Source: Kiritimatiellota bacterium
Lineage (GTDB): Bacteria > Verrucomicrobiota > Kiritimatiellia > JAAZAB01
Length of the DNA stretch: 64,000 nt
Direction of reading: 5' to 3'
NCBI GenBank assembly: GCA_026398415.1
Contig: JAPLSY010000084.1
Coordinates: 94,709 to 158,708, forward strand
Part shown: one piece after another, positions 1 through 64,000 of the stretch
Position numbering within the stretch: the stretch's first letter is position 1
Layout: each line of letters opens with the position of its first letter
Translations under genes and position numbers: made by a program
The notes under the pieces: generated by a model
Seen by the model: only the letters and a program-made list of their open reading frames with translations
The model's database searches: none
What the model was told of the DNA's origin: nothing

Positions 1-1
1 C

Positions 2-817
2 CGGAGCAATCCCGATCCCTATCTTTCCGCACTGCTACGCGGCGGGACGCTTGGGCGGGACCGGTTGCTCGGCGGCCCCCGTTACCATACCGTCAATGTT
101 GACACCTTCGCGCTGGTTAACGCCGCCGACGCCCTGACTGCCATCGAACAGGCGGTTTTTCGTAACCGAAGGTGGACGTTGTCGGAACTGCTCGCCGCCG
201 CCAAAAACAATTTTGCCGGCCAGGAAATCCTGCGCCGTGAATTGCTGTCATATCCCAAATACGGCAACGGCGACCCCGCTGCCGACGGTATGGCAAGAGA
301 ACTGGCCCAGTGTTTTGCCGCGATTATCCGCAGACACAGTGATCGCGACCTGATCTACATGCCTAGCTTTCACACTCTCCATGCCCATGTCCACGCAGGC
401 AGCAAGTGGGGGGCCAGCCTCGATGGCCGTCTCGCCGGGGAACCATTCGCCAAAAACGTCGGTCCGACGCAAGGTCGAAACAAAAACGGTATTACCGGCG
501 TCTTGAACTCTGCGGCGGCTATCGGACAGGAATTTTTTTACGGCGGCCAGGCGCTGGACCTGTATATCGAAGCCGGCTTACTTGATAATCCCTCCAGCAG
601 GTGCAAACTGCAGGACGCGTTACAAACCTATTTTAAGCTTGGCGGTTTGCAGGTACAAGTCAACGGCGTCAGCATTGAAGACCTGAAGAAGGCCATGGCC
701 GAACCTGAAAAATACGCCGATCTGACCGTGCGTATCGGCGGATACAGCGCACGTTTTGTTGACCTGGCACCGGATGATCAGCGCCAGATGATTAAACGTT
801 TTGAACATCACACCTAA
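2..817 (+). CDS. Glycyl radical enzyme, C-terminal fragment (PFL2/glycerol dehydratase/CutC-type); 5' end lies outside the window
   Basis: The ORF is open to the window start. The C-terminal motif 'TVRIGGYSARFVDL' matches the glycine-radical signature (V-R-[IV]-[AGS]-G-Y-S-A-x-F) followed by the characteristic short tail. Confidence 0.7.
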   Translation, partial: RSNPDPYLSALLRGGTLGRDRLLGGPRYHTVNVDTFALVNAADALTAIEQAVFRNRRWTLSELLAAAKNNFAGQEILRRELLSYPKYGNGDPAADGMARELAQCFAAIIRRHSDRDLIYMPSFHTLHAHVHAGSKWGASLDGRLAGEPFAKNVGPTQGRNKNGITGVLNSAAAIGQEFFYGGQALDLYIEAGLLDNPSSRCKLQDALQTYFKLGGLQVQVNGVSIEDLKKAMAEPEKYADLTVRIGGYSARFVDLAPDDQRQMIKRFEHHT

Positions 818-1128
818 AAATTAATGACTATATTTATGCTCCGATTTTTCCGGCCGCAAAGGCGCTAATCTATTGCACCGTCTTTAACATGCCAACCGCC
901 TTTTCTACAGAAGGAAAACAGAAAGGAATGCGCGCCGGGCGCATTACACGTCATGAAAAAAATATTTGCTTTCCGCTCAACGCCAACGTATATTGCTCCG
1001 TGTAGCTACACGATATTGGTTTTATCAACAATAGCATCACTAAGACTTCTGCAAAACGAATGTTCAGTGTGTGAGATTTACTAAACAGATGTCATTGTTC
1101 GAAAAACAATGCGAAAGTGAGGGGCACA

Positions 1129-2559
1129 ATGAAAACTCAATACTTGCAACGGATGTTGATTGGGTTGGGACTGGCGATGGCCCTGATAGCGCCATGGGCA
1201 TCGGCGACGAATTATTACGTGGTGGCGTCGAGTCAGCAGCCGTCGCCGACCCCGCCCTGGACCAACTGGGGATGGGCCCACACCAATCTGGTCGAAGTCG
1301 TTGCCGCCGCCCGCGACAACGACATTGTGTATGTGACCAACAACGCCAAATATTACCTCACGAATCAAATAACCGTCAGCTACGCCATCACGGTGCGGAG
1401 TTGGGGACCGGGCGGGATCTACGACCCGATCAACACGATCCTGGATGGCAACTATCCCACTACGACCAACCGTCATTTTACGCTTAATAATTACGGGGCC
1501 ACCGTAGCGGGCTTTACGCTCACAAACGGGTGGGGTTCAGAAAAAACCAACATCTTGGGCAATGCCGGGGCCAACGGCGGGTCCATTTTTCTATATTATG
1601 GAATGGTGACGAACTGCATTATCATGCGCAACTATGCGTTAAACACGAATGCTAGCTCTGATAGTGGTGGGGGCGGAATATTTTTTGGGAATGACAGTGC
1701 CAAAAGCGGGAGTGTGTGGAATTGCACGATTAGCGCTAATTCGTCAAGACAATATGGTGGCGGAATTAACATGAAAGTTGGAAAGTGGCGGATTGTAAAT
1801 TGCACAATCTCCGGCAATTCCACGGGCATTGAAGGAGGGGGCCTCTACGCATCCCCAAATCAGCCGTCCGTGGTTATCAGCAATTGCTGCGTTGTATCCA
1901 ATTTATCCGGATGCAGCGCCGGCGGAATTAAAATGAATAATTACACGGAATGCTATAATAGCGTTATCATGGGCAATACGGCCAATAATGATTGTGGTGG
2001 CGGTATTCGTATGGGTGGAGCTTGCGTGCTCAGAAACTGTTTGATTGCTGATAATCTTCATACGGTTGGCGGTGGCGGCGGCGGAATCGATGCTGCCGGT
2101 AGTGGCAGTTTAATTCAAAACTGCACGATTGTCAGTAATCGTACTGTTCAAAGTGGAGGTGGAATCACACTTGGGATTTGGTACGCGGCGAGTTTGACAA
2201 TCGAAAACACCATAATATGGGGCAATCGCGAAGGCGCAGACGGAAGCGGAGCTTCTTCTAACTTGTACATTGGACAAGGCCCGAACACATTCACCAACTG
2301 CTGCACCTCGCCGAGAATTGTCAGCGCTTATGCCACCGAGGTCAATACCATCACCAACGATCCGCGGTTTGTGAGTGTCACTGCTGCTGATTTCCGCCTG
2401 CAATCGGATTCGCCCTGCATCAATGCCGGGGTGAACCGGGACTGGATGGAGGGCGGGTGGGATGCTTACGGTAATCGGCGCATTGATAATTTCCGCAGAA
2501 CCGTTGATATCGGCGCCTACGAATACCTTAGTAAAGGCACAGTGTTCGGCTTCCAATAA
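1129..2559 (+). CDS. Secreted right-handed parallel beta-helix repeat protein (pectate-lyase-like fold)
   Basis: N-terminal signal peptide (MKTQYLQRMLIGLGLAMALIAPWASA). Repeated 'NCTI(S/V)xN' and G-rich turns are typical of PbH1 repeats, with a C-terminal 'DPRFV...DFRLQSDSPCINAG' motif. An SD (GTGAGGGG) precedes the Met at 1129. Confidence 0.6.
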   Translation: MKTQYLQRMLIGLGLAMALIAPWASATNYYVVASSQQPSPTPPWTNWGWAHTNLVEVVAAARDNDIVYVTNNAKYYLTNQITVSYAITVRSWGPGGIYDPINTILDGNYPTTTNRHFTLNNYGATVAGFTLTNGWGSEKTNILGNAGANGGSIFLYYGMVTNCIIMRNYALNTNASSDSGGGGIFFGNDSAKSGSVWNCTISANSSRQYGGGINMKVGKWRIVNCTISGNSTGIEGGGLYASPNQPSVVISNCCVVSNLSGCSAGGIKMNNYTECYNSVIMGNTANNDCGGGIRMGGACVLRNCLIADNLHTVGGGGGGIDAAGSGSLIQNCTIVSNRTVQSGGGITLGIWYAASLTIENTIIWGNREGADGSGASSNLYIGQGPNTFTNCCTSPRIVSAYATEVNTITNDPRFVSVTAADFRLQSDSPCINAGVNRDWMEGGWDAYGNRRIDNFRRTVDIGAYEYLSKGTVFGFQ

Positions 2560-2681
2560 GGTTAGACGCCATGCACATTATTGGCGGATGGAATAAAGAT
2601 ATTCATTTTGCATCGCGTCAGTTTGGCGCATCCGTAAACAACAATAATCTGCCTTAGGCCGGCTAAATTAGGAAGTTATAC

Positions 2682-5600
2682 ATGGCTACGCGACAGAATT
2701 CACCAGCAAAGATCAGAGTCATGCACTTCACATTCTGCCTTGCGGCCCTCTTGTGCCTCCAACTGTTGTCTTCCTGTACCGTTGATAAACATGCCACGGC
2801 CGGCCCTGGTTTTCCTCAGCCGGGCTCTGCAATTTTATCGATTTCTTTCGATCCGGCGCCTCGCGGCATTGCGGTTCAAACCGCTCCCGGCAAAACCGGC
2901 CTGGCCGCGGTGATTACGGACAAACCCCTGCTCTTTGCCTTGCCCGCGGAGTTCAATCCGGAAGCCAGCGCCATCGAGATGTGGATCCGGCCGGACTTCG
3001 CCAGTGCGGACAACGCCTACCACCGTTTTTTTGACATTCGCGGCGATGGGAAGACAAGCATCTCCATGTACAAGAGCGGCGCGGGTGGCGGCAACGGGCT
3101 GTTCATGGTCCTCTGCGACCGGAACGGTGTCAGGTTCGAGGCCGGGGCGAACGAAGGCCGGGACTATTCCTGGAAGCCGGGCGAGTGGCACCACCTGGCC
3201 GGAAGCTGGGATAGCGCCGGCGGTTTCGTGTCCTTGTTCTTTGACGGGCGCGAAGTGGCCCCGCGGCGCGGGACGCCGTTCAGCCTGGGCACCATGCAGC
3301 CCATCATGTCCGTCGGGGCGAACCTGTGGAACGGCGAGGTCTGCCCGGGACTCATCGACGAGATCCGGCTCTACCGCGAACCGGCCACTTTGGGAACGTT
3401 GGTGCGCACCGGCACCGCGGCGGCCGACCAAAGCCCCTGGAAACTGATTGACGGCGACACGGGCCAATCCGACGCGTGGTCCGGAACCGGTAGCTCTAAT
3501 TTTGTCGAGGTCGTCCTCCCACGCCCTGTGCAACTGGCGATGGTGCGGGTTTACCCAGGTGCTCTCGCCTACTGGGAGATGCCCAGCACAGAGTGCTCAC
3601 CGCGCCAGATCGAAGTTCAGGGATGGATTGGCAACCGGTGGCAGACCCTCGGCGCGGCCGTGCCCGTGCCGCGGTACGACGGCAAGCCGGGTCCCTTCTA
3701 CGTCGTGGCACAGTTCAAACCCCGGCAGGTCAGCCGGTTCCGGGTTGTAATGCCTTCGACCTATGACGAGGGGCGGCGTGTCGGGCGTGCGGACAGCGCA
3801 CCGCTGCCGACGGCAGAGCGCGAACTGGTTGTCCGCGAAATTGAGTGGCTGACCGCGGAGCAACTGGCGGACAACAATAGGCAGCTTCGCCAGTTGCAAT
3901 CACGGTTGCAGGACGAACTGGCAATGTGGACCAAAAGGTTTGCGGTGCAGACCCCGTCGCCGCTTGACCGGGCTGTCCGGGACCTGTATGGCGCCCAACT
4001 CGCGCAGTTCACCGAGCGGCTGGCAAAACTGCCGGCGGGCGGTGCGCAGGAACTCAGCGAGTTCGAGACGGAATGGAACCAGGTTGGGCAGTGGCTGACT
4101 CCCTGGCATGCGTGCGCAGTCCGCAACGGCAGCCAGACGGTCATCCCGGGGATGAACGATAAATCGGTTGGAGAACTGCTGCTTTCCGTGGACCCTGGCG
4201 CCACGCCGCACCAGTCGTATCCGGCCAAGGTGCATCTTGACCTGCGCCTTGCCGAGAGCGTCTTCGGACACCCGGTCAACCCTTACGAAATGCAGGTCGT
4301 GGAGGTGGACGCAAAGGGGATTCTTTTGCCTCAGCAGTCCGGCGCTGACGGAGTACGCCGATTCCTTTGCAATTCCCGGTTCGACCGCCTCGATCCGAAA
4401 CGTGGTGTCCTGGCCTGGACAATGCGGGACCGCAGTGCCCGGCAGTTTGTCGTGCGCTTCCTGCCGCCGCCGGAACGCCCGCCCGAGAAAGGCATGTGCA
4501 CGCTCGGCGACGGCGACCACTTCTACTTCGATAATGTGGCCAACGATTCCCTGCCGGCGGATCTCTATACCTGTACGTTCCTCGACTGGAATGGCGACGG
4601 CAGGCAGGATGCGGTTGCCGGCCGCTGGACCGACTATTGCCACGTGTGCTTGAACATAGGGACAACCAACAAACCGCAGTTCTCGGAACGCGAGCATTGG
4701 CTCGTGCGCGATACCACCGGCCTGCCGATCGCCGCCGCAACAGACCGTCACGGCACTGCTTTTTCCATGGCCAGCCCAATCGACTTCGATGGTGACGGCC
4801 GCGTGGACATTTTCCTGCGCGGGTACTTACGTGAGGGATACATGTTCTATCGCAACCTCGGCCCGGTGACGTTTCCGGTCATGGCGCCGAGTCGCATTCC
4901 GCGCGGCCTGCCCAAGGGCAAGGGTATGGCCGCCTTCGGTGACGTGAACGGCGATGGGATTGCCGATGCCATCGTGGTGGTGTCCGGCAAGGATTCCGAG
5001 CGGCTGAGCCTGCACGAAGGCACGGGGTTGGATCCGGACGGAACTCCGGTCTTCAAACCGGGCCGGGTGCTCGATGCCGCCATTGTCCGGAATCCTGACG
5101 TTGAGCGTGAAGGCAGGATGACGACTCTGGCGCTTGCCGACCTTGACGCGGACGGCGACCTGGACCTGACCGTCTGCGTGCCGCCACACGTCTGGCTGTA
5201 TGAGAACACCGGCGACAAGACGCATTTCATTCTGGCGCCGGGCCGTCAGCTCAAGATTGGCGACGAGCCACTGGACGTCGGGTTCTACTTTCCATCCATA
5301 TCCTGGTCAGACTATGACGGCGATGGCGACTTGGACATGGTACTCGCGCCCGGGTGCAGAGTCTATCTCAACGAAGGCGACCGGCATCATCTCAAACTCG
5401 GCCGGTCCTTGTGCCCGTCATTGGCCCAGCAACAGGTGATGCCGCGCAGCAACCTGCGTGCGCAGGCTATGGTTGACTGGGATGGCGATGGCGACTTGGA
5501 CCACCTCTTGCCCGCCGCCTACTGTCCCGATCTCGAAGTGGCGGTCTGGCAGGACGGGCTCTTCCGCGAGACCAAAACCATTCCCGTGGACCCGAACCGG

Positions 5601-7061
5601 TTGGACTGGTACGGCTGCCCTGACCCCATCGAGTACAGAGCCCTCTATGCCGGCGTCGTGCCGGTTGACTGGGACGGCGATGGCGACCTCGATCTGATTA
5701 TGAACTCCGAGCATGGCTGGCGGTTCGGATACCTGCACTATTACGAGAACCTGGGCGGGAATCGGTTTGCGCCGGAAGTGGAATTGCGGCCGGGTGGCGG
5801 GACGTGCGACCACGTACAGTTTGTCCCGGGCAAGACCGACCAGGGTGCCCTGATCAACGACAAAACGTTTTTGGATTACCTCTCGTACCGCACCGCGGGC
5901 GCATTTGCACCGGCCGGCGGCAAGATCCAGTTCTGGTTCAAGCCGGAGTGGCCGGCGGCTGGCGAGAACCGGGAGCACTATTTCTTCCATACCGCGCCCA
6001 CTCCGGGAGCAAGCGGGGTTGCGGACGATGCCCTGATGCGCTATTACCAGGGAAACCTGTCCGATCTCAAGGTCCCGGCTCCATTTGCATTGTTCGTGAC
6101 TGCCCAGGGCCAACTTTGCTTCCAGGCCGAAGAGCGCCGCCTTGAGGCGCCAACGCGGGCATGGGACAACCGCGCGTGGTACCGAATCGAAGCGGCGTGG
6201 GGAACAAACGGGATGACGCTCGCCGTTGACGGCAAGACACTCGCATCCAGTCCGGAGCCTGTCCGGAACGTGCCGGTCGGCACGCGTATGCACATCGGCA
6301 GCCGTGCCTGGATGGGAGTACAGCGGGAACGCGAATACCCCAGCCGGTGGGCAGACCATCCGACTGGTTTTTCGTCGCCCGCAGGGGGCGTGCTGGACGA
6401 ATTCGAGATCCAGGATGCCGCGGGAAAAGCGCTGTTCACCCTTGCCTTTGACGGGAATGCGAACAGCGTGCAGGGTGTCTCCGGCAACCGGCTCAAGGTC
6501 GGCTACCGCTGCACGCCGGGTATTGCGGACATGAACGGGGACGGACTGCTCGATATGGTCATGCTGATCGCCGACGGCGGAAGGGGAAATGGTGGCGAGC
6601 CCGAATACGAAACGTGGAGAGAGGGCTGCCTCGTTCTTTTCCCGAATGTCGGCACGAAGACACGGCCACAACTGGGCCAAAGCGTCACGCTCATGCACAA
6701 GGACGGCAGTGCATTCCGGTGCCAAGCACGAACCATGGTCACACTGGTCGACTGGGACGAGGACGGGCTTATCGACATCATCACGTCGTCAAATAATAGT
6801 GGGTTTAGATATAATTCAACCGTGGACTTTTTCCGGAACGTGGGCACGCGTACCAATCCGGTCTTCGCGGCGCGCCAGCCGATGAACAAGCTGAACGATA
6901 TGCTGGACGCGTCCCACGACGTCAAGCTCAATGCCGTGGACCTGAACGGCGACGGGCATCTCGACCTGGTCACCTCCACCGATCCTGGCAAATGCGTGTT
7001 CTACCGGTCGTTCCTGGAAGAAGCGCCGGTCAAGGTGGCAATTGCGGAAATCCGGGAGTGA
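2682..7061 (+). CDS. Giant lipoprotein (1459 aa) with LamG-like, discoidin (F5/8 type C)-like and FG-GAP/VCBS beta-propeller repeats
   Basis: Signal peptide and lipobox (LLSSC). An N-terminal concanavalin/LamG-like segment is followed by a discoidin-like segment (KLIDGDTGQSDAWSG...). There are many 'DWDGDGDLD', 'DFDGDGRVD' and 'DLDADGDLD' Ca-binding FG-GAP motifs and a second LamG-like block. It is paralogous to 8291..12073. Confidence 0.6.
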   Translation: MATRQNSPAKIRVMHFTFCLAALLCLQLLSSCTVDKHATAGPGFPQPGSAILSISFDPAPRGIAVQTAPGKTGLAAVITDKPLLFALPAEFNPEASAIEMWIRPDFASADNAYHRFFDIRGDGKTSISMYKSGAGGGNGLFMVLCDRNGVRFEAGANEGRDYSWKPGEWHHLAGSWDSAGGFVSLFFDGREVAPRRGTPFSLGTMQPIMSVGANLWNGEVCPGLIDEIRLYREPATLGTLVRTGTAAADQSPWKLIDGDTGQSDAWSGTGSSNFVEVVLPRPVQLAMVRVYPGALAYWEMPSTECSPRQIEVQGWIGNRWQTLGAAVPVPRYDGKPGPFYVVAQFKPRQVSRFRVVMPSTYDEGRRVGRADSAPLPTAERELVVREIEWLTAEQLADNNRQLRQLQSRLQDELAMWTKRFAVQTPSPLDRAVRDLYGAQLAQFTERLAKLPAGGAQELSEFETEWNQVGQWLTPWHACAVRNGSQTVIPGMNDKSVGELLLSVDPGATPHQSYPAKVHLDLRLAESVFGHPVNPYEMQVVEVDAKGILLPQQSGADGVRRFLCNSRFDRLDPKRGVLAWTMRDRSARQFVVRFLPPPERPPEKGMCTLGDGDHFYFDNVANDSLPADLYTCTFLDWNGDGRQDAVAGRWTDYCHVCLNIGTTNKPQFSEREHWLVRDTTGLPIAAATDRHGTAFSMASPIDFDGDGRVDIFLRGYLREGYMFYRNLGPVTFPVMAPSRIPRGLPKGKGMAAFGDVNGDGIADAIVVVSGKDSERLSLHEGTGLDPDGTPVFKPGRVLDAAIVRNPDVEREGRMTTLALADLDADGDLDLTVCVPPHVWLYENTGDKTHFILAPGRQLKIGDEPLDVGFYFPSISWSDYDGDGDLDMVLAPGCRVYLNEGDRHHLKLGRSLCPSLAQQQVMPRSNLRAQAMVDWDGDGDLDHLLPAAYCPDLEVAVWQDGLFRETKTIPVDPNRLDWYGCPDPIEYRALYAGVVPVDWDGDGDLDLIMNSEHGWRFGYLHYYENLGGNRFAPEVELRPGGGTCDHVQFVPGKTDQGALINDKTFLDYLSYRTAGAFAPAGGKIQFWFKPEWPAAGENREHYFFHTAPTPGASGVADDALMRYYQGNLSDLKVPAPFALFVTAQGQLCFQAEERRLEAPTRAWDNRAWYRIEAAWGTNGMTLAVDGKTLASSPEPVRNVPVGTRMHIGSRAWMGVQREREYPSRWADHPTGFSSPAGGVLDEFEIQDAAGKALFTLAFDGNANSVQGVSGNRLKVGYRCTPGIADMNGDGLLDMVMLIADGGRGNGGEPEYETWREGCLVLFPNVGTKTRPQLGQSVTLMHKDGSAFRCQARTMVTLVDWDEDGLIDIITSSNNSGFRYNSTVDFFRNVGTRTNPVFAARQPMNKLNDMLDASHDVKLNAVDLNGDGHLDLVTSTDPGKCVFYRSFLEEAPVKVAIAEIRE

Positions 7062-7150
7062 TACGTACACATAGGAGCCGATGGCAAAAAAGGGCGACTT
7101 TAAGGCGTTCCTCACGGACGGATTGACGTTGCCAGGATCGAATATCAGCA

Positions 7151-8143
7151 ATGATCTCATCTCTCCAGTTGGCCAAGTTGTGCGGGGTATCGCAGGGCAC
7201 GGTGGACCGGGCCCTGCATACCCGTCTGGGGATCAATACGGCCACACAGGAAAAAATACTTAAAATAGCAAAGCACCATGGATATAAACCCAATCCCGCC
7301 GCACGGGAATTACTGGGCGGCAAGCGCACGCTGGTGGGCGCGCTGGCGCCGGCAAAGGGCAGTGTATTTTTCATGGACCTGATGAACGCGATTCGGCAGG
7401 TTCTAATCCGCGAGCGGTTCCGGTTTTATCTTTATTCATTCTCTGATGAGACCGATTTTTTCGAGGCCATGGACGATTTCGCCGCGCGGCGCTGTGCGGC
7501 CCTGGTGACCGTCCCACCGCGGGAAGGGCTCAAGCTGGCCACACGTCATACCACGAACCAGCCAATCATAACACTGCTTAGTCCCTGCCATGGTGCTTCG
7601 GTTTATTTTGTGGCACCCGACGAGGTGAACACTGGCCGGCAGGCCGTGGAATACCTGTGGCGCAAGGGGCATCGCCGCATCCTGCATTTAACCTATCATC
7701 GGGAAGCCACCGGAATCCATGATCGCGCCGAAGGCTACCGTCAGGCCATGCGCCGGCGGAACGCCGCCCCGGATGTTCGGAAAGTGGCGGATAACCTTGC
7801 CATCATGCGTGCCATCCGCGCTTATCGGCCGAGCGCCGTTTTTTGTCACAACGATTGGCTGGCCTTGAAAACGATCCGCGCTTTGAACCAGGCGGGCTTG
7901 CGGGTTCCGGAAGATATCTCCGTGCTCGGGGTGGACAACAGCCCCACGTTTGCCGATCTGTGTCCGGATATCAGCACTCTGCAATATCCCATGACCGCCG
8001 TGGCCGAACGCTGTCTGGCCATCATCCAGGGCGGCTTCGCCCAAAGCGGCTTCGCCGCCAGACCGGTCGGCCGCTTTGAGATCGTGGAACGCCAGACCGT
8101 TGGAAGGGTGCACCCGAGAGGAGTTGAACCTCCACGGCCGTGA
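7151..8143 (+). CDS. LacI family transcriptional regulator
   Basis: N-terminal HTH 'LAKLCGVSQGTVDRALH' followed by a periplasmic-binding-protein-like sugar-binding core. Length is about 330 aa. Confidence 0.75.
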   Translation: MISSLQLAKLCGVSQGTVDRALHTRLGINTATQEKILKIAKHHGYKPNPAARELLGGKRTLVGALAPAKGSVFFMDLMNAIRQVLIRERFRFYLYSFSDETDFFEAMDDFAARRCAALVTVPPREGLKLATRHTTNQPIITLLSPCHGASVYFVAPDEVNTGRQAVEYLWRKGHRRILHLTYHREATGIHDRAEGYRQAMRRRNAAPDVRKVADNLAIMRAIRAYRPSAVFCHNDWLALKTIRALNQAGLRVPEDISVLGVDNSPTFADLCPDISTLQYPMTAVAERCLAIIQGGFAQSGFAARPVGRFEIVERQTVGRVHPRGVEPPRP

Positions 8144-8192
8144 GGCCACTAGAACCTGAATCTAGCGTGTATGCCAATTTCACCACGGGTGC
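8109..8192 (-). tRNA. tRNA-Leu (anticodon CAG)
   Basis: Manual fold of the reverse complement: acceptor GCACCCG/CGGGTGC with discriminator A; anticodon stem CTAGA/TCTAG with loop TTCAGGT, giving anticodon CAG. There is a long variable arm (GGCC..GGCC), typical of Leu. The T-arm is GGAGG-TTCAACT-CCTCT. Length is 84 nt without CCA. Confidence 0.8.
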
Positions 8193-8290
8193 GTAAAACG
8201 CGAATACCATACCATGCATTGAACCCGTGTCAATAGTCCGATCAGGTACTCACTCCCCACCCTTCGCGCCTCTGCATACCATGAACGGTC

Positions 8291-11200
8291 TTAGAGACCC
8301 GGCTCGACGGCAACGACCCGCACACGCACGGGTTCCTCCTCCAGGAACGAGCGGTAGAAGACGCTCGTGCCCGGGTCGGTGGAGGTGACCAGAACTTCCT
8401 CGCCGTTGCCGTTCAGGTCCACGGCCTCCAGCTTGACATCGTGATGGGCGTTCAGCAGGCTGTTGAGCCGGTCCATGGGCTGGCGCGGACCGAAGACCGG
8501 CGCGGTCTTCGTTCCGGTATTCATGAAAAGGTCCACGGCTCGATTAAACTCCGCCATCTCGTAATTTTCCGTGGAGAAGATCAGGTCAATGCGTCCATCC
8601 CGGTCCCAATCCACCGGCGTGATCTTGGTGCGGATGTGACAACGGAAAGGCGTCCCGTCGGTATGCTTCAGGGGGATGCCTTCGCCCCAGCGGGGTTTGG
8701 CGGCCGTCCCGACGTTCGGGAACAGAACCAGCACGCCGTCTCCCCAATTGCGGTGCTCCGGTTTAGTCCCGCGGTTGCGGCGGCCATCGCTGATCATGGC
8801 CACCATGTCAATCAACCCGTCCCCGTTGAAATCGGCAAAGCCGGGAGTGCACCGGTACCCCAACTTGGTACGGTTCCCGGATTGGCCCTGAGCGGAGTCG
8901 GCATTCCCGTTGAAGGCGAGCGTGAACAGCGCCTGCCCCTTCGCGTCACGGATTTCGAAATCGTCCAGCACACCGTCGGCGGGCGACGAAAAATCGGTCG
9001 GATGCAATATCCAGCGGCCCGGGTGTTCGCGCTCGCGCTGAACCCCCATCCACGCGCGGCTGCCCACCCACATGCGGCGGCCAACCGGCACGGCAGTTAC
9101 CGGCTCAGTAGACTCAGCCAAGCGCCGGCCATCCACCTCTACCAAACAACCTTCCTTACCCCAGCGCGTCTCCACGCGATGCCAGGAACCAGTTTTCCAA
9201 TCCAGCACGGGGGTTTCGGCACCCGTCTTGCCCATCTGCAAGCACAGGGTCCCGGCCTTTGTCTTGAACAGCGCGAAGGGTTTGGGCAGAACAAGATCGG
9301 ACTTGATGTCCGTATAGTAATGTTCCAAATCCCGGGCGCTGATGCCTGCCGCCGCGGGCGTGGGCGCGGTATAGAAGAAATAGTGCTCCTTGCCGTCGGC
9401 CGCATCCCAGTCGGGCTGGAACCAGAACGACAAGCTGCCCCCCGCGGGGTCCAGGCTGTCCTTGGTGTGGTAGGACAGGAAATCCAGGAAGGTCTGGGCG
9501 TCCACATGGGCGCCCTTGCCGTTCTTGCCCTCGACAAAACGCACGTAATCGCAGGTGGCCATGGGCCGCCATTCCACTTCCGGGGCAAACCCGTTCGTTC
9601 CCAGGTTCTCGTAATAGTGGATATAGCCGAACCGCCAGGAATGTTCCGAGGTCGCCGCCAAGTCCAGATCGCCGTCATTGTCGAAGTCCACCAGTTGGAC
9701 ATTCCCATACATCGCATAGTATTCGGGCGGATCGGGGCACCCGTACCAATCTTTCTTCTCGGGATCCACGTTGACGACGAAACTACGGCGGAAGAAGCCG
9801 TCCTGCCACTCATTCACCTCCAGGTCCGGGCAGGAAAATGCCATGAGCACGTGATCGAAGTCGCCGTCCTTGTCGAAGTCCACCATGTCAAAAGCCCGTA
9901 GTCCAGCCCGCTCCACGCGCCGCTGCTGTTTGAGCACCGGGCTGACCAACTGCCCCAGGCGCAGGGTCTTGGCATCTCCCTCGTTGAGGTACACCTGTAC
10001 CCCGGTGGATTTGACCAGATCCAGGTCGCCGTCCCGGTCGTAGTCCGACCAGGTAATCGAGACGTAGAAATAACCCACGTCCAGCGGAACGCCCTTGCGC
10101 TCGACCCGCCGTCCCTCGGCAAACTTGGGCGCCTTCGGCGTGCCAATGTTCTCATAAAACCACACGTAGGGGGGAACCACGAGGAACACGTCCAGGTCGC
10201 CGTCCGCGTCGATGTCGGCGAGGGCCGGTGCGGGCTGGCAACTCGTCCGATCAGACGAGTCGGCGAGTGGCGAGGAAATCCCCAACGGCCGGGCATCCGC
10301 GAACCGGGGTGCCCCGTCCTTGCCCAGGCCGCGGCCGGGGTTAAGCCGGAGAGAACAGACATTGCTCGAGATGGAAGTGACCACGGCATCGGCCTGCCCG
10401 TCGCCGTCCAAGTCCCCGAAGGCCATCTTGCCGCACGCCAGGTTGACCGGCACGGTCGGGGCAGCCACTACGGGAAAATCGTTGGGACCCAGATTACGAT
10501 AGAACAAAGGTCTGACGCCATGATAGCCGCCCATGAAAAGATCCACCCGTCCGTCACCATCGAAGTCCACCGGCTGCACGACCGAGAAGGCCTGACTATG
10601 ATGGTCGGCCAAGGCCGCGATGGGGGCGCCGGTAACGTCGCGCACCAACCAGTGTTCGCGTTCGCTGAAGACCGGCTTATCCTTCGTGCCGATGTTTTTC
10701 CAGAAGTGGCAATAGTCGGTCCAGCATCCCGTGATGACATCCTGCCGGCCATCCCCATCCCAGTCCAGAAACGCCGCCGACCAGATATTCCCGGACAAGG
10801 TACCATCCTGGGCCGTATCAAAGTAGAAGCCATCCCCATCGCCCACCGTCATCATACCCTTTTCCGGCGGAGCATCGGGGCGCGGGCCGAACTCCACCAC
10901 ATAACGCGTGTACGACTGGTCCGGCATTGTCCAAATGAGGAATCCCCGGAGCGGGGAGATGCGCTCGAATCGGCTGGCGCATAGATTGCGCTCAGTACCC
11001 TTGCGATTGGGATGGATGTCGGCCAGGTGTTTGCCATCCGGTGCGAGGGCATAGACCTGCATGACATAGGGGTCCACGGGCCGGCCCCAGAGGGCCTCCA
11101 GTACGCGCAGATCCAGTGCGCACGATGCGGGGTAGGACTTGTGCGGGGTCTTGCCCGGGTCCACGCTGAGTTCCAGCCGGCCGACCGGCGAGCCAATGGC

Positions 11201-12073
11201 CGAAACTTCCACCTTGCCACGATGGTCAGCCATCAACAACCGCCAAGGCATCAGCCACGCTTTCCAGTCTTTCCCCCGGCCCGCCACCAACGGCCGCCAA
11301 GGATCTAACCATGCCTTCAGGTCTTCCCACCGGCGAGCCGTCTCGGCATACTGGTCTTCCGCCCCCGGCCGCGCCAAGGTCTCCACCTGATTGCCGAGTT
11401 GCCGTAATTCCTCGGCATACAGTGTCTTCAGGGTCCGGCCCGCAGCCGCCCCTCGCTCACCGCTGAGTGCCTGCCCCCACCAACGGATTTCCTGCCCAAC
11501 GGTGCACTGCCACGCCTTCATCCGTACGCGGGCCGCGGCCACGTCGGCGACGCTGTACCACTGGATCTCCCGGATAGTTGCGACCCGGTCCTCCAAGGGT
11601 TCGTCGGGCGACCCGGGATGATCTATCCGGTAGCCCCCGTCATGCAACGCAGTAATGTACAGTCGAAAGCGCTTGAGGGTTACCGGTGGCACGTCCACCG
11701 TTACGAAGAACGGACCTGATCCGGTCGTGTATCGGGGCACCGACACCGGCGGAGCCAAATCGCGCCAAGCATCCTGGACCCAACCCTGTAAAGTGAATTC
11801 CTTAGGCGACCCCTCGGTGCTGGGTAAGGCCGCATAAGCCCGGTTGCCCGGATGAACCACCACGCGAGCCAATTCCACCGGCTCGGGCAACTCCACCTCC
11901 ACCCATACCGGACAGCCAAAACCATCCCACACGCTGGCATCGCTGGTATCCCCGTCAATTACGCGTTGAACGTTTTCTACGGGATGCTTGGCCGTCTGCG
12001 AGGCCGAGGCTATCCCGGAAACCATCGCCCATCCGATCAGCGTCAATATTCCAATGAGCAGTCGTGTTTGCAT
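8291..12073 (-). CDS. Giant secreted protein (1260 aa) with discoidin-like, FG-GAP/VCBS and LamG-like domains; paralog of 2682..7061
   Basis: Signal peptide MQTRLLIGILTLIGWAMVSGIASA. Domain order matches the paralog, and long stretches are near-identical (EKGMMTVGDGDGFYFD, LDWDGDGRQD, CWTDYCH, VDLNGNG..LVTSTDPG..VFYRSFLEE). Confidence 0.6.
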   Translation of the reverse strand: MQTRLLIGILTLIGWAMVSGIASASQTAKHPVENVQRVIDGDTSDASVWDGFGCPVWVEVELPEPVELARVVVHPGNRAYAALPSTEGSPKEFTLQGWVQDAWRDLAPPVSVPRYTTGSGPFFVTVDVPPVTLKRFRLYITALHDGGYRIDHPGSPDEPLEDRVATIREIQWYSVADVAAARVRMKAWQCTVGQEIRWWGQALSGERGAAAGRTLKTLYAEELRQLGNQVETLARPGAEDQYAETARRWEDLKAWLDPWRPLVAGRGKDWKAWLMPWRLLMADHRGKVEVSAIGSPVGRLELSVDPGKTPHKSYPASCALDLRVLEALWGRPVDPYVMQVYALAPDGKHLADIHPNRKGTERNLCASRFERISPLRGFLIWTMPDQSYTRYVVEFGPRPDAPPEKGMMTVGDGDGFYFDTAQDGTLSGNIWSAAFLDWDGDGRQDVITGCWTDYCHFWKNIGTKDKPVFSEREHWLVRDVTGAPIAALADHHSQAFSVVQPVDFDGDGRVDLFMGGYHGVRPLFYRNLGPNDFPVVAAPTVPVNLACGKMAFGDLDGDGQADAVVTSISSNVCSLRLNPGRGLGKDGAPRFADARPLGISSPLADSSDRTSCQPAPALADIDADGDLDVFLVVPPYVWFYENIGTPKAPKFAEGRRVERKGVPLDVGYFYVSITWSDYDRDGDLDLVKSTGVQVYLNEGDAKTLRLGQLVSPVLKQQRRVERAGLRAFDMVDFDKDGDFDHVLMAFSCPDLEVNEWQDGFFRRSFVVNVDPEKKDWYGCPDPPEYYAMYGNVQLVDFDNDGDLDLAATSEHSWRFGYIHYYENLGTNGFAPEVEWRPMATCDYVRFVEGKNGKGAHVDAQTFLDFLSYHTKDSLDPAGGSLSFWFQPDWDAADGKEHYFFYTAPTPAAAGISARDLEHYYTDIKSDLVLPKPFALFKTKAGTLCLQMGKTGAETPVLDWKTGSWHRVETRWGKEGCLVEVDGRRLAESTEPVTAVPVGRRMWVGSRAWMGVQREREHPGRWILHPTDFSSPADGVLDDFEIRDAKGQALFTLAFNGNADSAQGQSGNRTKLGYRCTPGFADFNGDGLIDMVAMISDGRRNRGTKPEHRNWGDGVLVLFPNVGTAAKPRWGEGIPLKHTDGTPFRCHIRTKITPVDWDRDGRIDLIFSTENYEMAEFNRAVDLFMNTGTKTAPVFGPRQPMDRLNSLLNAHHDVKLEAVDLNGNGEEVLVTSTDPGTSVFYRSFLEEEPVRVRVVAVEPGL

Positions 12074-12117
12074 CGGTCGTCTCCCCTCGCTTTGTTTTTA
12101 GAACAATGATACGCGCC

Positions 12118-13122
12118 TCACTGGTTCTGCAGGACGTCCAGCATGGCGGCAATGTTTTCAGGCTTGGCATCGCCGGGAATGGCATGCGCGGGCGCCGCAA
12201 TGTAGCCGCCCGATTCGCCAACGACCTTCAGCAGTTCGCGGACTTCCTTCTTGACCTGCGCCACCGTCCCGAACGGCAAAAGGCGCTGGGTGCTGATCCC
12301 GCCGAAAAACGTGAGGTGCCGGCCGAATTGCTTTTTCATCGTCACAGGGTCCATGACTTCCGGCTGGAAGGGATTAAAGACATCCAACCCGGCTTCGATC
12401 AGGTCGGGGAACACTTCCTGGACCCTGCCGCAGGAATGAATGAAGACAAATTTTTTATGCGCCTTGACGGCCTGGTACATCTGCCTGATCCGCGGATAGA
12501 TAAATTGACGCCAGAGTTCGGGTCCCATGATCAAGCCGGTCTGCTGACCCCAGTCGTCGCCGAATTCCATGGCGTCAATATCCAGGCGGCAGGTATTTTC
12601 GATCACGCGCAAGTTAAAGGCCAGGATCCGGTCCAGCAGGGTCTGGATAAAATCGGGATCAGTGACCATGGCCATGAGCACATTTTCCATGCCGGCCAGG
12701 GTCCAGGCCCGTTCGAACAGGCTGAACCCGAGATTGCCAACAACGAACCGTTCGCCTTTGCCGGCGGTCAGGGAGTCCCGGAGCGCCTGGTAACGCGAGG
12801 GATCTTCCGGGTCCGGCATGCGATACGTGCGCACATTGTCCGGCGTCACGCAGGTATTGCAGACCACGCCAATATCCTTATCCACGGAACGGTTCCACTG
12901 GACACCGAATTGGTCCTCCCAGATATCCGGCGCCGTTTCCCGCCACGCGTTGGCCGGCTCCATGCCGCACATCGTCAGGCAATTCTCCAGGGATTTCAGC
13001 CGGGCAACACCGGCGTAAGCCTGGAATCGCGCCAGGGCTTTTTGCGTAAAGTCAATATGGTAAGGGACCTGATCCGGTTGCTGATGCCGAAGGGTGGCCA
13101 AGACACGCTCGCGGTTGGTCAT
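12118..13122 (-). CDS. Uroporphyrinogen decarboxylase (URO-D) family protein (MtaA/CmuA-like methyltransferase or decarboxylase)
   Basis: 334 aa with a (beta/alpha)8-like composition. It resembles URO-D/MtaA family members (N-terminal 'RERVLATLRHQQPDQVPY', C-terminal 'GGYIAAPAHAIP'). Confidence 0.5.
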   Translation of the reverse strand: MTNRERVLATLRHQQPDQVPYHIDFTQKALARFQAYAGVARLKSLENCLTMCGMEPANAWRETAPDIWEDQFGVQWNRSVDKDIGVVCNTCVTPDNVRTYRMPDPEDPSRYQALRDSLTAGKGERFVVGNLGFSLFERAWTLAGMENVLMAMVTDPDFIQTLLDRILAFNLRVIENTCRLDIDAMEFGDDWGQQTGLIMGPELWRQFIYPRIRQMYQAVKAHKKFVFIHSCGRVQEVFPDLIEAGLDVFNPFQPEVMDPVTMKKQFGRHLTFFGGISTQRLLPFGTVAQVKKEVRELLKVVGESGGYIAAPAHAIPGDAKPENIAAMLDVLQNQ

Positions 13123-13154
13123 GATGCTGTTCCTTTAATAATAGCCCCGCCGGG

Positions 13155-14102
13155 TCAGGGCTTTTCATCCGACGACGGCTGCATAAACTGACCTACCATT
13201 CCACCCGTGCCCATTTTCTTTTTGGTCTTGTCCACGACGACTTTGTCTTCCACGGTTGTTGCCACCGGCGTCACCGGCGGCGGCACCGGCGCCGACACCA
13301 CCGTCTCGGTCCCTTCCGGGACCGTGATTTGCCCATTGGGCTGTTGCGCCAGGCTGGCCCGGCCCCGGGCGCCCGTATAGGTCCTGGCAAACAACTGCAC
13401 GCCGAATGGCGTAAAGGCCGTATGTACAAACCCCATGCCCATGGTTTGAAACAGAACGTGCACATTGCCGACCTCATCCACCTTAAACTCGACTGGCCGC
13501 ACCCGGATGACGCGTCCCAGATTGAACAAGCCATACACGTTCTTATCGGCATCTTCGATCCGCAGATAAATATTCTCGATGCCGTCTTTCGGAAAATAGG
13601 AGAGGATATAGGTGCGCATAGCGTGCGCATCGCCGGGAACCCCGACCGTCAGGCGCTGGAATTCGAAACCGCTGACTACTTCCAGCGTCGTCTCCTGCGA
13701 GACATAGTGAGCGCCGTTCAGCTCCACATCGGCGCGTATTTTATACAGCCCCTGGCTCCGAATGGCATACAGGTGGGGCACATTGAATCCAAACGTGCGG
13801 ACTTCGCCCGGCATAATCTTCACATCGCTCACCAGGGGGGCATCATCGCGCCGGGGAATGATCCGGCCACCGTCGTGTTCGACATCGAGCCAGAACCGGA
13901 CCGGACCACGGATAGAATCCATCGTCAGCATCTGGCCGCTGTTGTTTTGAATTACGACCTTGGCAATGACATCTTCGTACAGGAGCGCCTTGGCCGACGG
14001 CAGCGTCAGGGTGATCGCAAGCTGGGCCGCTACCCAGGCCGGAAGGGCCATCAGACCGATCACCGCGCCAAGTCCCATTTTCCATTGCCGGTTGATTGTC
14101 AT
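13155..14102 (-). CDS. Secreted hypothetical protein
   Basis: Signal peptide (MGLGAVIGLMALPAWVAAQ) and normal amino-acid composition. The + strand ORF opposite it is R/H/Q-rich antisense noise. It is tightly linked upstream of the URO-D gene. Confidence 0.4.
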   Translation of the reverse strand: MTINRQWKMGLGAVIGLMALPAWVAAQLAITLTLPSAKALLYEDVIAKVVIQNNSGQMLTMDSIRGPVRFWLDVEHDGGRIIPRRDDAPLVSDVKIMPGEVRTFGFNVPHLYAIRSQGLYKIRADVELNGAHYVSQETTLEVVSGFEFQRLTVGVPGDAHAMRTYILSYFPKDGIENIYLRIEDADKNVYGLFNLGRVIRVRPVEFKVDEVGNVHVLFQTMGMGFVHTAFTPFGVQLFARTYTGARGRASLAQQPNGQITVPEGTETVVSAPVPPPVTPVATTVEDKVVVDKTKKKMGTGGMVGQFMQPSSDEKP

Positions 14103-14289
14103 GGGCGTCTTTTTACTTTAACATACATCCTATCCACGGCCAACTTTTTCTTTACTTTAGTGCGCAATATCGGCAATATAACTGTCAAGAACAGATAAAT
14201 CAATGTGAATATCCGACAATAGTCGGTCCAACAATGGCCGGCTTTCTTCGGATGGAACGGCGCGGCTGGCGCAGGCGAACGGACAGCCC

Positions 14290-16218
14290 ATGAATTCGCA
14301 AAATCAGCAAGGCAATTCGGCCAAACCCTGGCTCATCGATCTTTTCAATCGCACGCCGGACATGATCATCGTCCTGGATAGCGCGGACATCATCCGGGAC
14401 ACCAATGCAGCCTTCCAAACTTTTTGCAAGCGGAGCGCCTCCGTTTTGCTGGGATGTAAAATAACCGAGTTCATCCCCGCCGAAAAGCACATCCAGTGGG
14501 CGCACGATCTTAACAAACTGGTCAGCGGGGAATGGACCAGTCTGGACGCCACCTTGATCAACGCTGAAAAACGCGCTGTGCCGTTTCATATCACCCATAT
14601 CGCGCATAGCACCCATGCCGGGCAGTCTCTGGCAATTTTGCATCTTCAGGACGCCTCCGTCTATCAGAACGTGGAACGGGCCATGGTCGCGGCCCAGGGA
14701 CAATGGGAACGCTCGTTCGACGCCATTGCCGACTACATGTGCCTGCTGGACCTATCCGGCCACATCCTGCGGGCCAATCAGGCCATGACCAAGCGCTTTG
14801 AGCCGCTATACGGCAATCTGGTCGGGTGCGATTATCGCAAAATCTTCGGCATAGCTGATGCACCGGCGAAAGGGCCTACCATGCCCCACGCGGTTGAGGC
14901 CTCGCCCTTTGTACTCCCGAAAATCGAATTACCGAACCTGAAAGGCTGGTTCACCGTCTCGTCCTTCCCCTTGAAGGACGAGCACGAAGCCATCACGGGC
15001 GTCGTGCTCATTGTCCGGGATATCACTGACCAGCACGCCACGGCTGAGGCCCTTAAAAAAGCCGAAGTGAATCAGCATCAGACTTCCAAGATGGAAGCCA
15101 TCGGCCGGCTGGCTGGCGGCATCGCCCACGATTTCAACAACATGCTGACTTCCGTCCTGGGTTACAGCTCGCTCATGCTGAAAATGACCAAGCCGGACGA
15201 TCCCCGGCATAATGACATCCATGAAATTATCCTGGCGGCGGAACGGGCCACGGCGCTCACCCGGCAACTGCTGGATTTCAGCCGCAACCAGGCCATCGAA
15301 ACCAAGAACGTGAGCCTGAACGCCATCATCCAGAACATACAGGAATTCCTGGGACGCACACTCGGGGAAAAGATCAAGCTGAACATACGCCTGGACCCGA
15401 ACCTGCGGAATATCAAGGCCGATGTTTCGCGGCTGGAGCAGGTGATCATTAACCTGGTCGTGAATGCCCGCGATGCCATGCCCAGCGGCGGCCAGCTGAT
15501 GATTGAAACCGTCAACCGGAAACTCGACCAGAACTTCTGTACCATGCACCCCAGCATGGCGCCAGGCAATTATGTCGAGTTGGAGGTCAGCGATACAGGT
15601 TGCGGGATGCCGCCCAATGTTCTGGAGCACTTATTCGAGCCATTTTTTACGACCAAGGCCAAAGGCAAGGGCACGGGATTAGGGTTGACGACAACCTACG
15701 GTATTGTCAAGCAGTTCGGCGGCCACATTACGGTATATTCGGAAATCAGCCGGGGATCCACGTTCAAGCTTTATTTCCCAGAATCGCAAGAGGCGAACGA
15801 GGCGGGGTCGCCGGCCAAACAAGCATCCGTTCTCCTGCGCGGCAATGAAACGATCATGGTGGTCGATGATGAGGCCAATATCGTCACCATGATCAGCCAG
15901 ATCCTGACCGAGTTGGGCTATCACGTCATTTCCGCCACCAGCCCCCGCAAGGCACTGACCCTCGGTGACCAGCATGCCCAGACAATTGACATGGTGCTCA
16001 CCGATATTATCATGCCGGAGATCAACGGGCCTGACTTGGTCCGGATGCTGCGCAAGAAACGGCCGACCCTTAAAGCGTTGTATATGTCGGGTTATGCCAG
16101 CAATGCCGCCGAGCAAATCGGCGTGCTTAAACTCAACTCGGCCTTTCTGCAGAAACCGTTCAGTTCGGAAACCCTGTCCAATTCCATCAGAAAAGTCTTG
16201 GATGTGCCGGGAAAATAA
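14290..16218 (+). CDS. Hybrid sensor histidine kinase/response regulator with PAS domains
   Basis: PAS-like N-terminal half. H-box '[19 protein letters not shown]' and HATPase_c G-boxes ([14 protein letters not shown]). C-terminal receiver domain (IMVVDDE...MVLTDIIMP...LYMSGY). Confidence 0.8.
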
Positions 16219-16226
16219 GGCATGAT

Positions 16227-16266
16227 AGAAGTCAGAAGTCAGAAGTCAGAAGTCAGAAGTCAGAAG
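16227..16266. repeat. Heptanucleotide microsatellite (AGAAGTC)x5.7 in the hybrid-kinase/guaB intergenic leader
   Basis: Read directly from the sequence: agaagtc repeated 5 times plus a partial copy, between the kinase stop (16216-18) and the guaB start (16315). Confidence 0.85.
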
Positions 16267-16314
16267 GCTGAGGGCAAAGCAAGGAGTTCCATACCCGTGA
16301 AGTCAGATCGCGCG

Positions 16315-17802
16315 ATGGTTTCGTTTATGGCCTCGGCGGCGCATGCCGGCCTTACGTTTGACGACGTCTCGCTGATTCCCCGCTATGCCGATTTCCTGCC
16401 GAAAGAGGCCGAGATCAGCAGCCGGTTCACCGCGCGTATTCCGGTCAATATCCCCTTCGTCAGCGCCTCCATGGATACCGTGACCGAGAGCAAGATGGCG
16501 ATTGCCATGGCCATGTTAGGCGGTATTGGCATCATCCACAAGAACCTGGATATTACCCGGCAAGGCCGCGAGGTGGAAGCCGTCAAGCATCACCTGAACG
16601 GACTGATCCGCCACCCAATCACCTTCCGTGCCAGCGACACGCTCCAGCAAGTTAAGGCCCGCAAGGCTGAAAAAGGATACAGCTTCTCGGGGTTCCCCGT
16701 GCTGGACGAGAACGACCACGTCGTGGGCATCCTGACGGCGGCGGACTCTAAATTCGCCCATGATCCGGATGCGCGCGTGGCCGATATCATGACAACGGCC
16801 ATCATCACCGCGCCGCCGGACACTTCGCTCCAGGACGCCTACACCATCATGAAGCGCAACAAGATCGGTAAACTCCCGCTGGTGGAAAACGGCCGCCTGG
16901 TGGGACTTTACAGTTTTTCGGATGTCAGCATCCTGATCGAAAATGCCCAACCGCTCTTCAACCGGGACGCCCGGCACCGCCTGCGGGTTGGTGCGGCCGT
17001 GGGCCCCAACGACCAGGAACGCGCGGAAGCATTGGCCGCCAAGGACGTGGATGTCATGGTTATCGATACGGCACACGGCCATAGCCAGGGCGTCATCGCC
17101 ATGTGCCAATGGATCAAGCGCCGCTATCCGGAGATTGACGTGGTAGCAGGCAATATTGCCACGGGCGAGGCGGCCGCGGCCTTGCGCAAGGCCGGCGCCG
17201 ATGCCGTGAAAGTGGGTATCGGGCCCGGTTCAATTTGCACGACGCGTGTGGTGGCCGGGGTCGGTATCCCGCAGATTTCAGCCATTTATGAATGCGCCCA
17301 AGCGCTGCGGGGTGAGATTCCGATCATCGCCGACGGCGGTATCCGGTATTCGGGCGATGTGCCCAAGGCCATTGCCGCCGGCGCGGACACGGTCATGATG
17401 GGCTCGACCCTCGCAGGCACCAACGAAAGCCCGGGCGAAAAAATCATCCATCAGGGCCGGCAATACGTGGTCTATCGCGGAATGGGAAGCCTGGCGGCCA
17501 TGAAAACCGCCCTGGGCAGTCGCGAACGTTACGGCCAGGCCGATGCCCGGGAGGACGAGCTTATTCCCCAGGGCGTGGAAGGAATCGTGCCGTTCTCCGG
17601 CAGTCTTGAAAAAGTGCTCACGCAGTTCTGCGGCGGCCTGAGGGCGGGCTTAGGCTATTGCGGGTGCCGGACCATTGCCGACCTCCAACAGCGCGCCTGC
17701 TTCGTCCGCGTGTCGCCGGCCGGCGTCCGCGAGGCCCATGCCCATGATGTGAAAATAATCAAGGAAGCCCCCAACTACAGCGCCAACGCCTTGGAGTCGT
17801 GA
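16315..17802 (+). CDS. guaB: IMP dehydrogenase
   Basis: '[16 protein letters not shown]', a tandem CBS pair, the catalytic '[11 protein letters not shown]' loop, and '[24 protein letters not shown]'. The start is placed at the Met after the repeat tract; the upstream in-frame extension only translates the microsatellite. Confidence 0.9.
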
Positions 17803-17986
17803 GGGTATTGACGATTCCTAATTCCTCGTTCTTCGTTCGCAACCATTCGGATTGCAGGACCGAAGTATCGCGGTCTCGCCACGCTTAACAGGGCTTTGCC
17901 CCCACGAGACCTTTTGCCGTTCCGCTCAATCCCCGCAGGACAATCCACTTAAAACGATCTGCCCCTCCGTTCCTTGGCTGGGACAT

Positions 17987-18529
17987 CTATTTTGAGCGGG
18001 GGCCAGCCGCAACCTGGATTTTGGCTGCCTTCCTGGCCAGCCACATTATCAGGATGAAGAGAGCAATTTCGATCAATACTGCTTCCCGCGTCAACCTCAG
18101 GTCGGGCAGTTTCTCAAGAGCTGTATTGAATAGGGGTATCGACCGGGCTAAACGCATGACGTTGCCGTGGAGGATCGGTGTTTTCCAGAAAGGAATTACA
18201 ATATGAAAACATTTCGGTAAAAACCAAACCATGACCCAATCAAGGTCGGGCAACAAAGAGAAGGTAATGGCCAGCATGTGCTTTTTCCAGTAAACGACCA
18301 GCATCCAGTATGTTGTAATTGCAACCACTACTTGAAAAAAACACCAGAACGAATCATTAAACAATAAAAGATCACGCGGATCGTAGACGCTTATATCCAG
18401 GCCATCCAAAACACCATGCGCCCCATAACAGAGCGTTGCCACGATTAACATCCTCAGCCACGCGGGATGAATACGCCGGGCCGTATTGTCAATCAAGATT
18501 CCCGACGCGATATGGGTCGGATACTGCAT
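17987..18529 (-). CDS. Membrane-bound metal-dependent hydrolase-like protein (YdjM/DUF457-like)
   Basis: Polytopic membrane protein with conserved His and Asp positions ('QYPTHIASG', 'LLPDLDW') reminiscent of the LexA-regulated YdjM family. The similarity is weak. Confidence 0.35.
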   Translation of the reverse strand: MQYPTHIASGILIDNTARRIHPAWLRMLIVATLCYGAHGVLDGLDISVYDPRDLLLFNDSFWCFFQVVVAITTYWMLVVYWKKHMLAITFSLLPDLDWVMVWFLPKCFHIVIPFWKTPILHGNVMRLARSIPLFNTALEKLPDLRLTREAVLIEIALFILIMWLARKAAKIQVAAGPRSK

Positions 18530-18553
18530 GAATTTCCCACGTTTCAGCGCGGA

Positions 18554-19063
18554 TTAGTCGCTGGGTCGTTTAGGCAGCTTGTTTTTAGTCGGGATCGCCA
18601 GCACCCCAAAGACGACCAATCCGCCGACACCTGCCGCAAGCCACAGGCCGTTTTGGGTCAAATGCGGTGTGCCTAATATCATTTTTGCCCAGGCGACGCC
18701 CGGTTGCAGGTCCAGCCAAGCCATTTCCGCCGGAGGCAATTTCCACTGAATGGCATAATAAGCCACATCTTCCCAGCCGGTGGCAAACAGGACGATTCCC
18801 GATACGGCCAAACGCCAATCCCGGCCGGCAATACCCAGCAGGACAAACATACTAATCCCAAACGGCAAAAACGCGACATGCCACCAGAAGACATGCGCCT
18901 TGAATCCGGGAACAAGCAAAACGCTGACCGGAACGGCATGTTGACGGATGAGCGGTTTATAGACGCATTCAAGGACAATTACATCCGCATACGCCAGCAA
19001 CAGGATTCCCGCCGCAAGTAGTCCCGCCCGGCGGCACCATTGAATGGTCATTCCAGAATCCAT
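18554..19063 (-). CDS. Hypothetical integral membrane protein
   Basis: Four or more hydrophobic helices and plausible codon usage. The start is placed at an internal Met (MDSGMTIQW) to avoid overlap with mlaD. Confidence 0.35.
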   Translation of the reverse strand: MDSGMTIQWCRRAGLLAAGILLLAYADVIVLECVYKPLIRQHAVPVSVLLVPGFKAHVFWWHVAFLPFGISMFVLLGIAGRDWRLAVSGIVLFATGWEDVAYYAIQWKLPPAEMAWLDLQPGVAWAKMILGTPHLTQNGLWLAAGVGGLVVFGVLAIPTKNKLPKRPSD

Positions 19064-19136
19064 GATGAACACCTTGCCCTGCCGCAGGGCAACGGGGCGG
19101 AGCGCAAGCGCCGTGGCGCGGCGGGCACAACCTGCG

Positions 19137-19862
19137 TTAGAACGCGCCGAAGAATATACTGGAGAAGGTGACGATCGGGGACGTTTCGCGAATTTCATCC
19201 ACCGTGGCGCTGATATCGTTGATCAGCTGCTTGACCTCAAGGTAGAGGCTTTCGTCATTGACCAGCAGACCCAGCGTGCCTTCGCCGTGGTTGATCTTGT
19301 CGGTAATCTCATTCACGTTCGCCAGCGCGGCCCGGGCATCATTGTAGAGCGCGTCTTCATTGATGAGTTTGCCTATAGTCCCCTGCCCGGAATTGATTTT
19401 CCTGGTAATGTCCTTGAGGTCAGAGGCCACGTCCGACACCAGCGCCATAACGTCTTTGGGCGTTCGACCCTTGATAATCATGCCCGACGCCAGCCCTTCC
19501 AAGGCCGGGCTGCCTTCGCTGATCTGCATATAGCGCCCGCCCAGCACGGACGAAAAAACGATATCGATGACATAATCTTTCTTCAGGTGAATCGGCCGCT
19601 GGAGGGCCGCCACCACGCGTACGCCGTCGTCCTGGAGTATCATGGTCTTGACTTTGCCCACGGTCATGCCGCGCATCATCACGTTGTCGCCGTCGCGCAG
19701 GCCCATGACATCGGTAAAGACCACTTCGAAGGGATAAGTCTTCGTGAACACGTTTTCACGGCTGAGCACGATGGTAAACACGCACAGGCTCAGCAGCGCC
19801 ACGAACATGAACGTCCCGACCAGCACTTCCATGCTCAATTCCCGCATTCTATTGCGTCTCAT
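19137..19862 (-). CDS. mlaD: MlaD / Mce-family outer-membrane lipid asymmetry protein
   Basis: N-terminal TM helix followed by an MCE domain (VFTDVMGLRDGDNVMMRGMTVGKVKTM). It lies directly downstream of mlaF and mlaE. Confidence 0.7.
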   Translation of the reverse strand: MRRNRMRELSMEVLVGTFMFVALLSLCVFTIVLSRENVFTKTYPFEVVFTDVMGLRDGDNVMMRGMTVGKVKTMILQDDGVRVVAALQRPIHLKKDYVIDIVFSSVLGGRYMQISEGSPALEGLASGMIIKGRTPKDVMALVSDVASDLKDITRKINSGQGTIGKLINEDALYNDARAALANVNEITDKINHGEGTLGLLVNDESLYLEVKQLINDISATVDEIRETSPIVTFSSIFFGAF

Positions 19863-20619
19863 GATCAGTCCTTTCCCAAGCTCCCCGTTTAGTAATATAT
19901 TGCGCATCCAGAAATCTTTTTACAATCTCATTTTGCGACCGGATGAAATCGGTCGGCCGTGAAATCTCGAGGATGCGCCCCTCGTAAATCATGGCAATCC
20001 GCGTACCGATGGCCAGCGCGCTGAATAGATCGTGCGTCACGACCACGCTGGTCACCTTCAGCTCCAGGCGCATCCGGTCAATCAACTGGTCAATGGCGCG
20101 CGAGGTAACCGGGTCCAACCCGGAGGTCGGCTCGTCATACAGGATGATCTCCGGGTTCATGACGATGGCGCGGGCCAAACCCACGCGCTTACGCATGCCG
20201 CCGGAAAGTTCCGACGGCATGGCGTCATGGACGCCTTCCAGGTTGACCTGGTGTAGTTTTTCCTCGACGCGCCTTTCGATTGCGGCGTTGCTCATATTCG
20301 TCTTCTCGCGCAGGGGCAAGGCCACGTTGTCAAACACGCTCATCCATTCCAGCAGGGCCGCGCCCTGGAACAGCATGCCGAACTTCTCCCGCAGGCGCAC
20401 CAGGTCGGCGCCGGCGGCCGCGCTCATGAGCTCGTCGCCCACGTAAATTTTGCCGATGTCCGGCGTAAGCAGGCGGATCATGTGCTTCAAAGTGACGCTC
20501 TTGCCCGCGCCGGAAAAGCCGACAATCACGAAGGTCTCGCCACGCTCGACCTTGAAATTAACGGCATCCAGCACCTTGCGCTCGCCGAAATACTTGATGA
20601 CATGTTCAAAACGGATCAT
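19849..20619 (-). CDS. mlaF: ABC transporter ATP-binding protein MlaF
   Basis: Walker A 'GFSGAGKS', ABC signature 'LSGGMRKRVGLARA' and Walker B 'ILYDEPTSGLD'. Its start overlaps the mlaE stop. Confidence 0.8.
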   Translation of the reverse strand: MIRFEHVIKYFGERKVLDAVNFKVERGETFVIVGFSGAGKSVTLKHMIRLLTPDIGKIYVGDELMSAAAGADLVRLREKFGMLFQGAALLEWMSVFDNVALPLREKTNMSNAAIERRVEEKLHQVNLEGVHDAMPSELSGGMRKRVGLARAIVMNPEIILYDEPTSGLDPVTSRAIDQLIDRMRLELKVTSVVVTHDLFSALAIGTRIAMIYEGRILEISRPTDFIRSQNEIVKRFLDAQYITKRGAWERTDHETQ

Positions 20620-21428
20620 TGGTAAAACAACCTCGTAATGATATACCCGACTACCAGGATGGACAGGAACGAAACAACCACGCTGCGGCGCGTGGCCCGG
20701 CCCACGCCCACCGCGCCCTCCGTGGTGGCAAAGCCCTGGTAACAGCAGATCGTCGTGATTATGATGCCAAACACGAAGGACTTGAGCAGGCCCACGTAAA
20801 GATCCTTGTTTTCCGCCCAGCGGGTCGCGTTGTCAATGTAGGCGGGGACCGACACCCCCAACTGGGTCGAGCCGACAATCGCGCCGCCAACCACCCCCAG
20901 CATGCAGGCGTAAAACGTCAGGATGGGCGTCATGATCATCATGGCCGCCAACTTGGGCATAACCAGGAACCGCACGGGAGAAATGGACATGACCTCCAAG
21001 GCCGCGATTTCTTCCGAGACAGTCATGGTCCCCAGTTCCGCCGCCATGGCCGAACCGACGCTGGCCGCCAAAATCAAGCCCGTCATAAAGGGGCCCATTT
21101 CGCGCAACATGGAGACCATGACCGCCAAGCCGATATTGACCTCCTGGCCATACTTGCGCAGTTCGAGCCCCATCTGCAGGGCCAGGATCATGCCGGTGAA
21201 CATGGCCACCACCGAAATCACGCCCAGGCTCTTGATCCCGGTGACGTAGAGCTGTTGCAAGACCACCGGGCGGGAGCGCTTACTCAAGACAAACCGCAGA
21301 CTGAGCACCGCTTCCCAGAGGATCAACAGCGCCCGGCCGGCGTTGCGGCAGTTCAGTAGGACGATCCGCCCCAATCTTCCGCGCGCGTTGATGGGCGGCG
21401 GCAAAAATTCAGGTTCATGCGTAATCAT
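20616..21428 (-). CDS. mlaE: ABC transporter permease MlaE
   Basis: Conserved MlaE/YrbE core (LYVTGIKSLGVISVVAMFTGMILALQ...REMGPFMTGLILAASVGSAMAAELGTM). Confidence 0.8.
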   Translation of the reverse strand: MITHEPEFLPPPINARGRLGRIVLLNCRNAGRALLILWEAVLSLRFVLSKRSRPVVLQQLYVTGIKSLGVISVVAMFTGMILALQMGLELRKYGQEVNIGLAVMVSMLREMGPFMTGLILAASVGSAMAAELGTMTVSEEIAALEVMSISPVRFLVMPKLAAMMIMTPILTFYACMLGVVGGAIVGSTQLGVSVPAYIDNATRWAENKDLYVGLLKSFVFGIIITTICCYQGFATTEGAVGVGRATRRSVVVSFLSILVVGYIITRLFYQ

Positions 21429-21443
21429 GGTTATTCCGAGTTA

Positions 21444-22865
21444 CTAAAACTTCAGGAAGTACAATACCTGAATCGTTTTCTTTTCGCCAGCGCGTTCGTA
21501 GCCCACCAGCCCTTTCAGCAGGGACCAGCTGCCACCCGCTCCGCCGGCCGCGCGGTCAACCGCAAAGAGCGGAAACACCGAAATGTGCTTCGGGCCGTTT
21601 TCGGCCCGGCGCCAGCGGAACAAACCCCAAAGCAGTTCATCCTCTTTTACGTTCCCGCAGGACGCATGCGAATATAGCGTCCACAGCGCCGCGTAATTTC
21701 GATCGATGTACTCGTAATCCATAAAGGGAAACAGGCTGAGCACACGCAGCTGGAAGCGGTCGGGAGCGCTCTTGCTGGAAAACAGCGGCCAGACCTTGAG
21801 CGAGCGCGACACCATGTCCCACTGTCCCGGCGCTTCGCGCGACGGCTTGTGTTCGCTCGTATAATACAGGATCGGCATCAGCATGATCCGCGCGCGCTCC
21901 TCCAGCGTACTGTAACGCCGTGCCTGCCGGTAGAGCGGCCATAGGACAAAAGAGGAATCATTGCCCTCCATGGATTTGTGACCCCAAAGCGGCCAGAAAT
22001 ACAGTCGGTCCACCTCGCCGGAACTCCATTGGAACAACGGCCAGGGACAGTTCACTTCGCTTTTTTTCGTGCCCTTGGAAAAACGGGTCAAGGGCGGCAC
22101 GACCATCCAGGTTTCCTGGTCGGTCAGCTTGAGATGCCCAACCAGCGGAAACAATATATAGCCGCTCCCGGAAGACTTCGGATAACCATATTTTACCGAA
22201 GACCAAAACGGCCAGAGAATAAAGCGCTTTTCGTAATCCATCCGGAACCGGGTGATCCCGTAAATGGGGAGGACGCGAAAACGGTCATGGCCCCCACCCC
22301 AGGTATAGGAGACAATCGGCCACAACCAGGAGCGCGTTTCGGTCTCATTGGTCCGGTTATACATCGTCAGCGGGAACAGCACAAACCACGTTTCATCCCA
22401 ACCGAGGAAATCGCGAATAACGCCGCCAATCGGGACCACCGCCAGGTAGGGTTTGCCGTCCAGGCCGCGGCCCTGGAAGTAGAACGGGAAAAGACAGAAC
22501 CGATAACGGCCGTCCGGGTCAGTCACATCATAATCGTTCCGATACAAGAGCACCATGAATTGCCACATGCGCTGTTTATCGATCTGCTTATTTACCCAGA
22601 CCGGCCAAAGCATATCGGTCTCACTGCGCTTAAGGTCGGGATCATCAATCGAGCTGTAGAGCGGGTGCACCGCCCGGAACACATGTTCACCGGGCGCCTG
22701 GTTCCATTCCAGGAACGGCCCCAAAGCCCGCCAGCGCGAGTTACCGAACACGTCTGTATCGCTCGAGAACAGCGGCGCAAAATCCACATTTGCCGCGCCG
22801 GCAAGCATTGCCGTAAAAATAACGACCGGAAAAATCACGAGCCGCAGATAGCGCCCAAAGTTCAT
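21444..22865 (-). CDS. Trp/Phe-rich secreted hypothetical protein (first gene of the mla operon)
   Basis: Signal peptide. 473 aa with repeated W-x-x-F/W-P-L motifs and no recognisable catalytic motif. Confidence 0.45.
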   Translation of the reverse strand: MNFGRYLRLVIFPVVIFTAMLAGAANVDFAPLFSSDTDVFGNSRWRALGPFLEWNQAPGEHVFRAVHPLYSSIDDPDLKRSETDMLWPVWVNKQIDKQRMWQFMVLLYRNDYDVTDPDGRYRFCLFPFYFQGRGLDGKPYLAVVPIGGVIRDFLGWDETWFVLFPLTMYNRTNETETRSWLWPIVSYTWGGGHDRFRVLPIYGITRFRMDYEKRFILWPFWSSVKYGYPKSSGSGYILFPLVGHLKLTDQETWMVVPPLTRFSKGTKKSEVNCPWPLFQWSSGEVDRLYFWPLWGHKSMEGNDSSFVLWPLYRQARRYSTLEERARIMLMPILYYTSEHKPSREAPGQWDMVSRSLKVWPLFSSKSAPDRFQLRVLSLFPFMDYEYIDRNYAALWTLYSHASCGNVKEDELLWGLFRWRRAENGPKHISVFPLFAVDRAAGGAGGSWSLLKGLVGYERAGEKKTIQVLYFLKF

Positions 22866-23136
22866 GGGGCAAGACTATACCACATCCCCGGTTTTTGACC
22901 ATAGTAACGAATTAATTTTCTTTCATTCGGCGACAAGTTCCAGTATTTGATTAGCACTTTCAGCATACAGAACGGCGAAAAAACAGGAAAATCAGGCGGC
23001 GGAATCATGCAAAGGAAAACATCACACAAAGGTCACAAAGCACACAAAGACCGGATTCCAACATCATAAACTTTGCGTCTTGGTGCCTTTGTGTGAAAAA
23101 TATCCGAATTCGACTCGCTGCCTGGAAAAACATCTC

Positions 23137-24255
23137 ATGAATGACACTCTTCAACGGAAAGCCGACCTGGATACCCCATGCCTGGCGCTGGATCTGGATA
23201 TCCTGGACCAGAACCTTCGGAAAATGCAGGCCCTGACACAACGCGCCGGCAAGCATCTGCGACCGCATGCCAAGACGCATAAATGCTCGACATTGGCCCG
23301 GCGCCAAATGGAGGCCGGCGCCATCGGCATCTGCACGGCCAAGGTATCGGAAGCCGAGGCCCTATGCCGGGCCGGCATCGCAAACATTCTTATTACCGGC
23401 CCCGTGGTGACGAAACAGAAAATCGCCCGGCTGGTGGCTTTGCGTGCCAAGGCGCCCGCCCTCATGGTGGTGGTAGATCACCCGGGCCCGATTGACCTGC
23501 TTAGCACCGCCCTGGGCGATCAAGGCTTAACCATGGATGTCCTGCTGGACGTGGATGTCGGATTGCATCGCACGGGCGTGCCACCGTCCATAGCAATCAA
23601 CCTGGCCGATCATATTCTGGACCATAGCAATCTCCGCCTGCGGGGCATTCAGGCCTATGCCGGCCAGATGCAACATGTCCGTTCTTATAACGAGCGCAAA
23701 AACGGCTCGCATCAATGCCTGCAACCGGCAATTGGAATATTTCGCGCCTTGCAGGCCAAGGCGCCAACCTGCACGGTATTCAGCGCTTCCGGTACGGGTA
23801 CATCCGATATTGACCTCGACATTCCCGAACTCACCGAATTACAGGCGGGATCTTATGTCTGCATGGATGCGGAATACCTGGCCATCGGATCGGCGGAAGA
23901 CAACAGCCGCTTTACGGCCTTCGGCCCGGCCTTGCGCCTGCTCACGACGGTGGTCAGCGTCAACCAGGATGGATATGTCACCGTAGATGCGGGTTTGAAA
24001 GCACTCTATCGGGACGGCGCCGTTCCGCAAATAATCAATCCGGAATATGCCGGCCTGCGGTATGACTGGTTCGGCGATGAATACGGGCGCATCACCGGTT
24101 CCGGTTCTGTCGGGATGCCGCCACTGGGCACCGTCCTGGAACTGGTAACCTCGCATTGTGATCCGACGATCAATCTCTTCGACCGGTATTATGTAACGCA
24201 AGGATCCAAGATTGTAGATACCTGGAGCATTGATCTGCGCGGCTGCAGTCAATAA
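23137..24255 (+). CDS. Alanine-racemase-domain PLP enzyme (D-serine deaminase-like / D-threonine aldolase family)
   Basis: The motif 'RPHAKTHKC' carries the PLP-lysine and is typical of the DSD1/D-TA family, followed by a C-terminal beta-domain. Confidence 0.6.
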   Translation: MNDTLQRKADLDTPCLALDLDILDQNLRKMQALTQRAGKHLRPHAKTHKCSTLARRQMEAGAIGICTAKVSEAEALCRAGIANILITGPVVTKQKIARLVALRAKAPALMVVVDHPGPIDLLSTALGDQGLTMDVLLDVDVGLHRTGVPPSIAINLADHILDHSNLRLRGIQAYAGQMQHVRSYNERKNGSHQCLQPAIGIFRALQAKAPTCTVFSASGTGTSDIDLDIPELTELQAGSYVCMDAEYLAIGSAEDNSRFTAFGPALRLLTTVVSVNQDGYVTVDAGLKALYRDGAVPQIINPEYAGLRYDWFGDEYGRITGSGSVGMPPLGTVLELVTSHCDPTINLFDRYYVTQGSKIVDTWSIDLRGCSQ

Positions 24256-24269
24256 TCCACTGGCCGCCG

Positions 24270-25409
24270 TTAGAATTGATGAACGCGGTCTTTGACGGCC
24301 TGGGTTTCCGCAGTCCCCACCCGACCGTGCGCATGCAGGGCGATATTATATAGCACACCGATCTCCAGCAGGGAAATGATCAGGCTGGAGCCGCCCGCGC
24401 TGATGAACGGCAGGGGCAATCCCTTGGTCGGCAGCAGACCGATGACCACCCCGATATTGATGACGGCCTGCAGGGTGATCATCAGGGTGATGCCAAACGC
24501 CAGTATCCGCCCGAACGTATCCGGCGCCCGCAGGCTGATCCGCAAGCCGCAGACAAAAAGCCCGGCAAACATCAGCACCACCGCCAGGGTGGCCGCGGCG
24601 CCCAATTCCTCGCCGATGATGGCGAAAATAAAATCAGTGTGCGCCTCCGGCAAATAGTAGTGCTTCTGGATACTGCCGCCCAGCCCCACGCCCATGGGGC
24701 CGCCGGCAATGAAGGCGTTGATTGCGCTTAGCAGTTGGAAGGAATAGGTCTGCGCATACTGTTCCGGATTTAAAAACGCCACGATCCGGTGCATGCGCAC
24801 GGGATCGCGCATGACGGCCACCGCGAACCCGCAGAAGCCGATGACGGCGAACACGGCCAGATAGGCCGCCCGCGTCCCACCCGCGTACAGGATCGCCAGC
24901 CCCACCACGCCGCAGAGCAGAGCCGTGCCAAAATCGGGCTCGATGAAGACCAGGCCGGCCACCAGCCCAATAATGACCAGCGGCGCTACGGCGCCCCGCC
25001 AGAACTCGCGCACATGCCATTTCTCGCGCGCCAGCCACCACGCCAAACCCAGGATCAGCGAAAACTTGGCCAACTCCGAGGGCTGGACACTGAGCATCCC
25101 GAGATGGAACCAGCGCCGGCTGCCGCCAATCCTGGAGCCGATGCCGGGAACCAGCACCAGCGCCAGGAGAGCAACCGACGCCACGAGGCAAACCAGCGCC
25201 AGGGGACGCCAGCGATGGTAGTCAATTTTGCAGGCCAAACCGCCCACGATCACGGCCATCAGAAGCCACAACGCCTGGCGCTTGACGAAATAATTCGGAT
25301 CATCGTAAAGCGCCACGGCCTTGATGCCACTGGTGCTGGCCAGCATAACGATGCCCAGGGCCAGCAGGAGCAGGACCAGAAGAATTAAAACGGTGGGGGT
25401 TTTCCACAT
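24270..25409 (-). CDS. ftsW: Peptidoglycan glycosyltransferase FtsW (SEDS family)
   Basis: SEDS core motifs (PSEL, GGSSL, 10 TM). It terminates the dcw-type cluster. Confidence 0.8.
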   Translation of the reverse strand: MWKTPTVLILLVLLLLALGIVMLASTSGIKAVALYDDPNYFVKRQALWLLMAVIVGGLACKIDYHRWRPLALVCLVASVALLALVLVPGIGSRIGGSRRWFHLGMLSVQPSELAKFSLILGLAWWLAREKWHVREFWRGAVAPLVIIGLVAGLVFIEPDFGTALLCGVVGLAILYAGGTRAAYLAVFAVIGFCGFAVAVMRDPVRMHRIVAFLNPEQYAQTYSFQLLSAINAFIAGGPMGVGLGGSIQKHYYLPEAHTDFIFAIIGEELGAAATLAVVLMFAGLFVCGLRISLRAPDTFGRILAFGITLMITLQAVINIGVVIGLLPTKGLPLPFISAGGSSLIISLLEIGVLYNIALHAHGRVGTAETQAVKDRVHQF

Positions 25410-25454
25410 TACCCGTCTCGGTCATCCGGGCACACTAAACGCGACCCGATTCGA

Positions 25455-25631
25455 TCATTGCTTCAATTTCCTGATAATGTGCCGTGCGAGATGTTCTTTG
25501 ATTTCGCGGTGACGCGGAATGGGCTGGCAAACGCCTGTCTGGAGATTTTGATACCAATCATGCCGTCCGCCGTGACGAATAAAAACGCAACCTGTCTTTT
25601 CAAGCTCACGAATCAGGTCATTTCTTTTCAT
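25455..25631 (-). CDS. hicA: Type II toxin HicA (YcfA-like mRNA interferase), 58 aa
   Basis: Manual translation of the minus strand gives MKRNDLIRELEKTGCVFIRHGGRHDWYQNLQTGVCQPIPRHREIKEHLARHIIRKLKQ. This matches the HicA pattern (G-x-H...P-x-H-x-E-I). The ORF is below the track's 60-aa cut-off. Its ATG overlaps the hicB stop (ATGA). Confidence 0.65.
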   Translation of the reverse strand: MKRNDLIRELEKTGCVFIRHGGRHDWYQNLQTGVCQPIPRHREIKEHLARHIIRKLKQ

Positions 25632-25819
25632 GCGAGTTGCAATTCCCCAACGTGCTTAACATTGGGTATCGCATTACTTGTGAGATCGGCATAGATATCC
25701 TTGAGATTTTCCTGTAATTCCTCAAAGGTCTCGCCCTGGGTCTGGTAATCCGGATATTCTTCCAGATAACCAAGCCACATGTCATCATCCTGCCAATAAA
25801 CATATCGAATGGAATCCAT
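25628..25819 (-). CDS. hicB: Type II antitoxin HicB-like (UPF0150 family), 63 aa
   Basis: 'YWQDDDMWLGYLEEYPDYQTQGETFEELQENLKD' is the hallmark of the short HicB/UPF0150 fold. It is translationally coupled to hicA. Local GC is ~47% against ~62% for the genome. Confidence 0.6.
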   Translation of the reverse strand: MDSIRYVYWQDDDMWLGYLEEYPDYQTQGETFEELQENLKDIYADLTSNAIPNVKHVGELQLA

Positions 25820-25881
25820 TTTTGTAGAACACTCAATAAATACGCCACAAGGAATTAATTGATTATGACCAAAGGCCCGCT

Positions 25882-26955
25882 TCAGGGAATCTTCAGCCGT
25901 TGCCCCACCTTAACCGTGCGATTGGCGCCAAGCTGATTGAGCTCGACGATTTCATCCACGGTCACCGCATACAGCTTGGCAACGGAATTGATATCCTCGT
26001 TCGGCTGAACAATGTGCGTAATGCCCGAATTGGCGATGGGCTTGGCAGGCACGGGCGCAGTGACCGGTGTCGCCGACGCGGCTGGTGCCGCCGGAGCAGG
26101 CTCTGCCGATGGTGCAGGTGCAGCAGCCGGTGCCGCCGACGCGGCCGGTGCCGCGGCTGGTGTAGCCGGCGCAGGCTCTGCCGATGGCGCGGGCGCAGCA
26201 GCTGGTGCCGCCGGTGCCGCCGGTGCGGCCGGTGCCGCCGGTGCGGCCGGTGCCGCCGGTGCGGCCGCAGAGGCAACCGTGGCTTCCGGAATGATCAGCT
26301 TCTGCCCGACTTTCAATTTGTCGCCCTGAAGTTTATTGGCTTCCCGCAAGGCACTGATTTTCGTGCCGCATTTCTTCGCAATCTTAGAAAGACTGTCGCC
26401 CTTCGCAACCACATACTCCTTACCGGCAACAGGCGCGGACACGGCTTCCGCTGTCGCAGGCGCCAACGACTCCGCCGGTGCGGCCACTTCGGCCGGAGCG
26501 GCAGTCTCAACTGCTTTGGCCTTTGCAGCGTGCTTGGCCGGCGCGGCCGACGCGGCTTTAATTTTCAGGTGTCCGGGCAGCATCAACTTCTGGCCGACGC
26601 GCAATTTATTTGGATCGGACAGCTTGTTCAGATCAGCAATCTCGCTCCGGGAAATTCCATACTGTTTGGCAATGCCCCCGATAGAGTCGCCGGACCGCAC
26701 GACATATTCCGTCGTTTCCGTGGCCTTAGTTAATTCCCTGGACTCGGACTTGGCGACCGGCGCCTTTTCCACTTGTTTCGGCGGCGGGTAATTTACGGCT
26801 TCCTTGGTCGTGGGCGGCATGGGCGGAGTTGTCGCTGCCGGAGGCGGGGTACCCGTTCGGGACGTGGTGCCGCACCCCTGGATAAAGAACAAAGCCCCGA
26901 GGGCGGCGCAGTGCAACATAACAACAACGGTAATTAACAAAGCTGACGTTTTCAT
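25882..26955 (-). CDS. LysM-domain peptidoglycan-binding lipoprotein with Pro/Ala-rich repeats
   Basis: Signal and lipobox (FIQGCG). Three LysM motifs (YVVRSGDSIGGIAKQYGIS..; YVVAKGDSLSKIAKKCGTK..; HIVQPNEDINSVAKLYAVT..) are separated by (PAAPAA)n low-complexity linkers. SD GGAGGAG precedes the Met at 26955. Confidence 0.7.
   Translation of the reverse strand: MKTSALLITVVVMLHCAALGALFFIQGCGTTSRTGTPPPAATTPPMPPTTKEAVNYPPPKQVEKAPVAKSESRELTKATETTEYVVRSGDSIGGIAKQYGISRSEIADLNKLSDPNKLRVGQKLMLPGHLKIKAASAAPAKHAAKAKAVETAAPAEVAAPAESLAPATAEAVSAPVAGKEYVVAKGDSLSKIAKKCGTKISALREANKLQGDKLKVGQKLIIPEATVASAAAPAAPAAPAAPAAPAAPAAPAAAPAPSAEPAPATPAAAPAASAAPAAAPAPSAEPAPAAPAASATPVTAPVPAKPIANSGITHIVQPNEDINSVAKLYAVTVDEIVELNQLGANRTVKVGQRLKIP
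26075..26270. repeat. Coding 6/12-nt tandem repeat (GCCGGTGCCGCCGGTGCGGCC)n encoding a (PAAPAA)n linker
   Basis: Direct reading: near-perfect 12-mer repeats over 26203-26268 and degenerate copies upstream. They lie inside the LysM gene. Confidence 0.8.
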
Positions 26956-26988
26956 TACTCCTCCTATGATGTTCAATGAGACCTGTTG

Positions 26989-27022
26989 TTTCCGCCGGAG
27001 GCGGATCCGCCTCCGGCGGAAA
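26989..27022. promoter_or_regulatory. Perfect 34-bp palindrome (TTTCCGCCGGAGGCG-GATC-CGCCTCCGGCGGAAA) about 35 nt upstream of the LysM gene start and downstream of murD
   Basis: Read directly. No U-tract on either side, so it is an operator or RNA stem rather than a canonical intrinsic terminator. Confidence 0.4.
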
Positions 27023-27117
27023 ATTCCTATGCCTTGAATAAACTACTTGCAAATATCCATCATCGCCCCGGCGGTGTCAAGTTTTTTTTCAACGGCTTTT
27101 TCAGCGGCCACCACAGC

Positions 27118-28464
27118 TTATGACAGCGCGCGAGTCGCGCTTATAAAACATTCGCCGCGTTCCTCAAAACTGCGAAACTGGTCGAAGCTGGCACAGGCGG
27201 GGGAAAGTAAAATCGTATCGCCCGGCCTGGCCTCCCGCCAAGCCTGCGCCACGGCCTGTGCCAGCGTTCCGCCCATCACGCAGGGCACCGTTCCGCGCCA
27301 GGCCGCAGCCATGGCTTCGGCCGCCCGGCCAATCAGGTAAACAGTCGCCACTTTTTCCGCCAGCAGTTCACGGGCCGGCTCATAGGATTCATGCTTGGGT
27401 AGCCCCCCGGCAATCAAACGGATCGGCCGTGGGGTCATGCACAGTGCCGCCAGCATGGCCGCCAGATTCGTGGCCTTGGAATCATTCACAAACCGAATGC
27501 CGCGCACCGCACCGACATTCTGCATGCGATGCGGCAGGGACTGGAAGACGCTCGCGGCCACCTCCAGAAAACGTCCCTCCACGCCGCAGGCCGAGAGCGC
27601 GGCGGCGGCCGCGGCGGCGGTCAGGCCCATGATCGCGTTAGCGAACAGCGTGCCACGTAATTCGATCCTTTCCCGGCCAAGCGAATTGTGAATCGCACCG
27701 GACTGATAAAAGAATTCTGCCGCCGGGCACACGCCCGTAGTCGGGCATACGCCCGCCGCAATCCAGCGATTGGGCGAACCGGCCAGGGAGCGAATCTCCG
27801 GCAGGATGTTCCGGTCCGTAATACCGGTATCCGCCGGCGTCATGCGCGTAAATAAGCGGGACTTGATCTGCCGGTAGGTTTGGAAATCCCCATGGCGGTC
27901 CAGATGATTCGGCGTCACGTTCAGCAAGACCCCCACGTCGGGACGGAAGGCCTGCACGGTTTCCAATTGGAAGGAACTGACTTCCAGCACCAGCCAGTCC
28001 AGTGAACGACGTTCTCCGACCACGGCGGAGACCGGCGGGCCGTAATTCCCGGCAATCGCCACCGAACAACCGGCTTGCGCCAGCGCTTCGGCGCACAGTT
28101 TAACGAGCGTGCTTTTACCATTCGAGCCGCTGATCGCCAACACCCGACAAGCGCAGCGGCTCCAGCCCAGTTCCAGTTCCGAAACCACCGGAATGCCCCG
28201 GGCCATAACGGACTTCACCGTGTCGGATGAGGTCGGAATGCCGGGACTGACAATGGCGATTTCGAAATCGCCCGGCGGCGGCGCCGTAACGCCCAGGCAC
28301 ACCTTGGCGCCCAGGGCCTGCAAAGTGGCAGCACACCGACGCAGGTCTTCCGAATCTCCGCGATCCATGACAACAACCTGCGTGCCCTCAGCCAGCAGGA
28401 GCCGGGCGGCGGCTTCCCCGCTGGCGGCAAGGCCGAGCACGAGGGCTGTTTGGTAATGTTGCAT
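27118..28464 (-). CDS. murD: UDP-N-acetylmuramoylalanine--D-glutamate ligase
   Basis: N-terminal Rossmann-like 'LVLGLAASGEAAARLLLAEGTQVVVMD', the Mur ligase central domain 'GSNGKST', and its position after mraY. Confidence 0.85.
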   Translation of the reverse strand: MQHYQTALVLGLAASGEAAARLLLAEGTQVVVMDRGDSEDLRRCAATLQALGAKVCLGVTAPPPGDFEIAIVSPGIPTSSDTVKSVMARGIPVVSELELGWSRCACRVLAISGSNGKSTLVKLCAEALAQAGCSVAIAGNYGPPVSAVVGERRSLDWLVLEVSSFQLETVQAFRPDVGVLLNVTPNHLDRHGDFQTYRQIKSRLFTRMTPADTGITDRNILPEIRSLAGSPNRWIAAGVCPTTGVCPAAEFFYQSGAIHNSLGRERIELRGTLFANAIMGLTAAAAAAALSACGVEGRFLEVAASVFQSLPHRMQNVGAVRGIRFVNDSKATNLAAMLAALCMTPRPIRLIAGGLPKHESYEPARELLAEKVATVYLIGRAAEAMAAAWRGTVPCVMGGTLAQAVAQAWREARPGDTILLSPACASFDQFRSFEERGECFISATRALS

Positions 28465-28465
28465 A

Positions 28466-28672
28466 TAACTGTTTAGGCTGTAGGCTGAAGACTGTTAGCG
28501 TATTTCAGAAAAACTGACACCCTTTTGCGCAGATCTTCTGGTAGGGCGAATCCGTCGGCTGACGGATGAACTGTCCTTTGTTTCACGGCTCAGCCTGAGG
28601 TTTACCCACCTTTGGCGGCGCCTTAGGCGACCAGGGCTTTGCCCTACCTACAGGCTAACAGCCTACAGCCTG
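28466..28672. repeat. Inverted-repeat-flanked ~200-bp element in the murD-mraY spacer (MITE/REP-like)
   Basis: The left arm AGGCTGTAGGCTG..CTGTTAGC (28473-28499) is the reverse complement of the right arm GCTAACAGCCTACAGCCT (28648-28670). The internal hairpin is CCGTCGGCTGACGG. The same CTACAGCC motif recurs at 61622-61655. Confidence 0.45.
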
Positions 28673-28704
28673 TCCACCTTGTGAATAGTTACGCGACTCA
28701 TAGA

Positions 28705-29829
28705 TCAGCGGATTTTCAGCAGGAGGACACCGATGAGCGCAAAAATGATGGAAATGATCCAGAACCGGATTGTCACTTGCGTTTCGCTCCAAGGCGCTTT
28801 CTTCAACTCGAAGTGATGATGAATCGGGGAACACACAAAAATACGACGGCGTTTCCATTTAAAGAAACCCACCTGCAGGATAACGCTTAAGGCTTCCAGT
28901 ACGAACACACCGCCGACGATAACCAGCGTCAGCTCCTGCTTGATCATCACAGCCACACAGCCAATGGCGCCGCCCAGCGCCAGACTGCCGGTATCACCCA
29001 TAAAAACAAGAGCCGGATGGCAGTTAAACCAGAGGAAGCCGAGGCAGGCGCCCAGCATGCATCCGCAGAAGACGGCCAACTCACCCGCTTCAGGCACATT
29101 AGGAACCTGCAGGTACGCCGCAAGCACGGCATGTCCGGCCACGTAAGCCATAAGCATGTATGCCAGCGTCACGGAACCGGCACAGCCGATGGCCAGTCCA
29201 TCCAGGCCGTCGGTCAGGTTAACGGCATTGCTGGCGCCGATCACGACCAGGGCCACAAACAGAAAAACGCATGCCAGGCACATTTCCGGAATCAACGGCG
29301 CTTTGAAAAAGGGCACCATCAACTGGCGCACATGATCGCGGGTGGCCGGCAGGACCAGCAGAACCCCTGTAAGGAGCACCACCCAGAGCGCCTGTAACAG
29401 CAGCTTGGTCCGGGCGCGCAATCCTTTCGAATCCCGCTTAACCGTCTTGATATAGTCGTCGGCAAACCCGATGGCGCCCATCGCGCACAAGGTCAGCAGG
29501 GCCAGCCAGAGAATGGCGCTGGTAAGCACGGCCCAGAGCAGGCAGGCGCCAACGATTGACAGGATAATAAGCAGGCCGCCCATGGTTGGGGTATTTTTTT
29601 TCTTTTCGCCGCGCAGGGTATCGAGTGCGGGCAGGTCTTCCTTATAGCGGTCACAGCCACAATAGTGGTCGCCGCCGCACAGGCGCGTCAGCCGGCGGAT
29701 GACCCAGGGTCCCAACACCAGGCTGATCAGGAACGCCGTGCCGGCGCCGGCCACAATCCGGACAGTAATGTATTGAAAAACGCGGAAATAGGAAATGTCG
29801 TCCGAAAGTAAATGGAGGTAATAAAGCAT
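28705..29829 (-). CDS. mraY: Phospho-N-acetylmuramoyl-pentapeptide transferase
   Basis: MraY signatures (KxxTPTMGG, DDxxD-like cytoplasmic loops, HHHFE, 10 TM). Confidence 0.85.
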   Translation of the reverse strand: MLYYLHLLSDDISYFRVFQYITVRIVAGAGTAFLISLVLGPWVIRRLTRLCGGDHYCGCDRYKEDLPALDTLRGEKKKNTPTMGGLLIILSIVGACLLWAVLTSAILWLALLTLCAMGAIGFADDYIKTVKRDSKGLRARTKLLLQALWVVLLTGVLLVLPATRDHVRQLMVPFFKAPLIPEMCLACVFLFVALVVIGASNAVNLTDGLDGLAIGCAGSVTLAYMLMAYVAGHAVLAAYLQVPNVPEAGELAVFCGCMLGACLGFLWFNCHPALVFMGDTGSLALGGAIGCVAVMIKQELTLVIVGGVFVLEALSVILQVGFFKWKRRRIFVCSPIHHHFELKKAPWSETQVTIRFWIISIIFALIGVLLLKIR

Positions 29830-30011
29830 AACTATCTTAATATTAAACCGTTATACGATTGACGGTCTTCATTCATTTGGTGTAAGAATGACTATTCGAA
29901 CACCCAATATCCAACAAGGAATGGCCAATTTCCAAATGAATGAGTCTGTATTCCGTTGGGTATTTGGGTGTTGAGTGTTGGTTATTGGATATTCAACTGC
30001 TCTTTTTTGAT

Positions 30012-31406
30012 TCAAAGCACCCGTTCCTTCCACAACGCCAGTACCTTTTCCAAATGCTGGCCGCGGGAGGCTTTCACCAACACGGCATCGCCGGACTGCA
30101 GGCAGCGGCCCAGGACTTCGGCCGCCGCGGCATGGTCGTCACAGGGAAACACGCGCGCCGCGCTCACGCCGGCGTTCACGGCTGCGCGGGCGATAACCGC
30201 CCCCAGCGAACCGACCGTTATAATACCAGTCCATGGTCCCGGCGCAAGCGACTTCCCTAAGTCCCGGTGCCACTGTTCTTCCGAAGGCCCCAATTCCAGC
30301 ATACCCGCCAGCACCAACCAGCGCCCTCCCGTAACCGGCAATTCCGCGAGCGGTAATTCCGCAAAGGTCCGCAAGGCGGCGACCATGCTCACGGGATTGG
30401 CGTTATAGGCATCATTAATAATAGTCACACCGGCCACGACCTGCCGTTCCCAGCGCATGGGCGGGGAACGATATTGCTCCAGCGCGGCCCGGATTTCCTC
30501 CCAGGCCAAACCATGCGCGCGGCCCACGGCCGCGGCAAACAGGGCATTGGCCGCGTGGTGCGCGCCCGGCAGGGGCGCCTGCAGGCGACAGATTTCGCCC
30601 GTCGCGCGTTCGCGGATTTCCATTTGGCCCTGCGCATCCGGAGGAAAACCTGTATAATCTGCCTTGCCGCTCAACGCCAGGGTAATGACCCGGTCCGGGG
30701 CGGCGGCGCGCAAAATTTCAAAATATGGTTCATCGCAACGCAGGACCGCCACACCCCCGGCAGGCAGGCTCTTGAGCAATGTGCTCTTCTCGGCGACAAT
30801 CGCCTCCACGGACTTAAAAAATTCCAGGTGCACCGGGCCAATGGTCGTTACCAGGCCCCAATCGGGCTGGAGCATGCGGCAGAGCGGCGCCAGTTCCCCC
30901 GGATGGTTCGTGCCAAGCTCGAAGACGCCGACACGGTCTTCCGTTTCCATCGCCAGCATGCTCAACGGCAAGCCTATCTCGTTGTTCCAGTTGCCCCGCG
31001 TGCGGGCAACCCTCAGGCGCTGCGCCAGGACATCGGCCACCATTTCTTTTACCGTGGTCTTACCGACACTGCCTGTGACGGCCACGATTGCAACCTGGTT
31101 CCGGCGGCGGTAATTAGCGGCCATATCCCGCAGAGCCTGCGCGGTATCCGGTACGCGCAACAAAGGATGGTCCTCACACAGCTTGACACCCGTATTTTCA
31201 CTGATCACGGCGCCGACCGCGCCCTGCGCAAAGGCCTCGCCGATAAAGCGGTGCCCATCGTATAATGGCCCGCGCAAAGCCACGAACAGGGCGCCACGGC
31301 CCAGCGTACGGCTATCGGTGGACACCCCCGCAATGGCGCCGGGCTGGCCAAAGCACCACTTTCCGCCGGTCCATTGCGCCACTTCCCGGGCATCGAAATT
31401 AGGCAT
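30012..31406 (-). CDS. murF: UDP-MurNAc-tripeptide--D-Ala-D-Ala ligase
   Basis: 'ALRGPLYDGHRFIGEAFAQGAVGAVI' and the Mur ligase 'GSVGKTT'. The start is trimmed to the Met that overlaps the murE stop by 8 nt. Confidence 0.85.
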   Translation of the reverse strand: MPNFDAREVAQWTGGKWCFGQPGAIAGVSTDSRTLGRGALFVALRGPLYDGHRFIGEAFAQGAVGAVISENTGVKLCEDHPLLRVPDTAQALRDMAANYRRRNQVAIVAVTGSVGKTTVKEMVADVLAQRLRVARTRGNWNNEIGLPLSMLAMETEDRVGVFELGTNHPGELAPLCRMLQPDWGLVTTIGPVHLEFFKSVEAIVAEKSTLLKSLPAGGVAVLRCDEPYFEILRAAAPDRVITLALSGKADYTGFPPDAQGQMEIRERATGEICRLQAPLPGAHHAANALFAAAVGRAHGLAWEEIRAALEQYRSPPMRWERQVVAGVTIINDAYNANPVSMVAALRTFAELPLAELPVTGGRWLVLAGMLELGPSEEQWHRDLGKSLAPGPWTGIITVGSLGAVIARAAVNAGVSAARVFPCDDHAAAAEVLGRCLQSGDAVLVKASRGQHLEKVLALWKERVL

Positions 31407-32874
31407 GACTGATTCCCAGACTTTCCCGCACGACCTGCCGGTCGTCAAAGGGGATAACGGTATTGGCAAACTCCTGGTAGTTTTCATGGCCCTTGCCGGC
31501 GATCAGCACCACATCGCCCGCCTCCGCCAGGGAAAGCGCGCGGACGATGGCCTCGTGGCGGTCCTCGACGACTTCCACGTTGTCGCTTTGCCTGCATCCC
31601 GCGCGGATCTGGGCAATGATCTCGATCGGGTTTTCCTTGCGGGGATTATCGGACGTCAGCAGAACATAATCGGCCAGGCGCGTGGCCACGGCGCCCATGA
31701 GCGGCCGCTTTTTACAATCGCGATTACCGCCGCATCCGAAAACCACGATGAGCTTGCCCGGCGTGATCGCGCGCAATGTGGACAGCACGTTATGCAAGGC
31801 ATCCTCCGTATGCGCATAATCCACGAACACCTGGAACCCGCCCGCAATTGAAATCTCCTCCAACCGACCGGGAACGGCCATCATCTGGGACACCACCCGG
31901 GCCGCGCGCGCCAGCGGCACACCGGCGACTCCCGCCGCGGCTAAGGCCGCCAGCGCGTTACTGACATTGTAATGGCCCAGGAGTTTCAGCTTGACCTGGG
32001 CTTCGCCCCAGGGACTATGCACGTCAAAGACACTGCCGGCGGATGTGATCTGCAGATTGACGGCGCGCACGGCGGCTTCCTGGCCGGTGGCATAAGTGAT
32101 CAGGTCAGCCTCGAGCGGCACGTCCTGGACCAACTCACGGCCGTAAGGATCATCCAGGTTGACCACCGCCACCGGTTTTTTCCGACACCGGTTCAAACTC
32201 CGGAATAACAACGTCTTGGCTTGAAAATAATTTTCCTTCGTCGCATGGTAATCGAGGTGATCGTGCGTCAGGTTGGTAAATACGGCAATATCGAAATCAA
32301 CACCCCCGACACGCTTCTGGATCAACGCGTGCGACGAGACCTCCATGACGGCACTCCGGCAACCGACATGCACCATCTGGGCCAGCATATCCTGCAGGTC
32401 AACGGATTCAGGGGTTGTACGGCTGGCCGGAATCGTGCGGTCGCCGATTTCGTAGGCCACCGTACCGATCAGACCAGTGCGGCGGCCGGCATCGGTAAAA
32501 ATATCCCGCAACATAAATGCCGTGGTGGTTTTGCCATTGGTGCCCGTGATGCCAACCACCTGCAGACTAGCCGAGGGGTTATTATAAAACGCGGCGGCAA
32601 GCTCCGCCATGGCAGCCCGCGGATCGCTGACACGGATAAAGATCGCGGAACCGTGGCTGACCGGGGCGGCCTGGTCCGAGACCACGGCTGCGGCCCCCCG
32701 CGTCAACGCATCCTGGACAAAATGGTTTCCATCCTGGTGTTGGCCAGGCAGGGCAAAGAACATAAACCCCGGTTTGATCTTGCGCGAGTCATACGCCAAA
32801 CCCTTGATATCCGGATCCCCTGACCCGCCGACCGCCAGCGGTTTGATGACTGTGAGCAGTGTGTTTAGTTTCAT
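31399..32874 (-). CDS. murE: UDP-MurNAc-L-Ala-D-Glu--2,6-diaminopimelate ligase
   Basis: 'GITGTNGKTTT' and the DAP-specificity motif 'DNPR'. Confidence 0.85.
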   Translation of the reverse strand: MKLNTLLTVIKPLAVGGSGDPDIKGLAYDSRKIKPGFMFFALPGQHQDGNHFVQDALTRGAAAVVSDQAAPVSHGSAIFIRVSDPRAAMAELAAAFYNNPSASLQVVGITGTNGKTTTAFMLRDIFTDAGRRTGLIGTVAYEIGDRTIPASRTTPESVDLQDMLAQMVHVGCRSAVMEVSSHALIQKRVGGVDFDIAVFTNLTHDHLDYHATKENYFQAKTLLFRSLNRCRKKPVAVVNLDDPYGRELVQDVPLEADLITYATGQEAAVRAVNLQITSAGSVFDVHSPWGEAQVKLKLLGHYNVSNALAALAAAGVAGVPLARAARVVSQMMAVPGRLEEISIAGGFQVFVDYAHTEDALHNVLSTLRAITPGKLIVVFGCGGNRDCKKRPLMGAVATRLADYVLLTSDNPRKENPIEIIAQIRAGCRQSDNVEVVEDRHEAIVRALSLAEAGDVVLIAGKGHENYQEFANTVIPFDDRQVVRESLGISHA

Positions 32875-32899
32875 GATGGTCGCGCTTTTTCTCCGTTCT

Positions 32900-33062
32900 G
32901 AAGGCCCCGAAGCGGGGCAAATTTGCCGTTCTCTCGAACGGCCTCTACAACGATCTGCCTGCCCGAGCTCGGCCAGGGGTGTAGCCGCGGTTCGTTAGAA
33001 CCGCTATGTTTTAAAATTCCTTAGCATTAAATCGGGCCCCGATCCGGATCGGGGCCACCTCA
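32900..33062. other. Structured 200-bp ftsI-murE spacer with three GC-rich hairpins
   Basis: Three hairpins are visible: GCCCCGAAGCGGGGC (~32906), GCGGTTCGTTAGAACCGC (~32985) and GGGCCCCGATCCGGATCGGGGCC (~33039). They lie between genes that are normally overlapping or adjacent. Confidence 0.45.
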
Positions 33063-33077
33063 ATTCACAACTTACAA

Positions 33078-34868
33078 TCAAATTCCAAGGTTCGCATCCG
33101 GCCCGGGCCGACCGGCCACGGCGGCATCGCCCTGGGGTGGACACCTCCACTGGGGCGCAATATCCAGGTACCGCACGGATTGTTCGGCAATTTCCTTGAA
33201 CACCGGCCCGGCCACGTACCCGCCGGTGCGCACATCGTTGCTGGGTTCATCCAAGACCACGATGATCGCGAGCTGAGGATCCTCGGCCGGAATAAATCCC
33301 ATGAAGGAGGACATGTTCAGCGTATCGGAATAGCCACCCGGGATGGCCTTCTGGGCGGTGCCGGTTTTGCCGCCTACGTTATAGCCTTCGACCCGGGCAC
33401 GGGTGCCCGTGCCGCCTTCTTCGGTGACACGGACCAGCAGACTTTTCATGAGCCGAGCCGTATCCGGGCGGATGGGCTGGCTGACGGCTACCGGCACCGA
33501 CTGATATAGCACACGCCCATCCGTGTCCGTAACCTGTTGGATAATGTACGGCTTCATACGCACCCCATCGTTGGCAATGGCACAGAGCACCCCCAGCATT
33601 TGCAAAGCGGTAACCGCCACTTCATGGCCGATGGCAATCCGCGTCGTCGAAATGGCGGTCCATTTCGAGACGGGATACAGCAAGCCGGTCTCCTCGCCCG
33701 GCAATTCGATGCCGGTGCATTCGCCAATGCCAAATTGCTTTAAGTAGGCATATAGGCGCGCATTGCCCAGGAGCACGGCGATTTTGGCCGCGCCGATATT
33801 GCTGGATTTTTTGATGATATCGGCCACTGAAAGATTGCCATAGGGATGGAAATCGTGTAAGGGACGCCGCTGGTAAAACCAGGTGCCGTTTTCACAATCG
33901 AATATCTGGGCGGGCGTCACCAGTTTTTCATTCAGGGCAGCCGCCACGACGGTGACCTTGAACGTGGACCCCGGCTCGTAATTGTTGGCAATACAGCGAT
34001 TGCGCATGGCATCCGGCGCCGTCGCCCGAAACGCACGCGGATCGAAAGTTGGGATATTGGCCATCGCCAGGATTTCGCCCGTGCGCACGCGCTCGACGAT
34101 CGCCCAGGCCGCCGTAGCCCGCTGTTCGCGCACGGCAGTTTCCAACGCGCGCTCGACGATATACTGCACATACTGATCGATCGTCAGCGTGACATTGGCG
34201 CCGGGGCACGACTTTATTTCCAGCAGGCGGCGGTCGTACAGTTCGCGGCGGTGGCCGTCCCGCTCACTGACCAGCAACCCCGGCACACCCCGCAGATAAC
34301 GGTCCCAGCGCTGTTCGATCCCGGCGCAGCCGTTACGCTCCGGTTCCAAGTTGACGTACCCGAGCACATGACACAGGCTGGCGCCGCGCGGATACGAGCG
34401 CATCATGATGTCCTGCAGGAACACGCCGGGCAATTTCGCGCGCAACAGGGCCTCGGCCTGATCGTCCTCAAGCACATGGCCGAACCCGGCGACATAGATA
34501 AACTGCCGCTCCGGCCGGTTAATCCGGTCCATGAGCACACGCGGCTCCACATTCAGGATCCGGCCGATGGTTTCGGCCACGGTCTGGACATTGCGGTTGC
34601 TGGCAATTTCGGCAGGACTGGCGCATAATTCTTTTTTTACCAGATCCAGGGCCAGCACGTTACCGTTACGATCCAGGATTTTTCCGCGACCCACCGCCAG
34701 CCTTTCCCGGAACTGACGCATGGCAGTGATCCGGGTGCCGCGATCCACACCGGGACCAAGGTGAAAATGCAGATAGACCAAGCGGGTGCTGACGCCGGCC
34801 AACGCCAGCATCATAAGTATAGCCAAACCGATCAGGCGGTTCCTATATCTCCGTTCAATCATTCGCAA
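33078..34868 (-). CDS. ftsI: Peptidoglycan D,D-transpeptidase FtsI (class B PBP)
   Basis: N-terminal TM and dimerisation domain. Transpeptidase motifs STFK (GSTFKVT), SSN (SSNIG) and KTGT (GKTGTAQ). Confidence 0.85.
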   Translation of the reverse strand: MRMIERRYRNRLIGLAILMMLALAGVSTRLVYLHFHLGPGVDRGTRITAMRQFRERLAVGRGKILDRNGNVLALDLVKKELCASPAEIASNRNVQTVAETIGRILNVEPRVLMDRINRPERQFIYVAGFGHVLEDDQAEALLRAKLPGVFLQDIMMRSYPRGASLCHVLGYVNLEPERNGCAGIEQRWDRYLRGVPGLLVSERDGHRRELYDRRLLEIKSCPGANVTLTIDQYVQYIVERALETAVREQRATAAWAIVERVRTGEILAMANIPTFDPRAFRATAPDAMRNRCIANNYEPGSTFKVTVVAAALNEKLVTPAQIFDCENGTWFYQRRPLHDFHPYGNLSVADIIKKSSNIGAAKIAVLLGNARLYAYLKQFGIGECTGIELPGEETGLLYPVSKWTAISTTRIAIGHEVAVTALQMLGVLCAIANDGVRMKPYIIQQVTDTDGRVLYQSVPVAVSQPIRPDTARLMKSLLVRVTEEGGTGTRARVEGYNVGGKTGTAQKAIPGGYSDTLNMSSFMGFIPAEDPQLAIIVVLDEPSNDVRTGGYVAGPVFKEIAEQSVRYLDIAPQWRCPPQGDAAVAGRPGPDANLGI

Positions 34869-35256
34869 CGGACCTTAGAGGCTGCGAAAGCTGGGCCATC
34901 TGCCGGCTGTAGGGGGGCACATTTTCGGCGGCCAGTTCCGGTTCCTGCAGGCGGACCAGACGGCCTTCTTCCGGCCAAATCATGGCGACACGGTTCTGGG
35001 CAAGCGCCTTTTCGATATTGGACGGCGACTTCAGGGTTTCCCATTTCCACAATTCGTAATCATACCGTTTCTGGATTTCCGCGCGCTGTTGTTCCGAAAA
35101 TTTAATCCGGCTACCCAGGGCCTGGCCGCGCGCATCGAGCCAGACGTACATGAGCATCAGGACCACAACGCCCATCAGTACCGCCGCCCAGGGTAATGCA
35201 ATTACAAAGCCTTCGGTTCTTTTGCGCCGGTTATGCTTGGCCATGATTGAAGTCAA
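34855..35256 (-). CDS. ftsL: Cell division protein FtsL-like (septum formation initiator family)
   Basis: 133 aa with a single TM (FVIALPWAAVLMGVVVLMLMYVW) and a periplasmic coiled-coil. It lies between rsmH and ftsI. Confidence 0.55.
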   Translation of the reverse strand: MTSIMAKHNRRKRTEGFVIALPWAAVLMGVVVLMLMYVWLDARGQALGSRIKFSEQQRAEIQKRYDYELWKWETLKSPSNIEKALAQNRVAMIWPEEGRLVRLQEPELAAENVPPYSRQMAQLSQPLRSVAND

Positions 35257-36172
35257 TCCTTTCGATTACACGCAGTTTGGCTGATCGCGATCTCGGGTTC
35301 CGTAAAATTTCTTCAGCGGAAGCCGTTAACGGCTTCCGCGTAAGCCAGCGCACAAGCGGCTGGGTTCCTTCCCAGCGTTCGCCCCCGGCCGGCAGGGACA
35401 TCCACCGGCCAATGTGCTCCTTCCCTATCCGTTTGACACAGCCGTCTTCCAGGCTGTGATAGCTCAGAACCGCCAGACGGCCCCCCGGTTTCAGCAAGTC
35501 GATGGCCGCCTCCAACCCCCCGGTCAGCGATTCCAACTCGCGGTTAACCGCCATTCGCAACGCCTGGAACGTGCGCGTGGCCGGATGAATCCGCCCATGC
35601 CGCGCCCCCAGTACGCGAACCACCAGGTCCGCAAGGCGCCCGGTGGTCTGGATCGCCCCCTGCCGACGTTCCCGCACAATTGCCCGTGCAATACGGCGCG
35701 CGGACGGCTCATCGCCCAGGGAACGAACGATCCCGGCCAAGGTCTCCTCGTCCAGCGAAGCAACCAAATGGGCGGCCGTTGTCGGCTGGCTCAGGTCCAT
35801 GCGCATGTCCAAGGGCCCGTCCTGCATAAAGCTGAAACCACGTCCGGCCTGGTCCACCTGCATAGACGACATACCCAAATCGAGGAGCACACCGTCCACC
35901 GTCTGAAGACCATGCCGTTCGGCCAGAGATTTCAGATCGGCAAAATTCCCATGTTCAAAGCGACACTGTGCCGACCAGGCCGCCAAAGTTTCATGCGCCG
36001 TCGCGATGGCGCTTGCATCGCGATCCAGCGCCAGCAAAAAGCCGCGCGTACCTAAGCGTTCCAGAATCGCGCGAGCATGCCCCCCACCCCCCACGGTACC
36101 ATCCACGTACGTGCCATCCGGCCGAATCGCCAGCAAGGCCAGGATTTCCTGCACCATGACCGGCGTATGCAT
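35231..36172 (-). CDS. rsmH: 16S rRNA (cytosine1402-N4)-methyltransferase RsmH (MraW)
   Basis: 'HTPVMVQE...YVDGTVGGGGHA' SAM-binding motif and 'LLDLGMSSMQVD'. The start is trimmed to the Met preceding HTPVM. Confidence 0.85.
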   Translation of the reverse strand: MHTPVMVQEILALLAIRPDGTYVDGTVGGGGHARAILERLGTRGFLLALDRDASAIATAHETLAAWSAQCRFEHGNFADLKSLAERHGLQTVDGVLLDLGMSSMQVDQAGRGFSFMQDGPLDMRMDLSQPTTAAHLVASLDEETLAGIVRSLGDEPSARRIARAIVRERRQGAIQTTGRLADLVVRVLGARHGRIHPATRTFQALRMAVNRELESLTGGLEAAIDLLKPGGRLAVLSYHSLEDGCVKRIGKEHIGRWMSLPAGGERWEGTQPLVRWLTRKPLTASAEEILRNPRSRSAKLRVIERIDFNHGQA

Positions 36173-36252
36173 GCGCGCCCTTTCTCCAGGCACCGGCCCG
36201 GCCCGCCGTCGTCCGGCATTAGCCGGGCTATGGCGGGCAGGCCGAAGCATCC

Positions 36253-36447
36253 TCAACGCAACGCAGCCATCGCCGGCATCGCGAGACGCATTTTGACTTT
36301 CATGACCTCAACATCGTAACAGGCCGAACAAAAGCCATGCGAATACACGATCTTCGTCTCGCTGGCTTGAAACGTGTATTGCCAGCCCTGGTCCGTCTTT
36401 TCACGACCGCAAACGCAACATTTCATGATGACTTTGTTACCGTTCAT
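36253..36447 (-). CDS. Small zinc-ribbon protein (64 aa, CxCxxC...CxxC), hypothetical
   Basis: A strong SD (AAGGAGG, 10 nt upstream of the ATG). Cys pairs 'KCCVCG' and 'FCSACY'. GC ~50% is below the genome average. It is inserted between mraZ and rsmH. Confidence 0.4.
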   Translation of the reverse strand: MNGNKVIMKCCVCGREKTDQGWQYTFQASETKIVYSHGFCSACYDVEVMKVKMRLAMPAMAALR

Positions 36448-36843
36448 GACGCGCCAGCCTCCTTTGCCGGGAAGCCATTAAAACCAAAGCATAGCTACAT
36501 AAGTAACGAAAATAATTTGCTGTTTGAAATCAGCGAAACCATCCGGCTGGCTGCGGAAGGCGCCGTTTCCTGCCGGCTCCGCGGTTCCAGACGCAGCCGA
36601 CGCGAATCACCCAAGGGCAGGATCTGCATGGTGTCTCCGCATGCCGCAGGACAGGCGTTCACCACCAGGGCGTGGTTGCCAAAACGCAGCGAACGCGCGG
36701 CCAGACCGGTTGCCGGCAACTGAAACCATTTGTCCGTGCGGCTGGCCCGCAGGGCGCCATTCACTGCCAGAAAACCTGTCATGCTCATAATCGTTCGCTC
36801 CATTTGTTGCGCGGGCCGGCGATCCGGCCGCCGTTATATTATT

Positions 36844-37329
36844 TTAGAAATCCAAATATCGTACAGCTTCGTCCATGGTCGTCGCATCGATGGATTCGGT
36901 AGACTGCTTCCATAATTCCGGATCCCACAATTCGAACCGGTCCCAGGCGCCCACGAGTTTCACCTGGTCGGCAATTCTGGCGCAGGCCAGCAATTCGTCC
37001 TTAATGCGGATGCGGCCCTGGGAATCCCAGGCCACCAAGTCGGAACTGGAGGCCAAAATGCGCGCAAAGAGCCGCGCCTTTTTATCGCCAATACCGATCT
37101 TGCGGAATTTATCCAAGCGCTTCGCCATTTCACGGGCCGGATAAACGTAGAGGCATTTTTCGTTGTTGAGCCCGGGCAGGACATAGAGGCTTTTTGGGGC
37201 GCCCACTTCCGCGCGCCAGATGGCGGGTATGGTGAGGCGTTTTTTGGGATCCAGCGCATGCAGGAAACTGCTGGCAAATCCCCCACTGCCCAGCACCGGT
37301 TCCGGTCGTTCTATGGCATGCTGTTCCAC
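36844..37329 (-). CDS. mraZ: Transcriptional regulator MraZ
   Basis: Duplicated MraZ/SpoVT-AbrB-like halves with DxxxR motifs (LDPKKRLTIP; WDSQGRIRI). SD AAGGGGGAT precedes the start. Confidence 0.85.
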   Translation of the reverse strand: MEQHAIERPEPVLGSGGFASSFLHALDPKKRLTIPAIWRAEVGAPKSLYVLPGLNNEKCLYVYPAREMAKRLDKFRKIGIGDKKARLFARILASSSDLVAWDSQGRIRIKDELLACARIADQVKLVGAWDRFELWDPELWKQSTESIDATTMDEAVRYLDF

Positions 37330-37342
37330 TTATCCCCCTTTG

Positions 37343-37400
37343 TTTGACACTATTTGACACTTTAACCCACCAATTGTCAACAATTATTTTCAATTATTTT
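37343..37400. promoter_or_regulatory. 10-bp-phased direct repeats upstream of mraZ (TTTGACAC x2, then CAATTGTCAA, CAATTATTTT x2) overlapping a TTGACA -35-like hexamer; candidate MraZ operator and P-mra
   Basis: Direct reading. MraZ operators are known to be short direct repeats with helical-turn phasing immediately upstream of mraZ. Confidence 0.4.
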
Positions 37401-37635
37401 TCAGGGTAAATGCAGGCCGACCCAAAGCCCAAAAGGGGTTCACGGCCGAATGCCGGCAGTTTGTTTCTCTGGGTTATCATCAACAGGCTGATAACCGCCT
37501 GTTAATAACATGTCAAAAGACGGCAACAACCCGGATTGACAATAACAAGGGAGCATAATATGCTTCGACCAGCAACCATCGCATCGGGGAGCACTCTTCC
37601 GGGGGATTCATTCGAACGACAGAAGGGAGTGTTAA

Positions 37636-39375
37636 TTGACCAATTTTTTACGATTGCCACGTCAGTTCTGGCGCATCAGTTGGCAACATGGTATTCACAA
37701 GGCCATTCTGCTGACGTTCGGTAAATTTGCCCGCCTGCGCGGTTTCCCGAAAATGGGTTTCGGACTCATGGAAAAATTCCCGCCGACCAAACCCTCCAAC
37801 GCGGCGGCGTATTTGCCGTTGCTGAAGCTGCGGCCGCTCGTTTCCATCGTCATGCCGGTCTATAATTCGTCCTGGCTGGAGGAAGCCGTGGCAAGTGTTT
37901 TGGCGCAGAGTTACGAACGCTTCGAATTGATCCTGGTGGATGACCAATCCACCCAGCCACGCACACTCGCCGCGCTTTCCGAGGCTGGCGGCGATCCGCA
38001 CGTTAAGCTGATCCGCAACGCGCGCAACCTGGGCATCAGCGGAGCCACCAATATCGGCATTGAAGCCAGCCGGGGCGATTATATCGCCTTCATGGACCAC
38101 GACGACCTGTTGCATCCGGACGCGCTGGCCTACTTCGCGCGCTCCGTGAACGACGGCCATGACGAGGACGTTTTTTTTACCGACGAGGTCGTGATCAACA
38201 GCAAGAACGGCATCGTCGGGCAGATGCGCAAATGCCCGATCTCGCTCGACCTTCTGCTGTCGTGCAACGCCGTCCTGCATTTCGTCATCATGAAGCGAGC
38301 GGCGCTCCGGCAGATCGGCCCGCTGAATTCAGACTACGACGGCGCGCAGGATCACGACCTCATGCTGCGCGCCCTGGAGCACGGGCTCCGGTTTTATCAC
38401 CTGCCGCTCATGCTCTACGCCTGGCGCGCCCACCATGCGGCCACCTCCAACGACATCCGTTCGTTCGACCGTCATTCCATGCCGGAATGGCCCAAGTCCT
38501 ACCTCAACGGGAAAAAAGCCATTCAGGCGTATCTCGACCGCCACGCCATCCGGGCCACCGTAACCGACGATGCGTTTTATTGGTACCGGGTCAAGTACGC
38601 CCTGCCGGATACACGCGACGAGGTAGCGATCATCATCCCGTTCAAGGATCAAGCGGCCTACTTGCGGCGTCTGCTGGAAAGTTTAAAAAAAACAACCTTC
38701 GCCAATACCGTCGTGTACCTGGTGGATAACCGGTCCGACCAAGCGGAAACCAAGGCTTATCTGGCCGCCCTGCACCCGAGCCCGACCGGCCGGCTCCGCC
38801 TGTTGACGTTTGACGAGCCGTTTAATTACGCCCGTTTACATAACTGGGCGGCTGCTCAAATCCCCAACGAGCTCCTGTTATTTCTGAATAACGACGTGGA
38901 AATCCAGCGGGGCGACTGGCTGGAAGCAATGCTGGAGCATATTTACCGCAAGCAGATTGGCGCGGTAGGCTGTCGGCTCAGGTACCCGAACGGCGAGCTT
39001 CAGCATGGCGGCATGGTGTTCCGGCCCGACGTGTATTATTGCGCCATGAACCTCCATCGCGATGAAGGCTATTACACCAAGGTTCAGCGGGATGTCAGCG
39101 GCGTGACGGCCGCCTGCATGCTGATCCGCAAATCGGTGTTTCAGGCCGTGGGCGGTTTTGACGAAGTCCGGTTCCCGATCGCGTTCAATGATGCCGACCT
39201 TTGTTTGAAAATTATTCGCGCCGGCTACAAAATCATGTACACGCCCTTCGCCGAGTTGGTTCACCATCAATCGGCCTCCCGCGCGGAGCAGGAAGAGAGC
39301 TACGAAAAATGGGCCTTGTTCAGCCGCCACATCGGTCCGTCACCGATGATTGACCGGCATTACCGGTTGTCGTGA
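37636..39375 (+). CDS. Tandem family-2 glycosyltransferase (two GT2 domains)
   Basis: Two GT2 cores, each with DxD and acceptor motifs: 'VSIVMPVYNSS...ILVDDQS' and 'VAIIIPFKDQ...YLVDNRSD...DGAQDHD'. Confidence 0.7.
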   Translation: MTNFLRLPRQFWRISWQHGIHKAILLTFGKFARLRGFPKMGFGLMEKFPPTKPSNAAAYLPLLKLRPLVSIVMPVYNSSWLEEAVASVLAQSYERFELILVDDQSTQPRTLAALSEAGGDPHVKLIRNARNLGISGATNIGIEASRGDYIAFMDHDDLLHPDALAYFARSVNDGHDEDVFFTDEVVINSKNGIVGQMRKCPISLDLLLSCNAVLHFVIMKRAALRQIGPLNSDYDGAQDHDLMLRALEHGLRFYHLPLMLYAWRAHHAATSNDIRSFDRHSMPEWPKSYLNGKKAIQAYLDRHAIRATVTDDAFYWYRVKYALPDTRDEVAIIIPFKDQAAYLRRLLESLKKTTFANTVVYLVDNRSDQAETKAYLAALHPSPTGRLRLLTFDEPFNYARLHNWAAAQIPNELLLFLNNDVEIQRGDWLEAMLEHIYRKQIGAVGCRLRYPNGELQHGGMVFRPDVYYCAMNLHRDEGYYTKVQRDVSGVTAACMLIRKSVFQAVGGFDEVRFPIAFNDADLCLKIIRAGYKIMYTPFAELVHHQSASRAEQEESYEKWALFSRHIGPSPMIDRHYRLS

Positions 39376-39378
39376 AAT

Positions 39379-40368
39379 TCACGCCTGGAAGCGGCGCAGG
39401 ATACGCTCCAGAACGCGGCGGCGGCGGGTGCCCGGCGGGAAATACGTGTCCATCAGGCGGCCGGTCTTCTGCACAAACTGCCAGCCGCGGCTGGTCTCCA
39501 TCACGGAAATCACCTGGCGCAGGTGTTCGATCTCCACGTGATAGCCCCGTACGACCTGCCGCTGGTGCTCAATGGTTTCCAGGAGCGACGGCACGGAATG
39601 GGCATATTTGACGTAGCGGTCCTTGTAGCGATAACAACGCTCGCGACCGAAGACATGCGCCTGGAAAGTTTCGTCCATCTCCCGGTAGCGGCGGACCGTC
39701 TCCGGCAAAAGAGCAAAGCGTTCCAGCACCGCAGCCAGGGGCATCCAGGCCTCGAGACCGAACGCCTTGTTCTTCTCGTAAAAGTAAAACAGGCTCCGGA
39801 ACAGGATAAACGAAACCGGCAGGCATCCCTCGAACACCCATTCATGGTCAACGAGATAATACCGGTCGCCGTCCACGAGAATATTTTCAAACACCAGGTC
39901 CACCAGGGCCGGCGTCAGAAATGGTCCCAGGCCTTCAAGCTCCGCCGGCGCTGCCAGCCCAAAGACTTGCCGCATGGCCTCCGTAAACACCGGCGCCGGG
40001 ACCGTGGTAAATGCGTTGTTCAGTAACGCCAGGTAATCGGCAACGATACCCAGGAATCGCGCCTGGTCCCGCTCCCGGAAGGCGCTGACCAGCAGGGCAT
40101 CCAGACTGCGGCCTGCCACGAAATCGAACCGCAGGGTTTGCTCGTCAATGATGGTAACTTCCGGCAACCGGAGGCGGTCGCCGTGCAGGCTGTGACGGAT
40201 CGGCGCAGCCTGTTCGTGCAGGCGCTGGAGGTGCGGGACCGCGTCGGGAGCAAGCGCTTTTTTCAGGACAAACTTCCGGTCACGGTCCCGCCAGATCGAA
40301 GTTTCAATCTGAAACGGGGGCAGGCGATGACGATTATATTTGGCATACAGTAAGTCCATGGGGTGCAT
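39379..40368 (-). CDS. Protein-kinase-like / aminoglycoside-phosphotransferase-fold protein, putative
   Basis: 'LVDLVFENILVDGDRYYLVDHEWV' resembles the catalytic loop (D-x-x-x-x-N) plus the DFE/DHE metal-binding motif of the APH, ChoK and CotS kinases. There is no other similarity. Confidence 0.35.
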   Translation of the reverse strand: MHPMDLLYAKYNRHRLPPFQIETSIWRDRDRKFVLKKALAPDAVPHLQRLHEQAAPIRHSLHGDRLRLPEVTIIDEQTLRFDFVAGRSLDALLVSAFRERDQARFLGIVADYLALLNNAFTTVPAPVFTEAMRQVFGLAAPAELEGLGPFLTPALVDLVFENILVDGDRYYLVDHEWVFEGCLPVSFILFRSLFYFYEKNKAFGLEAWMPLAAVLERFALLPETVRRYREMDETFQAHVFGRERCYRYKDRYVKYAHSVPSLLETIEHQRQVVRGYHVEIEHLRQVISVMETSRGWQFVQKTGRLMDTYFPPGTRRRRVLERILRRFQA

Positions 40369-40501
40369 TATAGCACGACAAGAAAATAATTGGTAGTCCT
40401 GTTACTTCTTGTCGGATTCATGGCCGGATTCTAGGTTTGACAACCCGTTCCGATTTCCTTATGTTAGCGCTATCTTGCGGTATAATTTACGGGTAAATAT
40501 T

Positions 40502-41785
40502 ATGATTTTGCGGCAATTACTATGTAGTGTTTTGCTGACCCTTGGCCTGCAGGCGGGCGCCGGCGGCGCGGAAGTGCTGGTCGCGAAGGTGGATGGCGTC
40601 ATCGGCCCCATTACGGCCAAGTTCATGATCGAAGCCATGGACCGTGCGGAACAACAAAAGGTCGAATGCGTGGTGTTTGAACTGGACACCCCCGGCGGCC
40701 TGGATGATTCCATGCGTACCATCATCAAGCGCATCATGTCGGCCAAATTACCGGTGGTGGTCTTCGTGGCGCCCCCCGGCTCGCGCGCGGCCTCGGCCGG
40801 CGCCTTTATTACCATGGCCGCGCACGTGGCGGCCATGTCACCCGGCACGGCCATCGGCGCCGCCCATCCCGTTTCCATCGGCCAATCGTTGCAGACGGAC
40901 ACCAACATGACGGCCAAGGTGGCCAACGATGCGGCGGCTTACATCCGCTCCATCGCCGAAAAGCGGGGACGCAACATTGAATGGGCCAATTCGGCCGTCA
41001 AGGAAAGCGTGTCGCTTTCGGAAACCGAAGCGTTGACGCACAAGGTAATTGACCTGGTGGCGCCGAGCACGGAAGCGTTGATGACCCTGCTGGATGGCCG
41101 CACCGTCAAGCTCAACGAAACCACCGTAACGTTGAAAACCAAGGGCGCCGTGTTGACGCGCTTCGAAATGAACTGGCGTGACGAACTGTTGCACGCCATC
41201 GCCAATCCCAACCTGGCTTATATCCTGTTAATGCTCGGTCTAATGGGCCTGTATTTCGAACTGGCGACCCCCGGCGCCATTCTGCCGGGAGTGGTAGGCG
41301 CCATTTCGCTTATTCTGTCCTTTTTTGCGTTTCAAACCTTGTCGGTAAATTACGCCGGAATTTTATTGATTGTACTGGCAGTTGTCCTGTTTATCGTGGA
41401 TATTAAGGCCGCAACACACGGTGTGCTGACCGTTGGAGGGCTGGTGTCCATGATCATTGGATCGCTCATGTTGTTTAACCACAATCCCGACCCTGCCATG
41501 CGGGTATCGTTGCAGGTTATCATTCCGGTTGTGCTGATCACCGGCGCCTTTTTCGCGCTCGGCGCATGGTTGTCGCTAAAAGCCATGATCCGACGTCCGG
41601 TCTCGGGCGCCGAGGGCCTGATCGGCCGGGAAGGCGATGCCCGTACAGCGATTACCAGGGACGGAGGCACGGCCTTTGTAGACGGCACACATTGGAATGC
41701 CGTGGCCGACACGGAGATTCCATCCGGCCGCCACGTGAAGGTCATAGCCGTCAAGCAAATGACGTTGAAGGTGGAAGCGGTGTAG
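40502..41785 (+). CDS. NfeD-like membrane-bound ClpP-class serine protease
   Basis: ClpP/SppA-like protease domain (VKVDGVIGPITAKFM...ELDTPGGL...RAASAGAFI), TM bundle, C-terminal OB/NfeD beta-domain. A TATAAT -10 box lies 15 nt upstream. It is followed by the stomatin gene. Confidence 0.7.
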   Translation: MILRQLLCSVLLTLGLQAGAGGAEVLVAKVDGVIGPITAKFMIEAMDRAEQQKVECVVFELDTPGGLDDSMRTIIKRIMSAKLPVVVFVAPPGSRAASAGAFITMAAHVAAMSPGTAIGAAHPVSIGQSLQTDTNMTAKVANDAAAYIRSIAEKRGRNIEWANSAVKESVSLSETEALTHKVIDLVAPSTEALMTLLDGRTVKLNETTVTLKTKGAVLTRFEMNWRDELLHAIANPNLAYILLMLGLMGLYFELATPGAILPGVVGAISLILSFFAFQTLSVNYAGILLIVLAVVLFIVDIKAATHGVLTVGGLVSMIIGSLMLFNHNPDPAMRVSLQVIIPVVLITGAFFALGAWLSLKAMIRRPVSGAEGLIGREGDARTAITRDGGTAFVDGTHWNAVADTEIPSGRHVKVIAVKQMTLKVEAV

Positions 41786-42017
41786 GCCGGACGACAGACG
41801 ACAGCCCTGATCAGAAGGACGACGGAACGGAGAAGACGGCCTGCCCGCAGAAACCTTGGCGAAGGCGGGACGATGGATGTAGGAGTCGATCCCAGATCGG
41901 CGATTGTAAGAGAACAGAACATAGGCAAAGCGGAGAACAGAAATCAGAATCATTCTTCCCGACCTCTCGGAGAGTCGGGATGACTTCTGACTTCTAATTA
42001 ACAGGAGGGTTCACACC

Positions 42018-42770
42018 ATGGGTACGGGACTAATTGCGGTTATCGTCATAATCTTCTTTCTCGTCGTCAATACGATCAAAATCCTGAAGGAATATGAACG
42101 CGGGGTGGTCTTCCGCCTGGGCCGGTTTGTCGGCGTGCGCGGACCGGGACTGATCCTGCTGATTCCCATGTTCGAAAAAATGGTCAAGGTCACGCTCCGC
42201 ACCGTAGCCATGGATGTGCCGCCGCAGGACGTGGTGACCAAGGACAACGTGTCGGTCAAAGTTAACGCGGTCATGTATTTCCAGGTTTTCGAACCGTCCA
42301 AGGCCATTATCGCCGTGGAGGACTATCTCTATGCCACTTCGCAGATGGGGCAGACGACGTTGCGTTCCATCCTGGGCGAGCACGAACTTGACGACCTGCT
42401 GTCCAACCGCGAGAAGATTAATCAGAAACTGCAAAAAGTCATTGACGAACGTACGGACCCCTGGGGCATCAAGGTCAGCGCGGTCGAGGTCAAGGATGTG
42501 GACCTGCCCGAAAACATGAAGCGCGCCATTGCCAAACAGGCCGAGGCCGAACGCGAACGCCGTGCCAAGGTCATTCATGCCGACGGCGAATTCCAGGCTT
42601 CCTCGAAATTGAAGGATGCCGCCGACATCATGGCCGTCCAGCCGGTTTCCGTGCAGTTGCGTTACCTGCAAACGCTCACGGAAATCGCCACCGAAAAGAA
42701 TTCCACCATTGTCTTCCCGTTCCCGATCGAGCTCCTGCAGTATTTCTTGAAAAAGAACCCGAATCCGTAA
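42018..42770 (+). CDS. SPFH/Band-7 (stomatin-like) protein
   Basis: N-terminal TM followed by an SPFH domain ([45 protein letters not shown]). Confidence 0.8.
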
Positions 42771-42811
42771 CAGCATACGGAATTGCGCCGGAGCTCGCCG
42801 GGCAGGTCTGC

Positions 42812-44818
42812 ATGTCATACTTTAATTTTGCATCGCGCATCAAATCCAAGCGGATTTTACCGATCGTCGTCATTACTTGCCTGATCCTGTGCGGTGGCAT
42901 CCTGACGGGCGCCCGGATCCACGGGTTTTCCTTCGCCTCCTGGCATTCCGCCATTGACGGCTCACCGCACCGCGAAGTGTTCTTTAGCAAGGTTAATCGC
43001 TACCGGACGGATGATTGGATTGTGATGTTGCCGCACATGCTGGCCCAGCGGGCCGACCAGCCGCCCTTTGCCGCTGAAAATCGGCTGATCGGCGACGGGC
43101 ACTACAACATGCTGATCACCTGCGCGGCGCCGGCGCGCGATCCGATGGTGTTATTCCGTCCCCAGGTGTGGGGTTATTTCATTTCCGGCGATATCGGCAT
43201 GGCGTTCCAGTGGTGGTTCTATGTGTTCGGCACCTGGATCGCCGTGTGGCTGGTCCTGCGCCGGTTGACGGGCAACGACGAATGGACTTCCGCATGCGGC
43301 GCTACGGCATTGCTTTTCTCGCCGTTTTTTCAGGCCTGGTCGCTCAACTGCACGCCGACGGTAATTTTCGCCTGCGGCACACTCTTTTCCCTGGCACAAC
43401 TAAGGACGACCCGATCAACCTTTCAGCTTCTGCTGTCAGCCGTTCTCCTGGCCTGGTTCGGAATGGCGTTTTTATTGACCTTCAATTACCTGCCATATCT
43501 GGTCACCCTGTTTTACTGCATCGTCTTTGTTTTTACCGGGATGGCGGTCAGGGCCCATGGCCCCGGCCCTGCCGATAACCGGGAAGCGCCGCGACGCCAT
43601 ATTCATTGGCCCAGCAGGACTCGCTGGGCTTGCGCCCTGTTAGCCGTTCTCTGCATTCTCGGCCTGGGCGCGTACATGGCCGCGAGCAACTGGGAAACGA
43701 TTGCCATCATTCGGAACAGCGATTACCCCGGCCAGCGTTTATCGTCCGGCGGCGATCAAACAATCTGGCATCTTTTTCGGGGTAATGTCCTCAGCATTAA
43801 ACCGCCACCGGCATGGCGGGATTTCAATCCGTGTGAAGGCGCCGCTTTTTTTCTGGTTTTTCCGCTGGTAGTTGCCGCCCTGCTCCGGGACTGGTGGCGC
43901 ACCCGCAAACCACCCCATGCCCTGCTCCTCGGGATTGCAGGTTACATTACCTTCCTGTTGTTCTGGAACCTGACCGGGTTTCCGGAACTATTGTCGCGCT
44001 GGACGCTGATGAATCGAGCGCCGCCCTTTCGGACGCTGATTGGACTGGGAATCGCGGATATTCTTTTATTGTCAGTTTATGTTTCCCACCGGCAACAATT
44101 GACTCCGGCATCCCATAAGGATTACGTTACGCCTTGGATCGTCAGCGCGCTCTGGATTACGTTTCATGTGGTGTTAGGAATCAAGTTTTCCAGGTACTTC
44201 CCGGATTATTCCATCAATACGGCGCTGATCGGCGGCCTTTTTGCGATGGCCCTGGCGCCCCTGCTCTACCTGGCGCCGCGCCTGGTCCTCCCGGCCATCA
44301 TGCTCGCCGCTATCCTGACCACCTATGACGTTAATCCTCTGGCCCGCGGCGGCACGACCTTCATTCAGGAGAACCCGCTCTCCCAGAAAATCCGGACAAT
44401 CGATCAGGAAACTAAAAATCAAGGCCACCAGCCGGTTTGGATTGCCTATGGCGACGCAGCATTGCCGAACCTGTTTCGCATGATCGGGTCGCGCGCGCTC
44501 AACGGCGTGCATGCCTATTCCCAGTTTGAACTGTGGAAAACGCTGGACCCGGAAGGCCAGTCCCGGCCGGTATATAACCGCTATGCCCATGTTGTCTTTG
44601 AAGTACCGCCCGTGCCGGACGATTTTAAAATCAATCTTGTTTATAATGATAACGTCGCCGTCGACCTGCACCCGGACAACCCGCGGTTTGCCGCCCTGAA
44701 CGTGGATTACCTTCTTTGCCTGGACAATCAAGTTGAATCGCTTGACCGCGTAGCGAAGCTGAAAAAGATTTATTCCTACGCCGGCAGGCACATTTACCGG
44801 GTTGAGCACGCGCCATAG
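42812..44818 (+). CDS. Large polytopic membrane protein, GT-C-like putative glycosyltransferase
   Basis: 668 aa with more than 12 TM helices, an acidic 'DD' in the first extracytoplasmic loop, and a soluble C-terminal domain. It lies upstream of the polyprenyl-P sugar synthase gene. Confidence 0.35.
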   Translation: MSYFNFASRIKSKRILPIVVITCLILCGGILTGARIHGFSFASWHSAIDGSPHREVFFSKVNRYRTDDWIVMLPHMLAQRADQPPFAAENRLIGDGHYNMLITCAAPARDPMVLFRPQVWGYFISGDIGMAFQWWFYVFGTWIAVWLVLRRLTGNDEWTSACGATALLFSPFFQAWSLNCTPTVIFACGTLFSLAQLRTTRSTFQLLLSAVLLAWFGMAFLLTFNYLPYLVTLFYCIVFVFTGMAVRAHGPGPADNREAPRRHIHWPSRTRWACALLAVLCILGLGAYMAASNWETIAIIRNSDYPGQRLSSGGDQTIWHLFRGNVLSIKPPPAWRDFNPCEGAAFFLVFPLVVAALLRDWWRTRKPPHALLLGIAGYITFLLFWNLTGFPELLSRWTLMNRAPPFRTLIGLGIADILLLSVYVSHRQQLTPASHKDYVTPWIVSALWITFHVVLGIKFSRYFPDYSINTALIGGLFAMALAPLLYLAPRLVLPAIMLAAILTTYDVNPLARGGTTFIQENPLSQKIRTIDQETKNQGHQPVWIAYGDAALPNLFRMIGSRALNGVHAYSQFELWKTLDPEGQSRPVYNRYAHVVFEVPPVPDDFKINLVYNDNVAVDLHPDNPRFAALNVDYLLCLDNQVESLDRVAKLKKIYSYAGRHIYRVEHAP

Positions 44819-44910
44819 GGAAGGCTTCGGCGTTGACATGCCACCCCTTTTTGTATAACTGTGTAATCTTGAAGTTTGTTGCCAAATCAATCCCGTCGGA
44901 ACCGCCGCAT

Positions 44911-46686
44911 ATGGACGATCAACAGTCAACACGTTGGATCTCCGAGTGGATGATCAAAGGCCATCGGCGTACGATAACGCTGATTGCGGCGCTGGCGTTG
45001 GCCGCACCAGCGGCGTTAGCCGCCGCGACCTGGATGCTTTACGGTTCGGCCTGTTCGGACTGGTGGTATGCCGATGATGCCGCTCACCTGTGGTTTGTGA
45101 TGCGGCACGATCAAATCTGGCAGTACTTTGCAGTGCCGGAAGTCAGCCGGGCAGCCTCAGCCCATTTGGTGCCCTGGGTCTTCATGCTCTATCGGCTGAT
45201 CTATGTTTGCTGCGGCATGGAACACCCGGGCACCGCGTATGCGTTGCAGTTGTTGTCCCTGTTTGCAGTGGCCTGGATGACCCGGGTCCTGTTGGGATTA
45301 TGGGTCTGCACGGCTTGGGCCTGGTTGGGGGCGTTCCTTTTTCTGTTGGGCGCGCCCGTAATGCACGTGGCCCACGAGCTCATGACCGTCAATTATGTGC
45401 AAGGCCTGTTTTTCGCGCTCATCGCCGCCTATGGATTTGTGCGCGCCATCAGGAACCTGACCTGGTGGCCGGCGGTGGCCGGCGGGTTTTGTTACCTGCT
45501 TGCCGTCACGGCCAAAGAAATCTATGTGCCGCTGCCGATGCTTCTGCTGTTTCTGCCGGAGAACACATGGAAACAGCGCGGCCTGAAGGCTCTGCCGTTC
45601 TTAATCGTGCTGACGGCCTATGTGCCGTGGCGCTGGTTCATGCTGGACACGTTAGTCGGGGGCTATCAGTCGCAAACCTCCGGCCCGGGCATCGTCCCGG
45701 TCTGCCAGGCATTACGGCACGTTCCGGTCATGATCCTGGGCGCCGACGGTTTGGGTTGGGGCGTCATGATCGCCGGCTTGCTCGGCCTGATGTTGCTTGT
45801 CGGGTTGAGCTGGCGGAAGATTGTCTTTGGACTGGTTGGCCTGTGCGCATTGCTGGGGCCGCTGGTGCCCTTGACGCAATTTCCCGGCTTGGTCTCCCCG
45901 GGACGCTATCTGTTTGTGGTGTGGTGGGGTATGACGGCCGCATGTGTGCTGGTCATGGAACGGCTGAGTTGCGGTCGCCATTGGCGGGGCCATCGCTGGC
46001 AGGGCCATCGTTGGCTGGCATGGGTCGCGCTCGCGTTGTGGGTGGCGATCAGCCTGGCCGCCGGCCGTGAAATGCGGCGGGAACAGCGCCAATCTCAATC
46101 CTGGATCGACAGCTATGAAACCCAGGGACGGTTTTTGTGGGCCGCTGCGAGCGACCGGATTTTTCTGATCCGCCCACCCTTTCATGTTGCGCGCTTCGTG
46201 GCGGCCATTAAGCAGAAACTCGCCGGCGCGGGATCGGCGCCGATCGTCATCGATGACCAGGCCGATTTGGAAATCCAGACCCGCCTGGGCCTGGTGGCCG
46301 GTGCGGCGCGTTCCAATGCCACGGTCTGGGCGTACAACGAATCGGGGCGCCGGATGGAAGAGATCACGGGAGAATTCCGGCAACAGCAGGCTGAATCTCC
46401 CGCCCGGGTCCAGGAATCGGCCCTGCGGATTGACTTGCAGTTTGAGAGGCAGGCCATGCGCTGGCGGTTCGGTCCATACGAGCAAGGGAACTATCTGATG
46501 GTGCGCCTGGCCGAAGGCCGCATAATTGACCGGATTCACTTTTTACCGGAGGGTCAGCGGGACGCCACGGGCGGCGGCGTCTTTGACTTCTTTCTGCGCT
46601 ACGACTCGCCCGAAGGCTGGACGACCTATTCGCCCGTGTTGCGGTTCGATCGCCAGCAGGGCGGCGTGGTATGGCGCCGGGATTGA
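44911..46686 (+). CDS. Large polytopic membrane protein, GT-C-like (ArnT/PMT-like) putative glycosyltransferase
   Basis: More than 11 TM helices, 'YADDAAH' in the first loop, and a C-terminal soluble domain. Assigned from context with the ArnC-like GT2 genes. Confidence 0.35.
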   Translation: MDDQQSTRWISEWMIKGHRRTITLIAALALAAPAALAAATWMLYGSACSDWWYADDAAHLWFVMRHDQIWQYFAVPEVSRAASAHLVPWVFMLYRLIYVCCGMEHPGTAYALQLLSLFAVAWMTRVLLGLWVCTAWAWLGAFLFLLGAPVMHVAHELMTVNYVQGLFFALIAAYGFVRAIRNLTWWPAVAGGFCYLLAVTAKEIYVPLPMLLLFLPENTWKQRGLKALPFLIVLTAYVPWRWFMLDTLVGGYQSQTSGPGIVPVCQALRHVPVMILGADGLGWGVMIAGLLGLMLLVGLSWRKIVFGLVGLCALLGPLVPLTQFPGLVSPGRYLFVVWWGMTAACVLVMERLSCGRHWRGHRWQGHRWLAWVALALWVAISLAAGREMRREQRQSQSWIDSYETQGRFLWAAASDRIFLIRPPFHVARFVAAIKQKLAGAGSAPIVIDDQADLEIQTRLGLVAGAARSNATVWAYNESGRRMEEITGEFRQQQAESPARVQESALRIDLQFERQAMRWRFGPYEQGNYLMVRLAEGRIIDRIHFLPEGQRDATGGGVFDFFLRYDSPEGWTTYSPVLRFDRQQGGVVWRRD

Positions 46687-46848
46687 CGGCGGACGCAGTC
46701 TATTTAAATGATTACGAAGATTTTTCGACAGGATTAACAGGATTTACAGGATGATGAAAAACCGATCGGATAATCTGTCAAATTGCTGAACCTTAACAGA
46801 TGACTTTGGATGTAATCAAACGCGTAACTTTATCCGGAGACGAAAAGC

Positions 46849-47817
46849 ATGAAATCAGTAACTATCGTCATTCCCGTGTTGAATGAAGCAACCGCGATCG
46901 CCGCGAATATGCGTCAAATCATGGAGTCCGTAAAGTCGTTAGGCGCTACGGTTGATGCCCGGATTCTCGTGGTGGACGACGGCTCCCGCGACGACACGGT
47001 GCGCATCGTACAGCGTCTGGCGGAAACCGAGCCGACCGTCCAGGTGCTGGCCCTCACGCGGAACTTTGGGAAAGAGGCGGCCATCCACGCGGGCTTGGAT
47101 CACGCATCGGGCGACGCCGTGATCGTCATGGACTGCGACCTGCAACATCCGCCGGCCTTGCTGCCCCGAATGATCCAGCTCTGGCGCGATGGTCTTGATG
47201 TTGTGGAGGCGTATAAAATCGATCGGGGCGGCGAGTCATGGCTCTCCGGACTTTTGGCCGGCGGGTTCTATGCGCTCTTCAACCGGCTGGCGGGATTCGA
47301 TCTGCGGAATCATTCTGATTTCAAGTTGCTGGACCGCAAGGTTGTGGAAGCCTATTGCCGATTGCCGGAGCGGGAACGATTCTTCCGGGGCCTGATCACG
47401 TGGATGCACTTCCCCTCCGCGCGCATCCCGTTTGAGGTTCCGGAGCGGAGCGGCGGCGGCTCGGCGTGGTCCCGGCTGCGCCTGGTCAAATATTCATTGA
47501 CCATCATTTCGTCCTTCTCCTCATTGCCGCTGCAGGTCGTGGGCTGGGCGGGCGCCTTGACGCTCTGCATCAGCCTGGTACTGGGCACAAAGGCGCTGTA
47601 TGACAAGTTCATGGGCCACGCCATTGACGGATTTGCCACCGTCATTTTGCTGGTCCTGATTCTCGGCAGTATCATCATGCTCAGCATCGGCGTCGTGGGC
47701 AATTATATCGCCCGTATTTACGAGGAAGTCAAGCGCCGGCCAAGCTATCTCATTGACCTGCGCCGCAGTTCCGTTACGGAACGGCAGAGCGCCGACCGGG
47801 CCGGGGAGCCTGAATGA
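46849..47817 (+). CDS. Polyprenyl-phosphate sugar synthase (GT2; ArnC/GtrB/DPM1-like)
   Basis: 'VTIVIPVLNE...ILVVDDGSRDDT...ALTRNFGKEAAIHAGLDHASGDAVIVMDCDLQHPP' plus two C-terminal TM helices, the ArnC/GtrB architecture. Confidence 0.75.
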   Translation: MKSVTIVIPVLNEATAIAANMRQIMESVKSLGATVDARILVVDDGSRDDTVRIVQRLAETEPTVQVLALTRNFGKEAAIHAGLDHASGDAVIVMDCDLQHPPALLPRMIQLWRDGLDVVEAYKIDRGGESWLSGLLAGGFYALFNRLAGFDLRNHSDFKLLDRKVVEAYCRLPERERFFRGLITWMHFPSARIPFEVPERSGGGSAWSRLRLVKYSLTIISSFSSLPLQVVGWAGALTLCISLVLGTKALYDKFMGHAIDGFATVILLVLILGSIIMLSIGVVGNYIARIYEEVKRRPSYLIDLRRSSVTERQSADRAGEPE

Positions 47818-48653
47818 GTCTGTCCGGCAACATCCAACTGGAAACGGCGGATTGTCCATTATGCGGCGCCGGCAACGGCAAGCCCACGCGGTTCGACTTT
47901 ACGCCCTATAAACTGGCGCGCTGCGCGGAATGCGGTTTGTATTTTTGCGCCACCCGCTTGAAGCCCGAGGATGTGGCCAAGCTTTATGCGCATCACGACT
48001 ATTTTGAGGGACAGGGCTATGATTCGTATGCCGCGCAGGAACCGGCCTTGCGGCTGACCTTTCGCCGGTTTTTAAAAAAACTGAACGCAGCCTTTCCCCT
48101 GCAGGGCGCGCTACTCGAGATTGGTTGCGGTTATGGCTACCTGCTGGATGAAGCCCGGCCATATTTCCAGCAACGTGTCGGCACGGATTTTTCTCCCCAG
48201 GCAGTCAAGCAGGCCGCCACCTATGGAGCCAAAATCTATCAGGGCGATATTGACGGACTGCCCCGTGACGACCGCTATGATTGCATCATCCTGGCGCACG
48301 TTATCGAGCATGTCTATCGGCCGGTTCCGTTGTTGCGCGCCATCCGGGACAAATTAAAGGCGGGCGGCGTGGTGGCCGTGGCCACGCCAAATATCGGCAG
48401 TCTCTGGTTCCCAATCATGGGTCGAAAATGGGCATCGTTCAAGATTCCGGAACATGTGGCTTTTTATGAACGGCCAACGCTGAACCGCTTGCTGGCATCG
48501 GCCGGATTCAGGGACATTCGCACCATTCCCTATTTACATGCGTTTCCGTTAGCGCTCATTGCGAACAAACTGGCGGCACGCATGCCGGCCAGGATGGGGC
48601 GGTGGTCGTGTTGGATTCCAGGGACAACCATTGCCATGGCAGCACGCAACTAA
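47814..48653 (+). CDS. Class I SAM-dependent methyltransferase
   Basis: Motif I 'LLEIGCGYGYLL', a post-I acidic residue, 'DCIILAHVIEHV'. An N-terminal Cys4 zinc ribbon (CPLCG...CAECG). Confidence 0.65.
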   Translation: MSLSGNIQLETADCPLCGAGNGKPTRFDFTPYKLARCAECGLYFCATRLKPEDVAKLYAHHDYFEGQGYDSYAAQEPALRLTFRRFLKKLNAAFPLQGALLEIGCGYGYLLDEARPYFQQRVGTDFSPQAVKQAATYGAKIYQGDIDGLPRDDRYDCIILAHVIEHVYRPVPLLRAIRDKLKAGGVVAVATPNIGSLWFPIMGRKWASFKIPEHVAFYERPTLNRLLASAGFRDIRTIPYLHAFPLALIANKLAARMPARMGRWSCWIPGTTIAMAARN

Positions 48654-48756
48654 CGGGCCAATGGCGAATACGCCTCCGCGCTTGACACCCCGGGCCGCTT
48701 TGTCCATCGTAATAGCCGGGAAACTGTTCTAACCGGCGTCCGATCATGGTGGTTTA

Positions 48757-49734
48757 ATGAAGATTCTTGTTACGGGAGCAACGGGCTTTCTTGGAGCGCA
48801 TGTTGTGCGGCGATTGATCGAACGCCGCGACGATGTGCGTTGCCTTATCCGCCAGGACAAGGCCTGTCTTCCGGAGGGTACTCAGCGCCTGATCGGGGAC
48901 ATTCTGGATCCGGAGGTCCTGGGCAAAGCCATGGAGGATGTGGACGTCGTCTGCCATTGTGCGGCCCTGGTGGCGGGACGGCACAAGCGGGACGATTTCT
49001 TCCGTGTGAACGTAAGGGGGTTGGAAAACATGCTCAACGCCGCCGCCCGTGCAAACGTGAAACGGTTTATTCACATCAGCACGTGCAGTGTGCTGGGCAG
49101 TGGCGTCCATCTCGACACTGACGAGCGCGCGCCTTTGATCGAGTCCGGACACCCCTACCGCGACTCGAAAGTCGCGGCCGAAAGGTTAATCAAGGCAAGC
49201 TCGTATCGTTCCTCGGTGGCCATCATCAGGCCCGGCTGGATCTACGGACCGGGAGAACGGAACGTATTGCCGATGATCCTCGAGCGATTAAAAACGGGCA
49301 AGATGTATGTCATCGCGGGGGGCAGGAAACTGGTCCATACTGTTTTTGTCGGCCACGTGGCCGACGCCGTTGTGGCCGCTGCAGACAAGCCTGCCGCCGC
49401 GGGTCAAGCATACAACCTGACGGATGGCCGGCATTTAACCATGATGGAGTTTCTGGAGACCCTGCGTCGCGCGGCGGCATTGAAACATGGCATCCGGAAC
49501 ATGCCTTATCCGGCGGCCTATGCCGCCGCGCTGGCAGGTACCGCGTGGGAGACTTTGTCAGGCCGGGAAGCCCTTTTCGACTTGCCCAAGTTAAGAACGG
49601 TCATGACCGACTTCAGCTTCTCCATTGAAAAGGCCAAACGGGACCTGGCCTATTCCCCGGCCGTATCAACCGAGGAAGGCTTGAGATTGTTTGTCGAAGA
49701 ATACGAAGCGCGCTTGAAGAAAGGCGGCCGCTGA
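48757..49734 (+). CDS. NAD-dependent sugar epimerase/reductase (extended SDR)
   Basis: 'ILVTGATGFLGAHVV' and the catalytic 'YRDSK'. Confidence 0.75.
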   Translation: MKILVTGATGFLGAHVVRRLIERRDDVRCLIRQDKACLPEGTQRLIGDILDPEVLGKAMEDVDVVCHCAALVAGRHKRDDFFRVNVRGLENMLNAAARANVKRFIHISTCSVLGSGVHLDTDERAPLIESGHPYRDSKVAAERLIKASSYRSSVAIIRPGWIYGPGERNVLPMILERLKTGKMYVIAGGRKLVHTVFVGHVADAVVAAADKPAAAGQAYNLTDGRHLTMMEFLETLRRAAALKHGIRNMPYPAAYAAALAGTAWETLSGREALFDLPKLRTVMTDFSFSIEKAKRDLAYSPAVSTEEGLRLFVEEYEARLKKGGR

Positions 49735-49735
49735 T

Positions 49736-50800
49736 ATGAATGCGATGGCTTCAGGAATGCTGAACATGGCCGGCATGGGCCTGCGCATGGTCGCGCACGG
49801 TTATGTTTCACCCCGGAAAGTTTTGAATTTCATCCGCTGCCTGGCGCACCCATACATGGGCAATGTGATTTCGACAGGCTACCCCCCGGCATTGGCGATC
49901 GACCCTTCGGCCACATGCAATCTGGGTTGTTTCGCCTGCCCGGCGGGTAACGCCGCGCCCACTCCGCTCAAGAATATGAACTTCGCCGACTACACGAAAC
50001 TTATTGACGAAGTCGGCGCTTACGCATTGATTACATTCCTCTACGTCACCGGGGAACCCTTTATGAACAAGGACCTGGCGCGTTATATCGAGTATGCGCA
50101 CCGCAAACGCATCTATACCGTGGTCAGCACTAACGGGCATTTCATCAATACCCCGGAACAAGCGGAAAAAATCGTCAACTCCGGCCTTGACGATTTGATC
50201 ATCACCATTTCGGGATTATCGCAGGAGGTTTACGAAAAATATCATCGGCACGGCCATATTGCCACGGTCCTGAAAGGACTTGATAATCTCGTGGCCGCGC
50301 GAATCAGACTGGGGAAAAAATCACCCAAACTGACTATTCGGTATGTTGAGTTCGCGTACAACCTGGAAGAGCGTGATAAAGCCCGGGCGCATTTTATGAA
50401 ATCCGGCGCCGATGCGTTTACAGCCCGGGCGGCACGTGGCAATATCGCGCCCGGCATGGTGCCCCAGGAATTGAAGGGCGTCATGGCTGAATACAAGCAA
50501 CAATTTATCGCCCCCGGCAATGTGGCGGCCAAGCAACCGCAATACCGGCGCTGCCTCTGGCCGTGGCTGATTGCAGTGGTGAACTGGGATGGCGTGTTAA
50601 CGCCCTGCACGCAATATCCCTGGGTAAAAGAGGAGAACACCCAGAATTATCTCGGCAACGTCTTCAAGGAGGGGAGCTTCCAAAAAGCATGGCAGGGCCG
50701 GAGATTGATGGATTACAGGACACACTTGCTGGATAAAAACCTGATTCCCGATTCCTGCAAGAACTGCATCCGTTCCGTAGGATTCGGCGATGACACTTGA
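49736..50800 (+). CDS. Radical SAM enzyme with C-terminal Cys-rich (SPASM/twitch-like) domain
   Basis: 'CNLGCFAC' (CxxxCxxC), 'FLYVTGEPFMN', and C-terminal cysteines (C..C..CKNC). Confidence 0.65.
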   Translation: MNAMASGMLNMAGMGLRMVAHGYVSPRKVLNFIRCLAHPYMGNVISTGYPPALAIDPSATCNLGCFACPAGNAAPTPLKNMNFADYTKLIDEVGAYALITFLYVTGEPFMNKDLARYIEYAHRKRIYTVVSTNGHFINTPEQAEKIVNSGLDDLIITISGLSQEVYEKYHRHGHIATVLKGLDNLVAARIRLGKKSPKLTIRYVEFAYNLEERDKARAHFMKSGADAFTARAARGNIAPGMVPQELKGVMAEYKQQFIAPGNVAAKQPQYRRCLWPWLIAVVNWDGVLTPCTQYPWVKEENTQNYLGNVFKEGSFQKAWQGRRLMDYRTHLLDKNLIPDSCKNCIRSVGFGDDT

Positions 50801-50834
50801 GCGCTCCCGTCCTTTACTTCCGTAATGCGATCCT

Positions 50835-51578
50835 CTATTCCCCGAACCATTTATGATAGTAGAGCAGGCAGGAGCGCGTAATGAAGCCGCTGCGTTGCAC
50901 CATGCGTTGGGTGGGCACGTTGCGGCCTTGGGTCGCCAGCCAAACGTGCTCGATGTTGTGACGCACGAACCAGTCCAGTCCGGCGCGGAATAATTCCTGG
51001 CCCACGCCGGTTTTGCGGGCAGTCTCGCGTACCCCGGTTAGTTCATACCGGGCTTCCGGCTTGTCCTTGCTGAGCACCCCCGTGATGTACCCGACGACTT
51101 CATTGTTTTTTTCGGCCACCAGGGCAAGCTCGACGCCGCCTTCCAAGCTTTTCTTGACCCAGGTGGCGTAATAGGCCTGACATTTTTCTTCCGAAAAATG
51201 TTCGTCAAAGTAATAACGCGAATCGACATAACTGGTGCGCGCAATATCCTGGCAAATGGGAACGTCGGCAGGTTTAGCGCCACGGATCAGCACATCCGCG
51301 GCGGTTCTCGGCCGGGTATCGGGATTCCAATCGCGCAAGGACCGTTCCACATTCAGGCGGATTTCGACCAGGCGAAAGCCGTTGCTTTCAGCCTGACGGA
51401 TGGTCTGGCGGTCTTCCGCGCCGGCTATAAAATACAGGCATGCGATGCGTTGGTTTGCGCACCAGTTGTAAATTTCCTTGATAATCCGGCTGTCCAGGGC
51501 AGGGACCGCCGCCCGCGCAATACGAAAGCCGAAGAAATCAGTATCCCATTGAAGAAATTGGCAGGGTTCACTCGTCAT
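50835..51578 (-). CDS. GNAT N-acetyltransferase, WecD (dTDP-4-amino-4,6-dideoxyhexose N-acetyltransferase)-like
   Basis: Collinear with E. coli WecD landmarks: N-terminal 'W.TDFFG', 'SR(Y/F)', 'YA.W', and C-terminal 'RVATQ.(G/R)N..A...Y...GF'. Confidence 0.5.
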   Translation of the reverse strand: MTSEPCQFLQWDTDFFGFRIARAAVPALDSRIIKEIYNWCANQRIACLYFIAGAEDRQTIRQAESNGFRLVEIRLNVERSLRDWNPDTRPRTAADVLIRGAKPADVPICQDIARTSYVDSRYYFDEHFSEEKCQAYYATWVKKSLEGGVELALVAEKNNEVVGYITGVLSKDKPEARYELTGVRETARKTGVGQELFRAGLDWFVRHNIEHVWLATQGRNVPTQRMVQRSGFITRSCLLYYHKWFGE

Positions 51579-51831
51579 CTTGGCGGTTTTCTCCTGAGCA
51601 GGCGTCTCATTGCACGTATTTTACCCGCATCATTCTTGGTTGCTAATACGCCTTTCCGCCTTAAGCGGATCCGCATCGGGCGGAAAAGCGTGATAAATTT
51701 CCTCGTTTTCCTGTCGTTTGTCAAGACATCCGTTGAATATTGACTTTCGTTTTTGATTGAATTCAGGTTGTTATTGCCTCCCGGCACGGTTGTGTTAAAC
51801 TGCAGCCGGTTTTCATAGAATTATAAGCATA

Positions 51832-52827
51832 ATGGAATCCGAACCTGTCAGCAACAGTTTGCCCGCAACCACCGCATCCGTCAGCGTGGTGGTGCCGGTA
51901 TATCGTTCCGAAGCGTCCCTGCGGCCGCTGGTAGAACGAATGCTGGCCGTGTTGCAGGGGCACCCGGCCAAGTTCGAAATCATCCTGGTCAACGACGGCA
52001 GTCCGGATCGCTGTTGGTCCTTGATCGAGGACCTGGCTCGCGCCAACCCGCGCATCCGGGGTATTAACCTCATGCGCAATTTCGGCCAGCAAAACGCCCT
52101 GCTCTGCGGTATCCGCGCGGCACGGTTCGACGTGACGGTCACCCTGGATGCGGACCTGCAGCATCCGCCCGAGGAAATCCCGAAGTTGCTGTCCAAACTG
52201 GCGGAAGGCTTTGATGTGGTTTATGGCGTGCCCGCCGAGGTAAAGCACAGTTTATTCCGCCGCCTGGCTTCGCGCCTGATGCGGGTTGTCGCGCTCCAGG
52301 CCCTGGGCATTGCCAACGCATCGCAAATCAGCGCCCTGCGGGCCTTTCGCACGCAATTGCGCGATGCCTTTGCGGAGTTCCAGGGTCCGTTTGCATCCAT
52401 TGACGTCCTGCTCACGTGGGGCACAATGCGCTTCACTTCCGTCCTGGTGCGGCATGATGCGCGCATCCACGGATGCTCCAGTTATTCGCTGGCCAAGTTA
52501 TTGGCGAATTGCTTTGACGTTATTACCGGCTTTTCGACGCTGCCTCTGCGACTGGCCAGTTGGATCGGATTCTTTTTCACGCTTTTCGGCATCGGCATCC
52601 TGATCTACGTGGTCAGCCTCTACCTGATCATGGGCTACAGCATACCCGGCTTCCCCTTTCTGGCTTCCATTATCGCCATTTTTGCCGGGGCCCAGCTTTT
52701 TGCCCTGGGCATTATCGGCGAGTATATTTCGCGGATGCATTTTCGGCTCATGGACCGTCCAACCTACGTCGTGCGCCAGACAGCGGAATACGTTGATACG
52801 AAGCAAACGCCGACTTGTCCGCCATAG
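51832..52827 (+). CDS. Polyprenyl-phosphate sugar synthase (GT2; ArnC/GtrB-like), second copy
   Basis: 'VSVVVPVYRSE...ILVNDGSPD...NLMRNFGQQNALLCGIRAARFDVTVTLDADLQHPP' plus C-terminal TM helices. Confidence 0.75.
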   Translation: MESEPVSNSLPATTASVSVVVPVYRSEASLRPLVERMLAVLQGHPAKFEIILVNDGSPDRCWSLIEDLARANPRIRGINLMRNFGQQNALLCGIRAARFDVTVTLDADLQHPPEEIPKLLSKLAEGFDVVYGVPAEVKHSLFRRLASRLMRVVALQALGIANASQISALRAFRTQLRDAFAEFQGPFASIDVLLTWGTMRFTSVLVRHDARIHGCSSYSLAKLLANCFDVITGFSTLPLRLASWIGFFFTLFGIGILIYVVSLYLIMGYSIPGFPFLASIIAIFAGAQLFALGIIGEYISRMHFRLMDRPTYVVRQTAEYVDTKQTPTCPP

Positions 52828-52881
52828 CTTTTGAGCGACGGAGGAACGCCCAACCCTCCTACGCCCACATCCTGAGGAACA

Positions 52882-54309
52882 ATGCCAACGCCATTTCGAA
52901 TTATGCTGGTCAACGCGGTCGGAGCGTCTTCGTGGCTGGAACGCCGCCAGCCGATGCTGGGGCTCGGCTATCTCGCGGCCAGCGTTCGCCACGCCATCCC
53001 TGACACCCCCTTCGAATTCCGCGTCGTCGAAGAAAATGTCCAACAGGCGGCGGAGCAGTTCAACCCCCAGCTGGTCGGCATCAGCTTCGCCTCCCAAAAC
53101 ACAAAACTTGCCTTGCTTTATGCCGACGAATTCAGCCGCCGCGGCATTCCCGTCGTCATGGGCGGCGTGCACATTTCCGTCCTGCCCCGTTGTCTGCCGC
53201 AAAACGCGATAGCCGCCTGCCTGGGCGAGGGCGAGCAAACCTTCGTCGAACTGGTCAAGGCCGTCATGGGCGGTAAAACCGATGGTCAAACCCTGAAAAC
53301 GATCCCGGGCATCGCCTACTGGGAAGGAAATACACTTATACAGACCGCGAACCGGCCTTGCCTGGCCGACCTCGACACCCTGCCGTTACCGGACCGCAGC
53401 TTGTTCCCGATTTATAAGCACACCCACATCTTTACCTCGCGTGGATGTCCTTATCGGTGCGTATTCTGCGCCTCCTCGCGTTTCTGGGATAAGGTTCGCT
53501 TTCACTCCGCCGAATATATCGCCGATGAGATTGACCTGCTGGTCCGGCAATTCGGCGTGAACTTTATTTCATTTTATGACGACTTGTTTGTCGCCAAGAT
53601 TGAGCGGGCCGAGGCCCTGGCGCGCCTGCTGGAAAAACGCGGGTTGCTCAACAAAATCGGGTTCAGTTGCAATTGCCGCGCCAATCTGGCCAATCATGAC
53701 TTGGCTGCCCTGCTGGTGCGCCTGGGCATTAAATATGTTACCATGGGATTGGAATCCGGCGACGAACAAACCCTGCGTTATCTGAAAGGCGACAATGTGA
53801 CCGTCGCCCAAAACCGGGAGGCAATCCGCATTTTCAGGGAACACGGCCTGCGGATTAACGCGTACTTCATTATCGGCGCGCCCCGGGAAACCGGCGCCCA
53901 AATCATGAAAACCTACGATTTTATCCGGCAATCCAAGCCGGACCTGGTGGGCGTGAGTGTCCTGACTCCGTTTCCCGGCACGCCGGTCTGGGAATATGCC
54001 AAGGGCCGGAACCTGGTAGCGGATGAATCCTTTGACTGGACTAAATTAAATACCGGCGTTTACGACCATTCGGATAAATTTGTCCTGCTCTCCGAAGTGT
54101 TGACCCGCGCCGCATTCATCGGTTTTTATAAAAAAATGCAGCGTCTGCAATTCCGGCGGAACCTTATCGGTATTTGCCGCCATCCCATGCTCAACGACAT
54201 TGTCCTGATGCTGATTAATATTATCGCGCACCATTGCCGTCAGTGGTTGCACATCGCTGCGCGGCCCCAACCCCTGGCCGCAGAAAAGCCGGCGCCGGAT
54301 GCCGTATGA
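52882..54309 (+). CDS. Cobalamin-binding radical SAM enzyme (class B; putative C-methyltransferase or epimerase)
   Basis: N-terminal B12-binding Rossmann (LGLGYLAA...VGISF...VVMGGVH) and the radical SAM core 'SRGCPYRCVFC'. Confidence 0.7.
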   Translation: MPTPFRIMLVNAVGASSWLERRQPMLGLGYLAASVRHAIPDTPFEFRVVEENVQQAAEQFNPQLVGISFASQNTKLALLYADEFSRRGIPVVMGGVHISVLPRCLPQNAIAACLGEGEQTFVELVKAVMGGKTDGQTLKTIPGIAYWEGNTLIQTANRPCLADLDTLPLPDRSLFPIYKHTHIFTSRGCPYRCVFCASSRFWDKVRFHSAEYIADEIDLLVRQFGVNFISFYDDLFVAKIERAEALARLLEKRGLLNKIGFSCNCRANLANHDLAALLVRLGIKYVTMGLESGDEQTLRYLKGDNVTVAQNREAIRIFREHGLRINAYFIIGAPRETGAQIMKTYDFIRQSKPDLVGVSVLTPFPGTPVWEYAKGRNLVADESFDWTKLNTGVYDHSDKFVLLSEVLTRAAFIGFYKKMQRLQFRRNLIGICRHPMLNDIVLMLINIIAHHCRQWLHIAARPQPLAAEKPAPDAV

Positions 54310-54419
54310 CTCGTCAATCTAAAAACATAAAATCAGCGCTCCGCACTAAGCCGCGTGGCAAGCAAGTTCACCACGCCCGCAGCGCGGTGGCCCCGTTGCC
54401 GCAAACGGGGCATTCCGCC

Positions 54420-55568
54420 ATGACCCAGTCCGATTATGCCATCCCCTTTAATCGCCCCTGTTTTGTCGGCAACGAACAGGCTTACATGACCCGGGCCATC
54501 GCCAACGGCCAGATTTCGGGCGATGGCGCCTTCACGCGCCAATGCCATGCTTATCTTGAAAAAGCGCTTGGCGTACCCAAGGCATTATTGACCACCTCCT
54601 GCACGCACGCGCTGGAAATGGCGGCGCTCCTGCTCAATATCCAGCCCGGCGATGAAGTCATCGTGCCATCCTTCACTTTCGTTTCCACCGTCAACGCCTT
54701 TGTGCTCCGCGGCGCGCGCCCGGTGTTCGTTGATATCCGGCCGGACACGCTTAACCTGGATGAATCCTGCCTGGAGCGGCTGATCACGCCGCGCACCAAA
54801 GCCATCGTGCCGGTGCATTACGCCGGCGTGGGCTGCGAAATGGATGCCATTCTGGCTATCGCCGGAGCGCATGGCATTCCCGTGGTGGAGGACAATGCCC
54901 ACGGTCTGTTGGGCCGTTACAAGGGCCGCTGGCTGGGAACCTTCGGATGCCTGGCGGCCCAGAGCTTTCACGAAACCAAGAACTTTACCTGCGGTGAGGG
55001 TGGCGCCCTGCTGATTAACGACCCACGGTTCATCGAGCGGGCCGAAATCCTGAGGGAAAAAGGCACAAACCGCAGCCAGATGTTCCGGGGTCAAGTCGCT
55101 AAATACTCCTGGATTGACGTGGGTTCCAGCTACCTGCCCTCCGACCTGCTGGCGGCTTTCCTGCTGGCCCAGTTCGAGGCCCGGGATCATATTCAATCCG
55201 TTCGCCGGCGACTCTGGGATTTTTATGCCGCGCATTTGCGCGATTGGGCCGGCCGGCGCCACGTTGGCCTGCCGTCTGTCCCGGAGCATTGCGAACAGTC
55301 CTATCACATGTTTTATATGCTCATGCCATCGCTGGCCGCGCGGCAGGCGTTAATCGATCATCTGAAAACCAAGGGCATCCTGGCGGTCTACCACTACCTG
55401 CCTTTGCACCTCTCGGTTATGGGCCGCCGCTTTGACGGACGGACGGGCGATTGCCCGGTAACGGAATCGGTCAGCGACCGCCTGGTGCGCCTGCCGTTTT
55501 ATATCGGGCTGAGCAAAGCGGACCAAGCCCGCGTGGTGGCCGCGATTCTCGAATGCCCGGTGATTTAA
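54420..55568 (+). CDS. DegT/ArnB/WecE-family PLP aminotransferase (dTDP-4-keto-6-deoxyhexose 4-aminotransferase-like)
   Basis: Extensive collinear identity with E. coli WecE, recalled from memory: FTFVSTVNAFVLRGA.PVFVD(I/V)RPDT.N(L/I)DE; HYAGV.CEMD; FHETKN(F/Y)T.GEGGA.LIND; RAEI(L/I)REKGTNRSQ.FRGQV.KY.W.D.GSSYL.SDL.AA.L.AQ(F/L)EA; LRLP(F/L)(Y)..L. Confidence 0.8.
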   Translation: MTQSDYAIPFNRPCFVGNEQAYMTRAIANGQISGDGAFTRQCHAYLEKALGVPKALLTTSCTHALEMAALLLNIQPGDEVIVPSFTFVSTVNAFVLRGARPVFVDIRPDTLNLDESCLERLITPRTKAIVPVHYAGVGCEMDAILAIAGAHGIPVVEDNAHGLLGRYKGRWLGTFGCLAAQSFHETKNFTCGEGGALLINDPRFIERAEILREKGTNRSQMFRGQVAKYSWIDVGSSYLPSDLLAAFLLAQFEARDHIQSVRRRLWDFYAAHLRDWAGRRHVGLPSVPEHCEQSYHMFYMLMPSLAARQALIDHLKTKGILAVYHYLPLHLSVMGRRFDGRTGDCPVTESVSDRLVRLPFYIGLSKADQARVVAAILECPVI

Positions 55569-55577
55569 CCTAATGTA

Positions 55578-57257
55578 ATGGACCAATTCACTAAATGGAT
55601 CAATGCTTCCTGGCCGCTCTTCATTCTGAACGGGCTCTTCATCGGCATCGGTTTATCCTGGCTTTTCCTGATCCCCTACAACAATGCCCCCGACGAAAAC
55701 ACGCATTTCAAATACAGCGTTGAGTTCATTCTCACCCACCATCGCCTGCCGGTCTGGGGCGTGGATGATTTAAACCAGTTCCGTCACTCAATCGGTACTT
55801 ATAACCAGATGCCGGCGCTGAACTACGTGGCCGCCGCCGCCACCGCACATGCCGGCCACACGCTGTTTGGCATCGAGCCCTACCACGGCGCCCGGCTGGC
55901 ATCGTTAGCCTGGGGCCTGATTTTCATCAATGGCCTCTTTCTAACCATCAGGACACTGATTGATCGTCCGCTATCGTCGGCGATTGTCACGATGGCGTTC
56001 GCCTTCATTCCCCAGGTCCTATTCATCTTTTGTTATGTGAACGCGGACGCCTACGCGCTGGGCATCACCGCCCTGCTGGCGTATACGCTGGCGCGATTCT
56101 GGAAAACGCCATCCAATGCCGCCCTGGTCATGGTCGGCTTGGCCGGGGGCCTGCTCTTTTCGGCCAAATATAATTATTTTATCTTCATCCCTTTTCTGGC
56201 GGCCGGTTTCAGCTACCTGGCTTATCGCGGTCGCCTGCCGTGGTCTGCCGTGTTCCGCATGGCCCTGGCCGTGGCCTGCGGCGCCATCCTGATTTCCGGA
56301 TTCTGGTATGCGCGTAATTACTGGCTTTACGGGACGCCCATGCCTGTGCTCCTCGGCGAGGAACGTCTGGCACAATTAGGGGTCCTGCGCGAGGCGGTTC
56401 CCGTGAATCATGGGTTTTCCCGCGCATCCCTCCTCTGGCTGGTTCAGCAGAAATTTGTGACGACCACGTTCGCTTCGTTCTTCGGCCTGTTCGGCTATCT
56501 GGATGTCGGGTTCTGGCCGGAAGTGTACGCCCTGCTCCGGATCATCATTCCCGCGCTGGGCGCCCTGTTTCTATTTGAACTCCTGATGACGCGCGATCGC
56601 CCCGCCGAGATCGCCGCCCTGTGGCTGAGCGCCTTAATGCTGGCGGTATTGGGCATGCATGTGTGGATGAGTCTGTCCAACAATTTCCAGCCCCAAGGCC
56701 GGTATTATTTCACCGTGCTGGTGCCGATGGCGGTATTTTTGGGATGGACCGCCCGGCGCCAGCGTCGATTGCTGAAATACGCCGTAGCCCTGATGGTGGT
56801 GACCGGCGCGCTGATGGTCCAGGCAACCATGCTTTTCGCCCAAACGTACGGGGAGCCCCTGGTTTTTGCGGTCTTCTGGGATGGACCGGCGGGCCGCTGT
56901 GCGGCGATCAGCCGGGCGGAGCGCGTGGGAAAAAACTGTATCCGGGTTTCCTGCGCGCCCGACGACGCCCACGATATTACCCTGGTGCGCGTGGATTTTC
57001 CCAAGCGGATCCTGGGGCGTTACCGGGATTTCACACTGACCTTCAATGCCGAAGGCGACAAGCAGGTTTTTAGCGGGACCAATCTGCCGGATCCGCAGTG
57101 CGTGGATATAACATACGACCCAAAACTGAAGGCCTTTGACGCGATCGGACCCAATCCTTCCGCATCCTTTACGCTTTCCCCTGCCCCAACACCAATCCGG
57201 GCCATTACCCTCGATACGGCCGTCGAACATCGCCGCTTGCGCGACCCGGTATTCTGA
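55578..57257 (+). CDS. Large polytopic membrane protein, GT-C-like putative glycosyltransferase (third in cluster)
   Basis: About 13 TM helices, and 'NAPDENTHF' in the first periplasmic loop (the DE motif position of ArnT/PMT-type GT-C enzymes). C-terminal soluble domain. Confidence 0.4.
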   Translation: MDQFTKWINASWPLFILNGLFIGIGLSWLFLIPYNNAPDENTHFKYSVEFILTHHRLPVWGVDDLNQFRHSIGTYNQMPALNYVAAAATAHAGHTLFGIEPYHGARLASLAWGLIFINGLFLTIRTLIDRPLSSAIVTMAFAFIPQVLFIFCYVNADAYALGITALLAYTLARFWKTPSNAALVMVGLAGGLLFSAKYNYFIFIPFLAAGFSYLAYRGRLPWSAVFRMALAVACGAILISGFWYARNYWLYGTPMPVLLGEERLAQLGVLREAVPVNHGFSRASLLWLVQQKFVTTTFASFFGLFGYLDVGFWPEVYALLRIIIPALGALFLFELLMTRDRPAEIAALWLSALMLAVLGMHVWMSLSNNFQPQGRYYFTVLVPMAVFLGWTARRQRRLLKYAVALMVVTGALMVQATMLFAQTYGEPLVFAVFWDGPAGRCAAISRAERVGKNCIRVSCAPDDAHDITLVRVDFPKRILGRYRDFTLTFNAEGDKQVFSGTNLPDPQCVDITYDPKLKAFDAIGPNPSASFTLSPAPTPIRAITLDTAVEHRRLRDPVF

Positions 57258-57337
57258 TGAGTTTGATTTTCGGGGGGTACCGAACGGCCGGGGTGCTGAG
57301 AGTTTGTGCGGAACATGCAACACCCTCGAGCACGTAG

Positions 57338-57883
57338 TTATGCCTTTGTTAGCAATCGTTCTCGAATCTGCTGGAACAGGTTGCTCTTGCCTTCGTTTGC
57401 AGACCACCTCTCGATTTCGCCGAAATCAATTACGTTTTCCCTGGCAACCAAAATTGCCTGTTCGAGACACTGGTGATCATTGTCGTAGTAGAACCATGTC
57501 AGCCGGTCTTTTACGCAATCGGTGGGCGATATGATCTTGAGAATGCCGGTAGCCTCATGCCAATCATGGATCTCTTTGACGGGTTCTTCGCCAACGGAGG
57601 GTGGTCCTTTGGGAAACTCAACAAAGAAGTCTGTGCCCGGATGTTTGAAATACCGTCCATTTTCGGAGAAGCCCATGCTTAACATCACTTCACGAACCAA
57701 GCTGCGTTTGGGCGCCATGAGCGTAGTGTGAACCATATCCAAATCCATCGAAACATATTTTCCCTTACTGTAAATGGAAACGCACGCGCCACCGCAGAGG
57801 ACCACATCAATTCCTCTACCGCGAAGATGTTCCTGAATAAATGCCGCAAGGCCAGCCCTGCCCATTTTGCCGATGGGCTTCAT
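57338..57883 (-). CDS. Nucleotidyltransferase-fold protein, AbiEii/DUF1814-like (putative toxin)
   Basis: 'LCGGACVSIYSKGKYVSMDLDMV' fits the pol-beta NTase motif (hG[GS]x9-14DhDh) and the AbiEii 'GGTAL....S.D.DLF' pattern. It overlaps the upstream wHTH gene by 4 nt. GC ~48%. Confidence 0.4.
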   Translation of the reverse strand: MKPIGKMGRAGLAAFIQEHLRGRGIDVVLCGGACVSIYSKGKYVSMDLDMVHTTLMAPKRSLVREVMLSMGFSENGRYFKHPGTDFFVEFPKGPPSVGEEPVKEIHDWHEATGILKIISPTDCVKDRLTWFYYDNDHQCLEQAILVARENVIDFGEIERWSANEGKSNLFQQIRERLLTKA

Positions 57884-58245
57884 AACGGCTTGCCTCTCCG
57901 CCTCGGTCTTCGTCTATTAATAAGCAGTCGCTCCTTGAGGTCTACGGGGCAAAACATCATTACCTTGACAAGTAAGGCCTTGAGTTCATTCAGGAATGGA
58001 CAACGCGGATTGAATGAGTACAACCGTGTTTTACCTGCTGATCGGCTACGAAAAACCCCCCCCGCTTCCAGTTTGTCCAATTGATTGCGGATAGGTCTAT
58101 AGTCAACACCAAAAAAACGGGCAATTTCCCGGGGATATCCTTCCTCACGCGCAAGAATGAAGAGCAGAACTTGTTCGCAACTTGTTGATCCAAGCAGAGT
58201 TTCCAGCATTTTGCCAACTCCTTTCCTTTGCATCATATGATGCAC
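57880..58245 (-). CDS. Winged-helix transcriptional regulator, AbiEi-like (putative antitoxin)
   Basis: A wHTH-like core 'EQVLLFILAREEGYPREIARFFGVDYRPIRNQLDKLEAGGV', translationally coupled to the NTase gene. Confidence 0.4.
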   Translation of the reverse strand: MHHMMQRKGVGKMLETLLGSTSCEQVLLFILAREEGYPREIARFFGVDYRPIRNQLDKLEAGGVFRSRSAGKTRLYSFNPRCPFLNELKALLVKVMMFCPVDLKERLLINRRRPRRRGKPL

Positions 58246-58373
58246 ACATTACATCACGTGATGTAATATGTGCATCAGTATGCGCAATGGAACCAAGAAC
58301 TGCAAGTTTAATATTCAGATGGCAGAACGATGCTAAAATATATTTATGTATTTCTGTCGATTATCAAAGCAAA

Positions 58374-59330
58374 CTATAGCTGGAGGCTCATCCGCAAGCC
58401 CACATACGCCGATTGATCGCCCACCACGGTGACCACCTTGTTGTCATCCTTGTCGCGGATCATCATCTGCTGATACACGTAACAGCCCCCCTCCAGGGCC
58501 ACTTCCAGTGCGTGGAAAAAGCGTCGGGTCAGTTCCAGGCCGACAGGATAGCGCTGGTCATAATACTTGCCCCCCGGCACCGGCGGATCGTCATCCAACC
58601 GGTACTGCCGGTATTCCCAGCGGGCCAGGACGTTCAGTTTCGTCGTGGGCGAGAGCGTGGTGGTGAAATTAAGCCCCGGCCCCTGTGTGGCCAGCCGATA
58701 GCGTTCGCTCATTTTCCAATCGAACCCCGGGATCGGGATTGCCAGGAAAGCCCCCTCGAACCCGAAGCCCACGGCCGTTAACGACCATTTAAAGTCCGGG
58801 CTGACGATACGACTGACGCCTGCCAGCGCGGCAGGATTGAAGGCCTCCCACAGGTCAGCCTTAGTCTCGCCGGACACGGACATACTCCCGCCCGCCTGCC
58901 AGCCCCATTTCTCGTTGATGGGCGCCATAACCATCAGACCGAGCCGAAGCGTCACGGCATCCTGCATGAATCCGCTCTTGCCGAAGATCGTGTCGTCGCG
59001 CTGGTTGAACGAGTAGGCGGCATATTCGGCATCCACGTCGCCCATCAACATCAAGCCGGGCCGAATGCTCCGGCGCACAATCGCGCCCAGCCTGAAGCGC
59101 TGGGCGGTGACATCACTGCCGTCGTTGTAATGCGAGGAGGGATCCAGGCGGTAGCCGGTGCGCAGTTCGATCCCGCGCCCCAGTGGCGATTGCCCCAGAG
59201 GCAATTGCCTAATGGCCGGCGCGTTGGTCGTTGAGGCAATATCGACAACCGACAGCGCATTGGTCGACTGGGCCATGCCCCTACCCGCCATCAGGATACT
59301 CACCACCATGAGCAAAAAAGCTTTCTTCAT
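58374..59330 (-). CDS. Outer-membrane beta-barrel protein, hypothetical
   Basis: Signal peptide (MKKAFLLMVVSILMAGRGMAQ) and alternating amphipathic beta-strand patterning. It lies inside the low-GC island. Confidence 0.4.
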   Translation of the reverse strand: MKKAFLLMVVSILMAGRGMAQSTNALSVVDIASTTNAPAIRQLPLGQSPLGRGIELRTGYRLDPSSHYNDGSDVTAQRFRLGAIVRRSIRPGLMLMGDVDAEYAAYSFNQRDDTIFGKSGFMQDAVTLRLGLMVMAPINEKWGWQAGGSMSVSGETKADLWEAFNPAALAGVSRIVSPDFKWSLTAVGFGFEGAFLAIPIPGFDWKMSERYRLATQGPGLNFTTTLSPTTKLNVLARWEYRQYRLDDDPPVPGGKYYDQRYPVGLELTRRFFHALEVALEGGCYVYQQMMIRDKDDNKVVTVVGDQSAYVGLRMSLQL

Positions 59331-59526
59331 CTAACGATACGGCTTGTTTGTCTAACGCTCAATTTGCGCTCGTCCCGCCTCAGCCATCTTTGTATACTCG
59401 CGGCACACTGGGTAAAACATTACGTCTTGTCAAGCGGTTTTTTGACGGATATCATTCCCTAGCTAGGTACCGATGGGATGCTATTATTGAGGCATAATAC
59501 CTTGTTCGGGAAGAAGGTAAAATGGT

Positions 59527-59856
59527 ATGGATCATAAAATCGCCATTGTTTTGGAGCTTAGCGCTGGTGTGGTTTTGATAATCAAATACTTAGCAGGCCC
59601 TTATCTTTATCGAGAAGCAGAACGATGGGTAATGAAAGCAGTTCTCTGCGCAGGAGTGGCATTCCTACTCTGCGGAATGATGGGGGCCATGATCTACTGG
59701 CATCTCGTCAAAATTTCGTCGCACCAGTTCATGGTTGCCGCTTCTGCGCGATCAGGAATTGGCGGTATCGCTGTCGGCATCCTGTTGTCTTTGCTATTGT
59801 CCGGTCAGATAAGGAAGCTTTTCGTCTTCTACAGGACCAAACTTCAAGAAAAATAG
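59527..59856 (+). CDS. Small membrane protein, hypothetical
   Basis: 109 aa with three hydrophobic helices. GC ~45%. No homology recognised. Confidence 0.3.
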   Translation: MDHKIAIVLELSAGVVLIIKYLAGPYLYREAERWVMKAVLCAGVAFLLCGMMGAMIYWHLVKISSHQFMVAASARSGIGGIAVGILLSLLLSGQIRKLFVFYRTKLQEK

Positions 59857-59936
59857 AACCCCGAACCAAGCCTTCCAGCCTATCGCCCACAAGGTAGGCT
59901 CAGGCCGAAAGCCGTCGTTGTGCAGGAGGACGAAGT

Positions 59937-61013
59937 ATGAACAGAATAATAGCAATCCTGGTGCTCGTAACGTCAGCAGTATTCGTACACGATGTCGCCG
60001 GACAGGGTATGTTTGAACGGCTGAATTCGCAACATTCCGACTTGGCTGCGCCAATTCTCCTTTACGAACAGACCGGAACCAATCCCATGGCGATTGTGGG
60101 TTTTGCAAGTGGCTCTATCTATGGTGTACCCGTAGCAACCAACCAATCCAGCAAATGGATATCAGTCGTTACGGCGCGACATGCCTTACAGAACGGAAGC
60201 ACAGGGAGACCCATCACAGGGATGCTTGTCAAGATCAACATGCAGTCCTACGGTGATGCGAGATATCTTCAGGTACCTCTCAAACACGACCCGCCGCGGA
60301 ACTACTGGGTCTCACCATCGGGACTCGATCTATGTGTTATTCCTGTACCACCCGAGAGCGTACAGGGAGCGCAACTCGTGATGTTCAATGAAGGACAGAT
60401 TGTGTCGCCGGAAACACACCAGAAATGGCAACTTGATCCTGGCCTGATTGTCGAGGCGATCTCTATTCAACCTGAATATCTCGATCCTATTGATTTCAGC
60501 ACTCCACGAAATCTCCCAACGGTCAGAATTGGGCACCTTTCTCGTGTTGGGTTTCTTAAGTTGCCAAATGGACAATGGCACATACGTCCGCATGTCATCG
60601 ACATGCATTCTGGCCCCGGGAATTCTGGTGCATCCGTCGTCCTGCATGTTCCAACAAACAAAGAGGGGACAGCTCCAGGTACCGATGTATGCCAATACAT
60701 GTTCCTTGGAATAGTCATGGGCTTCAAAGAAGAAATCGGATCGTATATTCCCTATGAGGCTTTGGTTACCAACCGAGTCAAAGAGACACAATTGAACCTC
60801 GTAACAGCAGATGGAGGGGTCAGCAACAACGTGGCCATTGCAATCAAGACCGTGGCCAATCCCAATCTTACCTACGTAGTGCCAGTCCATGAACTTGCTT
60901 TACTGCGAGATTCTGAGGAATACAAAACGGCAGTTGCCATTATGGGGAGCAATAAGCAAAACTACCGTATGTTTGCAAACCTGCCAACAACAGGGAAAAC
61001 GCCGGTACAATAA
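59937..61013 (+). CDS. Secreted trypsin-like (S1-fold) serine peptidase
   Basis: Signal peptide. 'VTARHAL' is a TAAHC-like His. 'GPGNSGASVV' is a GDSGGP-like Ser motif. An Asp candidate lies between them. Low GC. Confidence 0.5.
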   Translation: MNRIIAILVLVTSAVFVHDVAGQGMFERLNSQHSDLAAPILLYEQTGTNPMAIVGFASGSIYGVPVATNQSSKWISVVTARHALQNGSTGRPITGMLVKINMQSYGDARYLQVPLKHDPPRNYWVSPSGLDLCVIPVPPESVQGAQLVMFNEGQIVSPETHQKWQLDPGLIVEAISIQPEYLDPIDFSTPRNLPTVRIGHLSRVGFLKLPNGQWHIRPHVIDMHSGPGNSGASVVLHVPTNKEGTAPGTDVCQYMFLGIVMGFKEEIGSYIPYEALVTNRVKETQLNLVTADGGVSNNVAIAIKTVANPNLTYVVPVHELALLRDSEEYKTAVAIMGSNKQNYRMFANLPTTGKTPVQ

Positions 61014-61086
61014 TGAAATCTAGCCTACCTCGTGCCCGTTGCGGGCACTCGGCAGCTGATTTCTGACGTTCGGACAACATAACGCA

Positions 61087-61602
61087 TCATACCGGCGCCC
61101 CAGCGGCCATGGTAATCGTGCGCTTGTCAAGGTCCGGCCCGGTTTCAAAATAAATGTGCATGGTATTTTCCGGGAGCCAGCTGCCAGCACGCTCGGCCCA
61201 TTCGATCACGGTGATTCCTTCCGTATCGAGGTAATTTTCGAAATCAATGCTTAACAGTTCATCCGGATCGCTGATCCGGTAAAGATCCATGTGAACCAAT
61301 GGACACCGGCCGCGGTATTCGTTCACAATCGTAAAGGTGGGGCTGGTCACGGGTTGCCGGACACCCAGCGCCCGGGCCAAACCCTGGACAAAACAAGTCT
61401 TGCCGCTGCCCAGTTCCCCGTGCAAAGCCAGCACGGCGCCAATCTTTCCGCCGGAGGCGGCCTGCCCGAGTTCGGCCAGGGATCCGCCTCCGGCCGTCGC
61501 TAAAGCTATGGCGGGCACGCTGGCGGACAATTCTGCAACGAGGGCCGCGGCCAAAGCCTGGGTCTCCTCCGGACTCTTAGAAATGACTTTCCGCGTCTTC
61601 AT
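61087..61602 (-). CDS. tsaE: tRNA threonylcarbamoyladenosine biosynthesis protein TsaE
   Basis: P-loop 'GELGSGKTCFVQGLARALG' and 'VTSPTFTIVNEY'. Confidence 0.8.
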   Translation of the reverse strand: MKTRKVISKSPEETQALAAALVAELSASVPAIALATAGGGSLAELGQAASGGKIGAVLALHGELGSGKTCFVQGLARALGVRQPVTSPTFTIVNEYRGRCPLVHMDLYRISDPDELLSIDFENYLDTEGITVIEWAERAGSWLPENTMHIYFETGPDLDKRTITMAAGAPV

Positions 61603-61659
61603 CCGATCATCGCACAAAATTGTTTCCTACAGTCTACGGCCTACAGCCTTACAGCCTAT

Positions 61660-62655
61660 TTATCTAAAATGTTCATAGCCGGTCGCTTTCAGCCGCACCT
61701 TTCGCCCCCGCGCATCCACGCACTCAATGACATTACGGCGATCTGTGATCCGGCCGATGTATGCACATGGCGTCTTAAAAGTTTTTCGCCAAGCCCGGAT
61801 CAGCTTTGCCGCGTTGGCCGGCAAAACCGTAAACAACAATTCGTAGTCCTCGCCATCGCAAAAGGCATGCCGCAGAACTGTCTGCCGCGATGCCGATTTC
61901 TTGATCGCCGACGCCAGGGGAATTGACGTTAAAAACAGTTCGGCCCCCACACGGCTTTGCCGGATGAGATGCCGGAGATCGGTCGCCAATCCATCACTGA
62001 GATCAATCATGGCGGTGGCCCAGCGCCGGCTTTGGAGCCAGCGGCCTTCCGCCAGGCGCGGCTGAAACGCCAGGTGTTTTCCATGGCGACTGCCTCCAAG
62101 CGTGCCGGTGACGAACAGGTAATCGCCTACCCGCGCGCCGCCCCGCAAAACGGCCTGCCCCCGCGGCACGCGGCCCACGCAAAACACGTGCGCCTCCAGG
62201 CACGGCCCGCGCGCCACATCGCCGCCGACAATGGCCACCCGCCAATGGCGGGCCAGCTTACTCAGCCCGGAATAAATGCCTGTCACCCGCGCAACGGACG
62301 TCGAAGCCGGCACCACGAGATTTACGAGCGCCCAGAGCGGCTCCCCACCCATGGCGGCGATATCGCTCAGCACGCGGGCCAGCGCTTTATGGCCCACCGC
62401 CGCGCCGGGCGTCGAGCGGGTAAAATGCACGCCCTCAATCACGGGATCGGATTTGAGCAGGTAATCATAGCGCGCATCGTCCGCCGGTCGCACCACGGCA
62501 CAATCATCACCCGGCCCCACTACCACATCGGCGCGCTCCGGCAGGGCGCGAACCAAGCGCTGAATCATACCCAGTTCGCCAAGGGTGCCCACTGTTTGTA
62601 TGCGTTTTTTCACCATGGGACACGTTCTGTCGTTGTCCGATTCAACGCCGATCAT
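61660..62655 (-). CDS. thiL: Thiamine-monophosphate kinase
   Basis: AIR-synthase-related fold. 'GDDCAVV', 'IEGVHF', and 'DLSDGLATDL' near the C-terminus. Confidence 0.8.
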   Translation of the reverse strand: MIGVESDNDRTCPMVKKRIQTVGTLGELGMIQRLVRALPERADVVVGPGDDCAVVRPADDARYDYLLKSDPVIEGVHFTRSTPGAAVGHKALARVLSDIAAMGGEPLWALVNLVVPASTSVARVTGIYSGLSKLARHWRVAIVGGDVARGPCLEAHVFCVGRVPRGQAVLRGGARVGDYLFVTGTLGGSRHGKHLAFQPRLAEGRWLQSRRWATAMIDLSDGLATDLRHLIRQSRVGAELFLTSIPLASAIKKSASRQTVLRHAFCDGEDYELLFTVLPANAAKLIRAWRKTFKTPCAYIGRITDRRNVIECVDARGRKVRLKATGYEHFR

Positions 62656-62711
62656 GGATCGGCTCCTACAAGCTAGAGGTCAGAGTCCGTTGTCCCACCT
62701 TCGCCCTTCGC

Positions 62712-63833
<1,122 letters not shown>

Positions 63834-63889
63834 AACATTCCTAAGCATACAAGAGCTTGGTACTTTATCCGCCTCGGGCGGATGTAACT

Positions 63890-63941
63890 GCGTTCCGCCT
63901 TGGGTTGGGCGAGTCTGCTAACCCAACCCAAGGCGGAACGC
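63890..63941. other. Perfect 20-bp stem / 12-nt loop hairpin (GCGTTCCGCCTTGGGTTGGG..CCCAACCCAAGGCGGAACGC) about 45 nt upstream of mtnA, preceded by a smaller CCGCCTCGGGCGG hairpin
   Basis: Read directly. No U-tract follows on either strand. Confidence 0.5.
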
Positions 63942-64000
63942 ATCGATGCCGAAATATTGACACCATCAAGTCGTGGCAAGCAAAAGAATAGCCAGGTTCA

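Follow-up and report, generated by a model that had tools for sequence, protein, structure and literature searches.

Two anciently diverged paralogs with export signals and calcium-blade repeats, possible members of a new family of glycan-targeting enzymes

Within the window (the whole 64-kb stretch of DNA that was analysed) two large paralogous genes, here called A and B, enclose a LacI-family gene and a tRNA-Leu(CAG), a layout given in the preliminary description and confirmed by open reading frames, Pfam, ARAGORN and Rfam. The features of the locus are these.

999-1012, no strand assigned: perfect 14-bp palindrome CGTGTAGCTACACG, about 115 nt 5' of the beta-helix gene
1129-2559, + strand: beta-helix protein, 477 aa, secreted; right-handed parallel beta-helix repeats and a C-terminal choice-of-anchor Q domain
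2682-7061, + strand: protein A gene, 1459-aa ORF
7151-8143, + strand: LacI-family gene, 330 aa; Pfam LacI, Peripla_BP_1, Peripla_BP_3
8107-8192, − strand: tRNA-Leu(CAG); ARAGORN, and Rfam tRNA at 50.6 bits
8291-12073, − strand: protein B gene, 1260-aa ORF
12118-13122, − strand: URO-D-family (MtaA-like) protein, 334 aa; Pfam URO-D, 1e-29
13155-14102, − strand: secreted protein, 315 aa, signal peptide visible; putative first gene of the B operon
14290-16218, + strand: hybrid PAS histidine kinase/response regulator; Pfam PAS, HisKA, HATPase_c, Response_reg

The pair is convergent, as the title of the preliminary description had it, and thus lies tail-to-tail and not head-to-head as its reasoning stated. 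The beta-helix gene, A and the LacI gene are co-directional with gaps of 122 nt and 89 nt, a terminator scan predicts no terminator between A and the LacI gene, and a single transcription unit running through the three is possible. The LacI product (labelled LacI family regulator at NCBI, MCX6993594.1) is matched by NCBIfam LacI-type models far under every equivalog cut-off. The last 37 nt of its reading frame overlap the tRNA-Leu on the opposite strand; the tRNA shares its strand with B, lies 98 nt downstream of it and is preceded at 8233-8206 by a promoter-like site, TTGACA-16-TATGGT with a TG extension, matching at 10 of 12 positions. The beta-helix protein that had been proposed beside A is borne out by the signal peptide and the parallel beta-helix repeats of the 1129-2559 product, visible as NCxIxxN and GGGI units. 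NCBIfam choice_anch_Q scores 31.3 bits on it (cut-off 25) and DUF5123 scores 23.6 bits, under the cut-off; no match to it was found among PDB sequences. The palindrome at 999-1012 has no second exact copy in the window, a search allowing three mismatches gives matches no more numerous than in shuffled sequence, and no palindrome like it turned up in the other gaps between genes. By inference only, it is put forward as a candidate operator through which the LacI protein may repress a beta-helix, A and LacI unit.

On the other side, the URO-D-like gene shares the strand of B, stops 44 nt before it and is probably co-transcribed with B, the putative operon running from the 315-aa protein through the URO-D-like gene to B; the kinase gene is divergent from it. 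The URO-D-like protein relates to a methylcobalamin:CoM methyltransferase (PDB 4ay7, E 2.6e-5). In a metagenome-assembled genome (MAG) of Bacillota, L017, a homolog at 30% identity stands 6.6 kb away from the gene of a distant member of the A/B family. The 315-aa protein has no match in Pfam, NCBIfam, PADLOC or PDB sequences, and the overlapping frame at 12064-13191 (+) is probably spurious. The remaining genes of the window are of housekeeping type, including IMPDH, Mla and the dcw cluster, and the only hints of sugar metabolism inside it are the beta-helix gene and LacI.

Both proteins carry predicted export signals, a lipobox (LSSC) that would make A a lipoprotein and a type-I signal peptide in B with predicted cleavage at ASA|SQ, and their modules can be placed along the two genes.

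A (+ strand)
2682-2777: residues 1-32, signal peptide
2844-3395: residues ~55-238, N-terminal LamG (Laminin_G_3)
3399-3854: residues ~240-391, discoidin-like jelly-roll
3855-4121: residues ~392-480, three-helix linker
4170-4460: residues ~497-593, beta-sandwich
4509-5801: residues ~610-1040, FG-GAP calcium repeats 1-7
5802-6485: residues ~1041-1268, inserted LamG
6486-7058: residues ~1269-1459, FG-GAP repeats 8-10
B (− strand)
12002-12073: residues 1-24, signal peptide
11579-12004: residues ~24-165, discoidin-like
11189-11578: residues ~166-295, helical linker
10874-11188: residues ~296-400, beta-sandwich
9557-10873: residues ~401-839, FG-GAP calcium repeats 1-7
8876-9556: residues ~840-1066, inserted LamG
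8294-8875: residues ~1067-1260, FG-GAP repeats 8-10

The two share an arrangement that runs from a discoidin-like module through a helical linker and a beta-sandwich to seven FG-GAP repeats, a LamG insert and three further FG-GAP repeats, the N-terminal LamG being an extra module of A. FG-GAP_3 and FG-GAP score far over the Pfam cut-offs in both, and the Dx[DN]xDG motif occurs ten times in each, seven times ahead of the insert and three times behind it; it is a calcium-binding motif in integrin, in a fungal lectin and in a PL11 lyase (PMC3123361). The FG-GAP part of the domain assignment made earlier therefore holds well, and the LamG part holds with the proviso that the sole LamG of B is the internal insert, there being none at its N-terminus. 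Pfam gives Laminin_G_3 at 66.9 bits at the N-terminus of A and misses the insert of B; the insert is nonetheless homologous to the N-terminal LamG (hhalign probability 98.4%, E 9e-15). A Foldseek search with the N-terminal LamG of A brings up carbohydrate-binding modules as similar folds: the CBM40 module, and domain 4 of AbnA (TM 0.68), the part of this GH43 arabinanase that binds arabinan. The discoidin assignment is weak, with F5_F8_type_C at 22.6 bits in B, short of the cut-off of 28.2, and not picked up by Pfam in A. The AF2 model of A residues 30-640 (pLDDT 82) has a jelly-roll fold at this region, and the relatives P0005 and P0037 do match the discoidin family.

Together A and B belong to a small, uncharacterised family restricted to uncultured glycan-degrading bacteria. 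It has about 17 representatives among 1.84 billion, every one metagenomic, and Pfam, NCBIfam and PDB sequences give it no assignment beyond its repeats. The host MAGs carry the labels Kiritimatiellota, Lentisphaerota, Pirellulales and Phycisphaerae, and a distant branch of the family belongs to Bacillota. Across the family modules are shuffled, LamG being present or absent and the discoidin-like module standing N-terminally in most members and C-terminally in P0037 and P0044; a constant core with shuffled modules is the usual layout of carbohydrate-active enzymes. Sixteen members at 25-30% identity keep invariant polar residues outside the calcium motifs, namely (B296-based numbering) C484, D486, E489, Y494, E515, W518, R519, R720, E721, Y778, R779, R853, H916 and D938, and the family-specific motifs are GCPDxxE, EHxWRFGY, REY and YRxxP. 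In the AF2 model of B residues 296-1260 (pLDDT 79, pTM 0.70) the invariant residues fall in stretches of low confidence, pLDDT 42-69, and they could equally form a structural LamG/propeller interface instead of an active site. Pfam, NCBIfam and a PDB sequence search detect no catalytic domain and no known CAZy-type family in A or B, and Foldseek returns only generic propellers at TM below 0.35, among them the non-enzymes DDB1, Bap1, PVL lectin and CRTAC1.

That A and B are true paralogs sharing a domain order is clear from BLASTP, which aligns 1248 residues co-linearly, but the long near-identical stretches once ascribed to them are not there: identity is 51% in amino acids, 57% in nucleotides and 43% at third codon positions, and the longest identical runs are 13 aa and 21 nt. 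In the tree A groups with L008, a Lentisphaerae MAG protein 67% identical over its full length and its closest relative, and B groups with P0002; both groupings have 100% bootstrap support, and the two clades are sisters at 92%. The closest relatives of B are P0002 (85%), P0175 (88%) and P0174 (91%), apparently in the same MAG, which would then carry at least three further B-like copies on other contigs and at least five copies in all. Because A and B fall in separate well-supported clades the duplication is old. A recent inverted duplication acting as a homologous recombination substrate that flips the LacI-tRNA segment, in line with the invertible segment suggested earlier, would fit two homologous genes inverted 1.2 kb apart and the weak inverted-repeat arms found (310 nt and 219 nt, each 73% identical). 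However the low nucleotide identity, the short exact matches and the old clades make the pair a poor substrate for inversion; no recombinase is found among the genes annotated (1-29 kb and ten ORFs between 29 and 47 kb), and the 64-kb window holds no partial tRNA copies or tRNA-fragment repeats elsewhere. Such a segment is exceedingly improbable, and effectively refuted by the sequence comparison.

Nor is the LacI-controlled locus conserved, since the other loci of the close family all lack a LacI gene, a tRNA and a beta-helix homolog; the placement of the pair around LacI and the tRNA is a peculiarity of this genome, with any role for it putative at most. What does recur is a sugar-related neighbourhood. 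In 12 of 16 distinct loci carbohydrate-related genes (glycosidases, lyase-like proteins, CBM-type proteins, BNR propellers, sugar transporters) lie within 10 kb of the family gene, a raw count from glycan-degrading PVC genomes that are dense in carbohydrate genes anyway. BNR_2 propeller genes adjoin the family gene in L008, L010 and L014, SSF symporter genes come no more than 24 nt behind it in L023 and L024, and elsewhere the neighbours include Hepar_II_III_C, Alginate_lyase and PcRGLX among lyase-like proteins, GH2, GH28, GH38, GH123 and GH67N-like glycosidases, and sugar ABC binding proteins.

The reading we favour, at about even confidence, is that A and B are anciently diverged, exported, calcium-binding multi-domain proteins whose modules capture a polysaccharide that the core processes; from their sequences they would be secreted glycan-targeting proteins and might form a new family of enzymes, the binding of glycans, the catalysis and the class of substrate being what we infer. 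The constant core would be the beta-sandwich with ten FG-GAP calcium-blade repeats and the LamG (concanavalin-like) domain between repeats 7 and 8, carrying around it variable lectin/CBM-type modules, the N-terminal LamG and a family-specific discoidin-like module at either terminus. With A on the cell surface and B secreted, the accessory modules would capture a complex, probably acidic, polysaccharide and the propeller-plus-LamG core would process it, probably by cutting it. Neighbouring sodium:solute symporters or ABC systems would import the products in other genomes. The polysaccharide targeting first proposed thus survives in outline, through export signals, lectin/CBM-type modules and sugar-gene neighbours, and its LacI-run locus and, at the level of sequence, its PL11 comparison do not.

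A possible but clearly less probable alternative is that A and B have no catalytic role and, as adhesins or matrix proteins in the manner of the Vibrio Bap1/RbmC "double-sided tape" or the fungal PVL lectin, would only bind a polysaccharide, either the exopolymer of their own cell or a substrate surface. Bap1 (6mlt) and PVL lectin (2bwm, 2bwr) are among the Foldseek matches, Bap1/RbmC join an exopolysaccharide-binding propeller to lectin domains (PMC10102183), and the lack of a detected catalytic domain points the same way. The preliminary description named dispersed paralogs lacking CAZy, lectin or lyase domains as the pattern of adhesin-like proteins, and the family is indeed expanded and dispersed in what appears to be one MAG, although lectin-type domains are present. 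Against this, TM to Bap1 and PVL is low (0.17-0.31), CBM-type modules shuffle about a constant core, many invariant charged residues lie outside the calcium sites, and in several genomes the family gene stands operon-like beside solute symporters, oxidoreductases and BNR propellers, so that substrate release and uptake fit better than adhesion.

PL11-like or similar propeller lyases in a LacI-controlled polysaccharide-utilisation locus with the beta-helix protein, as first suggested, now appear improbable. The calcium-blade, FG-GAP-related propeller of YesW (PMC3123361), the closely spaced co-directional genes and the unique palindrome would suit them. But PL11 chains are missing from the PDB matches of the family profile, even with E ≤ 10 allowed, Pfam has no PL11 or other lyase domain and the Foldseek top 50 no PL11 structure; moreover B is in a separate transcription unit with no matching palindrome, and the LacI arrangement is absent from the other close-family loci. 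Hardly more probable is a role that has nothing to do with glycans, for example in contact between cells, in the recognition of other proteins, or as a propeller that goes with a toxin, as in TcB or the umbrella-toxin protein UmbA. Foldseek does match the TcB propeller, UmbA4 and DDB1, and TcdB_toxin_midN gives weak Pfam matches (25-28 bits), yet these cover just some 22 residues of FG-GAP motif, no family locus examined has toxin, Rhs, TcA or TcC neighbours, PADLOC has no matches and the accessory modules are of lectin type.

Set beside known systems, the PL11 rhamnogalacturonan lyases YesW/YesX of Bacillus subtilis, which act on an acidic plant polysaccharide, resemble A and B as secreted bacterial propellers with FG-GAP-related Dx[DN]xDG calcium blades (PMC3123361). 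They have eight uninterrupted blades, against ten repeats split 7+3 by LamG, show no detectable sequence relationship and are not among the top fold matches, and A and B have no pectin gene context. Integrin alpha, the Psathyrella velutina lectin and CRTAC1/ASPIC share the FG-GAP-type propeller and calcium-blade motif; PVL and CRTAC1 are among the fold matches, and CRTAC1 is the only PDB chain found by the family profile (E 0.14). Integrin-alpha-like propellers are single and seven- or eight-bladed with no LamG insert, and the four family motifs lie outside the FG-GAP definition. Sialidases with lectin wings likewise join a propeller to concanavalin-like lectin domains, Vibrio cholerae neuraminidase, Trypanosoma cruzi trans-sialidase and pneumococcal NanB are all Foldseek matches, and the genes next to the family often encode BNR-type propellers. 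The sialidase propellers, however, have six blades of the BNR/Asp-box type and an arginine triad, whereas A and B have FG-GAP calcium blades and no BNR motifs, and TM is below 0.25. Vibrio cholerae Bap1/RbmC are again secreted calcium-type propellers with lectin-fold domains, the propeller binding polysaccharide (PMC10102183), but with eight blades, beta-prism lectins in place of LamG, no discoidin or helical modules and a TM for Bap1 (6mlt) of just 0.12-0.17; their context is a biofilm matrix cluster, and that of the A/B family is sugar uptake and catabolism.

The two large exported FG-GAP paralogs, A and B, lie on either side of a LacI-family gene and a tRNA gene, in a region whose features run as follows.

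1129-2559, + strand: secreted parallel-beta-helix protein
2682-7061, + strand: ORF A, 1459 aa
7151-8143, + strand: LacI-family regulator, 330 aa
8107-8192, − strand: tRNA-Leu(CAG), confirmed by Rfam
8291-12073, − strand: ORF B, 1260 aa
12118-13122, − strand: URO-D-family gene (MtaA-like, corrinoid methyltransferase fold), 44 nt upstream of B
13155-14102, − strand: secreted 315-aa protein without assigned function, upstream of the URO-D-like gene

With A on the + strand and B on the − strand the pair is convergent (tail-to-tail), as the title of the preliminary description had it, and the term head-to-head also used there does not apply. The tRNA-Leu is on the strand of B, 98 nt downstream of it, and has a promoter-like site that is a good match (TTGACA-16-TATGGT with a TG extension, 8233-8206). 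The LacI ORF, on the other strand, overlaps the tRNA with its final 37 nt (8107-8143); the Peripla_BP_3 match of the LacI protein stops at residue 316, so that the conserved domain does not extend into the tail overlapping the tRNA. The beta-helix gene, A and the LacI gene all run in one direction, separated by 122 nt and 89 nt, and no terminator is predicted after A. Given the short gaps between B, the URO-D-like gene and the 315-aa gene (44 nt and 32 nt), B is probably in a three-gene unit of its own with these two. An ORF of 375 aa on the + strand (12064-13191) overlaps the URO-D-like gene on the − strand, has no family match and is probably a spurious shadow ORF.

Past about 14 kb most of the annotated genes have housekeeping roles (IMPDH, Mla, FtsW, Mur ligases, MraY, FtsI and MraW), and a hybrid histidine kinase is also there. 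The division and cell-wall (dcw) cluster occupies 24270-36256 on the − strand, with MraW, an FtsI-like PBP, MurE, MurF, MraY, MurD and FtsW and a LysM protein within it, and at 42812-44818 a 668-aa protein made up of DUF7657 and DUF7654, both recently defined, adjoins a 617-aa protein without a family match. At the window edge 65-817 is the truncated C-terminal end of a glycyl-radical enzyme (PFL-like and Gly_radical domains), which fits an anaerobic lifestyle. PADLOC gave no matches.

Both A and B begin with export signals, a lipobox LSSC in A and a type-I site ASA|SQ in B. The FG-GAP propeller-type repeats already described for them are borne out by Pfam scores far above the gathering cut-offs in both proteins, with FG-GAP_3 (PF13517, cut-off 26.9) at 109 bits in A and 126 bits in B and FG-GAP (PF01839, cut-off 22.1) at 40 and 45 bits. 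A predicted calcium motif Dx[DN]xDG occurs ten times per protein, seven times before and three times after an inserted domain; examples are DWDGDGRQD and DFDGDGRVD, and the tenth in B is degenerate (DLNGNGEEV). By these repeats and motifs A and B can be placed in the FG-GAP / VCBS calcium-blade beta-propeller superfamily. The inserted domain, of about 225 residues between repeats 7 and 8, is of LamG type. Pfam does not detect it in either protein and finds Laminin_G_3 (PF13385) only at the N-terminus of A (residues 91-234, 66.9 bits, cut-off 27.6), where the model is a beta-sandwich with pLDDT >90, and hhalign relates the inserts of both proteins to this N-terminal LamG profile at 98.4% probability and E 9e-15. 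LamG therefore stands from the LamG/discoidin description. The discoidin part is less firm, since F5_F8_type_C (PF00754, cut-off 28.2) reaches 22.6 bits in B and has no Pfam match in A, although the model there is a jelly-roll. Among relatives the same domain scores 25 bits in P0028 and 31.5 bits, above the cut-off, in P0037, and is on record for P0005.

Two AlphaFold2 models were built from the family alignment. That of A 30-640 (pLDDT 82) has a LamG sandwich, a jelly-roll, a three-helix bundle and a second beta-sandwich, and that of B 296-1260 (pLDDT 79, pTM 0.70) is all-beta, with a sandwich, four-strand propeller units, a sandwich-type domain and further propeller units. Taken together the motif counts, the hhalign result and the models give for B the order discoidin-like domain, helices, sandwich, seven FG-GAP repeats, LamG and three FG-GAP repeats, and A has the same order with one extra LamG in front.

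It had been claimed that A and B share long near-identical stretches, and that they form an inverted duplication around a tRNA that could serve as a substrate for large invertible segments. By BLASTP the two are indeed co-linear over 1248 residues, at 50% identity, and a protein-guided codon alignment gives 51% amino-acid and 57% nucleotide identity with third codon positions at 43%. The longest identical run is 13 residues, or 21 nucleotides, and the claim of long near-identical stretches is therefore incorrect. Identity this low with so short an exact match makes the pair a very poor substrate for homologous recombination. The best inverted arms returned by a repeat finder are 310 nt and 219 nt long and each 73% identical, and no recombinase gene is present among the annotated genes (1-29 kb and ten ORFs between 29 and 47 kb), which argues against a segment bounded by inverted repeats. 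A tRNA-linked island was considered and rejected, there being no partial tRNA copy or repeat anywhere in the window and the composition differing only in the modestly raised G+C of A and B.

Nor is the duplication a recent local event. A neighbour-joining tree built from the core (965 columns; beta-sandwich and ten FG-GAP repeats with the inserted LamG) places A with a Lentisphaerae RIFOXYA12 protein from locus L008, to which it is 67% identical over the full length, at 100% bootstrap, and B with the protein P0002, also at 100%, the two clades being sisters at 92%. Since A and B fall in separate supported clades, either the duplication took place before several lineages parted or one copy came in by horizontal transfer. 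Overall the physical observation of a paired locus is real but was overstated, and the reading of it as genome architecture, with an inverted duplication offering a substrate for inversion, is wrong and without significance.

By exact-sequence look-up A is MCX6993593, the LacI protein MCX6993594 and B MCX6993595, and three more B-like proteins, encoded on other contigs (206, 23 and 52 kb for P0175, P0002 and P0174), have accessions in the same block.

P0002: MCX6993001, 85% identical to B
P0174: MCX6993289, partial, 91% identical to B
P0175: MCX6994205.1, 88% identical to B

From the accession block we infer that these three belong to the same MAG as A and B, and on that placement the family has expanded and dispersed in this genome. 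P0175 carries the signal peptide of B, then an N-terminal LamG and then B sequence, and next to it B looks like a clean in-frame derivative that has lost the LamG.

Beyond this genome the family is small. A word-indexed search of 5.8 billion proteins found about 14 full-length relatives, all from MAGs or metagenomes labelled Kiritimatiellota or Lentisphaerota, and a profile search found the same proteins. An exhaustive profile search of 1.84 billion representatives gave about 17 that match the entire 961-position core in one stretch, the matches ranked below them being generic multi-repeat FG-GAP giants. Scans of genomes and metagenomes brought in further copies, from MAGs with the labels Pirellulales, Pirellulaceae, Phycisphaerae and Victivallales, and a 30%-identical one from a Bacillota MAG. 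Four architectures occur, namely LamG-discoidin-core (as A), discoidin-core (as B), core only (1016 aa) and core-discoidin (P0037 and P0044). Two contigs of one Pirellulales MAG (L011 and L012) each encode a core-only copy of some 1016-1036 aa, without the discoidin-like and helical modules. At L006 / L007 the family gene (10001-13053) is split into 844 aa and 173 aa and misses the inserted LamG (B residues 845-1087); it may be a pseudogene or else a natural variant without LamG.

Outside the calcium loops, 16 members with identities as low as 25% share invariant polar residues, located in GCPDxxE, E(H)xWRFGY, REY and YRxxP motifs together with conserved R, H and D; in the core they include C484, E489, E515, R519, R720, E721, Y778, R779, R853, H916 and D938. 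None of the family proteins has a functional name on its record, NCBIfam has nothing for A or B, and the literature on FG-GAP with Kiritimatiellota or with polysaccharide lyases yielded no characterisation. Apart from the FG-GAP and LamG superfamilies, these proteins belong to no defined family.

A LacI-family regulator does lie between A and B, with both its HTH (PF00356, 35 bits, cut-off 27) and its periplasmic-binding-protein-like effector domain (PF13377, 104 bits) matched; it reaches no NCBIfam equivalog score. The operator search found only a perfect 14-bp palindrome, CGTGTAGCTACACG, at 999-1012 upstream of the beta-helix gene, which is unique in the window and a possible LacI-type operator, and none near B. 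The related loci hold no homologs of the LacI, beta-helix or 315-aa proteins or of the kinase, and none of the other loci has two family copies, a tRNA or a beta-helix homolog. The one other locus with a LacI gene is L024, which belongs to the distant subfamily and has it at 4 kb from its family member. The view of a LacI-regulated polysaccharide-utilisation locus is thus given up, since LacI, beta-helix gene and tRNA are missing from the other close-family loci, the window locus has no transporter and the lone palindrome precedes only the beta-helix gene.

Elsewhere the family does have recurrent neighbours, and these are sugar-related. In L008, L010 and L014 (three in tandem) the immediate neighbours of the family gene include BNR_2 propellers, with another close by in L005. 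Sodium:solute symporter genes come no more than 24 nt after the family gene in L023 and L024, both distant members, and are also found nearby in L008. Lyase-like proteins (Hepar_II_III_C, Alginate_lyase, PcRGLX) are spread across L002, L005 and L006, and other neighbours include GH2, GH28, GH38, GH123 and GH67N-like genes, NPCBM and F5_F8_type_C proteins, sugar ABC binding proteins and AraC regulators. Clear carbohydrate-related genes lie within 10 kb in 12 of the 16 distinct loci, a count with no background control in genomes that are themselves rich in such genes, and so these neighbourhoods are supportive of a glycan role and not decisive. A reading of the BNR neighbours as sialidases was set aside, as they have only weak sub-threshold NCBIfam matches to a BNR glycosylhydrolase model, which do not establish a link to sialic acid. 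Directly upstream of the distant members are proteins with a prepilin-type N-terminal cleavage/methylation domain (L023:8505-9263 and L024:8122-9978), the ORF call in L024 fusing this protein with a GFO/IDH/MocA oxidoreductase, possibly two genes. In 5 of 16 loci a URO-D or MTTB family gene lies no further than 10 kb from the family member.

window: 12118-13122, − strand
L008: 17102-18223
L017: 8896-10008
L003: 1-120
L002: 12170-13651

One of these, in a Bacillota MAG, is a 30%-identical homolog of the window's URO-D-like gene. The recurrence could reflect sugar O-demethylation, or chance.

The lineages from which the family comes (Kiritimatiellota, Lentisphaerota and Planctomycetota) break down recalcitrant polysaccharides of marine and gut origin, often sulfated or acidic, and their genomes encode many unassigned giant secreted proteins. 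That A and B target polysaccharides, as the preliminary description proposed, is a reasonable idea but one that does not depend on the LacI/tRNA arrangement. We would give an even chance to A and B representing a small new family of secreted, probably catalytic proteins that target glycans. More specifically, and only tentatively, the core may found a new extracellular calcium-dependent carbohydrate-active enzyme family, lyase or hydrolase, of anaerobic PVC-type glycan degraders. The active site would form where the propeller meets the LamG, the substrate would be an acidic sugar polymer and its product would be taken in through the adjacent sodium:solute symporters. Were the core catalytic, the new carbohydrate-active enzyme family would have an unusual fold, in which LamG interrupts a calcium-blade propeller. 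Were it only a binder, A and B would be one more lectin-like surface protein, and interest is modest until activity is shown.

That A and B are non-catalytic, adhesin-like binders is a less likely reading, kept alive by Bap1 and RbmC, in which a calcium propeller with lectin domains can act as a pure polysaccharide binder (PMC10102183). Membership of that type was rejected: neither Pfam nor PDB sequence searches gave a beta-prism or Bap1-type match to A or B, the Foldseek TM to Bap1 6mlt is 0.12-0.17 and the gene contexts are non-matrix. The Bap1/RbmC type combines an eight-bladed propeller with one or more beta-prism lectins in a biofilm matrix cluster, whereas A and B have sugar-related contexts.

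Comparison with known structures places the core among generic propellers. Foldseek hits were all at TM <0.35 (DDB1, GH181 sialidase, UmbA4, TcB, Bap1, PVL lectin and CRTAC1), the family profile, run at E <= 10 over the whole set of PDB chains, returned only CRTAC1 (E 0.14), and single-sequence PDB searches with A and B gave integrin alpha-M at E >0.5 or nothing. The N-terminal part of A matches AbnA domain 4 (TM 0.68), CBM40 and clostridial toxin Hc domains, LamG-type modules of the carbohydrate-binding kind. PL11 rhamnogalacturonan lyases (YesW/YesX are characterised members), which are calcium-blade propellers (PMC3123361), had been named for comparison with the pair. Pfam at E <= 0.01 detects neither PL11 nor any other lyase domain in A or B, and the profile reaches no PL11 PDB chain. 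With no detectable similarity and a different blade layout A and B are therefore not placed in PL11, which has eight uninterrupted blades, whereas they have ten repeats with a LamG of about 225 residues set between repeats 7 and 8.

Follow-up and report, generated by a model that had tools for sequence, protein, structure and literature searches.

The closest described counterparts of the locus studied here are the dcw clusters of E. coli and of the Verrucomicrobiota. With the E. coli cluster, and with dcw clusters in general, it shares the gene order from mraZ to ftsW as well as the overlaps rsmH/ftsL/ftsI and murE/murF. Verrucomicrobiota (e.g. V. spinosum; PMC12283558, PMC4803751, PMC1845146) have the same proximal order, with a LysM gene separating murD from ftsW. 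[quoted passage not shown]

The stretch of DNA analysed here, referred to as the window, is 64 kb of one metagenome-assembled genome contig. With a probability of about 75%, it carries the clade-typical proximal dcw (mra) cluster of Kiritimatiellia, mraZ-orfX-Zn-ribbon-rsmH-ftsL-ftsI-murE-murF-mraY-murD-TM-LysM-ftsW, the spacers of which are selfish insertions. Unlike the E. coli cluster, it contains the extra genes orfX, Zn-ribbon and TM-LysM, four junctions of 160-240 nt and a hicBA insertion, and it lacks murG-murC-ddl-ftsQAZ after ftsW. An earlier note on this DNA had described the order mraZ, rsmH, ftsL, ftsI, murE, murF, mraY, murD, ftsW as canonical. Pfam and NCBIfam identities agree with this, ftsL being assigned by position and topology, and all these genes are located on the minus strand, as are the features described below unless stated otherwise. 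The order is kept in the Kiritimatiellia loci covering the cluster. All comparators are metagenome-assembled genomes (MAGs), among them only about six close relatives (loci of comparators are labelled L); an MraY scan yielded Kiritimatiellia MAGs at 89-92% identity.

The mraZ gene (36844-37329; PF02381, 51.6 bits) shows 94% amino acid identity in L001 and L002. The start of rsmH (mraW; 35231-36172; PF01795, 345 bits) was set at the conserved ATGCATACGCCGGTCATGG, chosen from the alignment. The ftsL candidate (34855-35244) has no Pfam match; its assignment is based on position, one transmembrane helix plus a coiled coil and tblastn conservation across loci, and it overlaps its two neighbours by 14 nt and 8 nt. 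Further members are ftsI (33078-34862; PF00905 and PF03717), murE (31399-32874; Mur ligase N, M and C domains), murF (30012-31406; Mur ligase domains), mraY (28705-29829; PF00953 and the MraY signature), murD (27118-28464; MurD-like N, Mur ligase M and C domains) and, as the last cluster gene, ftsW (24270-25409; TIGR02614, 371.7 bits against a cut-off of 337.5), the 25-nt leader of which is 96% identical to L002. The start of murF is probably Met28, giving an 8-nt overlap with the murE stop; murF gene calls in relatives are 464-476 aa. Only rsmH/ftsL/ftsI and murE/murF overlap, and the tight packing throughout that characterizes the full-length E. coli cluster was not found. The spacing itself, which had been regarded as unusual, does not stand out statistically: within the window, gaps between dcw genes do not significantly exceed those between other co-directional genes (median 161 vs 32 nt, Mann-Whitney p = 0.20).

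Upstream of mraZ, a Pmra-type promoter was detected at 37346-37380. In it, a TTGACA -35 box precedes three direct GTGGG/GTGTC repeats that recur every 10 nt, reading GTGGG-N5-GTGTC-N5-GTGTC. A -35 box and, behind it, three GTGGG-type repeats of the same period also lie upstream of mraZ in E. coli and in Pmra in general. The layout of TTGACA plus three GTG(G/T)N units was found upstream of mraZ in at least 15 loci from Kiritimatiellia and Verrucomicrobiota, and the promoter is 86% identical to L005 over 56 nt. The mraZ gene is accordingly preceded by what its sequence predicts to be a canonical MraZ-type promoter and operator.

The region between mraZ and rsmH had been described as a gap of about 590 bp with a small zinc-ribbon gene and counted as fragmentation. 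The zinc-ribbon gene is indeed there, but the gap measures 671 nt and holds an ORF of 97 aa besides; both ORFs are conserved genes and not spacer. The latter, orfX (36495-36788), has a GGAG ribosome-binding site and encodes a protein identical to the NCBI hypothetical protein NT011_10825. Between orfX and its counterpart in L001, differences at the three codon positions number 6/9/31. Its homologues form 52 clusters, and in 1.84 billion proteins 25 clusters at 50% identity match. In other Kiritimatiellia they lie in the corresponding slot, Verrucomicrobiae gave weaker matches, and orfX is kept across the Kiritimatiellia; no match was found in Pfam, NCBIfam or PDB. The 64-aa zinc-ribbon protein (CxxC...CxxC; 36253-36447; AAGGAGG ribosome-binding site; NCBI hypothetical protein NT011_10820) gave a weak match to the HVO_0649 zinc finger (E = 7e-5), which is under the cut-off. 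Substitutions in its gene are biased to the third codon position. Homologues are located in the same slot in L001, L002 and L005 and between murE and murF in L007 and L009, showing that the gene recurs in part of the class. Judged by sequence conservation, orfX, the zinc-ribbon gene and the TM-LysM gene are conserved extra members of the cluster and look functional.

A LysM lipoprotein and hicAB had been noted between murD and ftsW as a further sign of fragmentation. We found LysM and HicA, too, but the lipoprotein assignment is uncertain and hicB precedes hicA. The LysM gene is moreover a conserved gene in that slot and not a spacer: the position is filled in nearly all covering loci of Kiritimatiellia and Verrucomicrobiota, making it a conserved cluster member in both. 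It encodes the membrane-anchored LysM protein TM-LysM (25882-26955; PF01476, three domains). In Chthoniobacterales and Methylacidiphilales there are mostly 1-2 LysM copies, compared to 3 in the window. The N-terminus consists of a hydrophobic helix with a conserved His, followed by QGC; in the alignment His15 is near-invariant and a hydrophobic-His-hydrophobic segment is present in 57 of 62 sequences. This His-containing helix is in no Pfam family.

TM-LysM shares an N-terminal anchor, a Pro/Ala-rich linker and C-terminal peptidoglycan-binding modules with FtsN (SPOR), YneA (TM plus LysM) and DipM/NlpD (LysM plus LytM). Its gene adjoins ftsW, and the protein matches the YneA, DipM, ActS and NlpD models at LysM level. 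It has, however, neither SPOR nor LytM/M23 and reaches the cut-off of no NCBIfam model, all NCBIfam matches being at LysM level only. A role as FtsN-like division activator was considered but is not supported, as there is no SPOR domain or essential periplasmic FtsN motif but LysM domains only, and the likeness consists of topology and the position by ftsW.

Upstream of the LysM gene lies a promoter-like site, TTGACA-17-GATATT (27052-27080), with 10 of 12 consensus matches and an A-tract upstream. Hexamers and spacing are identical in the window, L002 and L108, while the bases between the hexamers differ, and in the alignment conservation covers a block that takes in the A-tract. Like the Pmra-type promoter, this site looks functional. 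The suggestion of internal promoters holds for at least this one site, conserved in three genomes; promoter counts in the spacers are at shuffle expectation.

The hicB-like antitoxin gene (25628-25819, 63 aa) shows a weak match to PF21748 (E = 0.0036, below the cut-off) and is annotated at NCBI as HicB family antitoxin. Its product contains the motif YPDYQTQGETFEELQENL, which is typical of the HicB N-domain; no PDB match and no DNA-binding domain were detected. It overlaps by 4 nt with the hicA toxin gene (25455-25631, 58 aa; PF07927, 41 bits against a cut-off of 27; NCBI: HicA family toxin). A HicA domain above the cut-off, a small HicB/UPF0150-like partner and the 4-nt overlap are shared with HicAB type II toxin-antitoxin systems. 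Differing from these, the antitoxin gene comes first, HicB has only 63 aa and the cassette lies inside a division gene cluster that is conserved in other respects. The 90%-identity cluster of the HicB-like protein includes Verrucomicrobiota and Thermoguttaceae MAGs, and that of hicBA covers three phyla. In L002, the sole close relative covering the junction, hicBA is missing and the blastn block edges lie there. The hicB-hicA pair is a horizontally acquired cassette inserted upstream of ftsW.

As the earlier note had stated, the cluster stops at ftsW without murG, murC, ddl, ftsQ, ftsA or ftsZ, none of which was found in the 64 kb. Pfam searches of the large ORFs of the window detected none of the six (FtsZ was searched by Pfam scan only), and the verrucomicrobial proteins MurG, MurCB, Ddl, FtsQ and FtsA had no tblastn match in the window. 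The next gene is on the opposite strand, as had been observed. It encodes a D-serine dehydratase-like/alanine racemase N-domain protein (23080-24255, plus strand; PF01168 and PF14031), is convergent on ftsW and is the same neighbour as in L002. Whereas Verrucomicrobiota loci go on with ftsW-murG-murCB-ddl-ftsQ-ftsA, those of Kiritimatiellia end at ftsW: MurG, Ddl, FtsQ and FtsA were found in 32-44 Verrucomicrobiota loci and in no Kiritimatiellia locus. Every Kiritimatiellia locus extending beyond ftsW shows the same stop, followed by unrelated genes that differ per lineage, so the cluster end at ftsW holds across the whole class. With regard to the proposed divisome organisation unlike that of model bacteria, it is the gene organisation that differs from E. 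coli. Since the stop is class-wide, and Kiritimatiellota reportedly retain FtsZ and the other dcw genes, it is no sign of an unusual divisome.

The source being a MAG contig, and repeats being able to mislead assemblers, the spacers or the truncation might be attributed to assembly or binning. We regard such an artefact as scarcely credible. Gene order and post-ftsW neighbour are repeated in the independent assemblies L002, L107 and L108, the flanks align cleanly up to the insertions, and the end at ftsW was found in about ten independent Kiritimatiellia assemblies, one of them a 3.1-Mb contig.

The cluster spacers measure 203, 182, 240 and 162 nt. They contain no further annotated CDS, the protein accessions MCX6993607-618 running consecutively. 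Compared with shuffled sequences, the folds of all four non-coding spacers are significantly better (z between -3.3 and -4.7). This, together with the promoter-like site of the LysM gene and an 11-bp GC hairpin directly after the ftsI stop that is followed by the weak U-rich tail GAUUUAAU, would fit conserved cis-regulatory RNAs (attenuators, sRNAs or riboswitch-like leaders) splitting the cluster into separately controlled units. We consider this very unlikely. For three of the four spacers no alignment is possible with relatives whose flanking genes are 83-88% identical, and the blastn blocks to L001 and L002 end exactly at the ftsI-murE, murF-mraY and mraY-murD spacers. At these junctions, relatives carry unrelated sequence of 11-620 nt, in some cases only 11-52 nt; the range is 47-620 nt for ftsI-murE and 11-447 nt for murF-mraY, with 11-34 nt in L105 and L002. 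The three spacers are unconserved in the alignment with relatives, one part of the outcome which the earlier note had named as speaking against its reading of them as regulatory units, and only the promoter block of the murD-LysM spacer is conserved at the same junction. Attenuators or sRNAs, also suggested, are not supported, either: Rfam gave no match at positions 24000-37700 even at E <= 1 (over the whole window, at gathering score, it detected tRNA only and no rRNA), the coding strand of every spacer is free of terminator-like sites, and promoter and terminator counts equal the shuffle expectation.

Instead, the long structured spacers consist of non-coding selfish or dispersed repeats, GC-rich REP-like palindromes and heptamer-arm hairpins, which were inserted recently and in a lineage-specific manner, and junction content varies between close relatives. 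The ftsI-murE spacer (32875-33077; fold -81 kcal/mol, z = -3.3) has the length of about 200 bp given earlier, measured as 203 nt, but it contains five REP-like GC hairpins and not three. These palindromes are located at 33035-33056, 32987-33004, 32958-32977, 32925-32943 and 32904-32918. The spacer does not align to L001 or L002; its units recur between orf64 and rsmH in L001 and between murF and mraY in L107. A perfect 34-nt palindrome, TTTCCGCCGGAGGCGGATCCGCCTCCGGCGGAAA (26989-27022, no strand assigned), also REP-like, lies in the leader of the LysM gene. A diverged copy is present in the window at 51653-51687. L108 carries two copies in the same spacer and another in the orfX-orf64 spacer, L107 has one in the murF-mraY spacer, and the palindrome is missing from L002.

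Spacer palindromes are found at several sites, as expected for REP-like elements: L001, L107 and L108 have them at different junctions, and the window has one at 51653. Each repeat unit has one to two copies, counted within 64 kb of genome; the term dispersed rests mainly on the differing positions in relatives, because copies were countable only in that range. Enterobacterial REP/BIME elements are likewise short GC-rich imperfect palindromes, intergenic only, arrayed and variable between relatives, but the palindrome sequences of the window are unrelated to them. Neither a transposase nor a target-site duplication was found for the spacer repeats, and no RAYT gene was seen.

Two further spacers are occupied by hairpin elements of another type. 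The murF-mraY spacer, previously given as 180 bp, AT-rich and about 38% GC, is an AT-rich element of 182 nt and 36% GC (29830-30011; z = -3.8) with degenerate inverted repeat arms at 29976-29996 and 29895-29916, and has no match in any relative. The mraY-murD spacer (28465-28704) is, as described before, a 240-nt element flanked by inverted repeats, the (AGGCTGT)n arms lying at 28641-28671 and 28475-28499. It is ORF-less and folds with -93 kcal/mol (z = -4.7) into a near-continuous outer stem of about 28 bp. Inverted heptamer arrays of this kind, around unrelated interiors, were found in 24 metagenome contigs.

Intervening sequences (IVS) of Coxiella 23S rRNA combine inverted repeats at their ends with heptamer repeats and an S23p ORF, and RNase III excises them (PMC4990558). 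By analogy, the heptamer-arm hairpins resemble ORF-less 23S rRNA IVS: terminal inverted repeats, a stem of at least 20 bp, tandem heptamers and variable presence are shared with those of Coxiella, Leptospira and Salmonella (PMC4990558). The IVS-type build with an internal ORF occurs at the murF-mraY junction of L001, where a TIGR02436 four-helix-bundle ORF (117 bits) lies between inverted heptamer arrays. The elements of the window differ from IVS by their location, which is between genes for proteins and not in helix 45 of 23S rRNA, and by the lack of an ORF; neither an S23p ORF nor remnant similarity was found in the two.

Structure of any origin can affect the fate of an mRNA, so lack of conservation does not prove lack of effect. 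The insertions, selfish as they are, might by now matter to the cell if their stems, cut by RNase III or blocking 3' exonucleases, segmented the mRNA and set the FtsI/MurE-F/MraY/MurD ratios. Enterobacterial REP hairpins stabilise upstream mRNA. Insertions occur only at junctions without translational coupling, the coupled ones being free of them, and the outer stems of about 20-28 bp are in the range of RNase III in IVS elements (PMC4990558). However, at the corresponding junctions relatives have other elements or none at all, which makes any one pattern of processing dispensable, and we regard such a role as possible but rather doubtful. It overlaps with the explanation by selfish insertion.

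Under selfish insertion, the cluster would be transcribed from Pmra, reading through the hairpins, as none of them has a coding-strand U-tract. In addition to Pmra, the conserved promoter of the LysM gene may contribute to expression of LysM-(hicBA)-ftsW. If the hairpins act on the mRNA, for instance by shielding 3' ends or by having their stems of some 20-28 bp cut by RNase III, this would be a by-product and not a conserved regulatory design.

Variation is marked at the mraY-murD junction, which is a recurrent insertion and breakpoint site. Its length in relatives ranges from about 0 to 2.4 kb, and one relative carries an ORF of 659 aa there. In L105 the junction shows a complete break, and in L001 it is occupied by an RHS toxin cluster of at least 8.7 kb.

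Gene identities were assigned by Pfam and NCBIfam, and the whole dcw cluster is located on the minus strand. The families detected are those of mraZ (36844-37329), rsmH (35231-36172), ftsI (33078-34862), murE (31399-32874), murF (30012-31406), mraY (28705-29829), murD (27118-28464), a gene whose product carries three LysM domains (25882-26955), hicA (25455-25631) and ftsW (24270-25409), the latter being above the TIGR02614 equivalog cut-off. An ORF without family match at 34855-35244 on the same strand is the ftsL candidate, judged by its position, by a single hydrophobic helix preceding a coiled coil and by its conservation in relatives. Computed with refined gene starts (negative values are overlaps), the gaps are 55 nt from mraZ to orfX, 47 nt from there to the zinc-ribbon gene, 80 nt to rsmH, -14 nt to ftsL, -8 nt to ftsI, 203 nt to murE, -8 nt to murF, 182 nt to mraY, 240 nt to murD, 162 nt to the LysM gene, 62 nt to hicB, -4 nt to hicA and 45 nt to ftsW. 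The consecutive NCBI protein accessions MCX6993607 to MCX6993618 match this gene list one-to-one, so the depositor's annotation contains no extra CDS in the spacers.

The description of the cluster in the earlier note was accurate apart from small corrections. Between mraZ and rsmH there is indeed a small zinc-ribbon gene, but it is accompanied by a second gene, orfX. The ftsI-murE spacer is as long as claimed, but contains five hairpins instead of three, and the toxin-antitoxin pair between the LysM gene and ftsW has the order hicB, hicA and not the reverse. A statistically greater length of the dcw gaps was rejected, the excess over the remaining co-directional gaps of the window being non-significant (p = 0.20). 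The proximal half of the cluster matches the dcw family, but it is neither full-length nor tightly packed, which is typical for the class.

As described before, the cluster stops at ftsW and the next gene (23080-24255, plus strand) is convergent. No MurG, MurC, Ddl, FtsQ, FtsA or FtsZ domains were detected by Pfam in the large ORFs of the 64-kb window. For comparison, species-representative genomes were scanned with MraY, all comparators being MAGs. Kiritimatiellia MAGs ranked top (92% for locus L001, 89% for L002), followed by distant Kiritimatiellia and about 55 Verrucomicrobiota loci. In the verrucomicrobial locus L046, MurG, MurCB, Ddl, FtsQ and FtsA directly follow ftsW. Used as tblastn queries against all loci, these proteins gave matches in Verrucomicrobiota exclusively (MurG in 44 loci, Ddl in 33, FtsQ and FtsA in 32 each), and none of the five matched the window or any Kiritimatiellia-like locus. 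Where Kiritimatiellia loci reach beyond ftsW, the genes found there are unrelated and lineage-specific, e.g. AdoHcy hydrolase, DUF697, MotA/ExbB, a methyltransferase or dnaG. Since each lineage has different genes at this place, the end at ftsW is, on the basis of gene content, a trait of the class Kiritimatiellia and not of this genome. Kiritimatiellota are reported to possess FtsZ and other dcw genes (PMC12283558; PMC5148204), and the distal genes must therefore be located elsewhere in the genome. Fragmentation of the dcw cluster has been published for the PVC superphylum (PMC12283558), and both the truncation and the loose packing fit this picture.

The spacers of the cluster are strongly structured, with folding z-values against dinucleotide shuffles of -3.3 (ftsI-murE), -3.8 (murF-mraY), -4.7 (mraY-murD) and -3.6 (murD-LysM). 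The earlier note had related them to internal promoters, attenuators or sRNAs and had called for a comparison among relatives. In this comparison, conservation, the lack of which the earlier note had named as speaking against its proposal, fails for three spacers out of four. When the region was aligned to the close relative L002 by blastn, blocks of 83-86% identity were obtained (37700-33152, 32879-30020, 29829-28711, 28465-25871 and 25434-24270), the breaks between them coinciding exactly with the ftsI-murE spacer, the murF-mraY spacer, the mraY-murD element and hicBA. The ftsI-murE junction measures 203 nt in the window, 618 nt in L001, 52 nt in L002, 132 nt in L105 and 47 nt in L107; the values for murF-mraY are 182, 447, 34, 11 and 150 nt, respectively, and 149 nt in L108. 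Furthermore, Rfam yielded nothing in the cluster either at gathering score or at E <= 1, no spacer contains a terminator-like site on the coding strand, no conserved terminator behind ftsI was detected in L002 or L107, and the numbers of promoters and terminators, in relatives as well, correspond to the shuffle expectation. What stands of the regulatory proposal is at least one conserved promoter-like site upstream of the LysM gene. As the comparison shows, the spacers are lineage-specific and their repeats, judged by their distribution, mobile. Strongly structured spacers in a famous operon, as encountered in genome scans, can thus be recently inserted repeat elements, and one comparison with close relatives settles whether this is so.

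Two kinds of elements fill the spacers, GC-rich palindromes and hairpins with arms of inverted tandem heptamers. The GCGGTTCTAACGAACCGC and GGCCGTTCGAGAGAACGGC units of the ftsI-murE spacer occur in three copies at the zinc ribbon-rsmH junction of L001 and again at the murF-mraY junction of L107. A perfect 34-nt palindrome in the murD-LysM spacer (26989-27022) has copies in L108 (two in the murD-LysM spacer, one between orfX and the zinc-ribbon gene) and one copy in L107 between murF and mraY, and none in L002. A diverged copy (about 85%), seen by blastn only, is present in the window at 51653-51687, in a divergent intergenic region of a glycosyltransferase/radical-SAM gene cluster. Candidate selfish repeats are TTTCCGCCGGAGGCGGATCCGCCTCCGGCGGAAA, hairpins of the GCGGTTCTAACGAACCGC type and the inverted heptamer arrays. 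Within the 64 kb of the genome that were covered, exact or 3-mismatch searches with three hairpin units returned the query copies only. By their distribution, the GC-rich palindromes behave like REP-type dispersed palindromes. The 24-nt perfect palindrome GCGGAAGCCGTTAACGGCTTCCGC (35316-35339), which lies towards the 3' end within rsmH, some 70 nt before ftsL begins, was dropped as an element, no exact copy being found in 110 loci, including the relatives.

The 240-nt mraY-murD element has AGGCTGT-based arms forming a near-continuous outer stem of about 28 bp. Scanning metagenomes for (AGGCTGT)2 followed at a distance of 155-185 nt by (ACAGCCT)2 yielded 24 contigs (L082-L104, 46-72% GC), in which the arrays are often longer and enclose 150-200 nt of unrelated sequence; stop-to-stop ORFs run across this GC-rich DNA. 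In some of these contigs (L090, L094, L097 and L101) there is a further, nested array pair, which is of the AGTCAGA type. The 182-nt AT-rich spacer is of the same design with degenerate arms, and such degenerate arms likewise occur in the mraY-murD spacers of L107 and L108. A complete element is located between murF and mraY of L001 (9554-10000), where an ORF of the TIGR02436 four-helix-bundle family (117 bits) lies between inverted AGTCAGA-type arrays. The same heptamer forms a perfect tandem array, (AGAAGTC) x 5.7, at 16227-16266 of the window, between a histidine kinase gene (14290-16218) and an IMP dehydrogenase gene.

The intervening sequences (IVS) of Coxiella 23S rRNA, which RNase III excises, combine terminal inverted repeats and heptamer repeats with an S23p four-helix-bundle ORF (PMC4990558). 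Our elements resemble them in their inverted heptamer-array arms, and that of L001 also in its four-helix-bundle ORF. However, no remnant of an S23p ORF was found in the 240-nt and 182-nt elements, and both are sited between protein genes; we therefore term them IVS-like and do not count them as IVS members. The hairpins may nonetheless influence mRNA stability or undergo cutting by RNase III.

Regarded as inserted elements, the repeats were found only at junctions without translational coupling. At the mraY-murD junction, the 240 nt of the window compare to 227 nt in L107, 130 nt in L108 and 0-160 nt in more distant Kiritimatiellia. In L001, this junction is filled by at least 8.7 kb of an RHS-repeat polymorphic-toxin cluster (11190-19871), in L002 by 2.4 kb with a 659-aa ORF without family match (11342-13321), and in L105 by unrelated genes, namely UvdE, a 2-thiouracil desulfurase-like gene and a cation-efflux gene (18128-20294). 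Judged by gene order, mraY|murD is a recurrent breakpoint and insertion hotspot. Where translational coupling is absent, the dcw cluster tolerates insertions as small as 180-nt hairpins and as large as an RHS toxin island, and together with the mraY|murD breakpoint these illustrate concretely how the cluster fragments in the PVC group.

The hicBA cassette (25455-25819) is a further insertion. HicA passes the Pfam cut-off. The HicB-like ORF (63 aa) lies upstream of hicA with a 4-nt overlap, shows a weak UPF0150/HicB-like match and a motif typical of the HicB N-domain, and is named HicB family antitoxin by NCBI; a PDB sequence search with it gave nothing meaningful. In L002 the cassette is absent and the distance between the LysM gene and ftsW is 66 nt, the 25-nt ftsW leader still being 96% identical to that of the window. 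The 90%-identity cluster of HicB (n=52) includes MAGs of Verrucomicrobiota and Thermoguttaceae (Planctomycetota), which points to a recently transferred cassette, exchanged horizontally between phyla.

Upstream of mraZ, we detected the putative promoter Pmra (37346-37380), consisting of a TTGACA box followed by GTGGG-N5-GTGTC-N5-GTGTC, a layout common to mraZ upstream regions in loci of both phyla. This corresponds to the known arrangement of MraZ-controlled promoters, as in the MraZ operators of E. coli and Mycoplasma. The promoter-like site upstream of the LysM gene (27052-27080) reads TTGACA-17-GATATT with an upstream A-tract; hexamers and spacing are identical in the window, L002 and L108, with a variable downstream leader and variable bases separating the two hexamers. 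Both sites are probably functional. Transcription would start at Pmra and read through the hairpins, as none of them has a U-tract on the coding strand, and a second promoter would feed LysM-(hicBA)-ftsW. In several relatives, kilobases of foreign genes lie between mraY and the genes from murD onward, or the latter have moved, so that in this clade these downstream genes must be expressible on their own.

The orfX gene, coding for 97 aa, possesses a ribosome-binding site. Compared to L001, its differences are distributed over the codon positions as 6/9/31, and indels comprise whole codons. Homologues form 52 clusters (90-113 aa); at 50% identity there are 25 clusters among 1.84 billion proteins, nearly all of them small and aligned from residue 1. 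An HMM of the Kiritimatiellia copies matched in the mraZ-rsmH slot of another Kiritimatiellia-like locus and, more weakly (E 1e-3 to 0.4), in seven Verrucomicrobiota loci. No Pfam, NCBIfam or PDB match was obtained (PDB being searched with the orfX profile), nor did Pfam match the Verrucomicrobiae variants or the L007 zinc ribbon. The AlphaFold2 model based on 19 homologues (pLDDT 54, pTM 0.34) was of too low confidence for a fold search. The zinc-ribbon protein (64 aa) is conserved in L001, L002 and L005 in the same slot. Homologues with the motif KCCxCxR...YSH(G/S)xCxxC are encoded between murE and murF in the more distant Kiritimatiellia L007 (8291-8539) and L009 (8311-8568), indicating a small gene embedded in the cluster at two different positions; a PDB sequence search gave nothing meaningful.

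Nearly all loci that cover the murD-ftsW interval, Verrucomicrobiota included, have an ORF with LysM similarity there. In an alignment of 19 representatives, a conserved hydrophobic helix at the N-terminus contains a near-invariant His and is followed by a linker rich in Pro/Ala and by 1-3 LysM domains. The hydrophobic-His-hydrophobic segment occurs in 57 of 62 ORFs, of which 31 have one, 6 two and 23 three LysM domains. The protein had been described as a lipoprotein. This agrees with the QGC following the helix in Kiritimatiellia, where it may be lipoprotein-processed, but the Chthoniobacterales versions lack the Cys and are extended on the cytoplasmic side by a basic stretch of about 40 aa, so the family is basically bitopic. 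Matches to the MltD, ActS, DipM, YneA and NlpD models are at the LysM level only, none reaching the cut-off. The linker of LysM domains 2 and 3 (26077-26267) consists of tandem DNA repeats (75 nt x 2; 9/18 nt x 7) encoding a (PAA)n low-complexity stretch with 78% GC, the length of which likely varies between strains. LysM-containing genes are marked in the murD-ftsW neighbourhood in the legend of Fig. 7B of PMC4803751; the literature searched contained no discussion of the gene. For V. spinosum, the locus tags of two independent series both leave a slot for one additional gene between murD and ftsW. The tag in this slot, VSP_RS19445, appears among the essential genes of the TraDIS supplement; from its position we infer that it is the LysM gene, and its essentiality may reflect polar effects. 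Judged by their conservation, the LysM gene, orfX and the zinc-ribbon gene are probably functional. We tentatively suggest, as a possibility on the less likely side, that the LysM protein, which resembles FtsN in topology, is a lineage-specific divisome component acting as peptidoglycan-binding partner or activator of FtsW-FtsI, with orfX and the zinc-ribbon protein as possible further partners.

The literature searched, which excluded Pilhofer et al. 2008 on PVC dcw clusters, a paper that may show the extra ORFs, does not seem to describe that Kiritimatiellia clusters consistently end at ftsW, that mraY|murD is a hotspot, that REP-like and IVS-like elements have invaded the cluster, or that orfX and the TM-His-LysM gene are conserved. 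Candidates for new division genes are the membrane-anchored LysM gene beside ftsW in two phyla and the small gene between mraZ and rsmH. Both are testable with the genetic tools now existing for Verrucomicrobium spinosum, the LysM protein being most worth an experiment.

Beyond the cluster, the window contains a conserved 473-aa ORF without family match (21444-22865, 82% identical in L002), after which come genes encoding ABC transporter components of the MlaE and MlaF type (18554-21428), possibly forming an outer-membrane lipid transport operon adjoining the dcw cluster. FG-GAP repeats are present in two very large proteins of 1459 and 1260 aa (2682-7061 and 8291-12073), in one of the two together with a Laminin-G domain; between their genes lie a LacI-type regulator gene and one for tRNA-Leu.

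Follow-up and report, generated by a model that had tools for sequence, protein, structure and literature searches.

A compact toxin-antitoxin (TA) module, hicB followed by hicA, lies inside the cluster of division and cell-wall (dcw) genes of a Kiritimatiellota bacterium, between a LysM-domain gene and ftsW. It was found in a 64,000-nucleotide stretch of contig JAPLSY010000084.1 (assembly GCA_026398415.1), which we call the window; the loci compared with it carry L numbers. The pair is very probably an intact type II TA system of the compact Class 2 hicBA type, acquired horizontally as a cassette, kept by purifying selection and transcribed with the dcw genes. In itself it is an ordinary TA module of a common class in an unusual place. 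Its gene family and annotation are already known, and both exact proteins are in GenBank under correct names given by the NCBI pipeline (HicB family antitoxin, MCX6993609.1; HicA family toxin, MCX6993608.1), from a Kiritimatiellota MAG contig. What goes beyond the ordinary is its position in dcw, its long retention under purifying selection, and a difference in a promoter-like motif between the embedded copies and those found free elsewhere.

Both genes are encoded on the minus strand and start with ATG. hicB (25628–25819) encodes a short antitoxin of 63 amino acids (aa), predicted to adopt a partial RNase H fold of the HicB/UPF0150 kind, and hicA (25455–25631) encodes a HicA-family toxin of 58 aa that is predicted to bind RNA and to act as an mRNA interferase. 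The stop codon of hicB and the start codon of hicA share the tetranucleotide ATGA (25628–25631; tcat on the plus strand), which suggests that translation of the two genes is coupled. hicB lies 62 nt downstream of the LysM gene stop, and the hicA stop is 45 nt upstream of ftsW. A preliminary description of this DNA had listed the 58- and 63-aa reading frames, the ATGA overlap, the position between ftsW and the LysM gene, and a GC content of ∼47% against ∼62% in the flanks. Both frames are present and the overlap can be read directly, both flanking genes are identified by profile, and the composition is close to that estimate: hicBA has a GC content of 45.2%, compared with 61.8% for ftsW, 61.6% for the LysM gene and 57.8% for the window. 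GC as low as this occurs in just 1.3% of 365-bp segments, and third-position GC is 46–47% in hicBA vs 64–82% in the neighboring genes. The two are genuine genes and not chance open reading frames, since HicA scores above the cutoff of its Pfam family and each protein has hundreds of homologs (70–97% identity). An assembly chimera or artefact is likewise excluded, because independent assemblies (L178-L182) reproduce the arrangement, with the same order of hicB, ftsW and a convergent D-serine-dehydratase-like gene.

HicA is identified by both profile and predicted structure. The protein matches Pfam PF07927 (HicA_toxin), the family proposed for it in the preliminary description, with 41 bits against a gathering cutoff of 27, and residues 4–56 align with profile positions 2–56 of 58. 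An AlphaFold2 model built on 27 homologs (pLDDT 91.3) has the order helix-strand-strand-strand-helix (H3–13, E15–20, E24–29, E35–39, H46–57), and the predicted fold is of the double-stranded-RNA-binding-like type. When this model was compared with the PDB using Foldseek, the top seven matches were all HicA proteins (6HPB_A, 6HPB_C, 6G26_F, 6G26_E, 1WHZ, 4P78_C and 4C26; TMq 0.64–0.84, rmsd 1.7–3.4 Å), from Escherichia coli (6HPB), Burkholderia pseudomallei (6G26, 4C26), Thermus thermophilus (1WHZ) and Yersinia pestis (4P78). In searches of PDB sequences, the HicA profile ranked E. coli HicA first, but with E = 0.17, and phmmer gave chance matches only for either HicA or HicB; an NCBIfam search returned no match for either protein. 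Residues G22-R23-H24 form a G-x-H motif. His24 is invariant in the 27 homologs and pairs with the E. coli HicA histidine in a profile alignment to 6HPB_A. The G-x-H histidine is required for toxicity in B. pseudomallei HicA, and its catalytic role is known from the literature on that protein.

The 63-aa protein is, with moderate confidence, a HicB/UPF0150-type antitoxin, an assignment that draws on a sub-threshold profile match, the predicted fold and the conserved pairing with hicA. Its sole Pfam match is PF21748 (UPF0150-like), at 17.6 bits below the cutoff of 27.3; the same Pfam search gave no match to PF15919 (HicB-like antitoxin), the profile that the preliminary description had named for it. 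That description had also called the protein a HicB/UPF0150 antitoxin, and here the pairing and the homologs agree with it and the predicted fold is consistent with it; the profile score stays below threshold. PF21748 is matched by 20 of 28 HicB homologs with 68–95% identity (best E = 9.6e-07), and both NCBI and JGI name the homologs HicB family antitoxin or RNase H-like HicB family nuclease. The AlphaFold2 model (pLDDT 91) has the order strand-strand-strand-helix (E6–11, E14–19, E22–29, H32–47). Its Foldseek neighbors are mostly HicB/UPF0150 proteins (including 2DSY, 3K6Q, 6G26_A/B, 6G1C, 6G1N, 6U0I, 4P7D, 6HPB_B and 1WV8), with TMq 0.45–0.66 and E of at least 0.55 throughout. Foldseek E values that never fall below 0.5 are usual with a 63-residue query. 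A HicB profile found nothing relevant among PDB sequences. Neither Pfam nor the model, which has no further domain, reveals a DNA-binding domain in HicB, and a C-terminal HTH/RHH domain is absent because the protein stops at residue 63. The family comprises 1,571 clusters (50% identity, E ≤ 0.001), nearly all of 60–110 aa, and a 63-aa protein paired with one of 57–60 aa through a 4-nt overlap recurs in L082, L089, L091, L172, L177 and L186.

The pair fits an established class of HicA system. The genomic contexts of HicA have been sorted into 14 classes (Gerdes, mBio 2024, PMC10865869). In Class 2, hicB precedes hicA, usually overlaps it, and encodes a HicB of 63–103 codons with no recognizable DNA-binding domain; Classes 1 and 2 are the most prevalent, have never been tested experimentally, and their regulation was left open (PMC10865869). 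The window pair has every feature that defines Class 2, namely the gene order, the sizes, the overlap and the lack of a DNA-binding domain. Its architecture is that of a Class 2 example from Campylobacter sp. RM12654 (MBZ7977437.1/MBZ7977438.1), and the predicted helix-strand-strand-strand-helix HicA and partial RNase H fold of HicB are common to both. Where it differs from Class 2 in general is in lying inside an essential dcw operon, apparently without its own promoter.

The classical HicAB systems of E. coli K-12 (6HPB), B. pseudomallei (6G26) and Y. pestis (HicA3B3, 4P78) share with the window pair the HicA fold (TM 0.73–0.84), the conserved histidine and, as predicted, a HicB N-terminal domain of the same structural type. 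In contrast, their toxin gene comes first, and their HicB proteins (Gerdes classes 3 and 4) are ∼135–145 aa long and carry a C-terminal HTH/RHH domain that autoregulates the operon, a domain that the window HicB lacks. Also among the closest known systems are the stand-alone, short, single-domain UPF0150 proteins of T. thermophilus, TTHA0281 (2DSY) and TTHA1013 (1WV8), which have the fold type of the HicB N-terminal domain. 2DSY ranks first (TMq 0.57) and 1WV8 43rd among the structural neighbors of the window HicB model; sequence similarity to the two is 19–24%, and the structural match falls short of statistical significance.

Pfam and NCBIfam searches place the module in a dcw cluster that occupies minus-strand positions 24270–37329 in the order mraZ-rsmH-ftsL-ftsI-murE-murF-mraY-murD-LysM-[hicBA]-ftsW. 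The cluster comprises mraZ (36844–37329), rsmH (35231–36256), an ftsL-sized membrane protein (34855–35256; assigned as ftsL by position and size only), ftsI (33078–34868), murE, murF, mraY (28705–29829), murD (27118–28464), a gene for a protein with three LysM domains and Pro/Ala-rich linkers (25882–26976; Pfam LysM, E = 7e-43) and ftsW (24270–25409; TIGR02614, 371.7 bits against a cutoff of 337.5). Convergent with ftsW, on the plus strand, is the D-serine-dehydratase-like gene (23080–24255), beyond which lie a gene for a 473-aa protein without a Pfam match and then mlaE/F/D. The genes murG-murC-ftsQ-ftsA-ftsZ do not follow ftsW, at which the cluster ends. The TA module is thus integrated in the dcw operon, as the preliminary description had it, near the distal end rather than in the middle.

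We drew FtsW homologs and their flanks from species-representative genomes and metagenomes. Of the 137 scoreable loci, 71 have a LysM gene as the immediate upstream neighbor of ftsW, and the order murD-LysM-ftsW occurs in MAGs labelled Kiritimatiellia, Verrucomicrobiota, Opitutales, Akkermansia and others, which indicates that within this section of the PVC group it is the native one. Among these relatives the LysM gene and ftsW stand 3 to 559 nt apart, so tight coupling of the two genes is not essential. In the window, the insertion broke an ancestral stop-start overlap between them, and ftsW now begins 45 nt past hicA. The preliminary description had raised the possibility that the module affects ftsW expression or makes the locus addictive. 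No sign was seen of the insertion harming or regulating ftsW, and addiction need not be invoked for a locus that is essential anyway.

Comparison with relatives shows the module to be an insertion. In L001, whose FtsW is 76% identical to that of the window, the LysM gene runs straight into ftsW, its stop codon overlapping the ftsW start in the sequence TAATG. Junction alignment and BLAST delimit the segment that is extra in the window to 25413–25885 (minus strand, 473 bp, GC 45.7%). The LysM stop codon now in use is a TGA (25882–25884) at the left junction, and the old GTAATG persists at the right junction. hicA and hicB are also absent from ∼65 more distant LysM-ftsW loci, and among the scored loci the only exception is L081-L084. 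The pair is neither shared by all relatives at this position nor native in GC content, the combination that the preliminary description had named as counting against its reading, and the comparison agrees with that reading of a TA module inserted in dcw, as do the profile and fold of HicA and the composition. L081-L084 come from four independent assemblies, one of them that of the Kiritimatiellia bacterium GCA_041675295.1; their DNA is ∼85% identical to that of the window, and they have hicBA at the same site with both junctions homologous. The insertion is thus not unique to the window genome and is common to a sister species. When the insert and its surroundings were searched for repeats, neither convincing terminal inverted repeats nor a long target duplication came to light. 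By eye, an imperfect duplication of 5–6 nt of the stop/start overlap can be made out (CTGAAG on the left, GTAATG on the right), which we do not treat as established.

The closest relative found tells a different story at the same junction. L092, a 2.1-kb metagenome contig, is 92.0% identical to the window over the 5′ part of ftsW (672 nt), vs 87.6% for L082, and has no hicBA at the LysM/ftsW junction; the pair is therefore dispensable. Here, the junction holds a different, palindromic insert of ∼225 nt with inverted ends made of GTGTTCR heptamers, a strongly stable predicted fold (z = −4.9) and a flanking duplicated copy of the ftsW start. Because a different element has entered at the same point, the LysM/ftsW junction is a recurrent insertion site. 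The simplest history, which rests on 672 nt of ftsW, is one gain of hicBA after the split from L001, followed by loss or replacement in the L092 lineage; on that same short comparison, recombination may have acted instead of loss. With the ectopic copy in L172 the window module shares 92.6% identity, slightly more than the 90.7% that it shares with the L082 copy at the same site; the similarity of the modules is thus not cleanly vertical.

Close relatives of the module outside dcw show that it is mobile. The core cassette (25448–25839, minus strand, 392 bp) begins ∼20 nt ahead of the hicB start codon and ends shortly beyond the hicA stop. Over this length it is 85.5% identical in nucleotide sequence to L085-L088, where its neighbors are small genes without annotation, close to yidC and recO. 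The 365 bp of hicBA are 92.6% identical to L172-L175, in MAGs labelled Verrucomicrobia, between MFS transporter genes and an acyltransferase/AMP-binding gene, and 88.2% identical to L176/L177, where the module adjoins a PemK toxin gene. More distant copies are found in further settings, one of them a TA island of Chromatium okenii. The occurrence of a ∼390-bp cassette in three unrelated loci at 85–93% nucleotide identity marks it as mobile. In every host examined the GC content of the module is 2–13 points below that of its flanks, homologs with at least 70% identity carry names from several phyla, and the ATGA overlap is kept in nine of the 11 independent non-dcw lineages. No copy turned up when the viral contigs of IMG/VR were scanned with the HicB alignment, so there is no evidence for a phage vehicle.

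The embedded copies have been conserved. Between the window and L082, hicBA differs by 26 synonymous and eight non-synonymous substitutions (dN/dS 0.06, dS 0.475), and ftsW has a dS of 0.337 and a dN/dS of 0.18. The low dN/dS and a dS similar to that of ftsW indicate that hicBA has been under strong purifying selection since approximately the split of the two lineages. Among the 11 independent non-dcw lineages hicB is intact in all, and hicA is broken in four, by a premature stop (L085-88) or by frameshift or truncation (L184/185, L188/189 and L192). A genuine TA pair is expected to decay in this way, by losing the toxin first and leaving the antitoxin orphaned. Decay of hicA with hicB kept is the pattern expected if HicA is toxic, and hints that it may be so. 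The intact hicA of the window and of L082 stands out against these decayed copies.

Expression signals differ between free and embedded copies. Five of the 11 non-dcw copies (L088, L091, L177, L183 and L185) carry the promoter-like arrangement TTGNNN-N17-TANNNT-N6-ATG, which ends at the hicB start codon; for comparison, 0.26% of random positions in these loci match a looser form of it. The spacers of L091, L183 and L185 are unrelated in sequence, so it is the geometry of the motif that is conserved. With the N17 and N6 spacings, transcription would begin at the hicB ATG or beside it and yield a leaderless mRNA. L186 and L188/189 have GAGGAG 6–7 nt before the hicB ATG, and L186 also has a consensus promoter further upstream. 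The TTGNNN-N17-TANNNT-N6-ATG arrangement is absent from both dcw-embedded lineages. In the window, a degenerate −10-like hexamer, TGTTCT (25826–25831, minus strand), stands 6 nt upstream of the hicB ATG; it lacks the key A at position 2 and has no matching −35, and homology with the other cassettes starts just downstream of the −35 position. In L082 the hexamer is CGTTCT, three bases are deleted, and GGAG occurs 9 nt before the hicB ATG. No obvious Shine-Dalgarno sequence precedes hicB in the window.

Scans found no sigma-70-like promoter upstream of the window hicB and no terminator-like site on the minus strand from the LysM gene to ftsW. We infer that the dcw-embedded hicBA no longer uses a promoter of its own and would be transcribed by read-through, with the reservation that the sigma-70 consensus may not fit this phylum. 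The pair is most likely carried on the dcw mRNA that also carries ftsW, because it has the same orientation, no terminator flanks it and the promoter-like motif is lost. Two other candidate signals were rejected: a palindrome upstream of hicB (25846–25867), considered as an operator, is not conserved in L082, and a promoter-like match inside hicB (25785–25756, 9 of 12 positions) is at chance level (three sites found vs 1.8 expected). No Rfam family matches positions 24000–27500 at E ≤ 1.

Taken as a whole, these data are best explained by the horizontal acquisition of an AT-rich cassette of ∼390 bp that landed exactly on the LysM/ftsW stop/start overlap, at the distal end of the dcw operon, in an ancestor common to the window species and its sister species, and that purifying selection has preserved since. 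As expected from the family, HicB would bind and neutralize HicA, and depletion of HicB would free HicA to cleave mRNA and arrest growth. A role in defense is compatible with this account, as it concerns only what the module does for the cell: HicA would be released in abortive infection when a phage stops host transcription, and the dcw position would be incidental. Phage defense has been proposed for HicA-domain systems from their genomic contexts (PMC10865869), and an antitoxin supplied by host read-through alone would be depleted on host shut-off. PADLOC, however, gave no matches, no defense genes lie beside the pair in the window, and IMG/VR viral contigs yielded no copy of the cassette; we regard abortive infection as a possible role but not a likely one.

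Two further explanations concern whether the pair still acts as a poison and antidote. It is very unlikely that hicBA is a neutral, decaying passenger, an inactive selfish leftover that persists because deletion beside an essential gene is risky. The broken hicA genes at L085-88, L184/185, L188/189 and L192, the degenerate promoter-like motif in the window and the existence of the L092 lineage without hicBA at the junction are what such a passenger would predict, but both frames are intact in two lineages separated by a dS of ∼0.4 at a dN/dS of 0.06, all invariant residues including His24 are retained, and so is the ATGA coupling. Least probable of all is that the pair has been co-opted as a regulator that binds or cleaves the dcw or ftsW transcript and ties the expression of division genes to growth state. 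Such a regulator might well sit in sense orientation within the operon, immediately before ftsW, having lost its promoter-like motif in both embedded lineages and come under strong purifying selection across a species-level split. Against this, proteins at least 90% identical occur at unrelated loci, including the TA island beside PemK, nothing in the sequence is specific to dcw, no lineage-specific substitutions fall at conserved positions, and the pair is absent from L092, the closest relative, from L001 and from all more distant relatives.

The locus offers a clean, datable case of a mobile TA cassette placed exactly on a stop/start overlap in an essential operon and retained across a species split; in the nearest relative found, another element has struck the same junction. 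The contrast in the promoter-like motif between embedded and free copies also leads to a testable idea on how a HicB without a DNA-binding domain is expressed. We conjecture that Class 2 cassettes use a leaderless constitutive promoter (TTGNNN-N17-TANNNT-N6-ATG), that the dcw copies have lost it, and that synthesis of toxin and antitoxin would thereby be slaved to the division operon, such that shut-off of dcw would free HicA and stop growth. The full chain is improbable as it stands; if true, it would tie growth arrest to the expression of cell-wall and division genes, and would solve the expression problem of Class 2 hicBA. A more immediate lesson is for annotation. Some gene callers overlook the 58-aa hicA (none is listed for L081, L084 and L178-182), and short open reading frames beside small hicB genes should be checked.

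The LysM-repeat protein gene (window 25882-26976, minus strand) lies between murD and ftsW in the window as well as in loci L001-L013 and many others. The order murD-LysM-ftsW is found in 71 of 137 scorable FtsW loci, whose metagenome-assembled genomes carry labels that include Kiritimatiellia, Verrucomicrobiota, Opitutales, and Akkermansia. The gene thus looks like an extra member of the dcw (cell-wall and division) gene cluster that is typical of the clade. The LysM protein encoded in the window contains Pro/Ala-rich linkers, which are coded by GC-rich tandem repeats at ∼26060-26270 (78% GC).

The closest relative that we found, metagenome contig Ga0075121_1028510 (L092), is 92% identical to the window at the nucleotide level over the 5′ part of ftsW. 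At the LysM/ftsW junction, where the window has hicBA, it carries instead an unrelated ∼225-nt element (L092:1215-1455), of which the window contains no copy. The termini of this element are inverted and composed of GTGTTCR heptamers, and its predicted fold is very stable (−87 kcal/mol, z = −4.9). The start of ftsW is duplicated, and the copy flanks the element (A[A/T]GTGGAAAACTC). The element resembles a miniature inverted-repeat element.

A D-serine-dehydratase-like gene with Ala_racemase_N and D-ser_dehydrat domains (window 23080-24255, plus strand) is convergent with ftsW. The sister-species loci L081 and L082 lack this gene, and there ftsW is followed directly by the 473-aa gene. The ∼1.4 kb at window 22886-24268 is a second lineage-specific insertion, immediately adjoining that of hicBA. 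The 473-aa ORF (window 21444-22865, minus strand) matches no Pfam family even when the cut-off is relaxed to E = 0.01. A tblastn search of L001, a locus without hicBA, detected no counterpart of this ORF up to 10 kb from ftsW. The ORF occupies the position expected for murG in a canonical dcw cluster. Upstream of murD, L081 and L082 (L081/L082:1-3390) encode a Wzy_C (O-antigen ligase-like) protein and two unannotated genes, whereas the window has mraY there; the break points of the dcw cluster therefore differ among closely related genomes.

Among the cassette copies at non-dcw loci, five (L088, L091, L177, L183, and L185) retain a TTGNNN-N17-TANNNT-N6-ATG geometry in the 60 nt upstream of hicB, with spacer sequences that are unrelated despite the constant spacing. 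This arrangement suggests that hicBA mRNA is leaderless in free copies of the cassette. Two other lineages, L186 and L188/L189, instead carry GAGGAG 6-7 nt ahead of the hicB ATG, which in L186 is accompanied by an upstream consensus promoter.

Some annotation pipelines overlook the toxin gene. Public gene calls for two sister-species loci (L081 and L084) and five independent assemblies (L178-L182) list hicB and omit the adjoining, intact 58-aa hicA, and the call for L083 places a 46-aa ORF there in a different frame. A premature stop or frameshift disrupts the hicA of this cassette family in four independent lineages (L085-L088, L184/L185, L188/L189, and L192). All four keep an intact 63-aa hicB, an orphan antitoxin that remains once its toxin is lost.
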